The notes under the pieces are model-generated. The model did not search any database and had not been told where the DNA came from. It was given only the letters and a program-made list of their open reading frames with translations. The translations under genes were made by a program, and so were the position numbers. From Candidatus Dormiibacterota bacterium (GTDB taxonomy: Bacteria > Chloroflexota > Dormibacteria > Aeolococcales > Aeolococcaceae), in contig DATBEL010000066.1 in assembly GCA_036276135.1 (NCBI GenBank), positions 21,364 through 85,363 of the forward strand: a DNA stretch of 64,000 nucleotides, written 5' to 3'. Shown one piece after another: positions 1-64,000 of the stretch (within the stretch, counting starts at the first letter, position 1; each line of letters opens with the position of its first letter).

Positions 1-45
1 GCGCGTCGAGCGGGACCTGCGCGTCGCATTCGGGACAGGGCGCGG

Positions 46-546
46 TCATCGCTTCCCCTCCAGGGCCGCCCAGCCGGCGCCGCGCACCAGCTCGACGAGC
101 CCGCCCGCCTCGGCGATGCGGATCGCCAGCACCGACGGCGCCTCGCCGCGCCAGCGTCGTGCCCCGGCGCTCACCGTTCCGCCGCGGACGTCGACAGCGA
201 TGTCGTCGCCGTCGCTGATCGCCGCCACCGCCTCGGGGCACCGGATCACCGGCAGCCCGATGTTGACCGCGTTGCGCGCGAAGATGCGCGCAAAGCTGGC
301 GGCCACGACCGCGACAACCCCGGCGGCCTGGATCGACACCGGCGCGTGCTCACGCGACGACCCGCAGCCGAAGTTGCGGCCGGCGACGAGCACGTCCCCC
401 GGCCGGACGGTGGTGGCGAACTCGGGCCGCGCCTCGCACAGGCAGGCTTGGGCCAGCGCCTGTGGATCGGTGGTGAGGTTGAAGCGGCCCGGCATGATCG
501 CGTCGGTGGAGACGCCGTCGCCGAGCACCCAGGCGCGCCCCATCAC
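46..546 (-). CDS. leuD: 3-isopropylmalate (or homoaconitate) dehydratase small subunit, small-type LeuD/HacB family, 166 aa
   Basis: ORF track protein carries the FGCGSSREHA motif of aconitase-family small subunits. It overlaps the upstream large-subunit gene by 4 nt. Confidence 0.85.
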   Translation of the reverse strand: MMGRAWVLGDGVSTDAIMPGRFNLTTDPQALAQACLCEARPEFATTVRPGDVLVAGRNFGCGSSREHAPVSIQAAGVVAVVAASFARIFARNAVNIGLPVIRCPEAVAAISDGDDIAVDVRGGTVSAGARRWRGEAPSVLAIRIAEAGGLVELVRGAGWAALEGKR

Positions 547-1778
547 CGCGCCCTCGTCGGGTCGGTGATGCAGCCCGCCACGGCGGTGGCCGCGGCGACC
601 GCTGGGCTGGCCAGGTAGATCTCAGCATCCGGGCTGCCCATGCGGCCCGGGTAGTTGCGGTTGCTGGTCGACACCACCCGCTCTCCGGCCGCGACGACGC
701 CATGCTGACGACCCAGGCACGGCCCGCAGCCCGGGTTCATGACCAGCGCCCCGGCCTCGATGATCGCCTCGATCCAGCCCCGTCGCAGCGCCTCGGTGTA
801 GATGCGCCGCGACGCGGGAACGACCACGGTGCGCGTCCCCGGGTGCACTGTGTGTCCCGCGAGATACGCGGCCGTTACCTCGATGTCCTCGAGGCGCCCG
901 TTGGTACAGCTGCCGATGTACACCTCGTCGATGGGCGTGCCGGCGACGTCGCCGATGTCGCGGACGTTGTCGGCCGCCGGCGGGATCGCCACCTGTGGTT
1001 GGAGGCCCGTGATGTCGACGTGCAGCGTCTCTGCGTACCGCGGTGAGCGCGCGGCCGGCAGCGGCACCCCCGGTTCCCGCGTGGTGGCGTTGAGCGTGGT
1101 GGCGTCAACCTCGCAGAGCCCTGCCTCGGCGCCCATGTCGGCGCTGAGGTTGGCCAGCGTGAGTCGCTGGTCGAGGGTCATCCGCTCGACCGTCTCACCG
1201 CCCCATTCGATCGCCATGCTGTCGGCGCCGTCGCCCCCGATCCGGCCGAGGACGTGCAGGGCGACGTCCTTGGCGGTCAACGGCTGCGCAAGGGCGCCGG
1301 TCACCTCGATGCGCATCGTCTGCGGCACCGAGAACCAGGTGCGCCCGGTGGCCAGGATGACGCCGACGTCGGTGCTCCCCATCCCGCTGGAGAAGCAGCC
1401 CAGCGCTCCATAGGTCGTGCTGTGCGAGTCGGCGCCGACGACGATACCGCCCGGTCGGGCGAAGCCCCGCTCGACCATGATGATGTGGCAGATCCCCTCG
1501 GCGAAGAGGTTGCGCACGGCGTGGTCGGCGGCGAATCGCCGGATGCGCTGGTGCAGCTCTGCGGCGGCGACGGTGGCGGCGGGCATGACGTGGTCGAAGA
1601 CGAGCACCACCCTGTGCGGGTCGTGCAGCGGCATCTCCATGCGTTCGAATGCCTCGATCGCCAGCGGAGCGGTGACGTCGTGGGCGACGACGCAATCGAC
1701 CGGCGCGACCACGGTGTCGCCCGCGGTCACCGGGTGGCCGGCGCGGGTGCCGATGATCTCCTCGACGAGCGTGCCCAC
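543..1778 (-). CDS. leuC: 3-isopropylmalate/homoaconitate dehydratase large subunit, small-type (411 aa) aconitase family
   Basis: Aconitase-family motifs are present (GSCTNGR, Fe-S ligand Cys region). It is translationally coupled to leuD, and its 411-aa length matches the archaeal/Thermus-type LeuC/HacA. Confidence 0.85.
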   Translation of the reverse strand: MGTLVEEIIGTRAGHPVTAGDTVVAPVDCVVAHDVTAPLAIEAFERMEMPLHDPHRVVLVFDHVMPAATVAAAELHQRIRRFAADHAVRNLFAEGICHIIMVERGFARPGGIVVGADSHSTTYGALGCFSSGMGSTDVGVILATGRTWFSVPQTMRIEVTGALAQPLTAKDVALHVLGRIGGDGADSMAIEWGGETVERMTLDQRLTLANLSADMGAEAGLCEVDATTLNATTREPGVPLPAARSPRYAETLHVDITGLQPQVAIPPAADNVRDIGDVAGTPIDEVYIGSCTNGRLEDIEVTAAYLAGHTVHPGTRTVVVPASRRIYTEALRRGWIEAIIEAGALVMNPGCGPCLGRQHGVVAAGERVVSTSNRNYPGRMGSPDAEIYLASPAVAAATAVAGCITDPTRAR

Positions 1779-1780
1779 GG

Positions 1781-2908
1781 TCAGCCCGCCGCCGATGCGC
1801 GCAGGAGGTCGTCGACGTCGTCGTCATGGAGGAGTCGTTCCCCGGCATGACGCTTCACCTCTGCGGTGACCCGGGCCAGCCAGTCGTCGTCGCCGGTGAT
1901 CCCCAGAGCCGCAGCGCGGGCGCGGACAGCGTTCCGTCCCACCAGCTCGTGGGCGACCAGCAGACGGCGCTCGACGCCGAACGGCTCGGGCGGGAAGGGC
2001 TCATAGCTGCGCGGGTCGTTGAGCACCGCCTTGGTGTGGATCCCCGCCTTGTGGTGGAACGCGAACGGCGCGGTGATCGGCGCGGTGAAGGGGATCTCGA
2101 TGCCGAGGATGGCGGCGACCATCGCGTCGAGCGCCGCCAGCCGGGGCAGCGCGTAGTGCTCCACGAGCTCGGGCTGCACGGTGTGCAGGCGCGCGATCAG
2201 CCCCGAGAGCGGCACGATGCCGTTGCGCTCACCGATGCCCAGGACGGTGGTGTCGATATGGGTCGCCCCGGCCTCCAGCGCGGCGAGCGCGTTGGCGACG
2301 GCGCAGCCGGTGTCGTTGTGGGCATGGAACTCGATGTCGCAGTCGACGACGTCGCGGAGCTGGCCGATCAGCCGTGTCACCTGCGCCGGCGTGGCGATGC
2401 CCACCGTGTCGGCGATGCCGACGCGGTCGACGCCGAGCTCGGCGACGGCGCCGTGGATGCGGAGCACGTCCGCCGGGTCCGAGCGGAAGGAGTCCTCGCA
2501 GCTGAACCGCACCTGCAGCCCGGCGCTGCGGACCAGCTCGATGCATGCGGCGGCGGCATCCAGGACCTCGCCGATGCGCAGGCCACCAGGGTGGGAGCGC
2601 AGCCACTCCGACGTTCCGAAGAGGAGGTCGACGCCGCCCACGCCGCAGTCGACGGCGAGTCGCACGTCGCCGGGGACGCAGCGGGTGTGGGTGAGCACGG
2701 TGGCGCGCAGTGGCAACGCGGCAATATCGCGACAGGACTGCTCCGCGAGGGCCGACGCCACGGGCGTCGTGACCTCGATGTACTCGACGCCGAACTCGTC
2801 GACGGCGTGGGCGATCTGCCGTCTCTGCAACGGCGTGAAGTGCGCGGCGGCGAACTGCTCGCCCTCGCGGAGCGTCGATTCGATGATCGACAGGCGCTCG
2901 ATGGTCAT
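1781..2908 (-). CDS. HMGL-like alpha-keto acid/acetyl-CoA synthase (2-isopropylmalate / citramalate / homocitrate synthase family). The short 375-aa form lacks the LeuA C-terminal regulatory domain.
   Basis: N-terminal TIM-barrel motifs of the LeuA/CimA/NifV family are present (ESTLREGEQ, HAHNDTG, TVLGIGERNG). At 375 aa it is comparable to Thermus homocitrate synthase or NifV. Confidence 0.8.
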   Translation of the reverse strand: MTIERLSIIESTLREGEQFAAAHFTPLQRRQIAHAVDEFGVEYIEVTTPVASALAEQSCRDIAALPLRATVLTHTRCVPGDVRLAVDCGVGGVDLLFGTSEWLRSHPGGLRIGEVLDAAAACIELVRSAGLQVRFSCEDSFRSDPADVLRIHGAVAELGVDRVGIADTVGIATPAQVTRLIGQLRDVVDCDIEFHAHNDTGCAVANALAALEAGATHIDTTVLGIGERNGIVPLSGLIARLHTVQPELVEHYALPRLAALDAMVAAILGIEIPFTAPITAPFAFHHKAGIHTKAVLNDPRSYEPFPPEPFGVERRLLVAHELVGRNAVRARAAALGITGDDDWLARVTAEVKRHAGERLLHDDDVDDLLRASAAG

Positions 2909-2949
2909 GTGATCGATCCGTGTGTGTGGATTGATGTTCTGCGTCGGGA

Positions 2950-2985
2950 GACATAAAAAGAGGACCCCCGCGGGGATCCTCTTCG
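2950..2985 (-). terminator. Rho-independent terminator-like hairpin plus U-run, read on the minus strand
   Basis: Plus-strand sequence is AAAAAGAGGACCCCCGCGGGGATCCTCTT. On the minus strand this is a GC-rich stem (AAGAGGA/TCCTCTT enclosing the CCCCGCGGGG palindrome) followed by TTTTT. It lies about 210 nt downstream of the cupredoxin-like gene stop and about 45-80 nt upstream of the synthase start. Confidence 0.5.
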
Positions 2986-3105
2986 GTGCTCGGTGTCGCC
3001 GGCTGAGCTTGGCTCAGCGAGCGGAGTCGCAGTGCACGTCAGGTTTCCCGGCGGGGAACGACCGTGCCATCGATTTGCGGGCGACGTGCGACATCTGCAT
3101 GAATT

Positions 3106-3141
3106 GACGAGCAGGGTACGGGACGTCCGGGGTTTTCGTCA
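3106..3141 (-). promoter_or_regulatory. Promoter-like -35/-10 pair on the minus strand (TTGACG-N18-TACCCT) upstream of the synthase leader
   Basis: Minus-strand reading gives TTGACG (plus-strand 3136-3141), an 18-nt spacer, then TACCCT (plus-strand 3112-3117). This would produce a leader of about 200 nt ending at the ATG at 2908. Confidence 0.3.
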
Positions 3142-3197
3142 ACCGCGGCAACCAACGCAGCCAAGCGAGGGTGATCGTGGCCGTGGGCGCGCCGGCG

Positions 3198-4010
3198 CTA
3201 CTGCCGGAAGAGGCGGAAGGACAGCACGCCGCCCCCGATGGCGACGAGCGTGAGGATGATCAGGACGATGATCACCAGCGGTGGGCCGCTGCCGGTGTTG
3301 CCGGTGCCGTCGCTCGCCAGGGGCAACGACGCCGCGGCGGATGGCGTGTCCGTGCTGGGCGTCGTGACCGCGACGGTGCCCGGGGTGTCGAACGCCGTCG
3401 GGCTCGGCGTGGGGCTCGGCGTCGGCGCGGGCGTTGGCGTGCTCGATGGGGCGGTGACCGGTCCCAGCGAGAGCTGCACCGGGGTGGGAGTGGGGCTGGC
3501 GGCGGCGGTGACCGTCACCGAGCCAAGGCCGCACGTCTGCGGAGATGGGAGGCAGTAGTAGTCATAGGTGCCGTACCCGGAGAACGTGAATGGATACGAC
3601 CCATCTGGGGTGACGAGTACACCCGGAGGAGGGAACGGAGAGTCACGGCCTGACCCTCCTCCGTCGTTGCCGCACGCAGGTATGGTGCACCGCACCAATG
3701 TCTGCGCGGTGCCGGTCCTGTTCTGCCAGGTCACCGTGCCGCCCGACGTCGTTGTGACTGCGCTGGGCTGCAAACAGTACCCGCCCGCGGCTGCCGCCGA
3801 ATGAGCGGAGCAGCCGCCGGTGACGATGCTCACCGTCACCGCAGCCGGGTTGGCCGCAACCGGTCGCGGGGCGAGGAGGCCCAACGACAAGGCCGCCGAT
3901 GCTGCGAGCGCCACGATGGCCGGAGCGCCGGCGCGCAGACGGAGCCGGTACCGCACGTGGTTCCCCCTGCCCGGACACGATCCCGCCCGTAGCTTATCCG
4001 CAGGAGACAA
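3198..4010 (-). CDS. Secreted, membrane-anchored cupredoxin-like protein with a Pro/Thr-rich linker and a C-terminal TM anchor; copper ligands apparently absent
   Basis: An N-terminal signal-like hydrophobic segment (AIVALAASAALSLGLLA) is followed by a cupredoxin-like strand pattern (GGTVTWQN ... GTYDYYC). Then comes a PT-rich linker (PTPTPVQ...TPTPAPTPSPTPSPT) and a C-terminal TM helix plus basic tail (PLVIIVLIILTLVAIGGGVLSFRLFRQ). Confidence 0.6.
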   Translation of the reverse strand: MSPADKLRAGSCPGRGNHVRYRLRLRAGAPAIVALAASAALSLGLLAPRPVAANPAAVTVSIVTGGCSAHSAAAAGGYCLQPSAVTTTSGGTVTWQNRTGTAQTLVRCTIPACGNDGGGSGRDSPFPPPGVLVTPDGSYPFTFSGYGTYDYYCLPSPQTCGLGSVTVTAAASPTPTPVQLSLGPVTAPSSTPTPAPTPSPTPSPTAFDTPGTVAVTTPSTDTPSAAASLPLASDGTGNTGSGPPLVIIVLIILTLVAIGGGVLSFRLFRQ

Positions 4011-4028
4011 CGCGCGGCGACCGTCGCG

Positions 4029-5105
4029 TCAGACCGCCATCGCGGCGATCACCGCGACCGCCACGTCGTCGGTCGTTGCCGTTCCGCCGAGATCGGGGGT
4101 GAGCACCCCCGCCGCGATCACCGTGTCGACGGCAGCGCTGACCGCGGCCGCGCCCGCAGAGCTGTCCAATGAGTGCTCCAGCATCAGGGCGACGCTGAGG
4201 ATCGCGCCGACCGGGTTGGCGGTGCCGCGGCCGGCGATGCCGGGGGCGCTGCCGTGGACGGGCTCGTAGAGCGCGGGACCGGCGCTCTTGCCGGCGCGCA
4301 GGCTGGCCGACGGCAGCAGGCCGATCGAACCGGACAGGGCAGCCGACTCATCGCTGAGGATGTCACCGAGGAGGTTCTCGGCGAGGATCACGTCGAGGTC
4401 GCGCGGTCGCTGCACCAGCCGCAGTGCGAAGCTGTCGACCAGCGCGTGCTCGAGGCTGACGGCCGGGTACTCGCGGGCGACGTCGTCGACCACCTCGCGC
4501 CAGAAGCGGCCGCTGGAGAGCACGTTGGCCTTGTCCACGGACACGAGCCGCTGACGGCGGCGCAACGCCAGCTCGAATGCGGGGCGCGCAACGCGCTCGA
4601 TCTCCGCCCGCGAGTACGCCATGGTGTCGAAGGCGCGCTCGTCGGCGCCGCTCCCGGAGCGGCCGCTCTCCCCGTAGTAGATGCCGCCGGCGAGCTCGCG
4701 AACCACGACGATGTCGCAGCCGGCGACGATCTCGGCGCGCAGGGTTGTGCGGTGCTCGAGCCCGGGGTGAACCCGAACCGGTCGAAGGTTGACGCACAGT
4801 TGCAGAGCACGCCGCAGCCGGATCAGCGAGGAGCCGGGCCTGGCGTCACCGGTGAGGTGGTCCCATCGCGGCGAACCGGTGGCCCCGAAGAGGATCGCGG
4901 TCGCGCCGGCGCACGCGGCGAATGTCGCGTCCGAGATGGGCGCGCCCTCGGCGTCGATGGCAGCGCCGCCCACGTGACGTTCCACGATGTCGATGCGCAC
5001 GTGGTGCATGTCGCAGGCAGCGCGGAGCACGCCCGCGGCGGCGCGTGTGACCTCGGGACCGACGCCGTCACCGGGGAGCACGACGATGCGCGCTGGACCG
5101 CCCAC
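4029..5105 (-). CDS. leuB: 3-isopropylmalate dehydrogenase / homoisocitrate-isocitrate dehydrogenase family protein
   Basis: The protein has the beta-decarboxylating dehydrogenase fold and motifs, with the N-terminal IVVLPGDGVGPEV and the Asp-rich metal site region (DVILAENLLGDILSDE). Confidence 0.85.
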   Translation of the reverse strand: MGGPARIVVLPGDGVGPEVTRAAAGVLRAACDMHHVRIDIVERHVGGAAIDAEGAPISDATFAACAGATAILFGATGSPRWDHLTGDARPGSSLIRLRRALQLCVNLRPVRVHPGLEHRTTLRAEIVAGCDIVVVRELAGGIYYGESGRSGSGADERAFDTMAYSRAEIERVARPAFELALRRRQRLVSVDKANVLSSGRFWREVVDDVAREYPAVSLEHALVDSFALRLVQRPRDLDVILAENLLGDILSDESAALSGSIGLLPSASLRAGKSAGPALYEPVHGSAPGIAGRGTANPVGAILSVALMLEHSLDSSAGAAAVSAAVDTVIAAGVLTPDLGGTATTDDVAVAVIAAMAV

Positions 5106-5173
5106 CCGCCGACGCTACCACCGCGGTCGCCGCGGCGGAGCAACGCGTGAACCGCCAGTGGGCAGCGCAGCGC

Positions 5174-5995
5174 TCAGTCGTCGTCCTCAGCGCGCTGGCT
5201 CGCCGACCCGGTGTGCCGTGCGCGCAGCACGGCGCCGCCCGGCGCCGCGCGAATCGTCCAGAAGTCAGCGGCAAGGCCGGCGTCGAGCACGTAGGCGTAG
5301 GGCATGTGTCCATAGCCGGCCTCGCCCCAGCCCGCGCCCCATGAGTTGCGGATGATGAAAGCCGACCGGGCATCGTCGTAGCCCACGCACACCACCGCGT
5401 GGCCGCCGACGGGGCTCTCCGACGGCTGCGGCAGCGGGATCACCCCTGTGCGCGCAACCTCTGGCGACTCGAACGAGCTGAACACGGTGAAGCCGAACAC
5501 GAATGTGAAGCGCGAGGCGATGCACGTCTTCAGCTGAGCCAGCGACTGGGTCACCCGCTGGTAGCTGCCGACGCGGTCGCGCACCGCGTCGCTGAACGCC
5601 TGCTGTGGCGGCCGCTCCGCGAACCTGCTGATGTCGTACGGCCAGTCGGTCTCCGGACAGACCCCGTCCGCCGCGATCGCCTTGATGCCGTCGCGGAGCT
5701 GCGCGCCGCTGTCGCTGGCGACGGTGCCCTCGAGGACGCGCTCGTTGTAGTAGATGAAGAGCCGCGACGGTGTCCAGGTGGGCGCGATGCCGGAGCGGAT
5801 CTCGTCGAACTGCACCGCCCCGGCGATGGCATTGGCGGTGCAGGAGCCGAGCTGCCCCTGGTCGTAGACGGGCGGGCACTGGGGGCGGAGATCGACGGCG
5901 GCAGGCAGCTCCGCCGACGCCAGGGGAGGCGCCAGCCAGTAGCGGTCGCGGTGGTCGGGAAGGTCGCGAACCCACCCGTAGCCGGCGATTCTCAC
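5174..5995 (-). CDS. Papain-like cysteine peptidase, C1 family, cytoplasmic (no signal peptide or propeptide)
   Basis: Catalytic motifs are present: Q-x-x-GSC (QGQLGSCTANA), the His region GGHAVVCVGYD, and the Asn region NSWGAGWGEAGY. Confidence 0.75.
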   Translation of the reverse strand: MRIAGYGWVRDLPDHRDRYWLAPPLASAELPAAVDLRPQCPPVYDQGQLGSCTANAIAGAVQFDEIRSGIAPTWTPSRLFIYYNERVLEGTVASDSGAQLRDGIKAIAADGVCPETDWPYDISRFAERPPQQAFSDAVRDRVGSYQRVTQSLAQLKTCIASRFTFVFGFTVFSSFESPEVARTGVIPLPQPSESPVGGHAVVCVGYDDARSAFIIRNSWGAGWGEAGYGHMPYAYVLDAGLAADFWTIRAAPGGAVLRARHTGSASQRAEDDD

Positions 5996-6307
5996 GGCGC
6001 GGATTTTGCGCTGTCGGCCACCCCGATCGGGCCGGACCCGGGCGGTGGCCGGCGGCGCCGGACGGGCTCCGGCGCTGGGCGCTGAGAGCGAGTGCTACGC
6101 TCGCGCGCAGTCGCCAGCAGCCAGATGCAGTCGCGAGGTCCCTCCATGCCCACGGGCACACCCGCCGCCCGCCCACGCCGCGCATCCACCACGCGCGGCG
6201 GCAAGTCCGCCACCGCAACTGCCGCCGTGCGCCGCGCAGCGCCGGCCAGACCAGGGACGGCGGGCGCCAACGGGGCGCGCCCGAGGCGGCGGACGGCGCA
6301 CCAATGG

Positions 6308-8947
<2,640 letters not shown>

Positions 8948-8955
8948 GCACAGCG

Positions 8956-9480
8956 ATGGTGACCGGGCCGCGGGTTCCGCCACAGCTGGAGACGGAGCGC
9001 CTGCTGCTCCGGCAGTGGCGCGACAGCGACCTCGACGCCTATGCCGAGCTGCTGGCGGACCCAGCGGTGATGCGCTTCCTCGGTGACGGTTCCACGGCGG
9101 GACGCGACGACGCCTGGCGCCACATGGCGCTGCACGCCGGCGCCTGGTCGCTGCGCGGCTTCAGCCACTGGGCGGTCGAGCTCCGCGAGTCGGGCGAGCT
9201 CATCGGCAGGCTGGGGCCGTGGTTTCCCGAAGGATGGCCGGGACTCGAGATCGGCTGGGTGATCGCCCCACGGCACCAGGGACGCGGCTACGCGACCGAG
9301 GGCGCGCGCACAGCTCTTCGCGTCGCCCACGAGCACCTCGACACGAATGTGATCTCATTGATCCGGCCGGGCAACGAGCCGTCGGCGGCGGTGGCACGCA
9401 AGCTGGGCGGAACGCTCGACCGCACCATCGATTTCATGGGCGGCAGCCTGCTGGTGTACGCGTACCCGCCGCCGGGTTGA
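8956..9480 (+). CDS. GNAT family N-acetyltransferase (RimJ/RimL-like)
   Basis: An acetyl-CoA binding motif region is present (RHQGRGYATEGARTAL). The ATG at 8956 comes right after the ppdK stop, and the ORF-track start at 8869 overlaps ppdK. Confidence 0.75.
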   Translation: MVTGPRVPPQLETERLLLRQWRDSDLDAYAELLADPAVMRFLGDGSTAGRDDAWRHMALHAGAWSLRGFSHWAVELRESGELIGRLGPWFPEGWPGLEIGWVIAPRHQGRGYATEGARTALRVAHEHLDTNVISLIRPGNEPSAAVARKLGGTLDRTIDFMGGSLLVYAYPPPG

Positions 9481-9613
9481 ACGACCTTCACCCGATGTCC
9501 GCGGGGACCCCCAAGGTTAATGTCAGACATGACAGCAACAACACCTGCCCGCGGGGCACCGGGGCTGCATCGGCTACGATGCCCGCGGCCCAACCGACAC
9601 AGGGAGTTGACAG

Positions 9614-10165
9614 ATGCCGGCACCACGGGGCGGCAAGAAGCCGAGCGAGCGCAAACCGGCACGAGCCGGCAAGAAGCCAGCCACCCGCGCGGGTCGTCCG
9701 CCGGCGCGCCCCTTCGCGCCGCCTGCCGATCCGAGCGCAGGCCCGCCACGCGAGCTGCGCCCCTTCCGTGGAGCTGCCGAGCCAAGGGTGGAATCGACGG
9801 CGGGACTCCGCCACGAGCTCATCGACCTGCGCGCCGAGGTGCATCGCCTCGCCGCCGAGATCGACAAGCTGTGGGCGCGCGAGCGAGGCCGTGGCGCGGC
9901 CGCTCCGGGGCGGACTGCCCGGAGCATCGCCGGCAAGCCGGTGCGCACCGGGACGCGGGCGGCCCGGTCGGGAGGCCGCGGCGGCGCGGCGGGACCGCGG
10001 CCCAACACGGGTCCCAAGCGGTCTCCTGGGGCGAAGGCCTCGGCCGGTGCCAAGCGGTCTGCCGGCCCCAGGAGGGCGCCCGGGGCCAAGCGTGGCAGCG
10101 GTTGGGCCAAGCCCAAGTCGAAGTCGCGACGCTCGGGAACCACCCCGCGGCGCCGGGGTCGGTGA
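9614..10165 (+). CDS. Hypothetical highly basic low-complexity protein with a central amphipathic/coiled-coil helix and a Lys/Arg/Ala/Gly/Ser repeat tail
   Basis: A GGGAG ribosome-binding site precedes the ATG. The central helix reads LRHELIDLRAEVHRLAAEIDKLWARER. The C-terminal tail carries repeats of the PGAKASAGAKRSAGPRRAPGAKRGSG type, reminiscent of histone-like tails. Confidence 0.55.
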   Translation: MPAPRGGKKPSERKPARAGKKPATRAGRPPARPFAPPADPSAGPPRELRPFRGAAEPRVESTAGLRHELIDLRAEVHRLAAEIDKLWARERGRGAAAPGRTARSIAGKPVRTGTRAARSGGRGGAAGPRPNTGPKRSPGAKASAGAKRSAGPRRAPGAKRGSGWAKPKSKSRRSGTTPRRRGR

Positions 10166-10212
10166 GACAGGGCCGCACGGCCGCGTCCATCCTTGCGGCT
10201 ATCCTCAACCCC

Positions 10213-10479
10213 GTGGCAGAGCACGTCCGCGTCCGCAAGGTGTCGACCAGGGACGGCCGCCCGGTGATGCTCGACGATGGCCACGTCGTCGAGGGCGACG
10301 AGTTGCAGTCGCCCACCCCCGGCATGCCGTACAGCGTGCGCCGCAGCGTCGCCGAACATGACGAGGCACCCGACGTGTTCATGACATCGCCGATCCGCGC
10401 TGTGATCACCGACGGCGGTGGGGCGATCACGCTGCTCACCGACAACTCGCGGTACGCGGTGGAGGTGATCGGACGCTGA
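10213..10479 (+). CDS. Small hypothetical protein, 71-89 aa depending on start (GTG at 10213 or ATG at 10267)
   Basis: Codon usage is GC3-rich and the ORF sits in the same orientation between two hypothetical genes. The C-terminus reads GGGAITLLTDNSRYAVEVIGR. Confidence 0.3.
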   Translation: MAEHVRVRKVSTRDGRPVMLDDGHVVEGDELQSPTPGMPYSVRRSVAEHDEAPDVFMTSPIRAVITDGGGAITLLTDNSRYAVEVIGR

Positions 10480-10551
10480 TGACGCGGACGGCTGGTCTGG
10501 CGATCACCTACTCTTACGGCCCGCGCCTGATCTCCGTTTGGTGACGCTGAG

Positions 10552-11625
10552 ATGTCCGAACACGTGTCCGACACCGAGCCGTACATCCTCGCCGAGGAGG
10601 TCGCCGAACGGCTTGGTCTGCCGCTGTCCGTTCTGTTGCGCCGTGTCGAGGCGGGCGACGTGCCCTCACAGCGAGTCGAGCGCGACGACGGGACGCACTA
10701 CGCGCTGCGGCTGAGCGACCTCGGCATCGAGACCGAGGAGGTCAACGGCGACCACGCCGGCCGCGCGCACGATGACGCCGAGGATGAGCCGGATGGGATC
10801 AATGTCTTCGACGAAGCCGGGTCGCGTGGGGTGGAGCAGGCCATCGCGTCCGCGTTCAACCCGGGGATCCACCCGCAGGGAGAGGACGCTCTCGACATCG
10901 CCGACGCCTCAGCGTGGCACCGCGAGGATGACAACCCCGAGGAGGACGACCAGAAGGGGTCCGAGGGTCCGGCCTGGACGTTGCCGGACCCGGTGACGCC
11001 GCCGTGGTCGATACGCCCGCTCGAGCCGCAGGAGCCGCCGGTGTGGATCAGATCCCAAGAGAGCTCCGCAGTCGCCGAGGCGGTGGAGGAGGCTGCGCCG
11101 CCGCCGCCCGGGCCGCAGGCGACCGTCGAGGCCGAGGAGACAGAGGTGGTCGGCACCGGCCAGGTGGCTGCCGAGCCGGCCACGAACCCGACCGACGCTC
11201 CGGGGTTCCGCGAGCGCCGCCGTGCACCGCAGCGTGGCCTCATCGACTCCGGTCCGGGCGGCCCACGCACCGACGTCGCGTCGATGTCCCTCGACGCCCG
11301 CGACCTCGTCGCCGGCCTGCTCGACCGCTGGGAGCGCACCCTCGAGCAGCGCATCTACACCGAGCAGCGGCAACGGTTCCAGGGCGAGCTGACCGCCCGC
11401 CAGAACATGGTCAAGCAGCTGCAGTTGGAGTTGCAGACCGCGCGCGCGGAGCACGCCGCCGCCCAGGCCGAGAAGGACCGCGTCCTCGCCGCCAAGGAGC
11501 GCGAGCTCGCCGAGCGGGAACGCGATCTCGCCGACACCCGGCGCCATGCGGAGGAGGCCGAGCGCAGGGGCGCCTCGGCGGCGCCCCGCCGCCGGCGCTG
11601 GTTCCGGACGCGCGGCAACGACTGA
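10552..11625 (+). CDS. Hypothetical protein with an N-terminal excisionase/MerR-type helix-turn-helix, an acidic disordered middle and a C-terminal coiled coil
   Basis: The N-terminus YILAEEVAERLGLPLSVLLRRVEAGDVPSQRV resembles the HTH_17/Xis family. An Asp/Glu-rich low-complexity region follows. The C-terminus has heptad-like Ala/Glu/Arg repeats (LQLELQTARAEHAAAQAEKDRVLAAKERELAERERDLAD). Confidence 0.55.
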   Translation: MSEHVSDTEPYILAEEVAERLGLPLSVLLRRVEAGDVPSQRVERDDGTHYALRLSDLGIETEEVNGDHAGRAHDDAEDEPDGINVFDEAGSRGVEQAIASAFNPGIHPQGEDALDIADASAWHREDDNPEEDDQKGSEGPAWTLPDPVTPPWSIRPLEPQEPPVWIRSQESSAVAEAVEEAAPPPPGPQATVEAEETEVVGTGQVAAEPATNPTDAPGFRERRRAPQRGLIDSGPGGPRTDVASMSLDARDLVAGLLDRWERTLEQRIYTEQRQRFQGELTARQNMVKQLQLELQTARAEHAAAQAEKDRVLAAKERELAERERDLADTRRHAEEAERRGASAAPRRRRWFRTRGND

Positions 11626-11671
11626 ACCCGAGCCGGCCCAGCCGAGCCGCACCGCGCCGTCCGCGGCCGGT

Positions 11672-13081
11672 GTGCGCTACAAGAGTGCGGCGGGTCGCTG
11701 GATCATCACGGCGACGGTCCTCGGCTCGGGCGTCGCCTTCCTCGACGGCACCGTTGTCAACATCGCCCTGCCGACGATCGCCCGCGACCTGCACAGCGGC
11801 CTCACCGACCTGCAGTGGATCTCGGACGCGTATCTGCTGACTCTCGGGGCGCTGATCGTGCTCGGCGGATCGCTCGGCGACCGCTTCGGGCGCCGGCGCA
11901 TGTTCGTGTTCGGGCTGGCGTCGTTCACGGCGGCGTCGGTGATCTGCGGGGTGGCCCCGAACACGCTGGTGCTGATCGCCGCCCGCGCCGCCCAGGGGAT
12001 CGGCGGCGCGCTGCTCGTCCCCGGCAGCCTGGCGATCATCTCGGCGTGTTTCGTGCCCAGGGATCGCGCCCGCGCCGTCGGGTTGTGGTCGGGGATGAGC
12101 GGCGTGACCACGGCCGCCGCACCATTCGTTGGCGGCTGGCTGGTCGACACCGTGTCGTGGCGCGCGATCTTCTTCGTCAACGTCCCGCTCGCGGCCACCG
12201 CGATCGCGGTGGCGGTGAAACATGTGCCCGAGACCCGCGATGAGTCGGCCGCCGCGAAGATCGACCTCGCCGGGGCGGTCACCATCTCGCTCGGCCTCGC
12301 CGGCCTCGTCTACGCGCTCATCGACGGCCCGGGCAACGGCTGGTCGGCCCCGACGTTGGTGGCGGGCGTGGCCGGGGCGGGGTTGCTGGTGCTCTTCCCA
12401 TTCGTCGAGCTGCGTGGACACACCCCGATGATCCCGCTGGGCATCTTCCGGTCGCGCCAGTTCAGCGGCGCCAACCTGACCACCTTCGTCGTCTACGCGG
12501 CGCTGTCGGTGACCGCGTTCCTGCTCATCCTGCACCTGCAGCAGGACCTGGGCTACTCCGCCCTGCAGGCGGGACTTGCGTTTCTCCCCGCGTCGGCGCT
12601 GCTGACGCTGCTGTCCTCACGGGCCGGCGCGCTCGCGCAGCGAATCGGCGCGCAACTGCCCATGACCGCGGGGCCGATCATCGCCGCGGGCGGTCTGCTC
12701 CTGCTGGCGGGCTCCCGTCCGCACGACGGTTACCTGACCGCCGTTCTTCCCGGTGTGCTGGTGTTCGGCGCCGGCCTGACGCTGACGGTGGCTCCGCTCA
12801 CCGCCGCGGTCATGGCCGCGGTCGACGCCCGACACCTCGGCGTCGGTTCGGCGATCAACAACGCGACCGCGCGCATCGGCGGTCTGCTCGCGGTCGCCGT
12901 GGTGCCCGGGCTGGCCGGGCTGACCGCGGCGTCATCGCACCTCGCCGGGGTCTCGCTCAATGACGGCTTCACCACGTCGATGCGCATCGGGGCGGGGATG
13001 CTGCTGGCCGGCGGGGTGATCGCGGCGCTGACCATCCGCCGGGTCGCACCCGCCGATCAACCGACGACCGCAGCAGCCTGA
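11672..13081 (+). CDS. MFS transporter, DHA2 (EmrB/QacA)-like drug:H+ antiporter family
   Basis: About 14 predicted TM segments are present, with MFS motifs (GSLGDRFGRRRMFVFGL). A GTG start at 11672 gives a typical N-terminus. The ORF-track start at 11546 overlaps the preceding gene. Confidence 0.8.
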   Translation: MRYKSAAGRWIITATVLGSGVAFLDGTVVNIALPTIARDLHSGLTDLQWISDAYLLTLGALIVLGGSLGDRFGRRRMFVFGLASFTAASVICGVAPNTLVLIAARAAQGIGGALLVPGSLAIISACFVPRDRARAVGLWSGMSGVTTAAAPFVGGWLVDTVSWRAIFFVNVPLAATAIAVAVKHVPETRDESAAAKIDLAGAVTISLGLAGLVYALIDGPGNGWSAPTLVAGVAGAGLLVLFPFVELRGHTPMIPLGIFRSRQFSGANLTTFVVYAALSVTAFLLILHLQQDLGYSALQAGLAFLPASALLTLLSSRAGALAQRIGAQLPMTAGPIIAAGGLLLLAGSRPHDGYLTAVLPGVLVFGAGLTLTVAPLTAAVMAAVDARHLGVGSAINNATARIGGLLAVAVVPGLAGLTAASSHLAGVSLNDGFTTSMRIGAGMLLAGGVIAALTIRRVAPADQPTTAAA

Positions 13082-13107
13082 TCCTCTGACCGGCCTACCA
13101 TCCTCGG

Positions 13108-14952
13108 ATGGCCCGCGACGCTGTTGCCGAGATCAAGGCTCGCCTCGACATCGTCGACGTCGTCGGCGGGTACGTGACCCTGCAGCGCGCCGGGCGCGGA
13201 CACCGAGCGCTCTGCCCGTTCCACTCTGAGAAGACGCCCTCGTTCAACGTCAGCCAGGACCGGCAGGTGTGGTACTGCTTCGGGTGCCAGGAGGGCGGTG
13301 ACATGTTCACCTTCGTCGCCAAGGTCGAGCACACCGACTTCCGCCAGGCCCTCGAGCTGCTCGCCGAGAAGGCGGGTGTGGAGCTCGAGGCCGCCGCCCA
13401 GAGCCCGGAGCGTCGCGGGGCCGCGCAGCGGCGCAAGCGGACACTCGAGCTCAACGCTCGAGCAGCCGCCTTCTTCGAGCACGTCCTGTGGTCGAGCCCG
13501 GCGGGAGCGGCCGGTCGCGACCTGCTCGGTGACCGCTCCATCGATGAAGCGCAGTCACGGACGTTCGCGGTCGGTTTCGCGCCGGCGGGCGGGGCGGGCG
13601 AGGACGCGCTCTCACGCTACCTCGGCGACCGGGCCGCGGCGAAACCGGAGGAGATCGTCGACGCGGGGCTCGCCCACCACTCGCGCGGGGGGCGGCTGCG
13701 CGATCGCTTCCGCCATCGCCTGGTGTTCCCGATCCGCGACGAGCGCGGCGAGGTGATCGCCTTCGGCGCCCGAGCGCTGGGCGACGATGTGCCCAAGTAC
13801 CTGAACTCGCCGGAGACATCCGTGTATCACAAGGGCAGCGCCCTGTTCGGCATCGACCTCGCCCGGACGGCGATGCACGACCGTCGCGTGGCGGTGATCG
13901 TCGAGGGCTACTTCGACGTGATGGCGGCACATGCCGCGGGTGTCGCCAACACCGTCGCCAGCAGTGGCACGGCGCTGACCCGCGAGCAGGCCAAGGTGCT
14001 GTCGCGGCACGCCGCCGGCGTGGTGCTCTGCTTCGACGCCGACGACGCCGGGCGGGCGGCGGCGTCGCGCGCGGTTGACGTCGTCGCCGCAGAAGGCCTG
14101 CAGGCGCGGATCTGCATCCTTCCACAGGGGTACAAGGACCCGGACGAGCTGGTCCGGAGCGACCCCGCCGCGTTTGCCAAGGCGGTCGACGATGCTCCGC
14201 CGGAGTGGCAGGTGCTGCTGGATCGCGCGCTGGCCGGCGAGGAAGGCGGGAGCATTGACGCACGTCGGGTTGCCGCCGAACGAGTGGTCGCGCTGCTCGC
14301 TCGAATCCCCGAGGCGGCCGCTCGCGAGCTGTACACGCAGCAGGGGGCCCGGCGCCTCGACCTGAGCGTGAGCACCGTGGCGTCGGACGTCGCGGTGGCG
14401 CGCAGCGGCGCCTCGGGCGGACGCCCGTTGCGCGTCACAACAGCGCCGCCGGCGGCGGTCGAGCCACGTCCCACCGACGACGGACCGCGCCCGCCACCAC
14501 CCGCCGCCTGGGACGGCTACCTGGCCACGCTCTGCGTCCACCGCCCGCAGATCGCCCGCCGGCTGACAGCCGAGTTCGGCCTCGACATCAGCGCCATCCA
14601 GAGCCCGCTCGCCCGGCGCATGGTCGAGGTGGCCGCGGGGACCGCCGGCGACGAGCCCTTCCCGGTGGGATCGCTGCCGGCCATCGAGCGCGACTTCGCC
14701 GCCGCCCTCCTCATCCGGACGGTGCCCGAGCTGTTGCCGGAGAGCCGCGTCACCGACCTCGACACGGCCATCGCCGACTGCGTGCGGCTGGTCGCCGAGG
14801 CCCAGCGCATCACCGAGATCACCGACGTCAGCCGCCGCATGGCCGCAGCCAAGGAGCGCGGCGACAGCACCGAGGTCGGGGAGTTGGCAGCGCGCCTGCG
14901 CCAGCTGGCCACCGCGTCGCCCCGACTGCGCCGCAGCGCAGGCACCGGCTGA
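13108..14952 (+). CDS. dnaG: DNA primase
   Basis: The protein has an N-terminal CHC2 zinc finger (CPFHSEKTPSFNVSQDRQVWYCFGC) and a TOPRIM domain (VVEGYFDVMAAH ... FDADDAGRAA). Confidence 0.9.
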   Translation: MARDAVAEIKARLDIVDVVGGYVTLQRAGRGHRALCPFHSEKTPSFNVSQDRQVWYCFGCQEGGDMFTFVAKVEHTDFRQALELLAEKAGVELEAAAQSPERRGAAQRRKRTLELNARAAAFFEHVLWSSPAGAAGRDLLGDRSIDEAQSRTFAVGFAPAGGAGEDALSRYLGDRAAAKPEEIVDAGLAHHSRGGRLRDRFRHRLVFPIRDERGEVIAFGARALGDDVPKYLNSPETSVYHKGSALFGIDLARTAMHDRRVAVIVEGYFDVMAAHAAGVANTVASSGTALTREQAKVLSRHAAGVVLCFDADDAGRAAASRAVDVVAAEGLQARICILPQGYKDPDELVRSDPAAFAKAVDDAPPEWQVLLDRALAGEEGGSIDARRVAAERVVALLARIPEAAARELYTQQGARRLDLSVSTVASDVAVARSGASGGRPLRVTTAPPAAVEPRPTDDGPRPPPPAAWDGYLATLCVHRPQIARRLTAEFGLDISAIQSPLARRMVEVAAGTAGDEPFPVGSLPAIERDFAAALLIRTVPELLPESRVTDLDTAIADCVRLVAEAQRITEITDVSRRMAAAKERGDSTEVGELAARLRQLATASPRLRRSAGTG

Positions 14953-14982
14953 CAGCGCCCCGCGGATGTAGCGATTCGCTCG

Positions 14983-16143
<1,161 letters not shown>

Positions 16144-16226
16144 GGCACCGCGGCGGTTCACTCGAACGTGCGCTCCGTATACTCGGCTCACCGTTCCCTC
16201 ATCCCAATCGAGAACCACCCACTCAT

Positions 16227-16301
16227 TCCGGGTTAGCTCAGCGGTAGAGCAGGCGGCTGTTAACCGCAAGGTCACTGGTTCGAATCCAGTACCCGGAGCC
16301 A
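16227..16301 (+). tRNA. tRNA-Asn (anticodon GTT)
   Basis: A cloverleaf folds by hand: 7-bp acceptor TCCGGGT/ACCCGGA, D arm GCTC/GAGC, anticodon loop CTGTTAA, T arm ACTGG-TTCGAAT-CCAGT, with an encoded CCA. It closely resembles E. coli tRNA-Asn. Confidence 0.8.
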
Positions 16302-16326
16302 CCAGCACCTTCGAAGGGGAGACGAC

Positions 16327-17340
16327 ATGGCCGACGACGCAGCACACACTCCAGCAGGGCCAGCCAGAGACAGCGAGGACGGCGGCAGGGCCGATGGTGT
16401 CGCAGAGGACGCCGAGAGCATCGTTGCCGCGGACATCGGGGCGCCATCGTCCCGCACCAAGGCGACGTCCGCCGACGGCGCGCAGCCCACCGGCCGCAAG
16501 AAGGGCACGTCCACCGAGGACGTGCGCAGCCGGGAGCTGGTGGCGGTCGGCGCCGGCGAGGGCGAGCGCGGCGCGTCCGCGCCCTCGCGCGAGCTCACGC
16601 CAGAGCCGTCGGCGTGGAGCGGTCCCCGCCGCGACATCGCCGACGACAGGCCGCACTGGACGTTTCCCGGCGTTGTCGCGGAGCCGTCGGTGCCGGGATC
16701 GCCGAGCGAGCCTGAGCCGACCGACGCCAACCAGGCCGAGCTTCCGTTCGTGGCCATCGACGCGCCCGCGCTCCGGCCGGCCCGGCCGATGCCGACGTTC
16801 GGCCCGGTGGGCCGATCGCGGTCCGTAGTGCTGGTGCCCGTCATCTCGATGCTGACCCTGGGCGTCTACGCGCTGGCGTGGCACCACGGCGTCAACCGCG
16901 AGCTCGAGGAGTTCGATCCCAAGCTCCACTCCCGCCCGCGTCGCAGCACGGCCGCCGTGATGGTGCCGTGGCTCGCGGGCCTGCTGGTCACCCTGGCGGG
17001 AGCCACCCTGATCATCACGACACGGCTGGGCGTTCACCTGCCCTTCAACATCCACCTCGCCGGCTGGCAGGCCTACGCGCTGCTCGCCGGGCTGGCCGCC
17101 GTTCCCTACCTCGCGCTGCTGCTGCCGTTCAGCGCGGTTGCCGTGGTCATGACACTGGAGCGGCTGCGCTCGGTCGAGGAGCACGTGGGCGCCACCACCG
17201 ACCGGCAGGTGCGCCCGGTGGGCACGTCGTTGTTCCTCGCCATCCCCCTGGTCGGCGGCCTCATGCTGCTGGCGATCGAGCAGCGCCGGCTCAACGCCAT
17301 CTGGCACGCCATGACCACATCAGGACACCTCTACAGCTGA
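16327..17340 (+). CDS. Membrane protein with a disordered acidic N-terminal half and a C-terminal DUF4234-like multi-TM domain
   Basis: An AAGGGGAG ribosome-binding site precedes the ATG. A DUF4234-like motif (VISMLTLGVYALAWHHGVNRELEEF) is followed by three further hydrophobic helices. Confidence 0.6.
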   Translation: MADDAAHTPAGPARDSEDGGRADGVAEDAESIVAADIGAPSSRTKATSADGAQPTGRKKGTSTEDVRSRELVAVGAGEGERGASAPSRELTPEPSAWSGPRRDIADDRPHWTFPGVVAEPSVPGSPSEPEPTDANQAELPFVAIDAPALRPARPMPTFGPVGRSRSVVLVPVISMLTLGVYALAWHHGVNRELEEFDPKLHSRPRRSTAAVMVPWLAGLLVTLAGATLIITTRLGVHLPFNIHLAGWQAYALLAGLAAVPYLALLLPFSAVAVVMTLERLRSVEEHVGATTDRQVRPVGTSLFLAIPLVGGLMLLAIEQRRLNAIWHAMTTSGHLYS

Positions 17341-17456
17341 GCAACCTGCCGCTGCCCCCGCCACCGCCACCGCCGCCTCCTCCGCCCGGGGAGCCGGTCG
17401 ATACGGACGCGGCTCTGCCGCAGGCTGGGAAGCGCCGCTCTCGGAGGCGCCGCAGC

Positions 17457-17699
17457 GTGCTGCAGACGCCCGGGTTCGTGGATCTGATGGATGAGGCCGA
17501 CGACGCGGCGGGCCGGGTCGTGATCTTCACCGTGGAACCGGCAGCCGACATCGCGCCGCCGGCGCTGCTCGGCGAACGCGCTCCCCGTCGTCGCATGCCC
17601 TCGTGGATCGGCGCCCTGGCCGACGACCCCCGCGGCGCCGCCGTGCTGGCCGTCTGCCTGGTCCTGCTGTTGCTGCTGGGGCTGCATCTGACCCATTGA
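17457..17699 (+). CDS. Possible small protein (about 80 aa) with a C-terminal TM helix. It could instead be a frameshifted C-terminal extension of the upstream DUF4234 gene.
   Basis: A GGAGG ribosome-binding site lies about 9 nt before an in-frame GTG at 17457. Third codon positions are G/C-rich throughout. The C-terminus is hydrophobic (AAVLAVCLVLLLLLGLHL). The same frame is open back through a (CCG)n poly-Pro tract. Confidence 0.35.
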   Translation: MLQTPGFVDLMDEADDAAGRVVIFTVEPAADIAPPALLGERAPRRRMPSWIGALADDPRGAAVLAVCLVLLLLLGLHLTH

Positions 17700-17732
17700 C
17701 GTGGCCGTGCCACCTACACAATTCTGTGTGAT

Positions 17733-17744
17733 ACACTCCAGTGT
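17733..17744. promoter_or_regulatory. Perfect inverted repeat ACACT-cc-AGTGT abutting the radC start codon, inside a locally AT-rich stretch
   Basis: The 5-bp perfect inverted repeat with a 2-nt spacer sits immediately 5' of the ATG at 17745. The surrounding 40 nt (cacctacacaattctgtgtgatacactccagtgtatgac) is unusually AT-rich for this genome. Confidence 0.3.
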
Positions 17745-18398
17745 ATGACGCGGGTGGCGGCGGCAATCGCGGACGACGAGCTCCTGCGCGGACACACCGA
17801 CGCCGAGCTCATCGCCCGGGTGCTGGGCGGCTCCAGCCCGTCCGCCGCCGTGGTCGAGTGCGCCGCCCGCGTCTCGCGGGTCCCCGTCTGGGAGCGCCGC
17901 CTGCTGGGCGCGCGCGGCCTGGTGCGCGACCACGGAATCCCCGCCGACCGCGCCCGCCGGCTGGCCGCCCTGTGGGAGCTCGCCGAGCGCTGGTTCCCCG
18001 ATGAGCGGCCGTCGGTCACCTCACCGCGCGAGGCGGTGCTGTTGCTCGGCGGCCTGCGGGAGTCGGCGCGCGAACAGGTCTGGGTCCTGATGCTCGACGC
18101 GCGGCACCGGCCGGTGGGATGCGACACCGTGGCCGTGGGCGGCGTCAACAGCTCCCGGCTCACCCCTCGCGACGTCCTGGCGCCGGTTCTCCGCAGCGGC
18201 GCCGCGTCGTTCGTCGTGGCCCACAACCATCCGTCCGGCGACCCGTCACCGTCCCGCGCCGACCGGGTCGTCACCGAGGCGCTGCGCAACGCCGCGGCGC
18301 TGATCGGCGTGCCCATGCTCGACCACATCGTGGTCGCGGCGCGCGCCCACCACTCGTTCCGCGAAGTGGAGGGCTGGGACGCCGCCACCGCTGCCTGA
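17745..18398 (+). CDS. radC: RadC-family JAB/MPN domain protein (DNA repair protein RadC homolog)
   Basis: The JAMM-like motif HNHPSGDPSPSRAD is present, with RadC-typical length and layout. Confidence 0.8.
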   Translation: MTRVAAAIADDELLRGHTDAELIARVLGGSSPSAAVVECAARVSRVPVWERRLLGARGLVRDHGIPADRARRLAALWELAERWFPDERPSVTSPREAVLLLGGLRESAREQVWVLMLDARHRPVGCDTVAVGGVNSSRLTPRDVLAPVLRSGAASFVVAHNHPSGDPSPSRADRVVTEALRNAAALIGVPMLDHIVVAARAHHSFREVEGWDAATAA

Positions 18399-18403
18399 GT
18401 CGA

Positions 18404-19603
18404 TCAGGAGAAGGCGTCTTCCCCCGTGATCGCCTTGCCGAGGATGAGGGTGTGCACCTCCTCGGTGCCCTCGTAGGTGAGCACCGATTCGAGGTTGTTC
18501 ATGTGCCGGATCACCGGGTATTCGAGGGTGACCCCGTTGGCTCCGAGGATGGTGCGCGCCTCGCGCGCGATCTCGATCGCCGCGCGCACATTGGCGCGCT
18601 TGGCGAGTGACACCTGGACGGGGTGGAGCCGGCCGGAATCCTTCAGGGTGCCGAGGCGATGGGCCACCAGCCGGCCCTGCACCAGCGAGGTTGCCATGGC
18701 GGCGAGCTTGGCCTGGGTGAGCTGGAAGCGGGCGATCGGGCCGTCGAACATGCGGCGGGTCTTGCTGTACTCCAGCGCTGCCTCGAAGCAGGCACGGCCG
18801 GCGCCCAGCGCCCCCCAGGCGATGCCGTACCGCGCCTCGTTGAGGCACGACAGCGGGCCGCGCAACCCCGAAACCTCCGGCAGCACCGCAGTCTGTGGCA
18901 ATCGCACGTCGTCGAAACGCAGCTCGCTGGTCACCGATGCGCGCAGCGACAGCTTGCGATGGATGTCGGTCGCCGTGAATCCCGGGACACCGCGCTCCAC
19001 GAGAAAGCCGCGCACCCCCTCGTCGGTGGTGGCCCACACCACCGCCACGTCGGCCACGGAGCCGTTGGTGATCCACATCTTGTTGCCGTTCAGCACCCAG
19101 CCGTCGCCGCCGCGGCGTGCCACGGTGCGCATCGAGCCCGGGTCGCTGCCCGCGTCCGCCTCGGTCAGCCCGAAGCACCCGATCATCGATCCTGCTGCCA
19201 TCTCTGGCAGAAACTTGCGCTTCTGCTCCTCGCTCCCATACGCATGGATCGGGAACATCGCCAGCGAACCCTGCACCGAGACGAAGGAGCGCAGCCCGCT
19301 GTCACCCGCCTCGAGCTCCTCGCAGGCCACGCCGTAGGCGATGGCGGTGGAGCCGGCGCAGCCGTAGCCGGTCAGGTGCATGCCAAGAAGCCCGAGCGAA
19401 GCAACCTCGGCAACCAGCTCCCGGGGAAAGGTCGCCGCCTCGAAATGGTCGGCGATGATCGGCAGGACCCGTTCGCGCACCATCGCCCGCACGGTGTCGC
19501 GGATCAGCCGCTCGTCGTCGCTGAGCAGGCCGTCGACGTCGTAGAGGTCACTGGCCGCGGGCAGCGCCGGGCTCGTGCGCGCGGCCTGCGTGGTGGTCAC
19601 CAC
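18404..19603 (-). CDS. Acyl-CoA dehydrogenase, glutaryl-CoA dehydrogenase-like
   Basis: The protein has the acyl-CoA dehydrogenase fold, with GCDH-like motifs YGCAGSTAIAYGVACEELEAGDSG and the C-terminal TYEGTEEVHTLILGKAITG. Confidence 0.85.
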   Translation of the reverse strand: MVTTTQAARTSPALPAASDLYDVDGLLSDDERLIRDTVRAMVRERVLPIIADHFEAATFPRELVAEVASLGLLGMHLTGYGCAGSTAIAYGVACEELEAGDSGLRSFVSVQGSLAMFPIHAYGSEEQKRKFLPEMAAGSMIGCFGLTEADAGSDPGSMRTVARRGGDGWVLNGNKMWITNGSVADVAVVWATTDEGVRGFLVERGVPGFTATDIHRKLSLRASVTSELRFDDVRLPQTAVLPEVSGLRGPLSCLNEARYGIAWGALGAGRACFEAALEYSKTRRMFDGPIARFQLTQAKLAAMATSLVQGRLVAHRLGTLKDSGRLHPVQVSLAKRANVRAAIEIAREARTILGANGVTLEYPVIRHMNNLESVLTYEGTEEVHTLILGKAITGEDAFS

Positions 19604-19639
19604 AGAATTGAAGCACGCGGCCGGACCCGGCCGTGGCCT

Positions 19640-20062
19640 CTAGGCAACCGCCTCCCCCTCACCCGCGGTCCGAGCCGCCTCCACCTGGGTGCGCAGCAGC
19701 GTCTCGCCGACGAAGCCGGCATTGAGCGCGCTGACCCGCCCGCGGGCGTCGAGGACCACCGTTGTCGGCAGGGTCATCACCCGGTACGCCCGCGCCGCCT
19801 GCGGATCGACGCCCACGTCGATCTCGGTGACCTGCAGGTCGGTGATCGCCTCGTGGAGGCGTCGCAGCGCCGGCCGCTGCGCGACATGGCAGATGGTGCA
19901 GTTCTCCCCGGTGAAGTAGAGGATGTCCGCGGTGCCGCCGCAGCCGGCCGGGGCGACCCGGCCGAGCAGGCGCCGCTGCGAGGACCGCTGCAGCCTGAGG
20001 ACCCCGGCGACGATGGCGATGGCCGCCGCAGCGGCGATCGGGGCGAGCAGCACCGGCGCCAT
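19640..20062 (-). CDS. Membrane-anchored thioredoxin-fold protein (CxxC)
   Basis: An N-terminal TM helix is followed by a thioredoxin fold with CTIC active-site-like motif (FTGENCTICH) and the cis-Pro region TLPTTVVLD. Confidence 0.7.
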   Translation of the reverse strand: MAPVLLAPIAAAAAIAIVAGVLRLQRSSQRRLLGRVAPAGCGGTADILYFTGENCTICHVAQRPALRRLHEAITDLQVTEIDVGVDPQAARAYRVMTLPTTVVLDARGRVSALNAGFVGETLLRTQVEAARTAGEGEAVA

Positions 20063-20064
20063 GG

Positions 20065-20547
20065 TCAGCCGGTGACGGTGCGGCGGCGCGACAGGGGGAA
20101 GAGGCCCACCCGGACCATCTGGGCGTACACGATGCAGCCGACGCAGATGTCGAAGGCGAAGTTGAGGAAGGCGAGAGCGACCACGATCCAGCCCAGCGTC
20201 CAGGCGACGGTGAGGAGACCAGCCAGTGCCGTAACGCTCGCCGCCACCAGGAAGATCCCGCCGAGCAGCTGGGCAAAGCGGTGCGGGGCGGGGTCCTCGA
20301 CTCGGACGCGCGGACGCACCAGGCCCCTGGGCTTGAGCACTCCGACATAGATTGCCCGCGGCAGGCTCGTCGCCGGCGAGAGCGCGCCACCGAGCAGCAT
20401 CAACGCGAACACCGGCAGGGCGATGGCTGCCGCCGGCCGAGCCAGGGCAACCAGCCAGGCGATGATCAGCCCGACGATCAGGATCACCTGCCCGACCTTG
20501 AGGGCGCTGCGGTCGAAGCGCACGTTGGCCATCAGGAGCAAAAGCAT
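20065..20547 (-). CDS. Integral membrane protein, DUF4395-like (4 TM)
   Basis: Four hydrophobic helices are predicted. Its stop lies 2 nt from the downstream thioredoxin start, suggesting an operon. DUF4395 family proteins are characteristically found with thioredoxins. Confidence 0.6.
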   Translation of the reverse strand: MLLLLMANVRFDRSALKVGQVILIVGLIIAWLVALARPAAAIALPVFALMLLGGALSPATSLPRAIYVGVLKPRGLVRPRVRVEDPAPHRFAQLLGGIFLVAASVTALAGLLTVAWTLGWIVVALAFLNFAFDICVGCIVYAQMVRVGLFPLSRRRTVTG

Positions 20548-20631
20548 ACCGAAATGGTCGGATTTACCGTGCCGGGGCGAACGGGGTACCCTCGGCGCAC
20601 CGCGACCAGCAGATCACAGAGGGGATCGAGC

Positions 20632-21039
20632 GTGCCCGCCAAACGCGCCGACGTCGGCACCCTGCTCCGGGAGGCATTCGGCCGGGAGGCCGAGAGCGTG
20701 CTGCGCTGCCTCTTCTACGCGCGTCGTGCCGACGTCGAGGGCCGCGCCGACATCGCCGCGGTGTTGCGCTCGGTCGCGGAGGGGGAGATCAGCCAGGCAT
20801 TCGGGCACCTCGAGCTCCTCGAGGAGAGCGGCGACCCGCTTGCCGGCGGGGGCGACGCCGCGGGCGATCTCGCCGCGGTGGTCGAGGCGGAGGAGGCTGC
20901 GGTCGAGCGCTACGGCGAGCTGGCAGCAGCAGCCCGCGGCGCCGGCAGCGGCGACGCCGCCGACTGGTTCGAGTCGCTGGTCGCCGCCGAGAACGTGCAC
21001 CTCGGCGTGTTGCGCCGCGCCACCGCGGTGGGCCCGTGA
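20632..21039 (+). CDS. Rubrerythrin-like / ferritin-like diiron protein, about 135 aa
   Basis: An AGAGGGGA ribosome-binding site lies 6 nt before the GTG at 20632. Two E-x-x-H pairs typical of rubrerythrin diiron sites are present (EAESVLRCLFYARRADVEG ... SQAFGHLE and AVVEAEEAAVERYGELA ... AENVHLGVL). Confidence 0.65.
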   Translation: MPAKRADVGTLLREAFGREAESVLRCLFYARRADVEGRADIAAVLRSVAEGEISQAFGHLELLEESGDPLAGGGDAAGDLAAVVEAEEAAVERYGELAAAARGAGSGDAADWFESLVAAENVHLGVLRRATAVGP

Positions 21040-21605
21040 CGGCCGACCGGCTCGGGCCCGGCGAGGTGCGCACCGGCAGCGCCTATGAGGCCGAGCGCGC
21101 CGACAGCAGGGCTCGCCTCGCGCAGGCGGCGCCGGGCCACCGGGTCAGCCTCGGCGGCGAGCTCGTTCTCGTCTTCGAGAGCCGCGAGAGGGTCCGCGCG
21201 TCGCTCGAGGAGCTGCTTCGCGCTGAGCGCGTCAGCGACCAGCAGCACATCGACGCCGAGGCCGCCGCCTTCGCCGACGCGCTCCCCGGCGATCACGAGC
21301 TGGCGGCGACTCTGTACATGGACATCGCCGACCCCGCCGCCCTCGCGGACCGGCTCGCCGAGCTCGGGGAGTTGGGCGCGGCAGTGTTTGTCGACCTCGG
21401 CGGGGACCGCGTCAGGGGGCGCTCCGATGGCGCGGAGGGCGGCGGCGGAGGCTGGCACCTCCTGTTCGCGTTCGACCAGGAGCAGCGTCGGATGCTGCTC
21501 GACGGCGGCCCCGTCGCCGTGGTCGTCGATCACCCCCGGCTGCGGGCCACGGCCGTCCTCGACGTCGACCAGGTGCGGGCGGTCACCGCCGCCCTGCGCG
21601 CGTGA
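21036..21605 (+). CDS. DUF3501 family protein
   Basis: The GTG start overlaps the rubrerythrin stop in a GTGA arrangement. Length and sequence pattern fit DUF3501, a family recurrently encoded beside rubrerythrin genes. Confidence 0.6.
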   Translation: MTADRLGPGEVRTGSAYEAERADSRARLAQAAPGHRVSLGGELVLVFESRERVRASLEELLRAERVSDQQHIDAEAAAFADALPGDHELAATLYMDIADPAALADRLAELGELGAAVFVDLGGDRVRGRSDGAEGGGGGWHLLFAFDQEQRRMLLDGGPVAVVVDHPRLRATAVLDVDQVRAVTAALRA

Positions 21606-22006
21606 GACGCGCCCGCGGGTCACGGCGACGCCGCGGCGCCGGCGGTGCGCGCGGGCTCGTCGCTCCGGTGGCCGGCGCGGTGTTGGCGCTGCTGGCAGGG
21701 TGCGGTGACACCACCACCCAGCCGGCCTGGGTCGCAGCCCACCCCGACACGGCGCTGCTGAGCTTCTCGACCACTGCTCCCGGTGTTTGCGCCATCACCG
21801 TCCAATACCCGAACGACGCGCCGGCCGTGGTCAGCTATCTCGGCGGCGTCTATGTGCAGGTGCGCCGAGAGGGTCATCCGACCGCCCCGGGCGGGGCGGA
21901 GATCGACCATTCCGGCGATTGGCACATCTTCAAGCTGGGTGGCGGCGACCTGCTCGTGGTGACCCCGGGCGATGCCTTCGACTACCGGCTCGAGCAGAAT
22001 TGCTGA
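21602..22006 (+). CDS. Putative lipoprotein (signal peptide with lipobox LLAGC)
   Basis: The GTG start overlaps the previous stop (GTGA). The N-terminus is basic, followed by a hydrophobic segment and LAGC, then a beta-rich domain ending in two Cys residues. Confidence 0.5.
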   Translation: MRRARGSRRRRGAGGARGLVAPVAGAVLALLAGCGDTTTQPAWVAAHPDTALLSFSTTAPGVCAITVQYPNDAPAVVSYLGGVYVQVRREGHPTAPGGAEIDHSGDWHIFKLGGGDLLVVTPGDAFDYRLEQNC

Positions 22007-22016
22007 CCCTGCAAGA

Positions 22017-24203
22017 ATGGTGCCGATGAGGGCACGAGCCGGGGTGATGCCGTTCAGCGCCCTGGTGGGGCAGGACGCCATGAAGCGCGCGCTGCTGCTC
22101 AACGCGGTCAACCCGGCGATCGGCGGGGTGCTCATCCGCGGTCAGAAGGGCACCGCCAAGTCGACGGCCGTTCGAGGGCTCACCGAGCTGCTCCCCGACG
22201 TCGAGGTGGTGGCGGGCTGTCGATTCCAGTGTGACCCGGGGGCGCCGGGCATGCTGTGCGACGAGTGCCGCGCGCGCGCCGACGCGGGCGAGACCCTGCA
22301 CAGCGTGTCGCGCCGGATGACCCTGGTGGAGCTGCCCGTCAACGCCAGCGAGGACCGGGTGGTCGGCAGCATCGACGTCGAGGCCGCGATCAAGCGGGGC
22401 GAGCGCCGTTTCGAGCCCGGCCTGCTCGCCGCGGCCAACCGCAACCTGCTCTACGTCGACGAGGTCAACCTGCTCGACGACCACCTCGTCGACGTCCTGC
22501 TCGACGCGGCCGCGATGGGCGTCAACACCGTCGAGCGCGAGGGCGTGTCGCTGTCGCACCCGGCCCGGCTCATGCTGGTGGGCACCATGAACCCCGAGGA
22601 GGGCGAGCTGCGTCCGCAGCTGCTCGACCGCTTCGGCCTCTGCGTCGATGTCGGCGGCCTCCAGGGACTCGGGGAGAGGGTGCGGGTGATGGAGCGGGTC
22701 TCCCGCGAGGGCGCGCCGCGATCGGTCGACGAGAACGCCGCGCAGGGCCGGCTGCGCGCCACCGTCGCGCGGGCCACCGAGCTGCTGCCGCTGGTGCGCG
22801 TGCCTGCAGCGATGCGACGGTTCATCGCCCTGATCTGTGTGGACGCCGGCGCTGTCGGTCACCGCGCCGACATCGTCATCAGCAGGACCGCGCAGACGGT
22901 GTGCGCCTGGCGGGAGGCGGAGGCACTGGTCGCGGACGGCAGCAGCGACACCGCGGCCGTCGACGCTCTGTCGGTGACCGCCGAGGACGTCATCACAGCG
23001 GCGGAGCTGGCGCTGGCCCATCGCCGCCGCGACAACCCCTCCCAGGAGAGCAGCAGCGCCACCACGTCGCCCACCGAGGCGGCGGCCGAGCGCATGGAGG
23101 AGCTGCGCCGCGACGCGCAGGCAGCCGCCGACTCGGAGGCTGCGCAACAGGCCGATGAGTCGGAGGTGCCGCAGGAGTCGACCTCCGCTGCGGATGAGGG
23201 CACCGGATCGTCGCAAGGCGACGAAGCTCGCGCTGCGGAACCGGCGTCGTCGGCGCAGCCTCAACTGTTTGCCGGCGACCTCTTCCCGGTCCGCAAGATC
23301 AGCCTGCCGCGCGACCGGCGCACCCGCAAGGCAACCGGCAAGCGCAGCCAGGCTCGCAGCAAGGACCGTCGCGGACGCTACGTGCGCGCCGTGCAGACCG
23401 AGCACACCACCGACGTCGCGTTCGACGCCACGGTGCGTGCTGCCGCGCCCCATCAGCAGCGCCGACGCAGCGAGGCCACCGCGGCGGGCATCGTGGATGC
23501 GCCCGCGCTGCACCTCGAGCGCCAGGACCTCAGGCAGAAGGTGCGCCGGCGCCGCACCGGCACGTTGATCGTGTTCGTCGTCGACGCCAGCGCGTCGATG
23601 GACGCCGAGCAGCGCATGCAGGCCACCAAGGGCGCGGTCCTGTCGCTGCTGCGCGACGCCTACGTCCGCCGCGACAAGGTGTCGCTCGTCGTGTTCTCGG
23701 GACGCAGCGCGCGCGTCGTGCTGCAACCCACGTCGAGCGTCGACCTCGCCGAGGAGCGGCTGCAGCGGCTGGCGGTGGGCGGCACCACGCCACTGACCCA
23801 CGGGCTGGTGGCCGGGCTCAGGGTGGTGCGCACCGAGCGGCTGCGCGAGTCCTCTGTGTACCCACTGATCGTGCTCATCAGCGACGGCCGGGGCAACATC
23901 TCGCTGTTCGGCGAGGAACCGCTGCTCGAGGCGCAACGGCTGGCGGCGCAGATCGGCAACGAGCACGTGCGCATGCTCGTCATCGACTCAGCCCGCGATC
24001 ACATCGCCGCCACCCCACTGCCGCGTGTCGGCGTCGCTGCTCCCAGCAATTCGTCAGCACGGTCGCCCCTGTTCAGCGGGGGTTACGGATTCAACGCCTG
24101 TCTCGACCTGGCCGAGCGTTCCGGCGGCGAGTACCTCGGGCTGTACGACCTCAGCCAGGGCGCGATCCTGGCCGGCGTCGAGCGCAGCCTGCGGGGACGT
24201 TGA
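22017..24203 (+). CDS. chlD: Magnesium-chelatase subunit D-like protein: ChlI-type AAA+ N-domain, acidic/Pro-rich linker, C-terminal vWA/MIDAS domain
   Basis: The N-terminal region aligns with ChlI/BchI ([100 protein letters not shown]). An acidic linker follows. The C-terminal vWA carries MIDAS residues (FVVDASASM ... TPL ... SDGRGN). The start was chosen at ATG 22017, after the lipoprotein stop. Confidence 0.8.
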
Positions 24204-24250
24204 TCGAGGCACCAGGCCTCTCCGGCGGCTCAAGCGGCGACAATGCCCGC

Positions 24251-25294
24251 ATGCAGGCAGGTCGCGCCGTGTTCCCCTTCACCGCCATCGTCGGCCAGGA
24301 GCCGATGCGCCAGGCGCTGGTGCTCAACGCCATCAACCCGGCAATCGGCGGCGTGCTGATCCGCGGTGAGAAGGGAACGGCCAAGTCCACCGCCGTGCGC
24401 GCGCTCGCGCGACTCCTTCCCGAGCAGCTCGTGGTCGTCGGCTGCCAGTTCGGCTGCCCACCCAACGCTGGTGAGCAGCAGTGCGTCGACTGCAGCACCC
24501 GGGTCGCCGCCGGCGAGCAGCTTCCGCGTGAGGCGCGCCAGATGCGTGTCGTCGAGCTTCCCATCAATGCCAGCGAGGACCGCGTGGTGGGCAGCATCGA
24601 CATCGAGGCGGCGATCAAGACGGGCGAGAAGCGGTTCGAACCGGGCGTTCTCGCCGAGGCCAACCGCAACATCCTCTACGTCGACGAGGTCAACCTCCTC
24701 GACGATCACATCGTCGACGTCCTGCTCGACGCTGCCGCCATGGGCCTCAACACCGTCGAGCGCGAGGGCGTGTCGGTGTCACATCCGTCGCGCTTCATCC
24801 TTGTCGGCACCATGAACCCCGAGGAGGGCGACCTCCGCCCCCAGCTGCTCGACCGCTTCGGGCTCTGTGTCGACGTCGCCGGCATTCGCGACGTCATGCA
24901 GCGCGTCCAGATCGTCGAGCGTCGCGAAGAGTTCGAGGAGGACCCTGAGGCGTTCGCCATCCGTTACGAGGCACGCGAGACCGCCGAGGCGGACCGGATC
25001 GCCCACGCCATCCGCAGCCTCCCCGACGTCGAGGTCGACCGCGAGATCCTCATCGGCATCGCAGCTGTCGGCATCGAGCTCGAGGTGGATGGCCACCGCG
25101 CCGACATCGTCACCCGCAAGAGCGCGCAGGCGCTGGCCGCCTACGAGAACCGCGACCGGGTCAGCTTCGAGGACGTCGAGAGCGTCGCCCCGGCGGTGCT
25201 GGCGCATCGTGTCAAGCCCGCGGTGGCCGGCACCAAGCGCAACCTCGACCTCGGCGAGCTGATGCAGCGCGCCGTGACGCGCAACGAGAGCTGA
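24251..25294 (+). CDS. chlI: Magnesium-chelatase subunit I-like AAA+ ATPase
   Basis: Collinear with cyanobacterial ChlI and Rhodobacter BchI ([45 protein letters not shown] ... [69 protein letters not shown]). Confidence 0.8.
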
Positions 25295-25321
25295 CCGACC
25301 GTCCGGGGACCGGGGGTCGGC

Positions 25322-26587
25322 TCAGACCGCCTCGTCCTCGTCGTCGAGGATGGAGAGCGAGGGCCGGCGCGCGAACACCGTCTGGCGCATCAGCCGGCCG
25401 AGCAGGTTGGGCATCCGGTAGCTCTCCAGCGGCACCTGCACAGGTTTGCGCTCGATGTTGCGTCGCGAGATGTGGATGCCGTGCTTGGGCAGGATGCGGC
25501 GGAGATAGCCCCAGGTGTCGTAGAGCCCGTTGCTGACCGATTCATACCCGTGCTGCAGCACCATCAGGCGTGCGCTGTACGACATCAGCTCGTGGAAGAA
25601 CATCTTCTCGTCATCGGGCCGCGGCTCGATGAGGAGGATGTCGACGTCGGGATGGTGGTTGCGGACCAGCTTGATGTGGTCGAGCAAGCCGTCGTGGAGC
25701 ATGCCGCGGAAGACCTGGTTGTAGACCCCGCGCATGCCCAGGTCGGCGAGGTGGTCGCCGAGCAGCTCGCGCACCCCCGCCGGCGTGTGCAGGTTGCGCA
25801 TGTCGACCGGGACGATGGGATTGATGGCGACGATGAGGGTGGCGCCGCGATCGACGGCCACGTCGATCGCCGAGATCCCCTTGATGCCGCCGTCGACGTA
25901 ATCCACGTCGTCGATGCGCACCGGCCGGAAGAGGATGGGGATGGCGCTGCTGGCCGCCGCCGCCATCGAGATGGGCACGTGGGCGCGCTTGTTGAAGCGT
26001 GAGAACACGACGCGCTGGCCGGAATCGAGCGCGCACGCCACGATGTGCAGCTCGGGATCGAGGCGGCGGAAGTCGTTGCTGAACTCGTCGCGCGTCAGCA
26101 GCCTCTCGAGGAAGCGCACCAGCTCCGTGTTGCTGAAGAAGCCGGACGGCAGCAGCGGGGTGAGCATCCCGACGATGTCGACGGGGTTGAGCTTGCCGGG
26201 ATGCCGGGCCAGCTCCCAGGCGATCTCCTGGGCGAGCCGCGGCAGCTTGAGCATGCGCGCCGCCGCCTCGGCGAGGTTGGGGCGGTAGAGGCCCCACGGC
26301 GTTGGCGGCCGCAGCATCTCGTTGCTCCCCTCGAGCCCCAGCGCCATGTCCGTCGGGGTGATGCCGTTGGCGAGGAGGGCGCCGATCATCGAGCCGGCGC
26401 TGGTGCCGACGTAGATGTCGAAATCATTGACGCTGCTGCCCACGAGCAGGTCGTCGAGCGCTCGCAGCGCGCCGATCTCGTAGGTCAGCCCGGTGATGCC
26501 CCCGCCACAGAGCACCAGCGCCCGCTTGCCGCCGGTGGGATCGGGGGCGACGCGCCGAACGGTCGTCGCATTCCTGCGGCTGGGCAT
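25322..26587 (-). CDS. Patatin-like phospholipase family protein
   Basis: The oxyanion motif GGGITG, the nucleophile elbow GTSAGS and the catalytic DGG are all present. Confidence 0.8.
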
Positions 26588-26635
26588 GGCGGGGATTATC
26601 GCCCGCGGGGGCTGCCCCGGCTACAGTGGCGCTCC

Positions 26636-28444
26636 GTGCCCAGCAAGCCACTCGACCTGATCCGCAACTTCTGCATCATCGCCCACATCGACCACGGCAA
26701 GTCGACGCTCGCCGATCGCCTGCTGGAGCGCACCGGGACAGTGGCGATGCGCGACATGCAGGACCAGCTGCTCGACACCCTCGACCTCGAGCGCGAGCGC
26801 GGCATCACCATCAAGGCGCAGGCGGTGCGCCTCGACCACACCGCTGCCGACGGTCTCACCTACCAGCTCAACCTCATCGACACGCCGGGCCACGTCGACT
26901 TCGCCTACGAGGTGTCACGCTCACTGGCCGCCTGCGAGGGCGCGCTGCTCGTGGTCGACGCCTCACAGGGCATCGAGGCCCAGACGCTGGCCAACGTCTA
27001 CGCCGCGCTCGAGGCCGACCTCGAGGTGATCCCGGTCATCAACAAGATCGACCTCCCGGCGGCCGACCCCGAGCTGGTGCGCCAGGAGATCGAGGATGTC
27101 ATCGGTCTGCCCGGCGATGGCGCGCTGCTCGCCAGCGCGCGCCAGGGCATCGGCATCGATGCCATCCTGGAGGCCATCGTCACCCGGGTCCCGCCGCCCT
27201 CCGGGCAGGTCGGCGCACCGCTCCAGGCCCTGATCTTCGACAGCAAGTACGACGTCTACCGCGGCGTCATCGTCTACGTGCGCGTCATGCACGGCGTGAT
27301 CCGCCAGGGACAGCGCATCCGCATGATGGCCACCGGCAAGGACTTCGTCGTCGACGAGGTCGGCGTCTTCCGTCCCCAGCCGACGTCGATGCGCTCGCTC
27401 AGCCCCGGTGAGGTCGGCTACGTGGTGGCTTCCATCAAGGACGTCCGCGACAGCAAGGTCGGCGACACCGTCACCGACGCCGACAACACCGCGCCTGCGG
27501 CGCTGCCCGGTTACCGGACGGTGACGCCGATGGTCTTCGCCGGCATCTTTCCGATCGACTCCGACAAGGTCCAGGAGCTCAAGGAGGCGCTGTCGAAGCT
27601 CAACCTCAACGACGCCTCCCTGGTATATGAACCCGAGTCGTCGGTGGCGCTCGGCTTCGGCTTCCGCTGCGGGTTTCTCGGGTTGCTGCACATGGAGATC
27701 GTGCAGGAGCGGTTGGAGAGAGAGTTCGATCTCGAGCTGCTGACCACGGCCCCGACCGTGGAGTACCGCGTGCGCTTGCGCGGCGGCGAGATGGTGGCGG
27801 TGGACAACCCGTCGATGCTGCCGGACCCCGCCAACATCGACGCCATCGAGGAACCGCGGACCCGGGCGACCATCTTCGTCCCCAAGGCGTACGTCGGCCC
27901 CCTCATGGAGCTCTGCCAGGATCGCCGCGGCGAGCTTCTCGACATGCAGTACCAGCCCGGCGACCGTGTCGCGCTGATCTACGACCTGCCGCTCGGCGAG
28001 ATCATCCACGACTTCTACGACCAGCTCAAGTCGCGCAGCCGGGGCTACGCGTCGCTCGACTATGAGATCACCGGCTTCCGCGCCGAGAAGCTTGTCAAGC
28101 TCGACATCCTCGTCGGGGGCCAGCGCGTCGACGCGCTCTCGATGATCGTCCATCGCGACAAGGCGGCGGTCCAGGGGCGCAAGCTCGCCGGGCGTCTGCG
28201 CAAGCTGATTCCCCGCCAGCTCTTCGAGGTGGCGATCCAGGCAGCCATCGGTGGCAAGATCGTCGCCCGCGAGACGGTGTCGGCGATGCGCAAGGACGTT
28301 CTCGCCAAGTGTTACGGCGGCGACATCACCCGCAAGCGCAAGCTGCTCGAGAAGCAGAAGGAAGGCAAGAAGCGCATGAAGCGCGTCGGCAACGTCGAGA
28401 TCCCGCAGGAGGCCTTCATGGCCATCCTCACGTTGGACGAGTAG
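26636..28444 (+). CDS. lepA: Translation elongation factor 4 (LepA)
   Basis: The N-terminus [21 protein letters not shown] matches LepA along its full length. The GTG start at 26636 gives a 602-aa protein. The ORF-track start at 26045 is a 5' artefact. Confidence 0.9.
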
Positions 28445-28446
28445 GC

Positions 28447-29154
28447 GTGGCGAAGAAGAAGCGCCGCCGTCCCCCCGCCCCCCGCACCACCACGCGGGCG
28501 CCAGCGTCGCGTGCGCCCGCCGGGCCGGTCGCCGCGCCGGTCGTCGCGACCCCGGCGGTCGCGCGGCCGTCGAGGGTCCGGCGCTCCGCGCTCGACGACG
28601 AGTCGCACTGGAGCCGCTTCGGGTTGCTGACCCTGCTGGCGATGTCATTCGTCGCGCAGATGATCGTCGGCCTGGTCTTCCATCTCATCCAGCATCGCCA
28701 GCGCCTGCTCGTCGTCGACCTGTTCTTCTTCCAGGCACCGTTCGTGCTGGCGGCGTGCGTCCTGCTGATGCCGCTGGCGAAGGTCGTCACCCACCAGCCG
28801 CGGATGCTGCGCATGCTCGAGGCGCTGTCCATCGGCGCCGTGTTCGCGCTCTTCGCCCTGCTGCTCACCTCGCTCCTCGTCCACCCCGCCGGGTCAGCCG
28901 CGCCGACCACCGATCAGCTCATCGACAAGCTCACCGTCAACGACGCGTTGGGCATCGTGCTCGCGGATGTGCTGGCGATGCTGGTGGCAGTGCAGCTGTT
29001 CCCCGCCCTGCAGCGCATCCTCAGCGCCCCGGGCCGGCGGGCCCGCGCCCGCATGCTCGAGCGCCGCGCCGCGTCAGGATCCCGCGGCGCAGCCGCCTCG
29101 AAGGACCGTGCCAAGGCGACCGCGCGTTCTCGGCGCCCGCGGACCCTGGAGTAG
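28447..29154 (+). CDS. Hypothetical membrane protein with a basic N-terminus (KKKRRR) and 3-4 TM helices
   Basis: A GTG lies immediately after the lepA stop. Hydrophobic helices are predicted (LLTLLAMSFVAQMIVGLVF, FVLAACVLLMPLA, LSIGAVFALFALLLTSLLV), with basic termini. Confidence 0.5.
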   Translation: MAKKKRRRPPAPRTTTRAPASRAPAGPVAAPVVATPAVARPSRVRRSALDDESHWSRFGLLTLLAMSFVAQMIVGLVFHLIQHRQRLLVVDLFFFQAPFVLAACVLLMPLAKVVTHQPRMLRMLEALSIGAVFALFALLLTSLLVHPAGSAAPTTDQLIDKLTVNDALGIVLADVLAMLVAVQLFPALQRILSAPGRRARARMLERRAASGSRGAAASKDRAKATARSRRPRTLE

Positions 29155-29162
29155 CCGTCCCC

Positions 29163-30341
29163 ATGTCAGCAGTCGATGACGCCCCGGTCAGCGCGCTCTA
29201 TATGCACATCCCGTTCTGCGAGCGGAAGTGCGAGTACTGCGACTTCGTCTCGGTCGCCGGCGCGCGTGGACAGCACGAGTACATCGCGGCGCTGCGCTCG
29301 GAGCTGCGTGCCCTCGGCGAGGTGCTCGACGGCTGCGAGCTCGACACCATCTTCTGCGGTGGCGGCACCCCGGGCCTGCTCGACCTCGGGCTGCTCGCCG
29401 GGCTGATGGATGAGGTGCACCAGTGCTTCCTGGTGTCTCCGCGGGCGGAGGTCACCCTGGAGGTGAACCCCTCCAGCACGTCGATGCGCCGCGCGCAGAG
29501 CTGGCTGGCGGCGGGGTTCAACCGGGTCAGCGTCGGCGTGCAGAGCACCCACGCCGACATCCTCGGCTTCCTGGGTCGCGTCCACGATGCCGACCGCGCC
29601 ATCGCCGCGATCCACGACGTTCGCGGCGCCGGCTTCACCACCGTCAGCGGCGACCTCATCTACGCGGTGCCGGGGCTGGACGACGCCAGGTGGGAGGCAT
29701 CGCTCGAGGCACTGGTGGCGGCGGCGCCCGACCACGTGTCCTGCTATGAGCTCACCGTGGAGGACGGGACCCCGCTGCACCAGGCGGTCGCGCAGGGCCA
29801 TGTCCGTGTGGTCGACGCCGACAGCGCGCTGCGCCAGCATCGCATCGCTCTCGACGTGCTGGCGGGCGCGGGATACCGGCAGTACGAGGTCAGCAACTTC
29901 GCCCGCGGCGACAGCCAGTGCCGCCACAACCTCGTGTACTGGCGCAACGCCCACTACGCGGCCGCCGGGGTGGGCGCTCACGGCCATCTGCCCGCGGCCA
30001 TGGCGCCGCGCTTCGGCCTCGAGCCGGTGCCGTCGGCGCTGTCCTTCCGGTACGGGCACGGCCGCAGCGTGCAGCGGTACATCGCGGCCGTCAACACCGC
30101 GCCGCTGGCGATTCGCGATCCCGAGTGGATCGACGCCACCATGCGCGCCGAGGAGTCGATCATGCTGGGATTGCGGCTGCGCGAGGGCGTCCGCCTCGAG
30201 AGCGGCGGCGTGCTCGCGGAGGCGCGCGAGCTGGCCGCGGCGGGCTTTCTCGTGCTCGACGGACGGCTGGCGCGGGTGACGCCGCGTGGCGAGGACGTGC
30301 TCAACCAGCTGGCGGTCCGGCTGGCGGCTCGCTGCGCCTGA
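29163..30341 (+). CDS. hemW: Radical SAM heme chaperone HemW (oxygen-independent coproporphyrinogen III oxidase-like)
   Basis: The radical SAM motif is present (YMHIPFCERKCEYCDF), with HemN_C-like C-terminal domains. It neighbours lepA, as is commonly conserved. Confidence 0.85.
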   Translation: MSAVDDAPVSALYMHIPFCERKCEYCDFVSVAGARGQHEYIAALRSELRALGEVLDGCELDTIFCGGGTPGLLDLGLLAGLMDEVHQCFLVSPRAEVTLEVNPSSTSMRRAQSWLAAGFNRVSVGVQSTHADILGFLGRVHDADRAIAAIHDVRGAGFTTVSGDLIYAVPGLDDARWEASLEALVAAAPDHVSCYELTVEDGTPLHQAVAQGHVRVVDADSALRQHRIALDVLAGAGYRQYEVSNFARGDSQCRHNLVYWRNAHYAAAGVGAHGHLPAAMAPRFGLEPVPSALSFRYGHGRSVQRYIAAVNTAPLAIRDPEWIDATMRAEESIMLGLRLREGVRLESGGVLAEARELAAAGFLVLDGRLARVTPRGEDVLNQLAVRLAARCA

Positions 30342-30664
30342 CCGTCGCCGGCGCCGGCCTCGCTGTGGCGTGCTGTAACGACCCGGCAGACGGTTCACCC
30401 AGCGGGCAGACATCCGCGTGACGATGTGGCTCAGGGGCTGGAAGTCTGCAGCGCAATCCCGGACGATTTACCGCAGATGAACCGTCCCCCCATTCACCAA
30501 CCGCCGCCCGCCCCGGTCGTCGAAGACCTCATTCGCGCCGGCCTGACGCGCTCGACAGCGCTGGCGATGGAGTCGTGGAAGGCGCGAGAGGTGCTGGAGC
30601 TCCTCCGTGAGACCAACCGGGCCGAGCTCAGTTTTCGGCCAGCGACGGCGGCGCATGGTACGAT

Positions 30665-30691
30665 TTAGCACTCGAACATAAGGAGTGCTAA
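30665..30691. promoter_or_regulatory. CIRCE operator (HrcA binding site)
   Basis: The sequence is TTAGCACTC-gaacataag-GAGTGCTAA, a perfect 9-N9-9 match to the CIRCE consensus. It sits about 20 nt upstream of the hrcA ribosome-binding site. Confidence 0.9.
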
Positions 30692-30710
30692 CCCCGCCTC
30701 GCGGGAGGCG

Positions 30711-31772
30711 GTGGAGGAGAGCGAGTTGGAGACACCGGTCCCCATCCCCCTCGACCTGCGCAAGCAGCAGATTCTCAAGGCGGTGGTGTCCGACTACACG
30801 CGGACCGGCATACCGGTCGGGTCGCACGCGCTCGCCGTCCACCTGGCGTCGTGGTCGTCCGCGACCATCCGCAACGATCTCGCCAACCTCGTCGACGTCG
30901 GCTATCTCCTCCAGCCACACACGTCCGCGGGCCGGGTCCCCTCCGACCTCGGCTACCGGTACTACGTGGACTTCCTGATGGAGGAGGAGGCGGTGCCCGC
31001 CGCCGTCCGGCGCCAGATGGACCCCTTCTTCGCGCTGCTCCCCGCCGGCCTCGAGGAAACGCTCGAGACGGCCGCGCGGGCCCTGGCGCTGGTGACCGAC
31101 GCCGTCAGCATGGTCACGGCGCCCCGCGCGCTCGGCGCCCGTCTCAAGCACCTCGATCTCATCTCGCTGGAGTCGCAGCACGCCCTGCTGCTGCTGGTGC
31201 TCGACGGCAACCTGATCCGCCAGCACCCCGTCGCGCTGGGGCGGCCCAGCGACCAGGCCGAGCTCAGCGCTCTCGCCGACCGCCTCAACACCACGCTGGA
31301 CGGGTGCGAGGCACGCGACGTCGCCACCATCGGCGTCGGTGCTGACGAGCTGCCCGACTCCCTGTGGGCGGAGGTGGTCAAGGCGATCGCGGAGGTGATG
31401 TTGTCGGTCGACGCCGGCCAGGACACGCTGGTGGTGCACGATGGGGTCCGCAACCTGCTTCATCAGCCCGAATTCGGCGACGTCGATCGCTTCAGCGAGG
31501 TGCTCGACCTGCTCGAGGAGGAACGCGTGCTCGGTGAGATGCTCGCCGCCATCGAGAGTGACCACGGCACCCGCATCATGATCGGCCGCGAGACCGGCCT
31601 CGAGCAGCTGCGCCAGTGCAGCCTGGTGATGACCACGTACCGGGTCGGTTCGCAGCGCTGGGGCACGCTCGGCGTGCTGGGGCCGACGCGCATGCAGTAC
31701 TCGCAGGTGGCGCCGCGGGTGCGCTACGTGGCCACGCGGGTCGGCGACTCGCTGAGCAGGACCCTGGGATGA
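30711..31772 (+). CDS. hrcA: Heat-inducible transcription repressor HrcA
   Basis: A GGGAGG ribosome-binding site precedes the GTG start. The N-terminal winged helix matches HrcA (ILKAVVSDYTRTGIPVGSHALAVHLASWSSATIRNDLANLVDVGYLLQPHTSAGRVPSDLGYRYYVD). Confidence 0.9.
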   Translation: MEESELETPVPIPLDLRKQQILKAVVSDYTRTGIPVGSHALAVHLASWSSATIRNDLANLVDVGYLLQPHTSAGRVPSDLGYRYYVDFLMEEEAVPAAVRRQMDPFFALLPAGLEETLETAARALALVTDAVSMVTAPRALGARLKHLDLISLESQHALLLLVLDGNLIRQHPVALGRPSDQAELSALADRLNTTLDGCEARDVATIGVGADELPDSLWAEVVKAIAEVMLSVDAGQDTLVVHDGVRNLLHQPEFGDVDRFSEVLDLLEEERVLGEMLAAIESDHGTRIMIGRETGLEQLRQCSLVMTTYRVGSQRWGTLGVLGPTRMQYSQVAPRVRYVATRVGDSLSRTLG

Positions 31773-32362
31773 CGGACGCGGACGACAAGCGACGGCGCAG
31801 CCCGCGCGCGCGCGCCAACCCCGCTCGACCCTCGCCGCAACCGCCCGCGGACGCTCCCGCACGCGCCGACGAGGTGCCCGCAGACGATGTGGCCGCCGAC
31901 GGGGCGCCCGCCGAGCAGACCCCCGCCGCTCCCGACGAGCGCTACCTCCGGCTCGCCGCCGACTTCGAGAACTTCAAGCGGCGCAAGAACCAGGAGCTGG
32001 CGGACCGCTCGCGCTTCGCCAGCGAGGAGGCGGCTCGCGCACTGCTGCCCGTCCTCGACAACCTGCAGCGCGCCGTCGGCCACGCGGGCGAATCGAGCGC
32101 CGCCGACCTCGTCAACGGGCTTGGCCTGGTGGTGCGCGAGTTCGAGACCGCGCTCGCCAATCTCGGGGTCACCCCGATCGACGCGCTGGGGCAGCCGTTC
32201 GACCCGGCCGTGCACGAAGCGCTCGGCGGCGAGGAGAGCGACACCGTCGACGTCGACACCGTCGACGCCGAGCTGCAGCGCGGTTATCGCCTCCACGACC
32301 GCGTGCTCCGCCCCGCCCTGGTGCGTGTCGCCCACCCGAGAGCCGGCGCGAGGCAGTCCTGA
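31769..32362 (+). CDS. grpE: Nucleotide exchange factor GrpE
   Basis: The RLAADFENFKRR motif is present. The start overlaps the hrcA stop (ATGA) and the stop overlaps the dnaJ start (TGATG). Confidence 0.9.
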   Translation: MTDADDKRRRSPRARANPARPSPQPPADAPARADEVPADDVAADGAPAEQTPAAPDERYLRLAADFENFKRRKNQELADRSRFASEEAARALLPVLDNLQRAVGHAGESSAADLVNGLGLVVREFETALANLGVTPIDALGQPFDPAVHEALGGEESDTVDVDTVDAELQRGYRLHDRVLRPALVRVAHPRAGARQS

Positions 32363-33480
32363 TGGCCACCGTCAAGCGCGACTACTACGAGGTTCTCGGT
32401 GTCGAGCGTACCTGCACCGGCGAGGAGCTGAAGAAGGCGTACCGCAGGCTGGCCATGGAGTTCCACCCGGATCGCAACCAGGGCGACAAGGGCGCCGAGG
32501 AGCGGTTCAAGGAGGTCGGTGAGGCGTACTCGGTGCTCAGCGACCCGCAGAAGCGGCAGCGCTACGACTCATTCGGTCACGCCGGCGACAGCATGCCCGA
32601 CTTCGGCGGATTCTCCTTCGACTCCGCATTCGACCTGTTCGACATGTTCTTCGGCGGTGGGGCCGGCGCCGGGCGGCGCCGGCGCAGCGGCCCGCAACCC
32701 GGGGCCGACCTGCGCCTCAACGTCGACATCACGTTCGAGGAGTCGGTGTTCGGAGCGACGCGAACCGTCGAGGTGCCGCGCCGGGGCACCTGCTCGGACT
32801 GTGCGGGCAGCGGCGCCGCGCCGGGCACCCAACCGGTGACGTGCACCGAGTGCGGCGGCAGCGGCCAGGTGCGCCGCGCCGTGCAGAGCATCTTCGGCCA
32901 GATGGTCAACGTCACCGCGTGTCCGCGCTGCCATGGCGAGGGACGCATCGTCGAGCAGCCGTGCCCGACGTGCCGCGGTCAGGGCCGGGTCGAGGAGCGG
33001 CAGACCCTCGACATCACCATCCCACCCGGCGTCGACGATGACGTGACGCTGCGGTACGCGGGGCAGGGTGAGGCGGGCCCGCGTGGCGGCAACCGCGGTG
33101 ACCTGTACGTGGGCTTCCGCATCGCGCCCCACCCACACCTGGTGCGGCGCGGCCAGGACCTGCTCTACGAGCTCGCGATCAGCGTCCCCCAGGCCGTGCT
33201 CGGGGATCGCATCACGGTGCCGACGGCGAACGGCGAGCACCAGGTCGATGTGCCGGCCGGCACCCAGCACGGCCGCGTCCTGAAGATCGCCGGGATGGGC
33301 GTTCCGCACGTCCGCAGCGGCCGTCGGGGTGACCAGCTCTGCATCGTCCATGTCGCCGTCCCGACGCATCTCAGCAGCGCCCAGCGCGACGTGTACCTGC
33401 AGCTCGGTGAGCGCAACGGCAAGCCGGCCGAGGTGCGCAAGGGATTCTTCGACACCATCAAGGACGCGCTCAGGGGCTGA
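32362..33480 (+). CDS. dnaJ: Chaperone DnaJ
   Basis: The J domain carries HPDRN. Four CxxCxGxG zinc-finger repeats are present (CSDCAGSG, CTECGGSG, CPRCHGEG, CPTCRGQG), followed by a C-terminal substrate-binding domain. Confidence 0.9.
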   Translation: MATVKRDYYEVLGVERTCTGEELKKAYRRLAMEFHPDRNQGDKGAEERFKEVGEAYSVLSDPQKRQRYDSFGHAGDSMPDFGGFSFDSAFDLFDMFFGGGAGAGRRRRSGPQPGADLRLNVDITFEESVFGATRTVEVPRRGTCSDCAGSGAAPGTQPVTCTECGGSGQVRRAVQSIFGQMVNVTACPRCHGEGRIVEQPCPTCRGQGRVEERQTLDITIPPGVDDDVTLRYAGQGEAGPRGGNRGDLYVGFRIAPHPHLVRRGQDLLYELAISVPQAVLGDRITVPTANGEHQVDVPAGTQHGRVLKIAGMGVPHVRSGRRGDQLCIVHVAVPTHLSSAQRDVYLQLGERNGKPAEVRKGFFDTIKDALRG

Positions 33481-33489
33481 TCGCGCCGC

Positions 33490-33834
33490 CTACCCCGGTG
33501 GCCACCCCATCGGCCGTCCGCCGAGCAGGTGAAGGTGGAGGTGGTTCACGGTCTGTCCGCCATTGCGACCGACGTTGGTCACGAGGCGGAACCCGCTCTC
33601 GTCGATGTCCTCGGTGACGGCGATCTGCTGCGCGACGTGCAACAGGTGGGCCCACAGGGGATCCTGCGCCGGGGTCAGCTCGGCAGCCGACCCGATGTGC
33701 TCGCGCGGGATGACCAGGATGTGCGTCGGCGCCTGCGGGTTGGTGTCGCGGAAGGCGACGACCTCGTCGTCCTCGTAGACGCGGTCGGAGGCGACGTTCC
33801 CGGCGGCGATGGCACAGAAGATGCAGTCACTCAC
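33490..33834 (-). CDS. HIT (histidine triad) family protein
   Basis: The HIT motif NHLHLHLLGG and the N-terminal CIFC region are present. Confidence 0.8.
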   Translation of the reverse strand: MSDCIFCAIAAGNVASDRVYEDDEVVAFRDTNPQAPTHILVIPREHIGSAAELTPAQDPLWAHLLHVAQQIAVTEDIDESGFRLVTNVGRNGGQTVNHLHLHLLGGRPMGWPPG

Positions 33835-35132
33835 GGGGCGAGCAGCCTAGCGTGCAGGGCTTCCCCCTCGACGGCGACCAACTCGACCGCCGACTCGCGG
33901 CCCGGCCGCGTCGCCGCACCTGCCTCGCTCAGCACCCTCAGGTAGGTGGCGGTGAGGCCGTGGGCGGTGTCGCCATCGAGCCGGTCCCAGACGACCGCGT
34001 CCCGGCGGCCCACGGCGCGCAGCCGGCGCGCGTGGCCGCTGGCCGCGGCCGCGCGTCGAACCTCGGCACTGCGCTTGCGCGCGACGCCGTCCGCGACGGC
34101 GCCGGCGATCGCGGCGGCGGGCGTCCCGGGGCGCGGCGAGTACCGAAAGGCGTGCACCGCGAGCATCTGGGTGTGCTCGAGGACCTCGACCGTGGCCGCG
34201 TGATCGGCATCCGTCTCGCCGGGAAAGCCGACCATGACGTCGCTGGTGAACTCGGTGTCGGGGTCGAGCTCGCGGAGCTGACTGCACACGCGCAGGTACT
34301 GTGCTCGCCGGTAGCCGCGGTGCATGGCCCGCAGAACCGTGTCGCTGCCGCTCTGCAAGGGCATGTGCCAGTGCGAGCACAGCCGCGGATGGCCGTTCAG
34401 CGCGATCAGCTCGTCGGTGACGTCGTTGGCGTTGACGCTGCTGAGCCGGACCCTGACGCGGTCCCCCGCGTCGGCGAGGACACCGCCGACCAGCTGCGCC
34501 AGGCTGGTGCCGAGGTCGCGCCCGTACGACCCGAGGTCGACGCCACAGAGCACCACCTCGCCGTGGCCGTCGTCGGCCGCCGCATGGACGGTATCGAGAA
34601 CGTCCCCGAGCGGCCGCGACCGCGACGCGCCGCGCGCCGACCACACCGCGCAGTACGTGCAGCGGTGGTTGCAGCCGTCCTGCACCTTGACGAACGCGCG
34701 GCTGCGCAGCGACACCGCCGTGGCCCCATCCGTGCCGCCACGCGCTGCGGCGATGCGCAGGACGTGCTCCGCGATGCCGTCCTTCTCGGCGTTGCTGAAC
34801 ACCGAGTCCACGCCGTCGGGGAGCCGTCGTTGGCCATCGACCCCGCAGCCGAGGTACGTGGCCGGGTTGCCGTCGACGCTGCACCCGGTGAGGACGAGGT
34901 GGGCGTGCGGGTCGTCCCGGCGCAGCCGGCGCAGGCGCTGTCGCGTGGTCGCGTCCGCCTGCATGGTCACCGTGCACGAGTTGAGCACGCGGACGTCGGC
35001 GTGCTGGTCCTCGGGGACGACCTCACACCCGGCGGCCGCGAGCCTGCCCGCCAGCTCAGCCATCTCCGCGTAGTTGACCTTGCAGCCGAGCGTGGTCAGG
35101 GCCACGCGCAGCGGGCCCGTGCTGGTGCTCAC
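33831..35132 (-). CDS. mtaB: MiaB-like radical SAM methylthiotransferase (MtaB/RimO family)
   Basis: The N-terminal MTTase domain Cys triad is present (LGCKVNYAEM ... NSCTV ... TGC), with the radical SAM CNHRCTYC motif and a TRAM-like C-terminus. It lies downstream of rsmE, as in the conserved prmA-rsmE-mtaB neighbourhood. Confidence 0.75.
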   Translation of the reverse strand: MSTSTGPLRVALTTLGCKVNYAEMAELAGRLAAAGCEVVPEDQHADVRVLNSCTVTMQADATTRQRLRRLRRDDPHAHLVLTGCSVDGNPATYLGCGVDGQRRLPDGVDSVFSNAEKDGIAEHVLRIAAARGGTDGATAVSLRSRAFVKVQDGCNHRCTYCAVWSARGASRSRPLGDVLDTVHAAADDGHGEVVLCGVDLGSYGRDLGTSLAQLVGGVLADAGDRVRVRLSSVNANDVTDELIALNGHPRLCSHWHMPLQSGSDTVLRAMHRGYRRAQYLRVCSQLRELDPDTEFTSDVMVGFPGETDADHAATVEVLEHTQMLAVHAFRYSPRPGTPAAAIAGAVADGVARKRSAEVRRAAAASGHARRLRAVGRRDAVVWDRLDGDTAHGLTATYLRVLSEAGAATRPGRESAVELVAVEGEALHARLLAP

Positions 35133-35887
35133 GCCCTCGGCTCAGCCGCGACAGGCGCGTCGAGGTCACCCGCTCGGCCCAGCAGCAGGGCCGTGGCGAC
35201 CGCCCCGGCGTAGCGGGTGCGCAGCACGCGCGGGCCGAGGTGAACGAGCTCCGCGCCGGCGCTGTGCAGCGCCTCGAGGTCGCCGTCGCCGAAGCCGCCC
35301 TCGGGGCCGATGCAGAGCGCCAGCGGTCGCGAGCTGTCGACGTCGAGGGTCGCCAGCGACGTGGCGCCGTCGAAGGTGCCGGCGATCACCCGCGACCCCG
35401 CGGTGAGCGCGGCGAGGCCATCGGCGAGGGAGGTGGGCGCATGCACCACCGGAATGATGCCGCGCCCGGACAGCTGCGCAGACTCGGTGGCAACGATCTG
35501 CCAGCGGCGCACACGCTGCGCCACGCGATCGTCCGGCGGCCGGCTGACGGCCCGCTCGGTCCGCACCGGACGGATCCCGGCCGCACCGGCCTCCACCAGC
35601 ACGTCGATGCAGTCCTCCATGCGCTCGCGCGGCAGCGCCTGGACGACGGTGACCCGCAGCCGAGGCTCGCCGGTGGCCGCCCGGCTCCAGGTCACCTCCC
35701 CCTCGACGAGCACTGCGGTGACGGTGCGCAGACGCACACCGTGCTCGCGACCGCTGCCGTCGACGGCGACGATGGTTTCACCGGGACGCATGCGCAGCGA
35801 CCGTGCGATGTGGTGCGCGAGCGTCCCGGCGACGGCCATGCCTGAGCCGGCGTCAAGGACATCGTCGATGAAGAAGCGCTCCGGCAC
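35129..35887 (-). CDS. rsmE: 16S rRNA (uracil1498-N3)-methyltransferase RsmE
   Basis: The N-terminus starts with RFF, and the SPOUT-domain GPEGGF motif is present. A 4-nt overlap with mtaB supports operon organisation. Confidence 0.8.
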   Translation of the reverse strand: MPERFFIDDVLDAGSGMAVAGTLAHHIARSLRMRPGETIVAVDGSGREHGVRLRTVTAVLVEGEVTWSRAATGEPRLRVTVVQALPRERMEDCIDVLVEAGAAGIRPVRTERAVSRPPDDRVAQRVRRWQIVATESAQLSGRGIIPVVHAPTSLADGLAALTAGSRVIAGTFDGATSLATLDVDSSRPLALCIGPEGGFGDGDLEALHSAGAELVHLGPRVLRTRYAGAVATALLLGRAGDLDAPVAAEPRA

Positions 35888-35954
35888 GGCGCTAGCCTAG
35901 CCGCGCGGACCGGGTCAAGAACCCAGGCGGTGAGGGGGTAGCATCACCGCCCGC

Positions 35955-36779
35955 ATGACCGAGAGCCTCGTGGACGCGCCCGACGGGGCTCGTTTGGCAG
36001 TCACCGTCGACGGCGACGGTCCGCCGCTGCTGCTCATCCCCGGGCTTGGCGCCACGCGCGTCGTCTTCGCGCCGCTGATGCCGCTGCTGACCGCACACTT
36101 CTCAGTCGCCGTCTACGACCAGCGCGGCATCGGCGCCTCGCAGGTCACCACCGGCCCGTACACCACCGCCCAGCTCGCCGGAGATGGCGCCGCGGTGCTC
36201 GGCGCCGTGCTCGTCGATCGGGCGACCGTGTTCGGGGCGTCGTTCGGCGGCCTGGTCGCCCAGGCGGTTGCCGTCGAGTATCCGGACCGCACGGCGGCAC
36301 TGGTGCTCGCCGCCACCGGGCCGGGGGCCGCCCACCTCGCGGAGGAGCCCGACCCGGCCGCGGTCCAAGCCCTGCTCGGCAAGGGCGCGCGCAGCCCCGA
36401 GGAGGCGTATCGCATCGCCTGCACCGTCCTCTACTCGCGAAGCTTCCAGGAGGCGCACCCGGAGTTCATCGAGCAGCAGGTCCGCGACCGTGCCACCCGG
36501 CCGATCGATGGCCGCGCATTCAGGGCGCAGCTCGACGCCTCGAAGGCCCACGACGTGTGGGACCGGCTGCCGTCGATCACGGTGCCGACCCTGGTGATGC
36601 ACGGCAGCGACGACGCGGTGATGCCGCTGGCGAACGCGCGACTGCTGGCCGAGCGAATCCCCGGCGCGACCATGGTGGTGTTCGACGGCGCCGGTCACCT
36701 CTTCTTCCACGAGGAGCCTGAGCGGACCGCAGCGGTCCTCGAGGAATTCGTGCGCGGGATCAGCTCTCCGCCGGGCTGA
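35955..36779 (+). CDS. Alpha/beta hydrolase fold protein
   Basis: An HG-like N-terminus (LLLIPGLGAT), the nucleophile elbow GASFGG, and C-terminal His/Asp regions are present. Confidence 0.7.
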   Translation: MTESLVDAPDGARLAVTVDGDGPPLLLIPGLGATRVVFAPLMPLLTAHFSVAVYDQRGIGASQVTTGPYTTAQLAGDGAAVLGAVLVDRATVFGASFGGLVAQAVAVEYPDRTAALVLAATGPGAAHLAEEPDPAAVQALLGKGARSPEEAYRIACTVLYSRSFQEAHPEFIEQQVRDRATRPIDGRAFRAQLDASKAHDVWDRLPSITVPTLVMHGSDDAVMPLANARLLAERIPGATMVVFDGAGHLFFHEEPERTAAVLEEFVRGISSPPG

Positions 36780-38484
36780 CCTCCTCGATCCCGGCGGAGT
36801 CCATCGGCGCGTCGTCGTCCCCGCCGGACGCCTCCGCGCCTGCCGGCTCAGCAGTGGCGTGCTCGTCCGCGTCGCTGGTGACGTCGCCGTCGGTGCCGTC
36901 GCCGTTGCCATTGCCGTTGCCTTTGCCGGCCCGTCGCCGGTTGGCCTCGAGCACCGCCGCGATCTGCGCCGGCGCGGTCGCTGTCGCCGTCGTCTCGCGG
37001 ATGACGGTCACCTTGATCATCCCCGGGTACTGCATCTCGTTCTCGATCTCGTGCGCGATCTGCGCGCTCAGCTCGGGAACCTGCGCGTCCCTGACCTGCT
37101 TGGCGCGCACGAAGATGCGCACCTCACGGCCCGCCTGCAGCGGGAACGCGCGCTCGACACCCGAATGGCGGGTGGCGATCGTCTGCAGCTGCTCGAGGCG
37201 GGCGAGGTACGTCGCCAGGGTGTCGCGCCGTGCGCCGGGACGGGATGCGCTGATCGCGTCGGCACAGATGGTGAGCATCGCCAGGTCGGTGGTGGGCTCC
37301 TCATCGAAGTGGTGCGCCTTGACCGCGTGGATGATCCCGGCGTCGGCGCCGAGGACGCGCAACAGCTCGCCACCGATGATGGCGTGCGAACCCTCGACGT
37401 CGTGGTCGACGGCCTTGCCGACGTCGTGCAGCATCCCCGCCTCGCGCGCGATCGTCTGCGACATACCGAGCTCGGCTGCGAGGACGCCGCAGATGTGGCC
37501 GGTCTCCTCGCAGTGGAGGAGGGCGTTCTGGCCGTACGAGAAGCGGTAGTGCAGGGTGCCGATGAGCTCGGCCAGCTCGGGCCGGCCCTCCATCTGCATC
37601 TCCCACAGGGCCTGCTCGCCGAGCTGGCGCACCCGGGCGGTCAGCGACCCGCGGGTGCGGAGCAGCAGCGGAGGCACGTCGGCGGCCTGGAGCTTGCGGT
37701 CGATCACCTCGAGCGCGGCCTGCCGGGCCACCTCGCGGCCGATCGGGTCCATGCCGCGCAGCGTCGCCTGGGCTCGATCCTCGTCGACGCCGAGGTCCAT
37801 ACCGGTGTCGTCGGCGATCACCGAGAGAGCGCTCAGCAGCCGCTCGCGGCCGTGCTCGTCGAGCTCCTCCAGGGAGAGCGGCGCGGCTCGCGGAGCGCCG
37901 TCGGCGTGGCCGCTCAGCTGCCGCTCCATGGCCTCGACGATCAACGTCCGTGCCGCCGGGGCGGCGTCGCCGACGCGCTCGGCGACCGCTGCCTCGACGC
38001 GAGGCTGGTGCTCGGCGGCCAGCTCGTTGTCGATGCGCTCGAGCACGGTCCGCGCCGCGGTCTCGCGGTCGATGGCGGCAGCCCGTTCGACGGCGGCCGC
38101 CGCCTCTGACCGCATCGCGTCGACCGTCGCGATCCGCTCGTCGATCTCCTCGCGCCGCTTCTTGTGGAGGTGCCGCCGATCGTCGAAGATGGCGCGGCGG
38201 TCGCGATGGGTGCGTTCACGTTCCTCGAGGAGCGCGTCGCTGGCCTCCACGGCCTGGTCGCGTGCCAGCACCTCCTCACGCACAGCCTCGCGCGCCGCGA
38301 GAGCCTCGTGGCGCGCCTGCGCCACCAGCCGGTCGGCGTCCCTCCGTGCCTGGGCAGCGGTGGCGCCCGCGTCGCGCGGAGGCGACGTCCCGGCCCCCGG
38401 AGCGGCGCTGCGGCGCGCGTGTTCGATCACCGCGGCGCCGGCGGCGAGGACGAGGACGGCGACGACGATCACGACGGCGGCCAC
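36760..38484 (-). CDS. rny: Ribonuclease Y with a C-terminal acidic Gly/Asn-repeat extension
   Basis: The protein has an N-terminal TM helix, a coiled coil, and a KH plus HD domain that closely matches B. subtilis RNase Y (LHYRFSYGQNALLH ... MLHDVGKAVDHDVEGSHAIIG ... QAGREVRIFV ... YPGMIKVTVIRET). An extra tail reads GKGNGNGNGDGTDGD... Confidence 0.85.
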   Translation of the reverse strand: MAAVVIVVAVLVLAAGAAVIEHARRSAAPGAGTSPPRDAGATAAQARRDADRLVAQARHEALAAREAVREEVLARDQAVEASDALLEERERTHRDRRAIFDDRRHLHKKRREEIDERIATVDAMRSEAAAAVERAAAIDRETAARTVLERIDNELAAEHQPRVEAAVAERVGDAAPAARTLIVEAMERQLSGHADGAPRAAPLSLEELDEHGRERLLSALSVIADDTGMDLGVDEDRAQATLRGMDPIGREVARQAALEVIDRKLQAADVPPLLLRTRGSLTARVRQLGEQALWEMQMEGRPELAELIGTLHYRFSYGQNALLHCEETGHICGVLAAELGMSQTIAREAGMLHDVGKAVDHDVEGSHAIIGGELLRVLGADAGIIHAVKAHHFDEEPTTDLAMLTICADAISASRPGARRDTLATYLARLEQLQTIATRHSGVERAFPLQAGREVRIFVRAKQVRDAQVPELSAQIAHEIENEMQYPGMIKVTVIRETTATATAPAQIAAVLEANRRRAGKGNGNGNGDGTDGDVTSDADEHATAEPAGAEASGGDDDAPMDSAGIEEVSPAES

Positions 38485-38520
38485 GGGGCGAGTGTACGGT
38501 CCGGGTGCCCCGGCGGCCGC

Positions 38521-39435
38521 TCAGCCGCCGGGCGGCGGGTCGAACGGGTCACCCACCTCGGTCACCAGGCCGCGGGAGAAGAGGAGCGCCGCCGGCGGCA
38601 GGGTGCGCCGGCGATCCCACACCAGCGCCATGGTGCGGGCGATCGGTGGGTCCCGAAGTGGGATGACGACGACCTGGGCCGAGGGGGCCGGCAGCGGCAT
38701 GGGCATCAGGGTGATGCCCAGGCCGGCTTCCACGAGCCCCTGGACGATGCTGAAGTCGTCCCCCTCGTAGGCGACCTTGGTGGTCAGGCCCTGGGCCGCG
38801 AAGGCGTCGTCGATGACCTTGCGCAGCCCGCTGCGTGACCGGGGCAGGATCAGCGGTTCGTCGGCAAGGTCGGTGAGCGCGCACGAGGTGCGCCCGGTGA
38901 GCCGGTGGCCGATCGGCACCACCACGGCAACCCGCTCGCGGAAGAGCGGCACCATCTCCAGGTCCGGGGTGTTGACCGGTGGCGGACCGAGGATGCCCAG
39001 GTCGAAGTCGCCGGCGAGGACGCCGCTGGCCACCTCCGCCGTGGTTCCCTCCTCGAGGATGAACCGCACCCCCGGGTGGGCGCGCAGGAAGCGGGCCAGC
39101 CTCTCAGGCAGCCAGCGCGCTCCGACGGTATGGAGGAATCCGACGCGCACCTCGCCCGACTCGGCCGACACGGCGCCCTCGGCGTCGGCCACGGCGTCGC
39201 GCAGGTCGGCGAGCAGACGTTCGGCCCGGCCGACGAACCGTTTCCCTGCCTGCGTGAGACGTATGGAGCGTCCAATGCGTTCAAAAAGGGGGACACCGAT
39301 ATCCTGCTCGAGCCGGGCGATCTTGCGGCTGACCGTTGACGGATCTGCCTGAAGTGCGTCGGACGCCCGGCCGAGGTGCTCCACTCGCGCCACCTCGATG
39401 AAGGTCCTGAGCGCGTCGGCATTGATGCGATCCAT
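38521..39435 (-). CDS. LysR family transcriptional regulator
   Basis: The N-terminal HTH matches LysR (ALRTFIEVARVEHLGRASDALQADPSTVSRKIARLEQDIGVPLFER), with a LysR substrate-binding domain. The start was chosen at the internal ATG at 39435. Confidence 0.8.
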   Translation of the reverse strand: MDRINADALRTFIEVARVEHLGRASDALQADPSTVSRKIARLEQDIGVPLFERIGRSIRLTQAGKRFVGRAERLLADLRDAVADAEGAVSAESGEVRVGFLHTVGARWLPERLARFLRAHPGVRFILEEGTTAEVASGVLAGDFDLGILGPPPVNTPDLEMVPLFRERVAVVVPIGHRLTGRTSCALTDLADEPLILPRSRSGLRKVIDDAFAAQGLTTKVAYEGDDFSIVQGLVEAGLGITLMPMPLPAPSAQVVVIPLRDPPIARTMALVWDRRRTLPPAALLFSRGLVTEVGDPFDPPPGG

Positions 39436-39565
39436 GCAACAATCTGACCCGAAATGTGCTCTTGATGTCAATGGGCCGCCGGGGTAATCTCGAGCAGTGT
39501 GGTGACCCGAATGTCGACAATTCCACTGTCAGCAATCGCGGCATCAACCCAAGGAGATTTTTGAG

Positions 39566-39994
39566 TTGTTGATCGAGGATGCGACCCAAGAGGTGCATGA
39601 CGCGCGCAAGCGCCATCACCGGGAGATGGTCGAGCGTACCCGGCTGCGCAGGCTGGTCGAACGCGTCGACGAGGTGATCAGTGCCTGCGAGGAGATTCAC
39701 CTCCAGAGCATCAAGGAGACCCCCGCCGACCTCAAGTCGCGCGCCGAGGACGTGTTCGCGTTTGCGCGCAGCGCGGTGTCGAAGACCGGCGACCGCGAGG
39801 CGCTGGCGATCGTCGAGGAGGCGATCGGGCGGCGCCAGGTCAAGATCACCGAGATCATGGACATCCTCTGGACCATCCAGGAGATCGTCTTCGACCTCAT
39901 GCTGCCGTGGCGCACCGAGCTGCCCGAGGACGTCGAGCCCGAGGGGCCGATCACGGGCGCTCCCGACTGGAGGCGCTGGACGGCCGTCGCCTGA
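39566..39994 (+). CDS. Hypothetical protein (142 aa)
   Basis: An AAGGAG ribosome-binding site lies 9 nt before the TTG start. Third codon positions are G/C-rich. I could not recognise the family. Confidence 0.5.
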   Translation: MLIEDATQEVHDARKRHHREMVERTRLRRLVERVDEVISACEEIHLQSIKETPADLKSRAEDVFAFARSAVSKTGDREALAIVEEAIGRRQVKITEIMDILWTIQEIVFDLMLPWRTELPEDVEPEGPITGAPDWRRWTAVA

Positions 39995-40009
39995 CCTCGG
40001 CGCGGTCAG

Positions 40010-42955
40010 TCAGCCGTCTTCGACACCGCGGCCCTCGTCGCACACGGTGCGGTACTCGCAGCGCGGGCACTGCCACGTCGACGGACGGGGCGGGAAGCTG
40101 CCAGAGCTCCAGGCAGCGGCCATGTCACGCGCGGTGACCGAGAGGTACCGGTATGAGGTGTCGAGCTGGTCACGGGTGAACTCGATGCGCGTCACCTCGG
40201 CGGTCTGCAGGTGGTGCAGCTCGACCGCCACCTCGTCGGTGCGATCTCTGCGTGACAGCGCGACGGCGTAGGCGCGCACCTGGATGTCCTTGCGCAGCCG
40301 CTCCTCGTCGCGGGGCGGCCCGGTCTTGTAGTCGACGACGGTGGCCGCGCCGGCTGCGCTCGCATCGAGCCTGTCCCAACGGCCATGGACGTCGGCGTGG
40401 TCCAGCGCCAGGCTGAACGTCTGCTCGACGGCTGTCACCTCGGCGGCGCGCCACGCGTTCGTGCGCACGTACTGTCGCAGCTGTTGCTCGCCGAGCTCGC
40501 GCAGCTCGGGGTTGCTGCCCTTCGGCCCCCGCGATGCCGCCCACGCGTCGTTCCAGATGGCGGCCACCGCGTCCTCGCTGACGGCCTCGCCGGCCTGGCG
40601 GCGCATGGCGGCGTTCTGCAGCACGGCATGGATGAGCGTGCCGTACCAGCTCTGCAGCGACTCGCGCACCGGCATGTGGTAACGGTGCCGGTACTCGAAG
40701 CGGCGGGGACACTGCTTGAAGACACGGATGTCAGAAACTCCGAGCGAGAGGCGTTCAGCCGTTGGCCGGCCCGCGGCGCGGACCGGGCGGGGATGCAGTG
40801 GGGCGGCGCGGGGAACGTCACGGGCGCGCACCGCGTCGGTGGTGGCCACCGGGGCGAGGAAGGGGGAGGGGGCCTCATCGCGAAAGCTCTGCGGGTAACG
40901 CCGGGCGCGCGACAGCACCAGGCGATCGCGCGCTCGGGTGGCCGCCACGTAGAACAGGCGGCGCTCCTCGTCGACGACCGCATCGCCCGGCGGCGGCAGC
41001 TCCGGCACGAGCGCGCCGGGGAGCGTCAACGCCGACCTCGCCGTCCCGGCGCGTCCCGGCCAGCGCGCCTCGACACAGCTGGTGATGATCACCACCGGCC
41101 ACTCCAGGCCCTTGGCAGAATGAGCGGTGAGCAGGACGACGCCGTCGTCGGCAGCCTCGATGCCGGCGAGCTCGTCGGCGTGACGGCTGTTGCGCAGCAC
41201 GTCGAGGTAGTGCAGCGCGGTGGTCAGTCGCCGGTCGTCGCTCCAGTCGGCAAACGACTCGAGCAGCTCGCCGAACTTGTTGAGGTTGGCGCCGGTCTGC
41301 ATGCGGGCCAGCTCGGCCTGGAGGTCGAGCATGCCGAGGAAGTCGCTCCGCTCGAGAGCCATGTAGAAGATCTCGCGGACATCCTCTCGCCCGCTCATCG
41401 CGTGCAACGCCTCGATGTCGGCGATGCAGCGCGCAGCGCCGGCGGAGTCGTGCGCGTCCAGCCCGCAGCCATCCCCGTCGCGAAGCACAGCGAGCAGTGG
41501 CGTGTCGTGCTCACCGCACAGCTGCACAAGTGCCAGCCGGCCGCGGTTGCTGACCTTCCACGATGGCATCTGCAGGCAGCGCAGCAGTGCCTGCGAGTCG
41601 GACGGGTCGGCGGCGGCACTGAGGAGGGCGAGGGTGTCCTTGATCTCCGGCTGCGTGAAGAAACCGCGACCGCCCTGCACCTGGTAGGGGACGCCGACCT
41701 CGCGGAGCGCGCCGACCGCGGCACGCATGTCGGCGTGGCGGCGGAAGAGCCACGCAATGTCCGCCGCGCGCACACCGGCGTCGATCAGCAGCCGGCACTC
41801 CGCCGCGACGCCGAGCACCTCACTGCGCTCGTCGGCGGCCTCCCACAGCTCCACGGCATCGCCGTCACCACGGTCGGCCACCAGGGTCTTGGCGATGCGC
41901 GACGCGGGGTTGGCGGCACCGATCACCGCCTGCGACGCAGCGACGATCGGGGCGGTGCTGCGGTAGTTGTGCGACAGCGTGATGCCGGCATGCTCGGGGT
42001 AGATGCGCGAGAAGCGATCGAGGTTGGCGAGGCTGGCCCCGCGGAACTTGTAGATCGCCTGGTCGTCGTCGGCGACGACCAGGATGTTGCGATGGGACGC
42101 CACCAGCGTCTCGACCAACCGCGCCTGGGCATGGTTGGTGTCCTGGTACTCGTCGACCATGACGTACTCGATGGCGTCGCACACCGCGTGGCGCGGCGCG
42201 TCGTGCTCGCGCAGGAGCTGTTCGGCGCGAAGGATGGTGTCGTCGTGGTCGAGGACCGCATGACGCAGGTAGCGCTCGTCGAGCGCCGCGTACACGGCGG
42301 CGACCTCAGCCTGGCGTTCGAGCAGGGCGCGCTCGGCGGGGTCGTCGCAGCTGGCCAGCTCCGCCTGCGCCCACTGCGCGTACTGCGCCGGCGTCACCAG
42401 CTCCTGCTTCGCCTTGCCGATGATGTCGAGGATCGAGTCGACCAGGTCGTGGGGGCGGAGTGGGTTCCAGAGCGTGCGCGGCCTGAGCTCGGCCAGCACC
42501 GCCTCGAGGTGCAGCCAGCGTTCGGCCTCGTCGGCGATGCGAAACGCCGGGGAGATTCCCGCCAGCCAGCCCCACTCCCGCACCAGCCGCCCCGCGAATG
42601 AGTGGTAGTTGCTGAGCGGTGGCTCGCCGGCGAACGGGCCATGCCCCTCCTCCGCGCGCGAACGCATCTCGCCGGCGGCCTTGCGCGTGTAGGTGAGCAC
42701 CAGCTGCTGCGCCGGGCCGACTCCCTCTCCGACCAGCGCAAGGAACCGCTCCACGATGACGCGCGTCTTGCCGCTCCCCGGCCCGGCGAGCACCAGGCAG
42801 GGACCCTGGCGGTGCGCGACCGCGGCACGCTGGTCGGGGTCGAGGTCGGGCCTCACAACAGGATCCTCGAGCGATGGCAGGCGAACGGATGTACGCCGTG
42901 ACCCACAAGGGTACACCCGCGCGGGCGACCACCGCGCGGCCGTTCGCGAGAACAT
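40010..42955 (-). CDS. UvrD/REP-family SF1 DNA helicase fused to a C-terminal RecB/Cas4-like PD-(D/E)xK nuclease with a 4-Cys cluster (single-chain helicase-nuclease)
   Basis: The UvrD N-terminus is present (DPDQRAAVAHRQGPCLVLAGPGSGKTRVIVERF), with helicase motifs through LLTAHSAKGLEWPVVII and VAATRARDRL. The C-terminal nuclease carries CPRRFEY, GTLIH, VVDYKTG, QVRAYA and QCPRCEYRTVC. The ORF-track start at 43528 overlaps the divergent hydratase gene. The real start is probably the ATG at 42955 or the GTG near 42856 (VRPDLDPDQ...), which has a GAGGA ribosome-binding site. Confidence 0.8.
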   Translation of the reverse strand: MFSRTAARWSPARVYPCGSRRTSVRLPSLEDPVVRPDLDPDQRAAVAHRQGPCLVLAGPGSGKTRVIVERFLALVGEGVGPAQQLVLTYTRKAAGEMRSRAEEGHGPFAGEPPLSNYHSFAGRLVREWGWLAGISPAFRIADEAERWLHLEAVLAELRPRTLWNPLRPHDLVDSILDIIGKAKQELVTPAQYAQWAQAELASCDDPAERALLERQAEVAAVYAALDERYLRHAVLDHDDTILRAEQLLREHDAPRHAVCDAIEYVMVDEYQDTNHAQARLVETLVASHRNILVVADDDQAIYKFRGASLANLDRFSRIYPEHAGITLSHNYRSTAPIVAASQAVIGAANPASRIAKTLVADRGDGDAVELWEAADERSEVLGVAAECRLLIDAGVRAADIAWLFRRHADMRAAVGALREVGVPYQVQGGRGFFTQPEIKDTLALLSAAADPSDSQALLRCLQMPSWKVSNRGRLALVQLCGEHDTPLLAVLRDGDGCGLDAHDSAGAARCIADIEALHAMSGREDVREIFYMALERSDFLGMLDLQAELARMQTGANLNKFGELLESFADWSDDRRLTTALHYLDVLRNSRHADELAGIEAADDGVVLLTAHSAKGLEWPVVIITSCVEARWPGRAGTARSALTLPGALVPELPPPGDAVVDEERRLFYVAATRARDRLVLSRARRYPQSFRDEAPSPFLAPVATTDAVRARDVPRAAPLHPRPVRAAGRPTAERLSLGVSDIRVFKQCPRRFEYRHRYHMPVRESLQSWYGTLIHAVLQNAAMRRQAGEAVSEDAVAAIWNDAWAASRGPKGSNPELRELGEQQLRQYVRTNAWRAAEVTAVEQTFSLALDHADVHGRWDRLDASAAGAATVVDYKTGPPRDEERLRKDIQVRAYAVALSRRDRTDEVAVELHHLQTAEVTRIEFTRDQLDTSYRYLSVTARDMAAAWSSGSFPPRPSTWQCPRCEYRTVCDEGRGVEDG

Positions 42956-42961
42956 CGCGGC

Positions 42962-43723
42962 ATGACCAAGGTTGTGCAGCGGCGCGACGACGACGTGCTC
43001 ATCGTGACCATCAACCGCCCCGAGGTGCGCAATGCCATCGACGGCGAGACGGCCGAGGCGCTGGCCATCGCGTTCGGCGACTTCGACGCCGACGAGTCGC
43101 TGGCCGTGGCGGTGCTGACCGGGGCAGGCGGGTGCTTCTGCGCCGGGGCTGACCTCCGCGCCGTCGGCGAGCTGCGCGCCGAGGTGGACGGCGACGCACC
43201 GCTGGGTGTCTCGCGATTGACGCTGGGCAAGCCGGTGATCGGCGCCGTCGAGGGTCACGCCGTCGCCGGCGGCCTCGAGCTCGCACTGTGGTGCGACCTT
43301 CGCGTCGCTGCGCGGGGCGCGGTGTTCGGGGTGTTCTGCCGCCGTTTCGGTGTCCCGCTGATGGATGGGGGCACCGTCAGGCTGACGCGAATCGTCGGCC
43401 ACGGCCGGGCGCTCGACATGATCCTCACCGGCCGTGCCGTCGGCGCGGAGGAGGCGCTGCTGATGGGACTCGCCAACCGCCTCGTGCCGGATGGCCACGC
43501 CCTGCCGGAGGCACTGCGGCTCGCGCACCAGCTGGCCGCCCTCCCCCAGAGGTGCATGCGCAGCGATCGCATGTCCGTGTACGAGCAGTGGTCAGCGTCG
43601 ACCGCCGACGCCCTCGTCAACGAAACCCGGCGCGGCATCGCGGTCCTCAACAGCGGCGAGACCGCCGAGGGTGCGCAGCGATTCACCGCCGGTGAGGGAC
43701 GCCACGGACGCGCGATGAGCTGA
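42962..43723 (+). CDS. Enoyl-CoA hydratase/isomerase (crotonase) family protein
   Basis: The crotonase fold is present (LIVTINRPEVRNAID ... AVEGHAVAGGLELALWCDLRVA). Confidence 0.8.
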   Translation: MTKVVQRRDDDVLIVTINRPEVRNAIDGETAEALAIAFGDFDADESLAVAVLTGAGGCFCAGADLRAVGELRAEVDGDAPLGVSRLTLGKPVIGAVEGHAVAGGLELALWCDLRVAARGAVFGVFCRRFGVPLMDGGTVRLTRIVGHGRALDMILTGRAVGAEEALLMGLANRLVPDGHALPEALRLAHQLAALPQRCMRSDRMSVYEQWSASTADALVNETRRGIAVLNSGETAEGAQRFTAGEGRHGRAMS

Positions 43724-43755
43724 CGGCGCGCATCCCACGACAGGCGTCCCCCCCG

Positions 43756-45066
43756 ATGTGGCAGCGTGATGGTGTGGACGCGTTCGACACGCCGGTGACG
43801 TATCGCGGCCTCTTCGCCGTGCCCGGCTTCCGCCGCGTTGCCGCCGCCACGGTGGTGGCCCGGACCGGAGCAGCGATGCAGGCGCTCGTCCTGGTGCTCT
43901 TCGTGCTGGCGCGCTTCCACTCACCACCGCTGGCCGGGGTGGTCGTGTTCCTGAGCATCGTTCCCGGCCTCCTGCTCAGCCCGGTGGCCGGCGCCCTGCT
44001 CGACCGGCACCGGCGGATGCTGCTGATCGGCCTCGACTACGCCATCGCCGCCACCGTGCTCGCCCTCATCGCCTCGCTCGATGCGGCCGGCCACCTTCCC
44101 GCCGCCGCGCTCCTGGTGGTCGTGGCCGTGGGTTCGCTCACCAACCCGCTGAGCAACTCCGGCACGCGCTCGCTGTTCCCGGTGATGGTGCCGCGCCGGC
44201 TCTGGGAAAGGGCCAACGCCGTGGACAGTGGCGGCTACGTCGTCGCGTCCATCGCCGGGCCGGGCATCGCCGGCGTGCTGCTCGGCCTGGTCGGTGCCCG
44301 CGGGGCACTGCTGGCCACCGCCGCGCTGTACGCCGCCGCCCTGCTCCTCCTGCTCGGCATCGGTGAGCCCGACTTCGAGCGCATGGCCACCGCATCACTT
44401 GCCGGTGACGCGCTCGCCGGCCTCCGCTATGTGCTGCACCATCGTGAGCTCCGTGGCATCGCCGTCGCCACCGCGGTGTCCAACATCGCGTTCGGCATCA
44501 TCAGCGTCGGCATGCCGGTGCTGGTGCTGTCCTCGCTCCATGGCGGGGACGCCGAGGTGGGCGCGATGTACGCCGTGACGGGGGTGGCCGGGCTGCTCGC
44601 GAGCGTGCTCACCGGTCGCATCTCCTCGGAGGACCGCGAGGTGTGGTTCATCGTGGCCGGGTGCGCGCTCGGCGCGCTGGGCATGCTTACCATGGTCCTG
44701 GCCTCCGCCGTGGGCGGCGGTCTTGCCGTCGTCGCTGCCGCGATGGTGTTCTACGGGGTTTCCCAGGGTCCCTACGACATCGGGATGTTCTCGCTGCGAC
44801 AGCGCGTCACCGCGCCCTCCTGGATGGGACGGGCCTTCGCGGTGTCGATGAGCCTCAACTTCATCGGCATGCCGATCGGTTCGGCCATCGCCGGACCGGT
44901 GGTGCAGCACAGCATTTCCATCGCCTTCGGCATCGCCGTGCTGGTCGACGTCATCGCCGGCGTGGCCGCGGTGGCGATGCTCCGGCCATCCCGCCGCGGG
45001 CGCGCACGCCGCGGCGACGGCACTGCAGGGGTGCAGCCGGGGACCGCAGTCACCAGTGGTCGCTGA
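43756..45066 (+). CDS. MFS transporter
   Basis: Twelve predicted TM helices and an MFS signature between TM2 and TM3 (LLDRHRRMLLIG) are present. Confidence 0.75.
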   Translation: MWQRDGVDAFDTPVTYRGLFAVPGFRRVAAATVVARTGAAMQALVLVLFVLARFHSPPLAGVVVFLSIVPGLLLSPVAGALLDRHRRMLLIGLDYAIAATVLALIASLDAAGHLPAAALLVVVAVGSLTNPLSNSGTRSLFPVMVPRRLWERANAVDSGGYVVASIAGPGIAGVLLGLVGARGALLATAALYAAALLLLLGIGEPDFERMATASLAGDALAGLRYVLHHRELRGIAVATAVSNIAFGIISVGMPVLVLSSLHGGDAEVGAMYAVTGVAGLLASVLTGRISSEDREVWFIVAGCALGALGMLTMVLASAVGGGLAVVAAAMVFYGVSQGPYDIGMFSLRQRVTAPSWMGRAFAVSMSLNFIGMPIGSAIAGPVVQHSISIAFGIAVLVDVIAGVAAVAMLRPSRRGRARRGDGTAGVQPGTAVTSGR

Positions 45067-45179
45067 GTGCGCTGAGGGACGGCCGTCGCGGGCTCCGAGT
45101 ACCATTGCAGCCAGAACGACCTTGTCTCTGATTGATTCCTGCTGCCCATCGGGCGGCCCGAAGGAGGTGATTCCCGACC

Positions 45180-45362
45180 GTGTCGGAGGTCAAAGTCCGC
45201 GAGGGCGAGACCTTTGAGAGCGCTCTGCGACGCTTCAACAAGAAGATCAAGCAGAACGGCATCCTCTCGGAGGTGCGCCGCCGCGAGCACTACGAAAAGC
45301 CCTCGGTCCGCCGCAAGCGCAAGCTCGTCGCCGCCAAGAAGCGTCGCGCCAAGGCCGGCTGA
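45180..45362 (+). CDS. rpsU: 30S ribosomal protein S21
   Basis: The protein [48 protein letters not shown] is a near-canonical S21. A strong AAGGAGGTGA ribosome-binding site precedes the GTG start. Confidence 0.9.
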
Positions 45363-45380
45363 CCCAGCTGTCGCGAGCAG

Positions 45381-45420
45381 CCCCACGCGTCGCACCGCGC
45401 CCGCGTGGGGCTTGCTGTGC
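45381..45420 (+). terminator. Terminator-like hairpin after rpsU
   Basis: A 10-bp perfect stem GCCCCACGCG/CGCGTGGGGC with a 12-nt loop is followed by the U-rich stretch TTGCTGTG. Confidence 0.45.
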
Positions 45421-45450
45421 ACAGGCGACGGTTGTTCATTCCCATCCTTC

Positions 45451-45900
45451 ATGCGCGTGACCATCCGGCGTGCCGAGACCGTCACCCTCGCGGGACAACG
45501 CGAGGCGATTCGGCGCGCCCAGCTGGGTCCGGTGCTGCGTCGTTGTGGGGACGCTCTCGACGTCGGCCCCAGGGTGACGCTGACCGTCCGGCTCACCGAT
45601 GACGCCGAGCTGCGCGACCTCAACGCCCGTTTCCTGAGCAGCGACGCGGCCACCGACGTGCTCGCCTTCCCGTCGGACGACTCCGACCGTGTCGGTGACA
45701 TCGCCATCAGCGTGGAGCGCGCGCTGGTCCAGGGCGGCGACGACGGCGCGTCCGAGCTTCAGCTGCTCGCCGTCCATGGGCTGCTCCATTGCCTCGGCCA
45801 CGATCACGCCCAGCCGGCCGAGGCGGCGGCGATGACCGACGCCACCCGCCGGCTTCTCCCGGGCATCGCGGTGCCCGACCTGACTGCGGGAGAGGCGTGA
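45451..45900 (+). CDS. ybeY: rRNA maturation endoribonuclease YbeY
   Basis: The zinc motif HGLLHCLGHDH is present, along with the TDDAELRDLNARFL region. The ATG at 45451 was chosen inside the longer ORF-track ORF. Confidence 0.85.
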   Translation: MRVTIRRAETVTLAGQREAIRRAQLGPVLRRCGDALDVGPRVTLTVRLTDDAELRDLNARFLSSDAATDVLAFPSDDSDRVGDIAISVERALVQGGDDGASELQLLAVHGLLHCLGHDHAQPAEAAAMTDATRRLLPGIAVPDLTAGEA

Positions 45901-45901
45901 G

Positions 45902-46477
45902 GTGGCCGCACTGGTCCTCGGCCTCGGCAACCCCGGCGGCGAGTACCGCGGCACGCGGCACAACGTCGGCTGGATGGCGCTCGACGATCTCGAGGAGCGC
46001 GGACGCTTCGGCCGCCAGCGTCGCGAGGGCCCGGCGAAGGTCCGCGAGGGCGCCATCGACGGCTACGACATGGTGACCGCCCGGCCGCAGACGTACATGA
46101 ACGTGTCCGGTCGTGCCGCGGTGCACCTGCTGCGCAAGTACGGGGTGCCAACGGAGGACCTGATCGTTGTTCACGACGACGTGGACCTGCCGCTGGGCCG
46201 GATCAGGCTGAAGCGAGGCGGGGGCGCGGCCGGCCAGAAGGGGGTGCTGTCCATCGCCGACGCGCTGCGCACCCAGGAATTCATGCGCGTGCGCATCGGC
46301 GTGTCGCGTCCGCTGGAACGCGACCAGATGGTCGACTACGTCCTCGATCGTTTCACGCCCGACGAACGCGAGCGGCTGCGCCTGGTCATCCCGCGCGCCG
46401 CGGACGCGGTCGTCGCCCTGGTGCGCAACGGCCTCGACAGCGCCATGAGTGAGTACAACCGTGCCCCTGACGACTGA
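45902..46477 (+). CDS. pth: Peptidyl-tRNA hydrolase
   Basis: The N-terminus LVLGLGNPGGEYRGTRHNVGW and the MNVSGRA motif match Pth. Confidence 0.85.
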   Translation: MAALVLGLGNPGGEYRGTRHNVGWMALDDLEERGRFGRQRREGPAKVREGAIDGYDMVTARPQTYMNVSGRAAVHLLRKYGVPTEDLIVVHDDVDLPLGRIRLKRGGGAAGQKGVLSIADALRTQEFMRVRIGVSRPLERDQMVDYVLDRFTPDERERLRLVIPRAADAVVALVRNGLDSAMSEYNRAPDD

Positions 46478-49400
46478 CGTGGCCACGCTCCGCTCGCGGC
46501 TGGACGGCGTTGCGGCGCTGAGGGCGCTGCGCGACCTGGAGCGAGGTGTCGTCGGCGGCGTGCCCGGCGGAGCCGTGGCGCTGGTCGCGTGGTGGCTGCG
46601 TGAGGTCACCGGTTGCGCGGTGGTGCTGGTGGGAGCCAACGCCGAGTCGCTCAGCAGCGATGCGGCGTTGTGGGGCGGCACCGCGGCGCTCGGCCTGTTC
46701 CCCGCCGCCGACACTCCGCCGTTCGACCGCGTCCCGCCGTCCGAGGAGGTCACCCGCCGCCGCCTGGCGTCGCTGACCATGCTCGCGAGCCCTGGCGTGC
46801 CGCTGATCGTCGCCTCGCCTGCCGGGTTGCTCCGGCCGGCGCTGCCGGTGGACCTCGTCCGCGGCGAGTCGATGCGCCTGCGCAGCGGGGAGCAACACTC
46901 GCGTGACGACTTCATCCGCCGCGCCGTCGACCTCGGCTACCGCCGGGTCAGCGCGGTCTCGGGCCCCGGTGAGATCGCGGTCCGCGGCGGCATCGTCGAC
47001 GTCTTCGGGCTCGACCGCGCCCGGCCCTGGCGCGCGGAGTGGTTCGGTGACCAGGTCGACGAGCTACGCGCCTTCGACGTGGAGACACAGACGTCGGTGG
47101 CCAAGCTCGCCGAGGTGGCAATCTGGCCGGCGCGCGAGCTCGACCTCCGCGCCGCCACCGTGGATCGCGCGCTCACCGCCGTCGACCTGCTCGATGTGTC
47201 GTCCTGCCGCCCCGAGGTGCGCGAGGCGTGGGAGCGAGACCGGGCTCAGCTCGGCGAGGGCGTCTACGACGAGGGTGTCGACCTGTTCTATCCATACCTG
47301 GTCGGCGACAATCCCGCGACCCTCCTCGACCACGCCGGCGACGACGCCATCGTGCTGCTGGCCGGTGGTCGAGAGGCGTTCCTGCGCGCGGCGCAGCGGC
47401 ACGCCGACGAGATCGAGGGTCTGCGCACCCAGGAGGAGGAGCGCGGCGAGCTGCCCGCCGGCGCGCGCGCCGGGCTGCTCGCCCCGGAGCAGCTCCTCAC
47501 GGCCCTCGAGCGTCGTCGCTGCATCGAGCTGCTGCGCGAGCCCGACGGCGACGCGGTCCTCGACTGGCGCGGCGTCGACGGCTTCGTCGGCCGGATGAGC
47601 GCATTCAGCGGTGCGGTGCGGGCGCGGATGGTGGCCGGCGCCGGTGTCCTCGTGGTCAGCCGCCAGCAACATCGCGTCGAGGAGCTGGTGCGCGAGGACG
47701 GGCTCGACCCCGTGGATGTCGACGAGCTGGACGCCGCCGCCACCGAGGTGCCGGCGGGCGCCCTGGCGGTGACCGGCGGCGACCTGTCGCAGGGGTTCTC
47801 CGCGGGCGACGCCGGCTTCGACGTCTACACCGACCACGAGCTCTTCGGCGTGGTCAAGCGCCGCGGCTCGCCGCTGGCGCGCGGCGCTCGCCGCGCCGAG
47901 TCCACGTCGGCGCGCGGCGCCCGCCGGGCCGCATCGGGGAGCAGCGCGCACACCGCGTTCGTGATGCAGTTCGCGCCCGGTGACGTGGTCGTGCACCGTG
48001 ACCACGGCATCGGCCGCTTCCTCGAGATGCGCACCGTGAGCGACGCCCTCGGCGAGCACGAGTACATGACCATCGAATACGCCGACGGCGACAAGCTCTT
48101 CGTCCCCGTCGACCACCTCGACAGGGTCGACCGCTACGTGGGCGGCGCGGATTCCAATCCCCACCTCTCACGGCTCGGCAGTGGTGAGTGGGAGCGGGTC
48201 AAGCGCCGCGTCAAGGAGCGCACCGAGGAGGTGGCGCGCGAGCTGCTGACGCTGTACTCGCGGCGCGAGATGGCCCACGGACATGCGTTCACCCCTGACG
48301 GCACCTGGCAGCGGGAGCTCGAGGAGTCGTTCCCCTACCAGGAGACTCCCGACCAGGAGATGGTGCTGGACGAGATCAAGCGCGACATGGAGTCGTCGCG
48401 GCCGATGGACCGGGTGGTCTGCGGTGACGTCGGCTTCGGCAAGACCGAGCTCGCCCTGCGCGCGGCGTTCAAAGCGGCCAGCGAGGGCCGGCAGGTGGCT
48501 GTTCTGGTCCCGACCACTGTCCTCGCCCAGCAGCACTTCCTGACCTTCACCGAACGGCTCCTGCCGTTCCCGATCACGGTGCGCCAGCTCTCGCGATTCT
48601 GCAGCGACGCCGACATCGCGGCCACCCTGACCGGTCTGCGCAGCGGCGCCGTGGACATCGTCGTCGGCACCCACCGCCTGCTTCAGCGCGACGTCGAGTT
48701 CAGCAACCTCGGCCTGGTCATCATCGACGAGGAGCAGCGGTTCGGCGTCCTGCAGAAGGAGCGGTTCAAGTCGCTTCGCGTGGCCGTCGATGTGCTCTCG
48801 CTGTCGGCCACGCCGATACCGCGAACCCTGCACATGTCGCTCGCCGGCATCCGCGACCTCTCGGTGATCCAGACGCCCCCCGAGGAGCGGCAGCCGATCA
48901 AGACGTACGTGACCGCGCGCGAGGCGTCGCTGGTGCGTGAGGTGATCACCCGCGAGCTGGCTCGCGGAGGCCAGGTGTTCTTCCTGCACAACCGCGTCCA
49001 GACCATCGAGAAGCACGCCGAGGAGCTGCGCGAGCTCGTCCCGGAGGCGCGCATCGCGGTCGGCCACGGTCAGATGCCCGAGCACGCGCTCGCCGCGGTG
49101 ATGCGCGCGTTCGGTGACGGTGAGATCGACGTGCTGGTGTGCACCACCATCATCGAGTCGGGCCTCGACATCCCCAACGCCAACACCATCGTCATCAATG
49201 ACGCGCACCGCCTCGGACTGGCGCAGCTCTATCAGCTGCGCGGCCGCGTCGGCCGCGCCGGGCAGCGGGCGTACGCCTACCTTCTCTATCCACCGGACAG
49301 GTCGCTCACCGAGAAGGCGGACAAGCGGCTCGACGTCATCGGCGAGCTGCAGGACCTCGGCGCCGGCTTCAAGCTGGCCATGCACGACCTCGAGATCCGC

Positions 49401-49985
49401 GGCGCCGGCAACCTCCTCGGTGAGGAGCAACACGGCGAGATCGCAGCCGTCGGCCTCGAGCTCTACAACACGTTGTTGCGCCAGGCGGTGACCGCGCTGC
49501 AGGGCAAGCCGATCCTCGAGTCGCCCGCCCAGGTGAGCGTGTCGCTCCCGGTCAAGGCCTTCCTCCCGGTCACCTACGTGACCGATGAGCGGCTGCGCCT
49601 GCGCTGTTACCAGGACCTGGCGGCGTGCGCGACCGAGAGTGACCTCGAGCGGTCAGCCCGCGGCCTGGTCGATCGGTTCGGACCGCTGCCGGACGCTGCG
49701 GAGGCGCTCGTCTACTCGCTGCGGTGTCGGTTGCTGGCCGCCGCCGGCGGCGTCACGGCGGTGGAGTCGGGCGCCGGCGGGGTGCGCGTCCAGCTCGCGC
49801 TCGACCACGGGCTCGACCTGCCCGCGCTGGTCAGCCAGTGGTCAACGCAGGCATCGGCGACGGCGACGCGCATCGTGGTGACCACGGAGCCGGTGCGCCG
49901 CGGCATCGCCTGGCGCGACGTGCTCCTCGGAGTCCTCCGCGAGCTCGGTCGCCTGCAGAGGGTGCGCGCCCGGGTGGCCGTGTAG
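46449..49985 (+). CDS. mfd: Transcription-repair coupling factor Mfd
   Basis: At about 1178 aa, the protein has a UvrB-homology N-terminus, an RNAP-interaction domain, SF2 helicase motifs (VCGDVGFGKTELALRAAFKA, DEEQRFG) and a TRG motif region. Confidence 0.9.
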   Translation: MSTTVPLTTDVATLRSRLDGVAALRALRDLERGVVGGVPGGAVALVAWWLREVTGCAVVLVGANAESLSSDAALWGGTAALGLFPAADTPPFDRVPPSEEVTRRRLASLTMLASPGVPLIVASPAGLLRPALPVDLVRGESMRLRSGEQHSRDDFIRRAVDLGYRRVSAVSGPGEIAVRGGIVDVFGLDRARPWRAEWFGDQVDELRAFDVETQTSVAKLAEVAIWPARELDLRAATVDRALTAVDLLDVSSCRPEVREAWERDRAQLGEGVYDEGVDLFYPYLVGDNPATLLDHAGDDAIVLLAGGREAFLRAAQRHADEIEGLRTQEEERGELPAGARAGLLAPEQLLTALERRRCIELLREPDGDAVLDWRGVDGFVGRMSAFSGAVRARMVAGAGVLVVSRQQHRVEELVREDGLDPVDVDELDAAATEVPAGALAVTGGDLSQGFSAGDAGFDVYTDHELFGVVKRRGSPLARGARRAESTSARGARRAASGSSAHTAFVMQFAPGDVVVHRDHGIGRFLEMRTVSDALGEHEYMTIEYADGDKLFVPVDHLDRVDRYVGGADSNPHLSRLGSGEWERVKRRVKERTEEVARELLTLYSRREMAHGHAFTPDGTWQRELEESFPYQETPDQEMVLDEIKRDMESSRPMDRVVCGDVGFGKTELALRAAFKAASEGRQVAVLVPTTVLAQQHFLTFTERLLPFPITVRQLSRFCSDADIAATLTGLRSGAVDIVVGTHRLLQRDVEFSNLGLVIIDEEQRFGVLQKERFKSLRVAVDVLSLSATPIPRTLHMSLAGIRDLSVIQTPPEERQPIKTYVTAREASLVREVITRELARGGQVFFLHNRVQTIEKHAEELRELVPEARIAVGHGQMPEHALAAVMRAFGDGEIDVLVCTTIIESGLDIPNANTIVINDAHRLGLAQLYQLRGRVGRAGQRAYAYLLYPPDRSLTEKADKRLDVIGELQDLGAGFKLAMHDLEIRGAGNLLGEEQHGEIAAVGLELYNTLLRQAVTALQGKPILESPAQVSVSLPVKAFLPVTYVTDERLRLRCYQDLAACATESDLERSARGLVDRFGPLPDAAEALVYSLRCRLLAAAGGVTAVESGAGGVRVQLALDHGLDLPALVSQWSTQASATATRIVVTTEPVRRGIAWRDVLLGVLRELGRLQRVRARVAV

Positions 49986-50139
49986 GCGCTCCGGCGCGGC
50001 GATCAGGACGCTGCCGGCAGTGTCAACAGGAACCCGCTGCCCGTCTGCGCGGTGCTCGACTTTGCCACAACGCCGTTATCAGGTGCCGGCCTGCGTAGCA
50101 TCGCATCAGTGCCCACTCGCTGCGTACTCTGTGGGCAGG

Positions 50140-51036
50140 ATGAGAGACGACGCCGCCGCCTCCCTGCGCGCCCTCAACGAGGTGGTCGAGCGGCTCCGCG
50201 CTCCCGGAGGATGCCCGTGGGACGGCGTTCAGACGCACCAAAGCCTGCGGCCCTACCTGCTCGAGGAGACGTACGAGGTGCTCGAGGCGATCGATGATGA
50301 CGGCCGGCCGACCCTCCGCGAGGAGCTCGGTGACGTGCTCCTGCAGGTGCTCATGCACTGCGCCATCGCCGCCGAAGCCGACGACGGTTTCGACATCGGC
50401 GACGTGGCCGAGACCACGCGCGCCAAGATGATCCACCGCCATCCTCACGTCTTCGGTGACACCGCCGTGGGGAACGCCGCCGAGGTCGTCGTCAACTGGG
50501 AGCGGCTCAAGCGCAGCGAGAAGGGCGATCGTCTGTCGCTGCTCGACGGCATCCCCAGTGCGCTGCCCGCGCTGGCGTTCGCGCAGGGGGTGCAGAAGCG
50601 TCCCGCCCGGCTTGGGTTCGACGAGACCCCGGCGACCAGCGACGCGGTCGTCGCGCTTCGCGCCGCCCTCGACGGCCTGGCATCCGTTGCCGGGGCCGCG
50701 GCGGCAGACCCGGTCCGCGGGCAGGACTGGACGGTCACCGAGGGCGAGATCCGGCGTGAGGACCGCGCCGCGGTCGGCGTCGACCCACAGCCGGCGGCCG
50801 CGCCACCGACGGCCTCCCTTGATGAGGCTGTCGGGGAGTTGCTCTTCACCGCCGTGGCGCTGGCCCGCCGGCTGCGTGTCAACCCCGAGGATGCGTTGCG
50901 GGCGCGGTCCAACCGCTTCGCGGAGCGCTTCCGGAGCCTCGAGCGACAGGCTGCCATCGACGGCGCGGACCTGCATGACATCGACGCCGCGGAGTGGCGC
51001 CGGCGGTGGGAGGACACCGCGCCGTCGACCGTATGA
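50140..51036 (+). CDS. mazG: Nucleoside triphosphate pyrophosphohydrolase MazG
   Basis: The MazG/NTP-PPase motif is present (CPWDGVQTHQSLRPYLLEETYEVLEAIDDDGRPTLREELGDVLLQVLMH), with a second MazG-like half. It follows mfd, as in actinobacterial genomes. Confidence 0.8.
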   Translation: MRDDAAASLRALNEVVERLRAPGGCPWDGVQTHQSLRPYLLEETYEVLEAIDDDGRPTLREELGDVLLQVLMHCAIAAEADDGFDIGDVAETTRAKMIHRHPHVFGDTAVGNAAEVVVNWERLKRSEKGDRLSLLDGIPSALPALAFAQGVQKRPARLGFDETPATSDAVVALRAALDGLASVAGAAAADPVRGQDWTVTEGEIRREDRAAVGVDPQPAAAPPTASLDEAVGELLFTAVALARRLRVNPEDALRARSNRFAERFRSLERQAAIDGADLHDIDAAEWRRRWEDTAPSTV

Positions 51037-51062
51037 ATGGGCCGACCTTGTCAAAATGACCG

Positions 51063-51590
51063 TTGGCGTCCATCCTTATGGAGGTCGCACGGCCAGTCTC
51101 CGCACACGTTCTCGAGGGCCGACCGATTCTTCGTCATGTCGTCGCTTCCGACGCCGGTCCGCTGCGCCGCCTGGTCATCGCCGGACTTGCAGCGCTCTCC
51201 GGCCTGGCCGCCTACGCGGTGTTCACTGAGGCCGCGCAGGGCCATGCGCTCGACTCTCGCGTCCAGTCGCTCACCACGCAGAACGCAGCGCTGCAACAGC
51301 AGATCGGCGAACGCAACCAGCAGATCGGCGAGGCCGACAACTCCGCCTGGCTCGAGGAGCAGGCACGCCGGCTTGGCTTCGTGTTCCCCGGCGAGAGCAT
51401 CTTCATCATCACCACCCCGGGGGCGCCCACGGCCGCCAGCGGTGGGCTGAACGCCCCGCTGCCCACCTTCGCACCATCCCCGTCGCCGAGCCCGAGCGCG
51501 TCGCCGCCGGCGTCGCCCTCGCCGACCGCCAGCACGCCGGCGACGCCGACCCCGGTGACATTCCGGCTTCCCTCGCCGACCCCACACTGA
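51063..51590 (+). CDS. Septum formation initiator (FtsB/DivIC)-like protein with a Pro/Ser/Thr/Ala-rich C-terminal tail
   Basis: A TM helix ([18 protein letters not shown]) is followed by a coiled coil ([47 protein letters not shown]), then a tail [27 protein letters not shown]. The start is uncertain. Confidence 0.5.
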
Positions 51591-51642
51591 CGGTGCGCGC
51601 CGTCGGCGGCGGGCGGGAGCCGTCGCGGGCTTCCGATACCCT

Positions 51643-54600
51643 ATGACGGTGACGGAACGCGACCAGCCCTACGCGCCGGTGAACCCGCGACCGCATTTCC
51701 CGGCAATCGAGGAGGAGGTGCTCGCGTTCTGGGACGCTGACCACACCTTCGTCGCGTCCATCGAGCAGCGCAGCGCCGCTGCCGAGTTCGTCTTCTACGA
51801 CGGCCCCCCGTTCGCCAACGGACTTCCGCATTACGGGCACCTGCTCACCGGGTTCGTCAAGGACGTGGTGCCGCGCTACAAGACCATGCGCGGCTACCGC
51901 GTGCCGCGGCGTTTCGGCTGGGATTGTCACGGGCTGCCCGCGGAGATGGAGGCTGAGCGCCAGCTGGCAATCCACGGCCATGCTGCCATCCAGAAGTACG
52001 GTGTGCAGCGGTTCAACGACTTCTGCCGCAGCTCGGTCCTCGAGTACACCGGTGAGTGGCGCAGCTACGTCACCCGCCAGGCGCGATGGGTCGACTTCGA
52101 CCACGAGTACAGGACCATGGACCTCCCCTACATGGAGAGCGTCATGTGGGCATTCCGTCAGCTGTGGGACAGGGGGCTCATCTACGAGGGCTACCGGGTG
52201 CTCCCCTATTGCTGGGAATGCGAAACGCCGCTGAGCAATTTCGAGACCCGCCTCGACGATGCCTATCGCGATCGCCAGGACCCTGCGGTGACGGTGCGGT
52301 TCACGCTCCACCCGGGGCCTGGCGAGGACACACCGACCGACCTGCTGGTGTGGACGACAACCCCATGGACGCTGCCATCCAACCTCGCCATCGCGGTCGA
52401 TCCCGATGGCGAGTACACCGTGTTCGAGGATGCAGGTCGGCGTCTGTTGGTCGGCGCTCGCGCGGCGGCGAACTACCAGAAGGAGCTCTCGGGTGCGACC
52501 GCGGTCGGCTCGGTGCGTGGCGCCGAGCTGGTCGGGCGCACCTACGCACCGCTGTTCGACTTCTTCGCCGCCGAGCCGAACAGCTTCCGCGTGCTCGCCG
52601 CCGACTTCATCAGCGACGACGAGGGCACCGGGGCGGTGCACATGGCCCCGGGTTTCGGCGAGGACGACCAGCGGCTGTGCGAGGCCAATGGGATCCGCGT
52701 GGTGGTCCCCGTCGACCAGACCGGCCGCTTCACCGCCGAGGTTCGCGACTGGCAGGGCATGCAGGTCTTCGATGCCAACCCGCTCATCGTTCGCCGTCTG
52801 CGCGAGATGGGCGCGCTGGTCCGCCACGAGACGTACGTGCACAGCTACCCCCACTGCTGGCGCACCGAGACCCCGCTCATCTATCGCGCCGTCACCTCCT
52901 GGTTCGTCGAGGTCACCAAGTTCCGCGATCGGGCCTCCGAGCTGAACCTCGAGATCAACTGGATCCCGGCGCACGTCCGCGATGGCGCGTTCGGGAAATG
53001 GATGGCCAACGCGCGCGACTGGTCGATCAGCCGCAATCGCTTCTGGGGCTCACCGATCCCGGTGTGGAAGAGTGACGACCCCGCCCACCCGCGCATCGAC
53101 GTGTACGGGTCGCTCGATGAGATCGAGCGCGACTTCGGCGTCCGTCCCGACGACCTGCATCGTCCCGGCGTCGACGAGCTCACCCGTCCCAACCCCGACG
53201 ATCCCAGCGGACAATCGACCATGCGCCGCGTCGAAGAGGTGCTCGACTGCTGGTTCGAGTCCGGCTCGATGCCGTACGCACAGGCGCATTACCCGTTCGA
53301 GAACACGGAATGGTTCGAGTCGCATCTTCCCGCCGACTTCATCGTCGAGTACATCGGACAGACCCGGGCCTGGTTCTACAACCTGCACGTCCTGTCCACC
53401 TCACTGTTCGACAAGCCGGCGTTCTCCAACTGCGTGGTGCACGGCGTCATCCTCGGCAACGACGGCCAGAAGATGAGCAAACGGCTGCGCAACTACCCCG
53501 ATCCCGAGGAGATGTTCAACAAGCATGGGGCTGACGCCGTGCGCTGGTCGCTGCTCAACTCGCCGGTGTTGCGCGGCCAGGACCTCGTCGTCAACGAGAC
53601 GGCCATCAGCGAGGGCCTGCGCCAGGTGGTCATCCCCCTGTGGAATGCGTACAGGTTCTTTGCTGACTACGCCAACATCGATGGCTACCGGGCGGGCGTC
53701 CGCAGCGACGCGACCGGCGTGCTCGACCGCTACATCCTCGCCAAGACCGGGGCGGTGGTCGGCAACGTCACCGATCGCCTGGACGCGTACGACCTCGACG
53801 GCGCGTGCCGCGTCATCAGGCAGTTCATCGACGCTCTCAACAACTGGTACATCCGGCGCAGCCGCGAGCGCGTCTGGGCCAGAGAGGTGGACGACGACAA
53901 GCGCGATTGCTACGACACGCTGTACACCGTGCTGACCACGCTCTGCCAGGTGGCGGCGCCGCTGTTGCCGATGATCACCGAGCACGTGTATCGCAGCCTC
54001 ACCGGGGCGCGCAGCGTGCACCTCACCGACTACCCCAGGCGTGACCATCTGCCCGCCGACGACGATCTGGTCGCCGCCATGGACCTGGTCAGGGAGGTGT
54101 GCTCCGCCGTGCTCTCGGTGCGGCGCGCCGCCGACCGGCGGGTGCGTCTGCCGCTGCCCTCGGTCACCGTCGCGGTTGCCCAACCGCAGCTCCTCGAGCC
54201 CTATGTCGAGCTCATCGCCGACGAGGTCAACGTCAAGAGCGTGCAGCTCAGCGACGACGTCGACGCCATGGCGCGCCGGGTGCTGGCGGTCAATGCGGCG
54301 GTGGTGGGTCCACGCCTCGGGGCTCTGGCGCCGGCGGTCTTCGCCGCGGCTCGTGCGGGGGATTGGCGGCGGACCGAGGGGGGCGTGGAGGTGGCCGGCC
54401 AGCACCTCGGGCCCGACGAGTTCACCCTGGCGATCCGCGCCCAGGACGAGGCGACGACGCGCGTGCTCGAGAGCGGCAGCGGTGCCGTCTCGGTCGACAT
54501 CGCGGTGACGCCGGCGCTGGAACGGGAGGGCCTGGCCCGCGACGTGGTGCGGCTGGTGCAGTCGGCCCGGCGGGAGGCCGGTTTTCGGCTTGCCGACAGG

Positions 54601-54780
54601 ATCCGCCTGGCGCTCGACCTCCCGGACGCCCACGCGGCTGCCGTCGCCGAGCACCGTGACCACGTGGCGTCGGAGACGCTTGCCACCGAGCTGACCATCG
54701 GCGACATCCCATCAGGGATGAACATCCACGAGACGCCGTTGGATGGTCGCCCGGCCCGCATCGGTCTCGCTCGCATCTAG
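51643..54780 (+). CDS. ileS: Isoleucine--tRNA ligase (type 2, eukaryote-like)
   Basis: The HIGH-type motif [16 protein letters not shown] and the KMSKS motif (KMSKRL) are present. At 1045 aa it shows type-2 architecture. Confidence 0.9.
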
Positions 54781-54825
54781 GCCGCGGCTGCCAGGCCGTC
54801 GCGGGGTGATGCGCTAAACTGGCCC

Positions 54826-54897
54826 GGCGGCGTGGAGCAGTGGCAGCTCGTCGGGCTCATAACCCGAAGGTCGCCGGTTCGAGTCCGGCCGCCGCAA
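54826..54897 (+). tRNA. tRNA-Met (anticodon CAT), initiator-like tRNA-fMet
   Basis: The sequence is near-identical to E. coli tRNA-fMet through the D, anticodon and T arms (TGGAGCAG...GCTCGTCGGGCTCATAACCCGAAGGTCG.CGGTTC). The three G-C pairs in the anticodon stem (GGG/CCC) are present. The 1:72 pair is mismatched (G-A by my count). CCA is not encoded. Confidence 0.7.
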
Positions 54898-55107
54898 TTT
54901 TTTGCGCCCCAGGCGGCAGGTCCCCACGCGGCTCCGCCGCGCGGGGGGCCCCTTCCTTTTCACAGAGGGGCGATGCGCCCCTCTCACAGCCCCGGCAGAG
55001 CCGGCGCTGCTCACTCCCCACTCGCCGCGATAAATCGCGGCGCGCAACCTCCGTTGGTGCAGGCCAGGGGATCCTGATCTTTCGCGCCTTACAATCCGGC
55101 GCGCAAC

Positions 55108-55180
55108 GGCGGCATAGCTCAGTTGGTAGAGCGCCCGGCTCATACCCGGTATGTCCCTGGTTCGAATCCAGGTGCCGCCA
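55108..55180 (+). tRNA. tRNA with anticodon CAT: elongator tRNA-Met or lysidine-type tRNA-Ile2
   Basis: A cloverleaf folds: acceptor GGCGGCA/TGCCGCC, D arm GCTC-AGTTGGTA-GAGC, anticodon loop CTCATAC, T arm CCTGG-TTCGAAT-CCAGG. It lies 25 nt upstream of tilS. Confidence 0.7.
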
Positions 55181-55204
55181 CACCGCCGCTCAGACTGGTG
55201 TGTG

Positions 55205-55939
55205 ATGAGCTCGCATGGGTCGTCGCTCGAGCCGCGCCAGCGCGACGCCGCGGTTGGCCGGCTGCGCCGCGCCGTCGCCACCGCCCTGGACCGCCGTGGT
55301 GTGCTGCGTCGCGGGGAGACCGTGGTGGTGGCCTGCAGCGGGGGCCCGGATTCCATGGCCATGCTCGACGCCCTGGCGCGGCTGGCGCCGCCGCGCCGGC
55401 TCGGTCTGCACGTGGCCCATGTCGACCATGGCCTGCGCGAGGGGTCGGCCGCCGAGGCCGCCCCGGTCCGCGCCGCCGCAGAGTCGCGCGCCCTGCCCTT
55501 CAGCGGTCTGACGGCGGCGGTGGCCTCGCACGGGTCGTCGCTCCAGGACCGCGCTCGTGACGCCCGTCACGCCGCGCTGCACGCCCTTGCCGAGGACATC
55601 GGAGCCACCGCGATCGCCCTGGCGCACACCGCCGACGACCAGGCGGAGACGGTGCTGATGCGTGCCCTGTCCGGGGCGACGCCGCGCGCGCTGGCGGCGA
55701 TGGGGGAGCGCCAGGGCCGGCTGGCCAGACCGCTGCTCCGGGCCTGGCGCGCAGACGTGATGGCGTACTGCGCTGCGTTGCAGCTGGATGTGGTCGACGA
55801 CCCGAGCAACGCCGACCCCCGATTCCTGCGCGCTCGCGTCCGGCACGAGCTCATCCCCGCGCTCGAACGCGTCTTCCCGTCAGCCCGCCGGCGGCTGTGC
55901 GTGCTCGCCGACCATCAGCGCCGCCTTCTCGACGGCTGA
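55205..55939 (+). CDS. tilS: tRNA(Ile)-lysidine synthetase TilS, short form (PP-loop catalytic domain only, 244 aa)
   Basis: The PP-loop SGGPDS sits within [18 protein letters not shown], with downstream ATP-pyrophosphatase motifs ([17 protein letters not shown]). There are no C-terminal tRNA-binding domains. Confidence 0.75.
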
Positions 55940-56016
55940 GAGGCCCGCCGGGGGACCCGCGGCACCCCTTTGCTCACGCACCGCAACGGCGCGCCGACGC
56001 ATCGAGGACAGGGGGG

Positions 56017-57963
56017 ATGAATCCAGACCCTCTGATAGACTGCAAGGCGATGCGCAACCCTCGTCGCGGCCTGTACGCCGCCCTGGCGGTACTGGTCGTC
56101 CTGGTGCTTTTTGCGCTCTTGCGCGGGGTCCAGAGCCCGAGCGCGCAGTCCAAGGATTCGGGTGCCCTCGACCAGGCGGTCCTCAATTGGAAGAACCATT
56201 CCAGCGACAGGCTCAACACCATCGACGGCTCCAATGGCTCGCACCAGGCGGTCATCAATGGCGACGGCACCTCGGTCACCTGGTACGACCAGAACGGCGA
56301 CCAGTACCAGACCACTGTCGGCTCCAGCGCCGAAGCGCTCAAGATCTTCACCGATAATGGCTTCACCAACTTCCGCAACGATTCCAATGGGAGCAACGTC
56401 CTGTTGAGCGTCCTCTTGCCCAACCTCGTCCTCTTCGGGTTGATGGCTCTGTTTCTGCTCTGGATCTTCCGGCAGACGCAGAGCGGCAACAACCAGGCCA
56501 TGTCATTCGGCCGGAGCCGCGCCAGGCTGCTGACCGGCGACAAGCCGGCGATCACCTTCGCCGACGTCGCCGGCGTCGAGGAGGCCAAGACCGAGCTCTC
56601 CGAGATCGTCGAGTTCCTGAAGTACCCCGACAAGTTCACCGCGGTCGGCGCGCGCATCCCCAAGGGCGTGCTCCTGGTCGGGCCCCCCGGCACCGGCAAG
56701 ACGCTGCTCAGCAAGGCAGTCGCCGGTGAGGCCGGCGTCCCGTTCTTCAGCATCAGCGGCTCCGAGTTCGTCGAGATGTTCGTCGGCGTCGGCGCCAGCC
56801 GGGTGCGCGACCTGTTCGACCAGGCCAAGAAGAACGCGCCGTGCATCGTGTTCGTCGACGAGATCGACGCCGTCGGCCGCCAGCGCGGAGCCGGCCTCGG
56901 CGGTGGTCACGACGAGCGCGAGCAGACGCTGAACCAACTCCTCGTCGAGATGGACGGCTTCGAGACGGCGACCCACGTGATCGTCATCGCCGCCACCAAC
57001 CGTCCGGACGTGCTCGACCCGGCGCTGCTGCGGCCGGGACGCTTCGACCGCCACGTCATGCTCGACCGCGCCGACATCCGCGGCCGCCGCGCCATCCTCG
57101 AGGTGCACGCCCGCAACAAGCCGCTCGATCCCTCTGTCGAGCTCGAGGTGCTCGCCAAGCAGACGCCGGGCTTCTCCGGCGCCGACCTCGCCAACCTCAT
57201 CAACGAGGGCGCGATCCTCGCCGCGCGGAACAACCGCAAGGTGATCACCATGCCCGACCTCGAGGAGGCGATCGCCCGTGTCATCGCCGGCCCCGAGCGC
57301 AAGAGCCGCATGATCGGTGAGAACGAGAAGCGCACCATCGCCTTCCACGAGATGGGCCACGCCATGGTGGGAATGCTTCTCCAGCACACCGACCCGGTGC
57401 ACAAGATCTCCGTGGTGAGCCGCGGCATGGCGCTCGGCTGGACGCTGAGCCTGCCCTCCGAGGACAAGTACCTGGTCAGCAAGGCCGAGCTCGAGGACCA
57501 GCTCGCGCAGATCCTCGGCGGCCGCTGCGCGGAGGAGCTCATCCTCGGCGAGAACAACATCACCACCGGGGCGTCCGACGACATCCGCAAGGCCACGCAG
57601 CTGGCCCGGCGCATGGTCACGGAGTGGGGGATGAGCGACAAGCTCGGGCCGCTGACCTTCGGCACCAAGGAGGAGCTCGTCTTCCTCGGCCGTGACCTCG
57701 GCGAGCAGCGCAACTACTCAGAGGACATCGCCAGCGAGATCGACCAGGAGGTGCACCACCTCGTCGAGACCGCCTTCCAGAAGGCCAAGGAGGTGCTCCG
57801 TCCGCGCGAGCACATCCTCCGCGCCCTGGCCACCCGCCTCATCGAGGTGGAGACCATGGAGGCGGCGGAGATGAAGAGGATCATCGCCGAGCTCGAGGGC
57901 AGCGCCCCTCCGGCTCCGCCCGCAGCCGCCGAGCCACCCACCGAGGCTGCCGCCGGCGCCTGA
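56017..57963 (+). CDS. ftsH: ATP-dependent zinc metalloprotease FtsH
   Basis: Two N-terminal TM helices are followed by the AAA Walker A (GPPGTGKT), the SRH region, the zinc site HEMGHAM and C-terminal helices. The start was chosen at ATG 56017 (MNPDPL), which is preceded by a G-rich ribosome-binding site. Confidence 0.9.
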
Positions 57964-58142
57964 GCCCGGGTCCCGGGTCACACAGAGCTGCCGTGCCTCG
58001 TTGGTCTGGCGCGTACGGCGCGCTACACTGGTCAGCGACGGCGGCAGTGCCAGCCGGTCCGGCCCATGGACGCTGGTGCGCCGTGAGGCCACCTGACCGT
58101 GGCACCGGCGCCCGTCCTGAGGCGAGGCGCTTGGATCACGAG

Positions 58143-59081
58143 GTGACCGAGACGGTGAAGGCAGCTGCAGGGAGCGAACGGCCCACGCTCGCATTCATCG
58201 GGGCCGGACGGGCGGGCTCCGCCCTGGCCGTGGCCCTGTCGGGCGCCGGCCACAGCATCGTCGCGGTGCACAGTCGCACCCCTGCCCACGCCGCCCGGCT
58301 CGCGGCCCGGACGGGGGCAGACGTGGTCGCCACTGCCATCGAGGCGGCCCGCCGTGCCAACATCACCTTCGCCACCGTGCCCGACGCGCAGATCGCCCGC
58401 GTCGCCGCGACCATCGCGGCCTCGGGTGCGGCGCTGCGCGGCCGCTCACTGGTGCACTGCAGCGCCACCAGCGGCCCGGAGGTCCTCGCCGCGGCGAGGG
58501 TCACCGCCGCCACGACCGGCGCATTCCACCCGCTCCAGGCGCTCGCCGGGGCGCGGAGCGCCAGCCTGCTCCGCGGCACCAGCTTCGCCGTCGAGGCAGC
58601 GCCGCCGCTGCTCGGCCGGCTGCAGTCGATGGTGGAGGACCTCGGCGGTCATCTCCTCGCCCTGCCTCCCGGTGGGCGCGCCCTCTACCACGCCGCGGCT
58701 GTCCTGGCCGGCAACGCGCCGCTGGCGCTGCTCGCCCGCGCCACCATCCTTCTCGAGGAGGCCGGCGTTGCCCGGCCAGACGCGCATCGCGCGCTCGGCG
58801 CCCTGCTCGCCGGGGCGGCGAGCAACGCGTCGGCCGCTGGCCCGGCGTCGGCCCTCACCGGCCCGGTGGTGCGCGGTGACGCCGCCACCATCGCCCACCA
58901 CCTCGACGTCCTCAGCGCCGACCCGAGCACCCGCGAGCTGTATCGGCGGCTCGCGCTCGAGACCCTCGCGCTGGCCGGACCCGAGGGCCGCGAGGCGGTG
59001 GCCGACGCTCTGGCAGCCGCCGCTCCCCGCCGCCCCGGCCGCCCTGCTGCCGCGGTCGTCGCGCACCCGCGGGTGGCCTGA
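58143..59081 (+). CDS. Rossmann-fold NAD(P)-binding protein, DUF2520-like
   Basis: The N-terminus LAFIGAGRAGSALAVAL is a GxGxxG dinucleotide-binding motif. The C-terminal helical domain resembles ProC/ketopantoate-reductase-like folds. It lies directly upstream of panB. The GTG start is approximate. Confidence 0.6.
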   Translation: MTETVKAAAGSERPTLAFIGAGRAGSALAVALSGAGHSIVAVHSRTPAHAARLAARTGADVVATAIEAARRANITFATVPDAQIARVAATIAASGAALRGRSLVHCSATSGPEVLAAARVTAATTGAFHPLQALAGARSASLLRGTSFAVEAAPPLLGRLQSMVEDLGGHLLALPPGGRALYHAAAVLAGNAPLALLARATILLEEAGVARPDAHRALGALLAGAASNASAAGPASALTGPVVRGDAATIAHHLDVLSADPSTRELYRRLALETLALAGPEGREAVADALAAAAPRRPGRPAAAVVAHPRVA

Positions 59082-59085
59082 CCCA

Positions 59086-59880
59086 GTGGCGGTCACCGTC
59101 CACGACCTCCGCGCCCACAAGGAGCGGGGCGAGCGCTTCGTCATGGTCACCGCCTACGACGTTGCCATCGCGCGCCTCCTCGCCGCCGCCGGGGTGCCAG
59201 CGCTGCTGGTCGGCGACAGCGTGGGCAACAACCACCTCGGCTACGACACCACCCTGCCGGTGACCATGGAGGAGATGCTCCACCACGCCCGGGCCGTGGT
59301 TCGTGGCGCACCCGACCAGCTGCTCGTCGGCGACATGCCCTTCGGCTCCTACCACGAGTCGGACGAGCAGGCGGTCGGCAATGCCGCCCGCTTCATCAAG
59401 GCCGGGATGCACGCGGTCAAGCTCGAGGGCGGCGGCTGGGTGACACCGATCGTTGCCCGCCTCGTCGAGCGCGGCATCCCGGTGATGGGCCACCTCGGCC
59501 TCACCCCGCAGTTCGTCAACGCATTCGGCGGGTTCAAGGTGCAGGGTCGCACCGCCGAGGCTCGCGAGCGGATCCTGGCCGACGCGCGGGCGCTGGAGGC
59601 GGCCGGGGCGTTCAGCCTGGTCCTCGAGGGCATCCCCCGCGACCTCGCCGCCGCCGTCACCGCTGCGGTGTCCGTCCCGACCATCGGCATTGGCGCCGGT
59701 CCGGACTGCGACGGACAGGTGCTGGTCGTCTACGACCTGCTCGGAATCACTCGTGGGGTGATGCCCAAGTTCGCCAGGGCCTACGCCGACATCGGCGAGC
59801 GCATCGTCAGCGCGGCGCGCGAATTCGGCGCCGACGTCGCCGCCGGCACCTTCCCTGACGATGCCCACAGCTACCACTGA
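59086..59880 (+). CDS. panB: 3-methyl-2-oxobutanoate hydroxymethyltransferase (ketopantoate hydroxymethyltransferase)
   Basis: PanB motifs are present (VMVTAYD, LVGDSVGNNHLGYDTTLPVTMEEML, VKLEGG). The GTG start is near 59086. Confidence 0.85.
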   Translation: MAVTVHDLRAHKERGERFVMVTAYDVAIARLLAAAGVPALLVGDSVGNNHLGYDTTLPVTMEEMLHHARAVVRGAPDQLLVGDMPFGSYHESDEQAVGNAARFIKAGMHAVKLEGGGWVTPIVARLVERGIPVMGHLGLTPQFVNAFGGFKVQGRTAEARERILADARALEAAGAFSLVLEGIPRDLAAAVTAAVSVPTIGIGAGPDCDGQVLVVYDLLGITRGVMPKFARAYADIGERIVSAAREFGADVAAGTFPDDAHSYH

Positions 59881-60820
59881 CCGTCGCGCGCTCGACACGC
59901 CCCGGCGCCTGGTCACCCCGGACGAGCTGCGTCGCTGGTCGGAGCGATGCCGGGCCGCCGGGCTGAGCGTCGGCCTGGTGCCGACCATGGGCGCCCTGCA
60001 CGAGGGTCACCGCAGCCTGCTGCGGCGGGCACGGGTCGACTGCGACCGGGTGGTGGCCAGCATCTTCGTCAACCCCACCCAGTTCGGCCCGGGCGAGGAC
60101 ATCGACCGCTACCCCCGCCCGCTCGACGCAGACCTGGCAATGCTTGCCGCCGAGGGAATCGACGCAGCCTTCGTCCCCACCGTGGAGGCGATGTACGGAC
60201 CCCACCCGGTGACGGCAGTGCGCGTCGACCCATCGCTCACCGGCATCCTCGAGGGCGTCCATCGCCCCGGCCACTTCGACGGCGTGTCCCTGGTGGTGGC
60301 CAAGCTGCTCATCGCGTGCCGGCCGCATCGCGCCTACTTCGGTCAGAAGGACGCCCAGCAGTGCGTCGTCGTCCGCCGCCTCGCGGCCGACCTGGACACC
60401 GGGGTGGTGATCGTGGTCACGCCGGTGGTGCGCGATCATGACGGTCTCGCGTTCAGCAGCCGCAACGCCTACCTGAGCGACGCTGAGAGGGAGCGCGCCG
60501 TCGCCATCCCGGCCGGACTCTCCGCGGCGGCCAGCGCGTTCGCGGACGGGCAGACGCGCTCGTCCGTCCTCTGCGACCTGGTCCGCGCGCCGCTGGAAAC
60601 CGCCGGTTTCGACATCGACTACGTGGTTGCGGTCGATGCGGAAAGCCTCACCGGCGTCGAGGATGTGCGGCTCGGATGCCAAATTCTGGTCGCTGGTAGA
60701 ATGGGCAGCACTCGGTTGATCGACGTGATCCGCCTGGGAATCGACGCAGTTCCTCTGGACGGCGCCGGTCACCAGGGTTCGGAGATCCCGGGGGTCATCG
60801 GTATCCAGGGGAGAGAGTAG
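59861..60820 (+). CDS. panC: Pantoate--beta-alanine ligase
   Basis: PanC motifs are present (VPTMGALHEGHRSL, FVNPTQFGPGED, GQKDAQQ). Confidence 0.85.
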   Translation: MPTATTDRRALDTPRRLVTPDELRRWSERCRAAGLSVGLVPTMGALHEGHRSLLRRARVDCDRVVASIFVNPTQFGPGEDIDRYPRPLDADLAMLAAEGIDAAFVPTVEAMYGPHPVTAVRVDPSLTGILEGVHRPGHFDGVSLVVAKLLIACRPHRAYFGQKDAQQCVVVRRLAADLDTGVVIVVTPVVRDHDGLAFSSRNAYLSDAERERAVAIPAGLSAAASAFADGQTRSSVLCDLVRAPLETAGFDIDYVVAVDAESLTGVEDVRLGCQILVAGRMGSTRLIDVIRLGIDAVPLDGAGHQGSEIPGVIGIQGRE

Positions 60821-61180
60821 ATGCAGCGCGTCGTGCTCCGAGCCAAGATCCACCGTGCCACCGTCACCGACGCCGACCTCGACTACGAGGGATCCTGCTC
60901 ACTCGGCACCGAGTTGATGCAGGCGGCCGACATCGTCGCCGGCGAGCAGCTCCACGTCATCAACGTCAGCAACGGTTCGCGGGCGGTCACCTACGCCATC
61001 GAGGGATCGCCCGGCCAGGTCGGGCTCAACGGTGCGATGGCACACATCGGCAGCGCCGGTGACACGGTCATCATCATTGCCTACGCGCACCTCAGCGACG
61101 CCGAGCTGGCGACACACATCCCGCTCGTCGTCCATGTCGACTCCGCGAACCGCGTGCGCGAGGAGGTCACCATCTCCTGA
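60821..61180 (+). CDS. panD: Aspartate 1-decarboxylase
   Basis: The N-terminus KIHRATVTDADLDYEGSCS is typical of PanD, including the Gly-Ser self-processing site region. Confidence 0.85.
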   Translation: MQRVVLRAKIHRATVTDADLDYEGSCSLGTELMQAADIVAGEQLHVINVSNGSRAVTYAIEGSPGQVGLNGAMAHIGSAGDTVIIIAYAHLSDAELATHIPLVVHVDSANRVREEVTIS

Positions 61181-61197
61181 ACAGCGCGCTCAGTCCA

Positions 61198-62766
61198 ATG
61201 GAGGGACCGTACGACTGCGTGGTCGTCGGTGGTGGCATCGCCGGGTTGACGGCTGCTCTGACCGTGTCTGCGCGCGCCCGCGTTGCCCTGGTCGCCAAGG
61301 GACCGGTTGACGACGGCGCCACCCGCTGGGCGCAGGGCGGCATCGCCGCCGCGGTGGCGGACGACGACAGCGCCCAGCTTCATTTCGACGACACCGTGGC
61401 GGCCGGTCGCGGACTGTGCGATGAGGACGCGGTGCGCGTGCTCGTCGCCGAAGGCCCGCAACGGGTGCGCGAGCTGGCCGACTGGGGTGCCGGGTTCGAC
61501 AGTGACCGTGACCGCATGCTGGTCGGTCGCGAGGCTGCGCACTCGCGCAACCGCATCGTCCACGCCGGCGGCGACGCCACCGGTCGCGAGGTTGAGGCGG
61601 CGCTGGTGCGCACGCTGCGCCAGTCCGGCGCGACGGTGATCGAGAACATCCACGTCACCTCGCTGCTCGTCGACGACAACGGCAGGTGCGCCGGGGTCGA
61701 GCTGCGCAACAGCGACGGCACGGGCGCACCGCGCGTGCTCGGGGCCGGCGCCGTGATCCTCGCCAGTGGCGGCGCCGGACAGCTCTGGCGCAACACCACC
61801 AACCCGGCCGCGGCGACGGGCGACGGCGTGGCCCTGGCGTGGGATGCCGGCGCCGAGGTGGCGAGCATGGAGTTCATGCAGTTCCATCCCACCGCTCTGG
61901 CGCTCGACGGGGCGCCCCGCTTCCTGATCAGTGAAGCGATGCGCGGCGAGGGTGCGCACGTCGTCGACGCCGCAGGCGACCGCTTCCTGTTCGACGCCGA
62001 CCCGCGCGGCGAGCTCGCCGGACGCGACGTGGTGTCCCAGGCCATCTGGCAGCGGCTGCTCCGCGACGGCGGGGACCACGTGTACCTGGACTGCCGGCCC
62101 CTGGGCGCCGCCGTTCGCACGCGCTTCCCGACCATCACGGCGACCTGCCGGGCGCACGGCATCGACATCACCACGGCGCCGATCCCGATCGCGCCGGCGG
62201 CGCACTACATGATCGGCGGCGTGCGCACCGACGTCGACGGCGCCACCTCTCTGGCCGGGCTCTTCGCCTGCGGCGAGGTGGCCAGCACCGGGGTGCACGG
62301 CGCCAACAGGCTGGCCAGCAACAGCCTTCTCGAGGGGCTGGTCTTCGGCCACCGCGCCGCCGTCGCCGCTCTCCACGACATCGCGGAGCGCCCCGTCGCA
62401 CCGCCGCGGCGCCGTGCGGCCGACGAGCCCTCCCCCCGGCCAGCGTCCGGCGACAGCGCCGCGGGGGCGCACCTGCGCGACGCCATGTGGGAGGGGTGCG
62501 GCCTGGTCCGCGACGCCACCGGCCTGCGCACCGCGCGCGACGCCGTTGAGGAGATCGCGGTCACAATTCCCGGGCACGGGTCACTCGACGCCGTGCGTCT
62601 CCATCAGTCGACGACGACCGCAGCGCTGGTGTGCCGCGCGGCGCTCCTCCGTGAGGAGAGCCGGGGCGCTCACACCCGCGCCGACTTTCCATCAACCCGC
62701 GACAGCTGGCATGGCGTCCTGGTCATGCAGAAACAGAGAGGACACCGATTTGACCGCAACCCTTGA
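61198..62766 (+). CDS. nadB: L-aspartate oxidase
   Basis: The FAD-binding N-terminus is present (DCVVVGGGIAGLTAAL), with motifs of the fumarate reductase/succinate dehydrogenase flavoprotein family and the NadB capping domain. Confidence 0.9.
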   Translation: MEGPYDCVVVGGGIAGLTAALTVSARARVALVAKGPVDDGATRWAQGGIAAAVADDDSAQLHFDDTVAAGRGLCDEDAVRVLVAEGPQRVRELADWGAGFDSDRDRMLVGREAAHSRNRIVHAGGDATGREVEAALVRTLRQSGATVIENIHVTSLLVDDNGRCAGVELRNSDGTGAPRVLGAGAVILASGGAGQLWRNTTNPAAATGDGVALAWDAGAEVASMEFMQFHPTALALDGAPRFLISEAMRGEGAHVVDAAGDRFLFDADPRGELAGRDVVSQAIWQRLLRDGGDHVYLDCRPLGAAVRTRFPTITATCRAHGIDITTAPIPIAPAAHYMIGGVRTDVDGATSLAGLFACGEVASTGVHGANRLASNSLLEGLVFGHRAAVAALHDIAERPVAPPRRRAADEPSPRPASGDSAAGAHLRDAMWEGCGLVRDATGLRTARDAVEEIAVTIPGHGSLDAVRLHQSTTTAALVCRAALLREESRGAHTRADFPSTRDSWHGVLVMQKQRGHRFDRNP

Positions 62767-63616
62767 CCCGATCACCGAGGCCCTGACGCCGGACACCCTC
62801 GACTCGCTCATCCGCGTGACGCTTGCCGAGGACATCGGGGCCGGCGACGTCACCACCGACGCCGTCATCCCGGTCGACATGACCTGTCGCGGCAAGATCG
62901 TGTGCAAGGAGAACGGGGTCATCGCCGGCCTGCGGGTGGCGGCGCGTGTGTTCGCCATCGTCGACGACCGCATCACCTTCGACGCCAAGACCAAGGACGG
63001 CGAGAAGGTGCAGGAGGACCAGATCGTCGCGCGCATCTCGGGCCCGGCTCGGGGCATGCTCACCGCCGAGCGTGTCGCGCTCAACTTCCTGCAGCACCTG
63101 AGCGGCGTCGCCACCATGACGGCGCGCTATGTCAAAGCGGTCGACGGCACCAAGACCAAGATCCTCGACACCCGCAAGACCACCCCTGGGCTGCGCGGCC
63201 TCGAGAAGTACGCGACCCGCATCGGCGGCGCCCTCAACCACCGCATGGGCCTGTATGACGCCGTGCTCATCAAGGACACCCACCTGGCGTTGGTCGGCGG
63301 CATCACCCCGTCGCTGCGCGCCGTGCGCAAGGCGTACCCCGACGGCGACGTCAACGTCGAGGTCAGCAACATCCAGGAGCTCGAGCAGGCGCTCGCCGAC
63401 AAGGCCCCGCGCATCCTGCTCGACAACTTCGCCCCCGGCCAGGTCCGCGAGGCGATGCAGATCATCCGCGGCCGCGCCGAGGTGGAGATCAGCGGCGGTG
63501 TGCAGGTGGGCAACGCGCGCGCCTACGCCCTGGCTGGAGCCGATTACATCTCCGTCGGCGCACTGACCCATTCGGCGACCGCGCTGGACTTCTCGATGAA
63601 GGTTACGCGGTACTAG
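62750..63616 (+). CDS. nadC: Nicotinate-nucleotide pyrophosphorylase (carboxylating)
   Basis: The protein shows the QAPRTase fold (LTAERVALNFLQHLSGVAT ... ILDTRKTTPGLRGLEKYA ... LIKDTHLA ... ISGGV). A TTG start at 62750 is preceded by an AGAGAGGA ribosome-binding site. An alternative ATG lies at 62711. The gene overlaps the end of nadB. Confidence 0.85.
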   Translation: MTATLDPITEALTPDTLDSLIRVTLAEDIGAGDVTTDAVIPVDMTCRGKIVCKENGVIAGLRVAARVFAIVDDRITFDAKTKDGEKVQEDQIVARISGPARGMLTAERVALNFLQHLSGVATMTARYVKAVDGTKTKILDTRKTTPGLRGLEKYATRIGGALNHRMGLYDAVLIKDTHLALVGGITPSLRAVRKAYPDGDVNVEVSNIQELEQALADKAPRILLDNFAPGQVREAMQIIRGRAEVEISGGVQVGNARAYALAGADYISVGALTHSATALDFSMKVTRY

Positions 63617-63652
63617 CGGTCTGGGCGGTGCGTCTGCCGCGCGTTCTTAACC

Positions 63653-63673
63653 GGGAGGGGCAGGTCCCCTCCC
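63653..63673. terminator. GC-rich hairpin between the convergent nadC and the partial downstream gene
   Basis: The stem GGGAGGGG pairs with CCCCTCCC around a caggt loop. A second palindrome GGCGCGC-ctc-GCGCGCC lies at about 63724-63740. Neither has a clean U-run. Confidence 0.35.
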
Positions 63674-63752
63674 GATGAGCGCGGCCGATGCTTGCGCATC
63701 ACCCGCGCTCTACCCTCCCCTCGGCGCGCCTCGCGCGCCGGACGCGCTGGGG

Positions 63753-64000
63753 TCAGCTCTCCAGCGCAGCTACCAGCTCCTCTTGGAGGTAGCCGAGGGC
63801 GATCAGCATGCCGAACTCCGGCTTGGCGCGCAGCTTTTCGCTGGCCGCGACCTCCCAGCCGTCGTCGCTGATGCCGAGGAGCGACCCGGCGGCCAGGCGC
63901 AGCTGGTTGAAGCCGCGCAGCCACGCGTAGACCTGTGCCTCGGTGAGCACGAGCAGCTCCTCACCGGCGCCGAGCGCATCGCGGATGACGTCGAGATCGG
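63753..64000 (-). CDS. Partial CDS: the C-terminal 82 codons of an unidentified protein that runs off the window edge
   Basis: The minus-strand frame is open from the window end to the stop at 63753 (...PDLDVIRDALGAGEELLVLTEAQVYAWLRGFNQLRLAAGSLLGISDDGWEV...LES). GC3 is high. Confidence 0.4.
   Translation of the reverse strand, partial: DLDVIRDALGAGEELLVLTEAQVYAWLRGFNQLRLAAGSLLGISDDGWEVAASEKLRAKPEFGMLIALGYLQEELVAALES

Follow-up and report, generated by a model that had tools for sequence, protein, structure and literature searches.

A probable lineage-specific juxtaposition of a thiol-redox pair, a rubrerythrin-DUF3501 pair and a ChlD-ChlI pair on Candidatus Dormibacterota chromosomes

The locus described here lies in a 64-kb stretch of Candidatus Dormibacterota DNA (hereafter the window) and probably, though by no means certainly, consists of three self-contained modules whose juxtaposition, within a strongly syntenic housekeeping stretch, is lineage-specific. 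Module 1 would be a membrane-bound thiol-redox pair; module 2 would correspond to the published 'aerobic-type rubrerythrin' oxidative-stress pair, with a clade-specific lipoprotein added and the usual Fe-S oxidoreductase partner, RFO, missing; module 3 would comprise two parts of an ATP-dependent (class I) tetrapyrrole chelatase, the AAA+ motor (ChlI) and the AAA+/VWA adaptor (ChlD). The five plus-strand genes lie close enough together for co-transcription in the clade of the window; this packing is not conserved and gives no sign of a shared mechanism. The earlier note had suggested coupling of rubrerythrin (Rbr) and DUF3501 to ChlD/ChlI as one machine, a proposal not supported by a survey of 21 lineages, where the modules separate or vanish independently. 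The data offer no good evidence of a new machine for metal insertion.

Genes and their junctions

All seven open reading frames were found at the coordinates given earlier (Table 1), and domain searches upheld the identities first assigned to them.

Table 1. Features of the locus, in window coordinates.
Feature	Position	Strand	Length	Module	Family match or junction
Membrane-anchored thioredoxin-like protein (Trx)	19640..20062	-	140 aa	1	
DUF4395 four-TM protein	20065..20547	-	160 aa as ORF	1	PF14340, E 9e-25
Divergent spacer, DUF4395-trx pair vs rbr-led genes	20548..20631		84 nt (~99 nt with Met6 start)		
Rubredoxin-less ('aerobic-type', sulerythrin-like) rubrerythrin	20632..21039	+	135 aa	2	PF02915, 5e-8
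DUF3501 protein	21036..21605	+	189 aa	2	PF12007, 2e-27; GTGA overlap with rbr
Lipoprotein, Dormibacterota-specific	21602..22006	+	134 aa		GTGA overlap with DUF3501
ChlD-type medium subunit, class I (ATP-dependent) chelatase	22017..24203	+	728 aa	3	
ChlI/BchI-type AAA+ small subunit	24200..25294	+	364 aa from TTG 24200	3	

The plus-strand genes had been read as a chain of 4-nt overlaps, which holds with certainty for two of the four junctions, the GTGA overlaps Rbr/DUF3501 and DUF3501/lipoprotein. The frame of ChlD excludes a 4-nt overlap, its homology-supported start (ATG 22017) lying 10 nt past the lipoprotein stop, and the ChlI/ChlD overlap (TTGA at 24200) is conditional on a TTG start. The more likely start of ChlI is ATG 24251, giving 347 aa, since most orthologs measure 347-349 aa. 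Comparison with orthologs likewise suggests that DUF4395 probably starts at Met6 (ATG 20532). The divergent control region was correctly placed at 20548-20631, but spans 84 nt as annotated rather than 85, and about 99 nt with Met6. This spacer had no match in Rfam, and neither a sigma-70-like promoter nor an intrinsic terminator was detected in 19400-25500.

Conservation of the arrangement

On Candidatus Dormibacterota chromosomes, the locus is embedded in a syntenic housekeeping stretch (DnaG-RpoD-DUF4234-RadC ... LepA-HemW-HrcA), and the order RadC-ACAD-Trx-DUF4395/Rbr-DUF3501-lipo-ChlD-ChlI-patatin-LepA is repeated in Dormibacterota loci L001-L004 and L008-L010. Because the whole RadC-to-LepA stretch is syntenic, co-location is not specific to these genes and says little, adjacency being expected from inheritance alone.

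The survey covered 21 Dormibacterota-type lineages, the DUF3501-ChlD distance being evaluable in 20, together with 67 non-Dormibacterota loci holding the closest ChlD homologs. The uninterrupted five-gene plus-strand run occurred in one Dormibacterota clade only, and neither DUF3501 nor Rbr was present at any of the 67 loci outside the phylum. In five lineages (L006, L011, L022, L092, L094), between one and five genes separate DUF3501 from ChlD; most or all of them run on the opposite strand, and the majority encode glycosyltransferases or sugar epimerases. The insertion in L092 amounts to 5 genes and 5.2 kb. ChlD-ChlI occur without nearby DUF3501 or Rbr in six others (L012, L014, L015, L017, L018, L020); IucA/IucC lies upstream in L012, and Mdh directly upstream in L015, L017 and L018, with TrmI further up in the last two. 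DUF3501 without Rbr was found in four lineages (L016, L022, L093, L094).

These separations, the region-wide synteny and the empty count outside the phylum all weigh against a single machine for metal-cofactor insertion or redox repair, built from Rbr, DUF3501, the lipoprotein, ChlD and ChlI, possibly with DUF4395-Trx, in which ChlID, as the motor, would act on the dimetal site of Rbr, or on some other client that DUF3501 presents, by loading or remodelling it. We regard such a machine as very improbable. No signal peptide is present in Rbr, DUF3501 or ChlID, while the lipoprotein lies outside the cytoplasm. A published survey of RBR neighbourhoods (Cardenas et al., 2016, PMC5114695) names DUF3501 and RFO as sole partners, with no chelatase mentioned anywhere. 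In its favour are the closeness of the window's genes (GTGA overlaps at two junctions, 10 nt ahead of ChlD), an altered Rbr metal ligand in the window's clade, the presence of DUF3501 upstream of ChlD, at most 6 kb away, in 14 of the 20 evaluable lineages, and an uninterrupted DUF3501-lipo-ChlD order in 8/21. The last group includes L016 and L093, where DUF3501 and the lipoprotein are still directly upstream of ChlD after the loss of Rbr, DUF4395, Trx and ACAD. This persistence and the 14/20 count were also scored against the three-module reading: a real DUF3501-ChlD link could underlie the proximity.

The ChlD-ChlI pair

ChlD has an intact AAA+ domain, a Cys4 insert, an AAPxQ linker and a VWA domain with the MIDAS motif DASAS. 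In NCBIfam it comes closest to TIGR02442 ('putative cobaltochelatase'), at 706.5 bits, below the cut-off of 779; ChlI scored 407.8 bits against TIGR02030, also below the cut-off (467), and 355 bits against the PDB ChlI 8osf. Compared with AAA+ regions of ChlI or ChlD at loci outside Dormibacterota, ChlI shows 53-62% identity, for example 62% with the separate ChlI at locus L053 of Sporomusa (CobN-ChlD-ChlI). Motifs (Walker A, Walker B, Cys4, MIDAS) agree with those of CobN-linked homologs, and CobN (PF02514) lies within 10 kb in 37 of the 67 non-Dormibacterota loci, often abutting ChlD. Across the phylum, ChlD is about 51-97% identical among the loci and matches examined; conservation in L006 is 66% for ChlD, 78% for ChlI and 43% for DUF3501.

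Under the three-module reading, the most likely partner of ChlD-ChlI would be a large subunit of the CobN type whose gene lies elsewhere, the whole forming a cobaltochelatase of aerobic B12 synthesis. The pair resembles the ChlID-using cobaltochelatases (2003 work cited in PMC9227772; 'stage 7' Actinobacteria) in its best-scoring ChlD family, in the intact AAA+, Cys4 insert, acidic/Pro linker and VWA-MIDAS, and in having a separate ChlI, and it shares the gene order D then I with the Sporomusa locus. It differs in its scores, which fall below the curated cut-offs, and in its surroundings: neither the window nor the ±6-10 kb around the examined Dormibacterota-type loci yielded a CobN or ChlH, no cob genes occur near these loci, and a search of about 210 kb of Dormibacterota DNA turned up no cobalamin riboswitch. 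A search for CobN homologs returned Rubrobacteraceae only. In a neighbour-joining (NJ) tree, the Dormibacterota ChlD clade adjoins one actinobacterial MAG and Chloroflexota ChlDs, whose loci also lack a nearby CobN and have unrelated gene neighbours. The low scores, the missing CobN and riboswitch, and this nearest clade all count against the favoured reading.

The missing CobN and this nearest clade, with the high conservation of ChlD and ChlI across the phylum in the absence of a conserved neighbour, speak for a stand-alone AAA+/VWA motor acting on a non-tetrapyrrole or unrecognised client and unrelated to Rbr-DUF3501, Dormibacterota having no CobN/ChlH-type subunit. Precedent exists in the 'orphan' genomes ('stages 1-2'), including Anaerolineae, in which chlD and chlI are present and the large subunit and the B12/chlorophyll pathway are absent (Kuznetsov, Milenkin and Antonov, 2022, PMC9227772). 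As in those genomes, chlD here adjoins chlI with no chlH/cobN nearby, and the nearest ChlD clade in the NJ tree is Chloroflexota, to which Anaerolineae, the class reported without a large subunit, belong. This alternative is nevertheless rather unlikely: a distal cobN is normal where ChlID serves a cobaltochelatase, as in Mycobacterium ('stage 7'; PMC9227772), and 'putative cobaltochelatase' is the best family match. Moreover, a missing CobN in flanks of ±10 kb is uninformative for the remainder of a 3-5 Mb genome. The published 'orphan' examples are anaerobes, whereas Dormibacterota are described as aerobes. ChlD-ChlI is thus either an ordinary cobaltochelatase motor or an 'orphan' ChlID of the published type.

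An analogy with MoxR-VWA chaperone systems, drawn in the earlier note, extends to the teaming of an AAA+ ATPase with a VWA/MIDAS protein, but ChlI is marginal to the MoxR families (AAA_3, E 1.7e-3; bpMoxR, 1.6e-3; both below cut-off) against 408 bits to ChlI/BchI. A true MoxR(AAA_3)-DUF58 pair lies separately in L015, downstream of ChlI.

The two putative redox modules

Rbr has its best solved relatives in the rubredoxin-less rubrerythrin 4di0/9onm (BpRbr) and sulerythrin 1j30 (E 1e-20). Of the six metal ligands of BpRbr (bioRxiv 10.1101/2025.06.01.657255), alignment shows five, the equivalent of H56 being Gln in the window's clade. The earlier note rightly took Rbr-DUF3501 for a recurring pair; it is already published as the RBR-DUF3501-RFO cluster, in which an RBR-DUF3501-only class is a minority (25 genomes vs 185 with all three; PMC5114695). 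The window resembles that cluster in the kinship of its Rbr and in the position of this rubredoxin-less protein, directly upstream of a PF12007 protein and translationally coupled to it. It departs from it in the His to Gln ligand change, in the Dormibacterota lineages with DUF3501 and no adjacent Rbr, and in RFO, a CCG-domain Fe-S oxidoreductase of which no homolog was found in the window or any Dormibacterota locus, fitting the RBR-DUF3501-only class. The proteobacterial DUF3501 locus L007 has the canonical Rbr-RFO-DUF3501 order, ChlID being absent.

The lipoprotein had no family match in Pfam or NCBIfam searches, and its AF2 model was unusable. It has a lipobox (LLAG-C34), with HPD, GxCA and a C-terminal Cys invariant in alignments, and follows DUF3501 in L001, L004, L006, L008-L010, L016 and L093.

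In module 1, the thioredoxin-like gene begins 2 nt past the DUF4395 stop. Residues ~3-22 of its product form a TM helix, after which come five Arg, and the active site is C55-T-I-C58. Its Thioredoxin matches are weak (Pfam E 1.8e-3, under the curated cut-off; NCBIfam 1.5e-5), with orthologs in L006 and L092 matching PF00085 without being marked weak or faint; CT[IV]C and MTLPTT are invariant in the alignment. Two features of DUF4395 are invariant, C135-V-G-C138, where TM4 ends, and the loop EDPAPHRFAQ; among 110 representatives of the family, about 83% have CxGC. That the two proteins belong together, as first claimed, is borne out by the DUF4395-Trx fusion proteins P0371, P0385 and P0416 and by L091, where the gene pair recurs in unrelated surroundings; both make module 1 autonomous. 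A disulfide, or possibly a persulfide, may pass between the CxGC of DUF4395, at the cytoplasmic end of TM4, and the CxxC of a membrane-tethered Trx domain predicted to face the cytoplasm.

The layout recalls membrane thiol-disulfide relays (CcdA/DsbD-Trx, VKOR-Trx fusions), in which a polytopic protein with a conserved CxxC in a TM helix adjoins or is fused to a CxxC thioredoxin domain; the likeness is one of layout. Unlike in those relays, DUF4395 has one Cys pair only and the Trx domain would be cytoplasmic rather than periplasmic. A protein in which ThiS is fused to DUF4395 (P0298) gives a hint of sulfur-carrier chemistry instead.

DUF4395-Trx might also feed reducing equivalents to Rbr-DUF3501 in place of the missing RFO, itself HdrD/GlpC-like, with ChlD-ChlI unrelated. 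The predicted Trx orientation, in the compartment of Rbr, would suit this, as would the missing RFO and the divergent DUF4395-Trx/Rbr layout, kept wherever both modules occur (window, L001, L004, L006, L008, L010, L092). We consider it improbable: L009 retains Rbr-DUF3501 after deletion of DUF4395 and the 5' part of trx, L022 and L094 keep DUF4395-Trx and DUF3501 without Rbr, L091 and the fusion-protein loci have neither Rbr nor DUF3501, and RFO could sit elsewhere in the genome. Such a link is compatible with the three-module explanation.

Gene content and junctions of the locus

The window has a G+C content of ~71%, and its proteins share 92-99% identity with proteins of Candidatus Dormibacter and other Dormibacterota metagenome-assembled genomes (MAGs). 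All seven ORFs named in the earlier note are present, and the domain assignments made there stand: DUF4395 (PF14340, 9e-25), rubrerythrin (Rbr; PF02915, 5e-8), DUF3501 (PF12007, 2e-27), a ChlD with AAA+ and VWA domains, and a ChlI-type AAA+ protein. The five plus-strand genes had also been described as chained by 4-nt overlaps, an observation that was only partly confirmed because just two junctions, Rbr/DUF3501 and DUF3501/lipoprotein, are GTGA overlaps. ChlD is out of frame for a 4-nt overlap with the lipoprotein gene, and its start as placed by homology lies 10 nt past the lipoprotein stop; ChlI overlaps ChlD only if translation starts at a TTG codon. A promoter and terminator scan of positions 19400-25500 detected neither, using a sigma-70 consensus that may not apply to this phylum. 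The remaining window carries housekeeping genes, encoding PPDK, DnaG, RpoD, LepA, HrcA, a MiaB-like protein, RNase Y, an AddA-like helicase-nuclease, Mfd, IleRS, FtsH, and an NadB/Sdh-like flavoprotein.

Coordinates of features in the window and in the compared Dormibacterota loci
Sequence	Feature	Coordinates	Remarks
Window	tRNA genes	16227-16298, 54826-54897, 55108-55180	Sole Rfam matches in the window
Window	Thioredoxin-like protein		
Window	DUF4395 protein	20065-20547	
Window	Rbr	20632-21039	135 aa
Window	Rbr/DUF3501 overlap	21036-21039	GTGA
Window	DUF3501 protein		
Window	Lipoprotein	21602-22006	134 aa, with lipobox
Window	ChlD	22017-24203	ATG 22017, by homology
Window	ChlI	24200-25294	Overlap requires TTG 24200; ortholog lengths, mostly 347-349 aa, fit ATG 24251
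L009	Stretch between ACAD and Rbr	8241-8608	367 nt
L012	Siderophore-synthetase genes upstream of ChlD	1117-8088	
L015	MoxR and DUF58 genes downstream of ChlI	4358-6515	
L093	Region with separated ChlD and ChlI	11198-20144	JGI 3300017988 Ga0181520_10000002

Arrangement of the locus across Dormibacterota

The neighbourhood survey covered 21 distinct Dormibacterota lineages, across which the stretch DnaG-RpoD-DUF4234-RadC-ACAD-...-patatin-LepA-HemW-HrcA is syntenic as a whole; adjacency by itself is therefore weak evidence. The patterns recovered lead to three modules that are separable or lost independently, namely DUF4395 with its thioredoxin-like partner (Trx), Rbr-DUF3501(-lipoprotein), and ChlD-ChlI. 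Where genes intervene between the second and third modules, they lie wholly or largely on the opposite strand, and most encode glycosyltransferases or sugar epimerases.

Arrangements found in the window and in Dormibacterota loci
Arrangement	Loci
Full arrangement	Window, L001, L004, L008, L010
Full arrangement minus DUF4395 and the 5' part of trx	L009
One to five genes between DUF3501 (or lipoprotein) and ChlD	L006, L011, L022, L092, L094
No Rbr, with intervening genes before ChlD	L022, L094
RadC-DUF3501-lipoprotein-ChlD without Rbr, DUF4395, Trx and ACAD	L016, L093
ChlD-ChlI kept without DUF3501 or Rbr	L012, L014, L015, L017, L018, L020

The best-supported reading, which we consider reasonably probable, is that three modules are juxtaposed and that their tight packing is lineage-specific. 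The earlier note had proposed one integrated metal-insertion or redox-repair machine, a proposal that fares poorly, as the modules part or vanish independently in the survey. A scan for ChlD homologs over species-representative genomes, which returned 80 loci, points the same way, with neither DUF3501 nor Rbr at any of the 67 non-Dormibacterota-type loci. The main support for an integrated machine is that DUF3501(-lipoprotein) stays immediately 5' of ChlD in L016 and L093, and on balance we regard it as quite unlikely. If the modular reading is true, the locus adds little, giving Dormibacterota versions of the published rubrerythrin-DUF3501 pair and ChlID chelatase motor; it would also show cleanly how, in a phylum with sparse sampling, the synteny of an entire region can mimic an operon-level functional link.

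Judging by sequence identity, ChlD and ChlI are far more conserved than their neighbours: the deeper locus L006 shares 78% identity with the window in ChlI and 66% in ChlD, falling to 43% in DUF3501 and 39% in the lipoprotein. The closest relative at species level, with a ChlD 92% identical to that of the window, is represented by L009, whose ACAD-Rbr interval lacks DUF4395 and the 5' two-thirds of trx; either these were deleted or the MAG was misassembled.

Some lineages show other neighbours. Two IucA/IucC-FhuF siderophore-synthetase genes lie upstream of ChlD in L012, in the position held by Rbr-DUF3501 in other lineages. Mdh is directly upstream of ChlD in L015, L017, and L018, a context unlike that of the window; L017 and L018 also have TrmI at a greater distance upstream. 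In L093, ChlD and ChlI are separated by an SDR gene and the F420 genes CofD, CofE (F420_ligase), and CofC, and just downstream are two proteins with PF08369 (PCP_red, the protochlorophyllide-reductase C-terminal domain), one of which also carries Usp and RUBY_RBDX.

Rubrerythrin-DUF3501 and DUF4395-thioredoxin modules

Rbr, which matches PF02915, consists of a single four-helix ferritin-like domain without a rubredoxin domain, and phmmer aligned it with Burkholderia pseudomallei Rbr (BpRbr; 4di0/9onm; E 1e-20) and with sulerythrin (1j30; 2e-16, residues 11-125). By its predicted domain content, it is a single-domain protein of the aerobic-type (rubredoxin-less) rubrerythrin/sulerythrin kind. 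The dimetal ligands of BpRbr are E20, E53, H56, E90, E124, and H127, with H56 coordinating metal site 1 (bioRxiv 10.1101/2025.06.01.657255). This set is incomplete in the window protein: E20, E53, E124, and H127 are kept, and the E90 equivalent is kept in the phmmer alignment and one residue off in the MAFFT alignment. The H56 equivalent is Gln in the window, L001, L004, L008, L009, and L010, the first ExxH metal-binding motif of these variants reading E-[IT]-S-Q (residue ~56); it stays His in L006, in the protein of the proteobacterial locus L007, and in 4di0. Such a His-to-Gln replacement could alter metal preference or activity.

The DUF3501 gene is co-localised with this aerobic-type rbr, and its product scores above the PF12007 gathering threshold and has the fold of PDB 3fjv. 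The locus differs from the RBR-DUF3501-RFO cluster in that RFO, the CCG-domain Fe-S oxidoreductase (COG0247) that is the usual partner, is not co-localised at the Dormibacterota loci searched: tblastn with the L007 RFO found none in the window (E<=1) or in those loci (E<=1e-3). The lipoprotein has no family match and is known only from Dormibacterota among the sequences seen. Its HPD, GxCA, and C-terminal Cys are invariant, making a disulfide or metal site possible; a single-sequence AF2 model (pLDDT 43) was unusable.

The DUF4395 protein scores 87.9 bits against PF14340 (cut-off 24.5) and carries CVGC at the end of TM4 (C135, C138) and an EDPAPHRFAQ loop, both invariant in six Dormibacterota sequences. 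Across the family, CxGC occurs in the last TM helix of 91-92 of 110 representatives (~83%). The thioredoxin-like protein gave weak matches, with 18.7 bits for Pfam Trx (cut-off 23.5) and an NCBIfam E of 1.5e-5, far below cut-off; the orthologs of L006 and L092 match PF00085 without a weak or faint mark. The active site CT[IV]C, CTIC in the window protein, is invariant among the aligned orthologs. DUF4395 is fused to Trx in three representatives (P0371, P0385, P0416), with the domain order matching the gene order here, and to ThiS in one (P0298). The DUF4395->Trx gene pair also occurs amid unrelated genes in an unrelated genome (L091).

Two features, an Arg cluster past the anchor helix and the attachment of Trx directly behind TM4 in the fusions, lead us to infer that the Trx domain faces the cytoplasm. 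Given the fusions and the unrelated context in L091, the pair is in all probability an autonomous membrane thiol-redox unit, and the family-wide CxGC together with the fusions to thioredoxin and ThiS suggests that DUF4395 acts in thiol chemistry or sulfur transfer at the membrane. A conserved, sometimes fused pair of DUF4395 and a membrane-tethered thioredoxin thus offers a testable function for this family. DUF4395-Trx might supply Rbr where RFO would otherwise do so, but the survey lends this no support: L009 keeps Rbr-DUF3501 and has lost DUF4395-Trx, and the pair is kept without Rbr in L022 and L094.

ChlD-ChlI and the large chelatase subunit

ChlD matched AAA_5, Mg_chelatase, and AAA_lid_2 as well as VWA and VWA_2, contains the motifs [15 protein letters not shown] and DASAS (MIDAS), and has orthologs in which the AAPxQ linker PF26791 is recorded. 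Its predicted architecture (N-terminal AAA+, acidic/Pro-rich linker, C-terminal VWA with MIDAS) fits a class I chelatase medium subunit. The best NCBIfam match was TIGR02442, 'putative cobaltochelatase', at 706.5 bits, below the curated cut-off of 779.45; TIGR02031 (BchD-ChlD) gave 404.6 bits, below 499.55. ChlI scored 407.8 bits against TIGR02030 (BchI-ChlI), below the cut-off of 466.95, and matched the solved structures of ChlI (8osf, 355 bits, E 4e-105) and BchI (1g8p, 306 bits). Walker B is intact and Walker A reads GxKGTAKST in both proteins; we rejected the idea that its Ala (GTAKST) marks an ATPase that has diverged or lost activity, since this residue is the norm across homologs, including CobN-linked ones. 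Both AAA+ domains carry a Cys4 insert, C-x4-C-x(8-9)-C-x2-C (ChlD residues 68-84, ChlI residues 82-98), which resembles a zinc-binding motif; the equivalent positions of cyanobacterial ChlI are not known to be Cys.

CobN, the large chelatase subunit (PF02514), lies <=10 kb from ChlD in 37 of the 67 loci that are not Dormibacterota-type, often abutting it (PF02514 was confirmed on five). The Sporomusa locus L053 encodes CobN-ChlD-ChlI in the same D-then-I order as the window, with a ChlI 62% identical to the window's. Among the large ORFs of the 64-kb window, Pfam found no CobN; tblastn with three CobNs against the window and loci matched no Dormibacterota-type locus, and PF02514 is not annotated in L092-L094. 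With the Rubrobacteraceae CobN of L078 as query, a homolog search returned only Rubrobacteraceae-type proteins among the best 120 listed and therefore says nothing on Dormibacterota. No cobalamin riboswitch was found in the window and 10 Dormibacterota loci (~210 kb), a sample too small to inform, and the literature yielded nothing usable on Dormibacter* in connection with cobalamin, B12 or a chelatase. The Dormibacterota ChlD clade adjoins, in an NJ tree without bootstrapping, one actinobacterial MAG and Chloroflexota ChlDs, near which there is likewise no CobN. These sister-clade ChlDs showed no shared partner, their neighbours being unrelated (LacI, SBP, PA14, GNAT, histidine kinases).

Genomes with chlD/chlI, including Anaerolineae, have been described without a large subunit or a B12/chlorophyll pathway, the function being "unclear", and Actinobacteria using ChlID with a distal CobN are also listed (Kuznetsov et al., 2022, PMC9227772). 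Since no CobN lies close to the loci examined or to the sister-clade ChlDs, and both situations have been published, Dormibacterota ChlD-ChlI would be either the motor of an ordinary cobaltochelatase whose CobN is encoded distally or an orphan of the published type. Dormibacterota may thus join the organisms keeping ChlD/ChlI without a nearby, perhaps any, large subunit, in which the role of ChlID is a live question of the chelatase field. We consider it very unlikely that Dormibacterota lack CobN/ChlH and that the motor acts on a non-tetrapyrrole client that DUF3501 would deliver together with the lipoprotein, the ligand-altered Rbr, or both; if true, this would be the first known link between the AAA+/VWA motor of a class I chelatase and a protein system of the di-metal carboxylate kind.

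The window ChlI was ruled out as a MoxR protein (AAA_3 18.7 bits, bpMoxR 18.0 bits, both against a cut-off of 27), which sets it apart from the ATPase of a MoxR (AAA_3)-VWA system. In L015, the genes directly downstream of ChlI encode a true MoxR (AAA_3) ATPase together with a DUF58 protein; here a second AAA+/VWA-type system adjoins the chelatase-type one.

Follow-up and report, generated by a model that had tools for sequence, protein, structure and literature searches.

A ChlD/ChlI-type ATPase gene pair of the non-photosynthetic family, conserved in Dormibacterota at loci with no CobN gene nearby

Does a chlD-like gene followed by a chlI-like gene, with an alanine in the P-loop of both products, four clustered cysteines, and no gene for a large chelatase subunit close by, represent a distinct clade of ATPases with its own biochemistry, or is it the motor of a chelatase whose remaining subunit is encoded elsewhere, or a machine that acts on some other client? 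Such a pair is present in a 64-kb stretch of DNA (the window, by which we mean the whole of the DNA that was analysed) from the genome of a Candidatus Dormibacterota bacterium, a member of a soil lineage. A first-pass annotation of the letters had favoured the first of these answers.

The gene pair and its family

The gene calls agree with the first-pass annotation in that a D-like gene precedes an I-like gene between positions 22017 and 25294, and in that both proteins carry a GTAKST Walker A sequence. The two genes are co-directional, and the features that we assign to them are as follows (window positions).

22017..24203, plus strand: chlD-like gene, ATG start, 728 aa (open reading frame and start call)
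22140..22166, plus strand: Walker A of the ChlD-like protein, GQKGTAKST, in which Ala replaces the second P-loop Gly
22218..22268, plus strand: four-Cys motif of the ChlD-like protein, CX3CX8CX2C (17 residues)
22449..22877, plus strand: remaining AAA+ motifs of the ChlD-like protein, namely Walker B LYVDEVN, sensor 1 GTMNPEEG, a 10-residue Arg-finger region, and sensor 2 GHRADIV
23517..24200, plus strand: VWA domain of the ChlD-like protein (Pfam VWA_2 and VWA), with MIDAS-type residues DASAS (aa 523–527), GGTTPL (aa 588–593), and SDGRGN (aa 622–627)
24251..25294, plus strand: chlI-like gene, ATG start, 347 aa
24365..24391, plus strand: Walker A of the ChlI-like protein, GEKGTAKST
24443..24493, plus strand: four-Cys motif of the ChlI-like protein, CX3CX8CX2C (17 residues)

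The chlD-like product is made up of an N-terminal ChlI-like AAA+ module, an acidic linker rich in Ala and Ser, and a C-terminal VWA (integrin I-like) domain. Its AAA+ and VWA parts share one frame within a single uninterrupted ORF (22017–24203), which rules out a programmed frameshift in chlD. A TTG at 24200 that overlaps the chlD stop codon is a possible alternative start for the chlI-like gene; the ATG at 24251 is supported by homologues at 94–98% identity, which have the same length of 347 aa. No exact copy of the ChlI-like protein, in either its TTG or its ATG version, was present in the protein collection searched, and a scan for promoters and terminators at chlD-chlI found none, as expected at 71% GC.

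Pfam matches in the ChlD-like protein comprise Mg_chelatase, AAA_5, AAA_lid_2, VWA_2, and VWA. For both proteins the top match is NCBIfam model TIGR02442 ('putative cobaltochelatase'), with 706.4 bits for the ChlD-like protein, which is below the whole-protein trusted cut-off of 779.45, and 478.5 bits for the ChlI-like protein, which is also below the cut-off and whose match is confined to the model's N-terminal half. TIGR02442 outscores the Mg-chelatase models in each case, and the equivalog cut-offs of the latter are missed by both proteins, the ChlI-like protein scoring 407.8 bits against TIGR02030 (BchI/ChlI; cut-off 466.95) and the ChlD-like protein 404.6 bits against TIGR02031 (BchD/ChlD; cut-off 499.55). 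Models for CobS, CobT, and MoxR are not among the Pfam and NCBIfam matches listed at E<=1e-3. Two features expected of a TIGR02442-type pair are present, namely the complete set of ChlI-type AAA+ motifs (Walker A and B, sensor 1, Arg finger, and sensor 2) and a medium subunit that ends in a VWA/integrin-I domain bearing MIDAS residues. The ChlI-like protein matches ChlI and BchI proteins in the PDB with E values of 1e-105 to 1e-90, and its AF2 model (pLDDT 85) superimposes on 1g8p and 8osg with TM scores of 0.81–0.87. The pair is a typical member of a widespread non-photosynthetic ChlD/ChlI ATPase family, and to this extent the assignment made in the first pass was correct. Walker B, sensor 1, the Arg-finger region, and sensor 2 have the same sequences in the ChlD-like protein as in the ChlI-like protein, and ChlD may therefore also bind or hydrolyse ATP.

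Walker A, cysteines, and gene order among relatives

The proposal of a distinct clade had been built on the deviant Walker A, the cysteines, and the order of the two genes. Comparison with relatives contradicts it. The Walker A sequence of the ChlI-like protein is identical in 113 of 120 close homologues, and when the 150 nearest cluster representatives (50% identity) are compared, Ala in the P-loop is found in 101 and the full set of four Cys in 128. In a set of 52 relatives at <=62% identity, a CobN-like match lies within 10 kb in 31 (four of these matches were Pfam-verified in full, with E=0, and a few are partial or ~29–35% identical), and GTAKST and the four Cys occur together in 27 of the 28 ChlI-type subunits from loci with CobN within 10 kb. 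The D-before-I order does not distinguish the pair either, as it adjoins CobN at five loci (L032, L033, L036, L046, and L057), three of which (L032, L033, and L057) are the D-then-I operons of the nearest relatives outside Dormibacterota. Because Ala and the four Cys are the majority state and are also found in CobN-linked operons, the pair is not a distinct clade by its motifs; GTAKST, the four Cys, and the D-before-I order are the norm of the family and not marks of new biochemistry. Close homologues with these motifs that are characterised as CobN-dependent cobaltochelatase ATPases, together with a cobN elsewhere in the genome, had been named in advance as what would speak against a separate clade. 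Half of this is borne out, in that close homologues carrying the motifs are linked to CobN, a link of genome context and not of biochemistry. An inactive P-loop was also considered and is judged unlikely, because the Ala is conserved across the family, CobN-linked subunits included.

All four Cys of the ChlI-like protein are invariant in an alignment of 41 sequences. Through the Cys stretch the alignments of both window proteins with cyanobacterial ChlI (8osf and 6l8d), whose corresponding loop is Cys-less, are free of gaps. In Rhodobacter BchI this stretch is shorter by just 7 residues, and the first Cys is retained. Judged from this alignment, the stretch is a loop of the same length as that of cyanobacterial ChlI, with no insertion. 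According to the AF2 secondary structure, from which together with pLDDT the site was assessed, C65 and C69 of the ChlI-like protein are in the loop after strand 59–62, and C78 and C81 are at the N-terminus of helix 79–86. A structural Zn site is the most likely role of the four Cys, in a loop that is also found, without cysteines, in Mg-chelatase ChlI; the Zn-ribbon or metal-sensing insertion suggested in the first pass is plausible on the AF2 model as a Zn site, but not as an insertion. No description of a Zn/Cys site in ChlI-type motors was found in the literature searched. The four-Cys motif is nearly universal in the non-photosynthetic ChlI/ChlD family, and a Zn or redox site on a class I chelatase motor, if real, would merit attention. 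The main value of these comparisons is corrective: what had looked peculiar to this locus is the default of non-photosynthetic ChlI/ChlD proteins, CobN operons included.

The large subunit and possible clients

Searches of the 64-kb window by tblastn with four Pfam-verified CobN proteins (E<=1e-3) revealed no CobN/ChlH-like gene, which bears out across the whole window the earlier remark that none lies within 20 kb of the pair. The three ORFs of more than 1000 aa in the window encode an AddA/UvrD-type helicase-nuclease, Mfd, and IleRS. ChlH/BchH and other bch/chl genes are likewise absent from the window, and no B12, cobalt-transport, or tetrapyrrole-uptake genes are present near the pair. When about 20 kb was examined in each related genome, none of about 29 Dormibacterota species loci had CobN within 10 kb of the pair. 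Proximity to cobN, cobalt-transport, or B12 genes, which we take to be part of the TIGR02442 description, is thus seen neither in the window nor at these loci. There is no cobalamin riboswitch near the pair, an absence that is uninformative because seven CobN-linked control loci equally have none. A search with the CobN of L032, the nearest CobN-linked relative, returned mostly thermophilic Firmicutes and no Dormibacterota CobN among its best 120 matches, and is uninformative because these matches are all at least 60% identical to the query. Literature searches on Dormibacterota with B12, cobalamin, or cobN yielded nothing useful.

The pair is conserved across about 29 Dormibacterota species. 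Relative to Dormibacterota orthologues, dN/dS is 0.11–0.29 for the ChlD-like protein and 0.09–0.19 for the ChlI-like protein; such values (0.09–0.29) indicate purifying selection on a pair that is in use, and rule out a pseudogene or decaying pair. At 26 of 29 Dormibacterota loci the genes lie upstream of lepA-hemW-hrcA-grpE-dnaJ, the neighbourhood consists of housekeeping genes only, and no conserved neighbour suggests itself as a client at the Dormibacterota loci. One Dormibacterota MAG (L041) carries a second, D-only paralogue, which is likewise found among housekeeping genes. In a bootstrapped NJ phylogeny each of the two Dormibacterota modules, D-AAA+ and I, has the other as its closest relative, and together they form their own clade (bootstrap 92/100), a sister relationship that points to a lineage-specific duplication.

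Our best explanation, which we hold tentatively and at slightly less than an even chance, is that the chlD-chlI operon provides both subunits of the motor that drives an ATP-dependent (class I) tetrapyrrole chelatase, i.e. a non-photosynthetic ChlID with a CobN-type partner encoded elsewhere. By homology to BchI/ChlI and BchD/ChlD, ChlI would assemble into an ATP-hydrolysing AAA+ ring, ChlD would dock onto this ring through its own ChlI-like AAA+ module, and the acidic linker and MIDAS-bearing VWA domain of ChlD would pass the work on to a large subunit of the CobN family, in which macrocycle and metal are held. This subunit, putatively encoded outside the window, would mediate the insertion of cobalt or another metal into, or its removal from, a corrinoid or porphyrin. 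The CobN-like matches near so many relatives count in favour of the chelatase motor, as do the TIGR02442 and Pfam assignments, the match to ChlI/BchI structures, the complete AAA+ motifs and MIDAS residues, the CobN-adjoining D-then-I operons of the nearest relatives outside Dormibacterota, the low dN/dS values, and the published prediction that ChlID can replace CobS/CobT. Counted against it are the lack of CobN or B12 context nearby, the sub-cut-off TIGR02442 scores, and the fact that the literature consulted (PMC8305020 and PMC9227772) describes no biochemically characterised ChlID-CobN enzyme of this type. A real contender, to which we nonetheless give less than even odds, is that the CobN/ChlH family is missing altogether from Dormibacterota and that the pair is a self-contained AAA+/VWA remodelling machine with another client, possibly a metalloenzyme that needs cofactor insertion, by analogy with MoxR-type AAA+ proteins and their VWA partners, or a haem-handling protein. 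CobN is missing within 10 kb at all Dormibacterota loci and from the window, and pairs of chlD and chlI that lack a large subunit have been documented in four other phyla (PMC9227772). The housekeeping surroundings, the recurrent position upstream of lepA, the setting of the D-only paralogue, and the strong purifying selection are also in keeping with such a machine. However, the closest outgroup operons are CobN-linked, no conserved candidate client adjoins the pair, and the absence of CobN covers only about 20 kb per genome. Non-linkage is weak evidence, since some actinobacterial genomes carry cobN a long way from chlID.

A bolder scenario, which we consider unlikely, would have Dormibacterota devoid of CobN and ChlH, with the pair arising by duplication of its own AAA+ module, being retained beside lepA-hemW, and working as a CobN-independent machine on a new client with the four Cys as a metal or redox sensor. 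That a new clade is defined, and new biochemistry implied, by the deviant Walker A together with a Zn-ribbon insertion and the reversed gene order is very improbable: the motifs are real and do differ from those of photosynthetic ChlI/BchI, and the Dormibacterota modules do group together in the NJ tree, but all three features are the family's majority state and are found in CobN-linked operons, and relative to cyanobacterial ChlI nothing is inserted. We give almost no credence to a Mg-chelatase motor for cryptic (bacterio)chlorophyll synthesis, for which the strong sequence and fold similarity to ChlI/BchI would speak; the scores are under the TIGR02030 and TIGR02031 cut-offs and under those for TIGR02442, the window contains neither ChlH/BchH nor any other bch/chl gene, the motifs match the non-photosynthetic group, and Dormibacterota are not known phototrophs.

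Comparison with known systems

It is accepted, as a prediction from genomes, that ChlID takes the place of CobS/CobT beside CobN (Rodionov 2003, cited in PMC9227772; also PMC3595025). The window pair resembles CobN-serving ChlID (TIGR02442) in the order AAA+, linker, VWA, in the GTAKST P-loop and the CX3CX6-9CX2C motif, in a ChlD AAA+ module that remains ChlI-like, and in the D-then-I operon that is common to both. It differs in that it falls below the trusted cut-off (706 vs 779) and in that none of the Dormibacterota loci has a linked gene for CobN, cobalt transport, or B12; CobN-linked relatives are often accompanied by genes for a TonB receptor, BtuCDF-like uptake, or CbiQ, whereas the window pair sits among housekeeping genes.

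With the Mg-chelatase subunits BchI/ChlI and BchD/ChlD (1g8p, 6l8d, and 8osf) the pair shares the fold (TM 0.81–0.87), about 50% identity, the AAA+ motifs, and a loop equal in length to that of cyanobacterial ChlI. Mg-chelatase, however, has GTGKST where the window pair has GTAKST, its ChlI has no Cys at the four positions (BchI keeps only the first), and its motor works with ChlH/BchH; the window pair misses both Mg-chelatase equivalog cut-offs. CobS/CobT of the Pseudomonas-type aerobic cobaltochelatase and MoxR-VWA systems follow a shared logic, in which an AAA+ ring and a VWA/MIDAS adaptor work on a metallo-client, but are only mechanistic analogues. In fs-chlD (Antonov 2020, cited in PMC9227772), a single locus gives rise to both a ChlI-like and a ChlD-like product. 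Although of the same family, the window chlD is uninterrupted and is accompanied by a separate chlI, and the fs-chlD-type poly-A slippery run with the VWA in the -1 frame, seen at eight Anaerolineae/Chloroflexota loci, is absent from it.

Kuznetsov, Milenkin and Antonov 2022 (PMC9227772) describe adjacent chlD+chlI genes in Chloroflexi, Spirochaetes, Thermodesulfobacteria, and Nitrospirae that are accompanied neither by chlH/cobN nor by a chlorophyll or B12 pathway, and state that their function is unknown. The window pair is like these 'Stage 2' pairs in its adjacent genes, with no chlH/cobN nearby and no pathway context, and Chloroflexi is a phylum neighbouring Dormibacterota, which the text consulted does not name. 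'Stage 2' pairs were called from whole genomes, whereas the present one comes from a 64-kb window and ~20-kb loci, and in Dormibacterota the I gene groups as sister to the D AAA+ module. Dormibacterota thus join the lineages that have a conserved ChlD+ChlI pair and no nearby large subunit (cf. PMC9227772) and, as an abundant aerobic soil phylum, would offer a useful place to probe the function of unlinked ChlD+ChlI pairs.

A ChlD–ChlI-type gene pair

In a window of ~71% G+C, two genes of one direction together fill the reported interval:

22017–24203, forward strand: ChlD-like gene (D), ATG start, 728 aa
24251–25294, forward strand: ChlI-like gene (I), most likely ATG start, 347 aa

The gene 5′ of D ends at 22006. 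For I, we favor the ATG at 24251 because homologues 94–98% identical to it are called at 347 aa; the alternative, a TTG at 24200, overlaps the chlD stop. Pfam assigns Mg_chelatase, AAA_5 and AAA_lid_2 to both products; D also has VWA_2 and VWA at its C-terminus, where MIDAS-type residues (DASAS, GGTTPL, SDGRGN) follow a 160-residue, acidic, Ala/Ser-rich linker. I is 56% identical to the N-terminal 338 residues of D, and Walker B (LYVDEVN), sensor 1 (GTMNPEEG), sensor 2 (GHRADIV) and the 10-residue Arg-finger region are identical in the two. The best NCBIfam model for both is TIGR02442, "putative cobaltochelatase" (D 706 bits, I 478 bits), with its cut-off of 779 reached by neither; the Mg-chelatase I and D equivalogs score lower, and their cut-offs are likewise missed. 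The fold of I as modeled by AlphaFold2 (pLDDT 85) overlays BchI 1g8p and ChlI 8osg/8osf at TM 0.81–0.87.

The closest proteins and loci come from Candidatus Dormibacter/Dormibacterota MAGs, one locus (L001) being syntenic with the window. Across about 29 species-level Dormibacterota loci I is 65–94% identical, and both genes are under purifying selection (dN/dS 0.09–0.19 for I, 0.11–0.29 for D). With Synechocystis ChlI as the root, a bootstrapped neighbor-joining analysis of 122 AAA+ modules gives a clade of Dormibacterota I modules in 98/100 replicates, of D modules in 85/100, and of the two jointly in 92/100. Neighbor-joining is a rough method; the joint clade points to either a lineage-specific module duplication or concerted evolution, in agreement with the chlD-to-chlI duplication proposed in PMC9227772.

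The P-loop and the four cysteines

The first-pass annotation quoted its motifs exactly and read a GTAKST P-loop and a four-Cys insertion as marks of a distinct clade. The cysteines do not form an insertion: phmmer aligns D and I gap-free to cyanobacterial ChlI (8osf, 6l8d) between the P-loop and the end of the Cys stretch, so that the four Cys replace other residues in a loop of unchanged length. Rhodobacter BchI differs, being seven residues shorter in this loop while keeping the first Cys. Nor are the motifs deviant, since they are the majority state among the nearest homologues: GEKGTAKST occurs in 113 and CX3CX8CX2C in 112 of the 120 closest (at least 72% identity). When 1.84 billion proteins are clustered at 50% identity, the best 150 representatives (49–79% identity) include 128 with all four aligned Cys; their P-loop residue is Ala in 101 and Gly in 47. 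RavA and MoxR are examples of active AAA+ ATPases from this clade that likewise place Ala ahead of the P-loop Lys, which is thus no sign of inactivity. In the model of I, C65/C69 lie in a loop after strand 59–62 and C78/C81 at the N-terminus of helix 79–86, a predicted placement typical of a structural Zn site. A literature search found no paper on the four-Cys motif of ChlI-type proteins.

Neighborhood in Dormibacterota and beyond

In every Dormibacterota locus showing both genes chlD precedes chlI, abutting it except in L017. The pair usually lies upstream of lepA-hemW-hrcA-grpE-dnaJ (lepA in 26/29 loci); it directly precedes this block in 26/29 Dormibacterota loci (window 25322–33480; loci among L004–L031). 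The hemW product is a HemN-like radical SAM protein of the haem chaperone family, and the adjacency could therefore be functional; since the block is a common conserved one, chance synteny is equally probable. Upstream in the window are acyl-CoA dehydrogenase, thioredoxin-like, DUF4395, rubrerythrin-like and DUF3501 genes and one for a small predicted protein whose N-terminal segment is hydrophobic; downstream of the pair, a patatin-like gene lies on the opposite strand. The small rubrerythrin-like gene overlaps the DUF3501 gene by four bases (20614–21605, translationally coupled); these genes occur in 5/29 and 13/29 Dormibacterota loci, respectively. Window tRNA genes lie at 16227–16298, 54826–54897 and 55108–55180, the first, after rpoD, keeping its position in L005, L009, L015 and L018.

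On the Dormibacterota contig ERZ25039548 (1.17 Mb; L003:7800–10000) chlD is broken into an AAA+ part and two VWA pieces in different frames, with spurious public gene calls; the gene is a pseudogene, or else the long-read assembly is in error here. A D-only paralogue (AAA+ and VWA, GEKGTGKST, four Cys) sits immediately behind malate/lactate dehydrogenase in a Dormibacterota MAG (L041:9731–12064), with no chlI after it and no CobN in the 14.7 kb covered; it falls in the Dormibacterota D clade. The MAG labels of L020, L027, L030 and L032 seem mistaken: contigs labeled "Acidiferrales", "Eisenbacteria" and "Micrarchaeaceae archaeon" have Dormibacterota-type chlD-chlI-lepA synteny, and "Armatimonadota" L032 has a CobN 86% identical to those of Thermoanaerobacter and Desulfofundulus. 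Mis-binning or recent transfer could account for this.

The large subunit and the role of the pair

The reported lack of a nearby large chelatase subunit extends to the whole 64 kb: no CobN/ChlH gene is present, tblastn with four CobN proteins (each Pfam PF02514-verified at E=0) gave no match, and the three ORFs above 1000 aa encode a UvrD/PD-(D/E)XK helicase-nuclease, Mfd and IleRS. Nor does CobN occur within 10 kb in the about 29 Dormibacterota loci. Genes for B12, cobalt transport or tetrapyrrole uptake are absent around the pair, as is a cobalamin riboswitch, the last carrying no weight because CobN-linked control loci lack one too.

By homology, D and I would together power a class I chelatase as its AAA+/VWA motor, in which ChlI rings would hydrolyze ATP and the ChlD AAA+ module and VWA/MIDAS domain would bridge to the macrocycle-holding large subunit (reviewed in PMC7689651). 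In relatives, sampled as 80 loci from GTDB species genomes, that subunit is a CobN-family protein, with a CobN-like match within 10 kb in 31/52 loci at ≤62% identity. The analysis covered about 20 kb of each related genome, and the matches listed in a CobN-seeded search were all closely related to the query CobN. GTAKST and four Cys occur together in 27/28 ChlI-type subunits of CobN-linked loci, including Sporomusa, Phascolarctobacterium, Fusobacterium and Methanosarcina, and D precedes I beside CobN in L032, L033, L036, L046 and L057, so this order does not set the pair apart either. We tentatively read the pair, at just under even probability, as the motor driving a CobN-type subunit whose gene lies elsewhere. 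That it is an orphan ChlID serving another client is a serious possibility, somewhat below even: PMC9227772 describes adjacent chlD and chlI in genomes of Chloroflexi, Spirochaetes, Thermodesulfobacteria and Nitrospirae without large subunit, B12 or chlorophyll pathways, and its authors explicitly call the function of such pairs unknown.

The observation itself is real, but the evidence does not support reading the pair as a deviant new clade; it adds a new lineage to a known family. Non-photosynthetic ChlI/ChlD proteins, predicted to work with CobN, have long been recognized (Rodionov 2003, via PMC9227772; PMC3595025). CobN of relatives often adjoins a TonB-dependent receptor and a BtuCDF-like transporter (L057, L033) or CbiQ (L054). 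In the CobN-ChlD-ChlI operons of anaerobes (L057:13–7886, L033:11086–18247, L054:3385–9968), the neighbors are a TonB-dependent receptor with a BtuCDF/FecCD-type ABC transporter, or CbiQ with an ABC-2 exporter, which suggests that even there the role may be the uptake and salvage of tetrapyrroles, corrinoids or porphyrins, and not B12 synthesis de novo (compare PMC8305020, PMC12583661). Eight Anaerolineae/Chloroflexota loci (L050, L065, L071, L072, L074, L077, L078 and L082), none with CobN within 10 kb, have a run of 7–10 A just before the ChlI-like ORF stop, ~1.1 kb downstream of the match start, the VWA part following in the −1 frame; they match the programmed-frameshift chlD (fs-chlD) of Antonov.

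Follow-up and report, generated by a model that had tools for sequence, protein, structure and literature searches.

Resection of double-strand breaks in bacteria is understood through the multi-subunit machines RecBCD, AddAB, and AdnAB. The UvrD, PcrA, AdnB, AddA, and RecB motors have 3′→5′ polarity; AddB, Dna2, and Exo5 are nucleases that target 5′ strands or 5′ ends, and the motor of Dna2 and Bad is of the SF1B type and runs 5′→3′. AdnAB is an obligate heterodimer encoded by a two-gene operon, in which AdnB is the driving motor and AdnA is a motor-like subunit carrying an Fe-S nuclease; the Fe-S cluster of AdnA is visible by cryo-EM, and its nuclease acts on 5′ strands or 5′ ends (PMC13000450), a preference also reported for the Fe-S nuclease Cas4. 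For AddAB, the AddA nuclease is reported to lack an Fe-S cluster and the motor-like domain of AddB to be an inactivated helicase (PMC3321194).

Fusions of the UvrD-Cas4-like type were described computationally in 2017 as the largest branch of pfam12705 (Hudaiberdiev et al. 2017, PMC5704561). The published UvrD-Cas4 clade is monophyletic, is found mainly in Proteobacteria and Firmicutes, and lies mostly in defense contexts, with restriction-modification (R-M) or Dcm/Vsr genes; an ancillary role in defense is the only published inference for these fusions (PMC5704561). Our literature search returned no biochemical study of any fusion-family member and, among the matches listed, no DNA-repair survey of Dormibacterota. 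Here, we describe a helicase-nuclease gene from a Candidatus Dormibacteraeota MAG, located in a 64-kb window (the whole stretch of DNA that was analyzed). The gene is real and intact and encodes a one-chain DNA helicase-nuclease that is another member of the already catalogued UvrD-Cas4-like fusion family; its use is probably DNA repair.

Gene Boundaries and Start Codon

The helicase-nuclease coding sequence (40010..42856, minus strand) encodes 948 residues, from a GTG start at 42856 to a TGA stop at 40010–40012. The longest ORF containing it, 40010..43528 (−), runs 567 nt into a divergent enoyl-CoA hydratase gene (42962..43723, +; Pfam ECH_1, 1.4e-43), a neighbor that lies outside the system. 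The initial annotation had pointed out this overlap, as well as an in-frame ATG at 42955 that sits only 7 nt away from the hydratase start codon (ATG 42962), and had preferred the GTG at 42856; these observations hold. The GTG at 42856 is the true start. The NCBI record P0001 is identical over its full length to the 948-residue product, so the public record is already on the short start; the description of an overlapping "annotated start" does not stand, as the raw window carries no annotation. The alignment of Dormibacterial orthologs that had been proposed as a check places their N-termini 4–5 residues ahead of a conserved LDxDQ, which fits GTG 42856, and GC at the third codon position (GC3) climbs to 0.87–0.93 immediately downstream of 42853. 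A GAGGA ribosome-binding site, read from the sequence at 42864..42868 (−), is separated from the GTG by a 7-nt spacer. The ATG at 42955 and another in-frame GTG at 42916 were rejected as starts, having no ribosome-binding site, no ortholog support, and a codon-position GC that is not coding-like.

The upstream extension of the ORF (42857..43528, −) is non-coding, and no ortholog in the alignment carries it. From 42962 upward it is a shadow reading frame antisense to the hydratase gene: GC1 in the extension frame is 0.83–1.0 and GC3 only 0.7–0.8, except in the outermost 30 codons, where GC3 is 0.93, a pattern that mirrors the gene on the opposite strand. A high-GC shadow of the divergent hydratase gene accounts for the longer ORF, and the locus is a clean case of such an ORF exaggerating gene length, which is relevant to annotation practice. 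A second example of a shadow ORF is present in the window at lepA.

The Motor Domain

Residues 5–651 (40904..42844, −) comprise an SF1A motor of the UvrD/PcrA type, as judged from Pfam, NCBIfam, PDB, and Foldseek comparisons. A Pfam domain search, also suggested at the outset, matched UvrD-helicase (residues 5–285, 1.5e-59), UvrD_C (residues 292–651, 2.7e-40), PDDEXK_1, and Cas_Cas4 on one chain. The Walker A motif, GPGSGKT (42764–42784, −), and the DEYQD motif (42140–42154, −) were verified by coordinate; motif III, VADDDQAIYKFRGA, lies within 42032–42076 (−) and motif VI at 40925–40951 (−). Every ATPase and helicase motif is intact, and none varies among the 30 diverse family members compared.

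The best full-length NCBIfam match of the 948-residue protein is PcrA (TIGR01073, 351 bits against a cutoff of 911), and its best PDB matches are PcrA (2.9e-81) and UvrD, with bit scores of 277 for PcrA, 164 for AdnB, and 69 for AddA. The motor is thus nearest to PcrA/UvrD and is not AddB-like or AdnA-like. The AddB/AdnAB-type architecture initially assigned to this protein survives as a motor-nuclease end-resection plan but not as a description of the motor. In Foldseek searches with the AlphaFold model, UvrD/PcrA are the best matches for the motor, and the whole-chain fold also matches AddA, AdnA, AdnB, and RecB. The motor is connected to the nuclease by a poorly conserved linker of ~50 residues (652–705; 40742..40903, −), in which pLDDT falls below 50 at residues 688–697. 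The domain placement in the model is not superposable on AdnB or AddA (full-length rmsd about 29–33 Å).

The Nuclease Domain and Its Predicted Fe-S Module

Residues 706–940 (40037..40741, −) correspond to a PD-(D/E)XK nuclease of the Cas4/AdnA type (Pfam PDDEXK_1, 1.2e-33), with a Cas_Cas4 match over residues 824–939 (3.6e-5). The predicted active site is intact, comprising D828 in GRWDRLD (40364–40384, −), the DYK motif D842-Y-K844 (40325–40333, −), and Q859..Y863 in QVRAY (40268–40282, −), each verified by coordinate. D842 aligns with AdnB D1014, the residue altered in a nuclease-dead mutant.

In terms of cluster ligation, four family-invariant cysteines are the predicted Fe-S ligands: Cys716, in a CP motif (40709..40711, −), and the triad C930-x2-C933-x5-C939 (CPRCEYRTVC; 40040..40069, −). 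When the nuclease-domain family profile was compared with the PDB, the best matches were the AdnB nuclease (4e-16) and the AdnA nuclease (1e-14), and there were further matches to Cas4 (4ic1, 4e-10), ACE1 (9iab, 3e-10), the AddB nuclease core (6.5e-7), and, weakly, Exo5; the RecB nuclease gave only E = 0.1. The AdnA match spans the whole nuclease domain, including all four cysteines, such that C716 aligns with the cysteine of the AdnA "DCPLRW" segment and the triad aligns with "C-ANC-PVRSS-C". The four-cysteine module, an Fe-S module by prediction, is homologous to those of AdnA and Cas4. The earlier proposal that these cysteines are cluster ligands gains support from this family-profile alignment with the AdnA and Cas4 ligands.

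Distribution and Conservation of the Fusion Family

Members of the ~950-residue fusion family occur in Dormibacterota, Chloroflexota, Acidobacteriota, and Patescibacteria; of 10 distant-representative clusters, for which taxonomy was sparse, one was assigned to Chloroflexota. Over 100 cluster representatives can be aligned with the 948-residue protein along the full length, and the fusion is present in at least 120 clusters across Dormibacterota. The invariant set (Walker A, DExQD, motifs III, V, and VI, C716, H743, D828, D842, K844, Y863, C930, C933, and C939) is kept in 20 Dormibacterial orthologs and in 30 diverse members at 25–61% identity, and 122 of the 150 cluster representatives retain every feature.

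In a profile search of genome contigs, the matches listed were mostly plain PcrA/UvrD loci and included no Dormibacterial ortholog of the fusion, but they comprised at least 17 fusion loci from other phyla and a Dormibacterial PcrA locus (L044). We checked 19 other fusion loci (L001–L003 and 16 more) for a partner gene over 6–10 kb or to the contig end, and none has an adjacent paralogous partner, the sole exception being a helicase-only gene in L005. The gene had been noted as solitary, which is correct; this is no peculiarity of the locus but the usual condition in this large family. In small-genome MAGs, labeled Candidatus Aceula and Gammaproteobacteria, the immediate neighbors of the fusion are recJ (L004), rmuC (L005), and ruvB-queA (L017), an adjacency that, at 3 of about 10 loci inspected, could be coincidence in compact genomes. 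The remaining neighbors scanned are housekeeping genes or have no Pfam match, and no restriction-modification or CRISPR genes were found among the scanned neighbors of these fusion loci.

Genomic Neighborhood

The helicase-nuclease gene and the hydratase gene are separated by a divergent intergenic region of 105 nt (42857..42961), the matching gap in L001 being 87 nt; in L003, a SIR2-family gene occupies the hydratase position. A consensus scan of 39400–43300 for sigma-70 promoters and terminators gave no match, the consensus being uninformative for this phylum. On the other side lies a convergent, conserved ORF of 142 residues (39566..39994, +) that has no Pfam match and no PADLOC match, and ORFs of 142 and 147 residues occupy the same position in L001 and L003. 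The gene order mfd-pth-ybeY-rpsU-X-[helicase-nuclease]-142aa-lysR-rny is common to genomes whose orthologs are 81% and 63% identical, with mfd 3.6 kb from the helicase-nuclease gene, and the base composition of the gene matches that of its neighbors. Nowhere in the 64-kb window is there another motor or nuclease from this family, so the absence of a partner gene that had been remarked on at this locus extends to the window, and the adjacent two-gene arrangement of AdnAB is not found here.

Comparison with Characterized Systems

Like the AdnAB subunits, the fusion has a UvrD-like motor followed by a C-terminal RecB-like nuclease, and the best solved relatives of its nuclease are AdnB and AdnA (PDB 6PPJ, 6PPR, 7SJR, 9NP6). 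By motif comparison, the aromatic residue of motif III, F271 (in IYKFRGA), takes the place held in AdnB by the Trp325 pawl. It differs from AdnAB in combining an active motor with a predicted Fe-S nuclease in one chain with no adjacent paralog, in having a motor nearer to PcrA/UvrD, and in being ~100–150 residues shorter. With Bacillus subtilis AddAB (PDB 3U44, 4CEH) it shares the AddA plan of SF1A motor plus nuclease, a related whole-chain fold, and the Fe-S PD-(D/E)XK nuclease of AddB; it differs in having intact motor motifs and a predicted Fe-S module on the same chain, and the sequence similarity is weak (69 bits to AddA, and the AddB match confined to the nuclease core). An active motor plus an Fe-S nuclease matches no single AddAB or AdnAB subunit. 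The NCBIfam scores are well below cutoff for AddA (TIGR02785, 135 against 708), AddB (TIGR02773, 14.6 against 904), and RecB (TIGR00609, 124 against 696), and no RecC- or RecD-like domains were found among the large window ORFs scanned.

The nuclease core, with its C-x(n)-C-x2-C-x5-C module, is shared with Cas4 (SSO0001, PDB 4IC1), ACE1, and, weakly, Exo5. Cas4, however, is a stand-alone protein of about 200 residues encoded in a cas operon, whereas this nuclease is joined to a helicase; the TIGR00372 score of the protein, 51.8, falls short of the cutoff (65), and the window ORFs scanned include no cas gene and show no CRISPR context. In Dna2 and Bad, the domain order is reversed. The UvrD-Cas4 fusions have the same overall plan, with an N-terminal UvrD-like SF1 motor, a C-terminal PDDEXK_1/Cas4-like nuclease, and four cysteines in one chain, often encoded by a stand-alone gene. 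The clade studied here differs in lying in core-genome synteny (Dormibacterota) or beside recJ, ruvB, or rmuC; the typical, although not obligatory, Type III R-M or Dcm/Vsr context is replaced by housekeeping synteny.

Favored and Alternative Explanations

The explanation that we favor, with moderate confidence, is that this gene is a vertically inherited part of the Candidatus Dormibacteraeota core genome and encodes a stand-alone, single-polypeptide, ATP-dependent helicase-nuclease of the UvrD-Cas4-like family that serves recombinational repair. It would instead be one subunit of an AdnAB- or AddAB-like heterodimer if a partner were encoded elsewhere in the genome, of which 64 kb was inspected, and both the AdnB/AdnA kinship of its nuclease and its whole-chain fold match to AddA, AdnA, AdnB, and RecB are in keeping with that arrangement. 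However, adnA and adnB form a two-gene operon (PMC13000450), the sole AddAB-like locus seen (L088) has both genes adjacent, and neither the window nor the 19 other fusion loci has a second family member adjacent; moreover, the single chain unites the active motor and predicted Fe-S nuclease that heterodimers split between subunits, and its motor is nearer to PcrA/UvrD than to AdnB or AddA. We consider a missing partner very unlikely. The PcrA/UvrD resemblance raises another possibility, namely that the fusion is the lineage's own PcrA/UvrD, acting in excision, mismatch, and transcription-coupled repair and in fork clearing, with the nuclease replacing the RNA-polymerase-binding Tudor domain. 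The top family and PDB matches and the conserved synteny with nearby mfd agree with this assignment, and PcrA/UvrD/Rep are the best sequence and structure matches for residues 5–690, with all helicase motifs present. Yet the fusion has a nuclease in place of the C-terminal Tudor domain, and does not reach the equivalog cutoffs for PcrA, UvrD, and Rep (for PcrA, by a wide margin). In a neighbor-joining tree, from which the PMC5704561 data-set sequences and AdnA, AdnB, AddA, and RecB were left out, the fusions, including four plasmid-borne ones, separate from 12 helicase-only PcrA/UvrD in 100 of 100 bootstraps; the grouping obtained in this tree is in line with the monophyly reported in PMC5704561. 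A highly conserved canonical PcrA/UvrD with a Tudor domain is also present in Dormibacterota (>120 clusters), and PF21196, found in the Dormibacterial PcrA of L044, is absent from the 948-residue protein. The existence of this separate enzyme makes the fusion an additional, specialized paralog; as both are widespread in the phylum, we infer that they occur together in one genome. A PcrA/UvrD identity is therefore unlikely.

The published context of the UvrD-Cas4 clade suggests, alternatively, an ancillary anti-phage or anti-plasmid enzyme, as proposed for fusions found with Type III R-M or Dcm/Vsr (PMC5704561). Plasmid-borne relatives do lie in defense-like islands, adjoining methylase, multiubiquitin/ThiF, and helicase genes, and their motors nest among the fusions in the neighbor-joining tree. 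These proteobacterial forms nevertheless score far lower against the family nuclease profile (57–72 bits, against 150–300) and have an extra N-terminal region of ~190 residues. PADLOC models of the GajB/UvrD type match the motor, but they cover only the generic UvrD motor and were rejected as evidence for defense; Gabija would also have a GajA-like (OLD-family nuclease) neighbor, which is lacking. Among the window ORFs scanned, no R-M, Dcm, Vsr, cas, or GajA gene is near the helicase-nuclease, and PADLOC found no defense partner for it. Together with the conserved housekeeping synteny, the native base composition, and the conservation across the phylum in at least 120 clusters, these observations make a role in defense quite unlikely.

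Proposed Mechanism and Significance

For the stand-alone helicase-nuclease, we propose by analogy with the characterized enzymes that, at a DNA end or fork, the motor would track 3′→5′ on one of the strands, unwinding the DNA, while the tethered, predicted Fe-S nuclease would thread and cut single-stranded DNA. The characterized Fe-S PD-(D/E)XK nucleases considered here (AdnA, Cas4, AddB, Dna2, and Exo5) act on 5′ strands or ends, so the displaced 5′ strand is the likeliest substrate; once it is cut, a 3′ tail would be available to RecA. The active form may be a monomer or else a homodimer mimicking the AdnA-AdnB pair, and the likely role of the enzyme would be recombinational repair through the processing of double-strand breaks or stalled forks.

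More tentatively, the housekeeping clade of Dormibacterota, Chloroflexota, Acidobacteriota, and Patescibacteria might be a self-sufficient, one-chain end-resection machine that replaces RecBCD, AddAB, or AdnAB and resembles an undivided ancestor of AdnA and AdnB. Such a machine would join a 3′→5′ UvrD-type motor in cis with a 5′-strand Fe-S nuclease, in a monomer or homodimer. We regard this as a possibility that is, on balance, doubtful. One chain with an active SF1A motor and an Fe-S nuclease would provide a minimal model of how unwinding is coupled to strand-specific cutting. The fusion could also reveal how recombination starts in lineages with small or unusual genomes, such as uncultured Dormibacterota and Patescibacteria, and, for so large and conserved a family, on which our search returned no biochemical work, a single biochemical study would annotate thousands of genes.

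Domain Architecture of the Helicase-Nuclease

In terms of domain composition, Pfam divides the 948-residue product of window positions 40010–42856 (reverse strand) into UvrD-helicase (residues 5–285), UvrD_C (residues 292–651), and PDDEXK_1 (residues 706–940; 1.2e-33, accompanied by a weak Cas_Cas4 match). The initial annotation, which had read a UvrD motor and a C-terminal PD-(D/E)XK nuclease on one chain, is borne out by this search, and the identity and architecture of the protein are nearly certain. Judged by sequence, the motor is nearest to PcrA/UvrD: the NCBIfam scores are 351 bits for PcrA, 135 for AddA, and 124 for RecB, each under the family cutoff, and a search of PDB sequences returns PcrA at 277 bits, UvrD at 250, UvrD1 at 209, AdnB at 164, and AddA at 69. 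An AlphaFold model computed from the orthologue alignment (mean pLDDT 83, pTM 0.79) was compared with known structures using Foldseek, in which the motor matches UvrD and PcrA. Whole-chain matches are to AddA, AdnA, AdnB, and RecB, with poor global superposition; the model therefore does not fix the relative placement of the motor and nuclease halves.

Reading Frame and Start Codon

The window has a G+C content of about 71% throughout, and the helicase-nuclease ORF (reverse strand) runs from 43528 down to a TGA stop at 40010–40012, overlapping the divergent enoyl-CoA hydratase gene (42962–43723, forward strand; Pfam ECH_1, 1.4e-43) by 567 nt. The in-frame start candidates near its 5′ end are ATG 42955 (7 nt away from the ATG of the hydratase gene), GTG 42916, and GTG 42856, the last being the only one of the three with a Shine-Dalgarno sequence (GAGGA, 42868–42864; spacer 7 nt). 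GC3 in the helicase frame climbs to 0.87–0.93 immediately downstream of 42853. Upstream of 42962 the same frame has GC1 of 0.83–1.0 and GC3 of 0.7–0.8, except in the outermost 30 codons (GC3 0.93), a codon-position pattern that mirrors the gene on the opposite strand. GTG 42856, already preferred in the initial annotation, is the right start because its 948-residue product is identical over the full length to an NCBI protein, P0001 ([quoted passage not shown]), and because most of 19 aligned Dormibacterial orthologues begin 4–5 residues ahead of a conserved LDxDQ motif. The short start is thus already used in the public record. The LepA ORF (26045–28444, forward strand) is likewise about 200 codons overlong, with its GTP_EFTU domain beginning at residue 206 and its extension entering a divergent patatin-like gene (25322–26587, reverse strand); as at the helicase start, the excess length is a high-GC shadow-ORF artefact.

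The Predicted Fe–S Nuclease Domain

A nuclease-domain profile built from 18 diverse family members was searched against PDB sequences. It matches the AdnB nuclease at 4e-16, in an alignment that ends ahead of the C-terminal cysteines, and AdnB has Asp-Pro at the position of the family's first Cys-Pro. The match to the AdnA nuclease (1e-14) covers the entire domain: the cysteine of AdnA “DCPLRW” aligns with the first cysteine of the family, and “C-ANC-PVRSS-C” aligns with the C-x2-C-x5-C triad. Because the cysteines align with known Fe–S ligands, the misalignment that the initial annotation had allowed for is not found. Weaker matches are to Cas4 SSO0001 (4ic1; 4e-10), ACE1 (3e-10), and the AddB core (6.5e-7). 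The aspartate of the D-Y-K motif, Asp842, pairs with AdnB Asp1014 in the profile search, as seen by comparing wild-type and D1014A chains. In AdnAB, the Fe–S cluster of the AdnA subunit is visible at the DNA fork by cryo-EM, and the 5′ strand is the one cut by the AdnA nuclease (PMC13000450).

Absence of a Nearby Partner Gene

Every ORF in the window and in 83 fetched loci was searched with family HMMs for the motor and the nuclease, the flanks of the fusion loci being covered for 6–10 kb per side, or less at contig ends. No second copy of either domain is present among the window ORFs, the large ones of which are all housekeeping genes by Pfam (PPDK, DnaG, LepA, HrcA, MiaB-like, FtsH, IleRS, MazG, Mfd, Pth, and RNase Y). 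Nor is a second family copy found in comparison loci L001–L010, L012, L017, L029, L033, L049, L066, and L079, with the exception of one helicase-only gene in L005. Since the window and these flanks hold no other copy apart from that gene, the solitary state is the rule for the family; the absence of a nearby partner noted in the initial annotation stands, but it is not peculiar to this locus, and with the window and these flanks as the sequence covered, a partner gene at an unlinked site is an unlikely alternative. In contrast to the solitary fusions, adnAB is operonic (PMC13000450), and an AddAB-like locus on a Deinococcus plasmid comprises two genes. The latter (L088, 4239–10213, Deinococcus deserti plasmid 2) has a classical AddB-like gene and an AddA-like gene annotated in three fragments, which may reflect a pseudogene or a sequencing frameshift.

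Genomic Context

The gene order mfd-pth-ybeY-rpsU-X-[helicase-nuclease]-142-aa ORF-lysR-rny recurs in Dormibacterial genomes with orthologues at 81% and 63% identity. The single variable element is X, an enoyl-CoA hydratase (with an MFS transporter in the window) or a SIR2-family gene. The codon-position composition of the helicase-nuclease agrees with that of its neighbours, and it is a vertically inherited core gene.

The 142-aa ORF (39566–39994, forward strand) is convergent with the helicase-nuclease, the stop codons lying 15 nt apart; it is apparently helical and has no match in Pfam or PADLOC. Two other Dormibacterial loci have an ORF of similar size at this position: L001 (12860–13288, reverse strand, 142 aa) and L003 (12923–13366, reverse strand, 147 aa). 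In the window as in these two loci, pth (45902–46477, forward strand) and mfd (46449–49985, forward strand) overlap, here by 29 nt, which suggests translational coupling inside the conserved rpsU-ybeY-pth-mfd block. Directly downstream of ileS lie two tRNA-Met (CAT) genes (54826–54897 and 55108–55181, forward strand), 210 nt apart, which may be an initiator and an elongator, or include one tRNA-Ile2 precursor.

In small-genome, low-GC MAGs, the direct neighbours of the fusion gene include recJ (L004, 3684–5366), rmuC (L005, 4947–5948), and ruvB-queA (L017, 8929–11024). The remaining scanned neighbours encode tRNA synthetases, groEL, murJ, femAB, or rsmE, or lack a Pfam match; no R-M, Dcm/Vsr, or cas genes are found among the scanned neighbours of these loci.

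Family Distribution and Relation to Other Helicases

The source organism is a Candidatus Dormibacteraeota MAG, and orthologues at 58–100% identity form at least 120 clusters (90% identity clustering). When 1.84 billion cluster representatives were searched exhaustively, the family proved larger, with more than 100 clusters at 50% identity containing proteins of about 930–1000 residues that align end to end with query residues 5–940 at 25–45% identity. Invariant in 30 diverse members are the Walker A residues (Gly27, Gly29, Lys30, and Thr31), D235-E236-x-Q238-D239, motifs III, V, and VI, and, in the nuclease, Cys716, His743, Asp828, Asp842, Lys844, Tyr863, Cys930, Cys933, and Cys939. The nuclease domain, C-terminal Cys triad, Walker A, and DExQD are retained together in 122 of 150 representatives, many of the others being fragments. 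Among the matches listed in a scan of GTDB species genomes, full-length members come from MAGs labelled Chloroflexi, Acidobacteria, Patescibacteria, Doudnabacteria, Saccharibacteria, Peribacteria, Miltoncostaeales, and Gammaproteobacteria. Within this large family the helicase-nuclease is typical, and it is no anomaly of its locus.

Dormibacterota also have a canonical PcrA/UvrD with a C-terminal Tudor domain (PF21196), found on Dormiibacterota contig L044 (5989–8172, forward strand) and 33% identical to the fusion motor. Its orthologues form more than 120 clusters and, at 86–94% identity across the 120 listed, are unusually well conserved in sequence. Because both proteins occur in the phylum, we infer that the fusion is an additional, specialised paralogue and not the PcrA of the lineage. 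In a neighbour-joining tree of motor domains, 100 of 100 bootstraps support a split between the fusions, all on one side, and 12 helicase-only PcrA/UvrD sequences.

Hudaiberdiev et al. 2017 (PMC5704561) catalogued UvrD–Cas4-like fusions as the largest branch of pfam12705, with a monophyletic helicase, tree leaves dominated by Proteobacteria and Firmicutes, contexts that are mostly Type III R-M or Dcm/Vsr, and a predicted ancillary defence role. Fusions of this type that are borne on plasmids share 25–29% identity with the query and differ from it in carrying about 190 additional N-terminal residues and in residing in defence-like islands; the nuclease profile scores 57–72 bits against the proteobacterial plasmid fusions versus 150–300 in the present clade. 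They still nest among the other fusions in the motor tree. Plasmids of Acinetobacter pittii (L084, 5069–9805) and Pseudomonas koreensis (L086, 5017–9826) share a three-gene mobile cassette with genes for a sigma-70/sigma-24 factor, for a hypothetical protein, and for a UvrD-nuclease fusion of 1130–1141 residues; in L084 this cassette adjoins multiubiquitin/ThiF/DUF6527 genes as well as a second UvrD-like gene. The family is known from this computational catalogue; no biochemical work on a single-chain member turned up in our literature search.

Proposed Mechanism and Implications

The finding of the initial annotation is real and its reading largely correct. A 3′→5′ polarity is common to UvrD, PcrA, AdnB, AddA, and RecB, and by analogy the motor, whose motif III aromatic residue is Phe271, would move 3′→5′ on its tracking strand. 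AddB, Dna2, and Exo5 share the 5′ behaviour of AdnA and Cas4, and the Fe–S nuclease belongs to the class containing the latter two. Cas4 is described in PMC3466216 as a 5′→3′ exonuclease. Taking motor polarity and nuclease class together, the simplest model would be a single-chain or homodimeric enzyme that starts unwinding at a DNA end and digests the 5′ strand it displaces; RecA would then be provided with a 3′ tail. A role in repair or recombination is the somewhat favoured reading; the strand-specific model, drawn by analogy, is more tentative. The clade may be an end-resection enzyme that is minimal and self-contained, serving lineages that include Dormibacterota and Patescibacteria.
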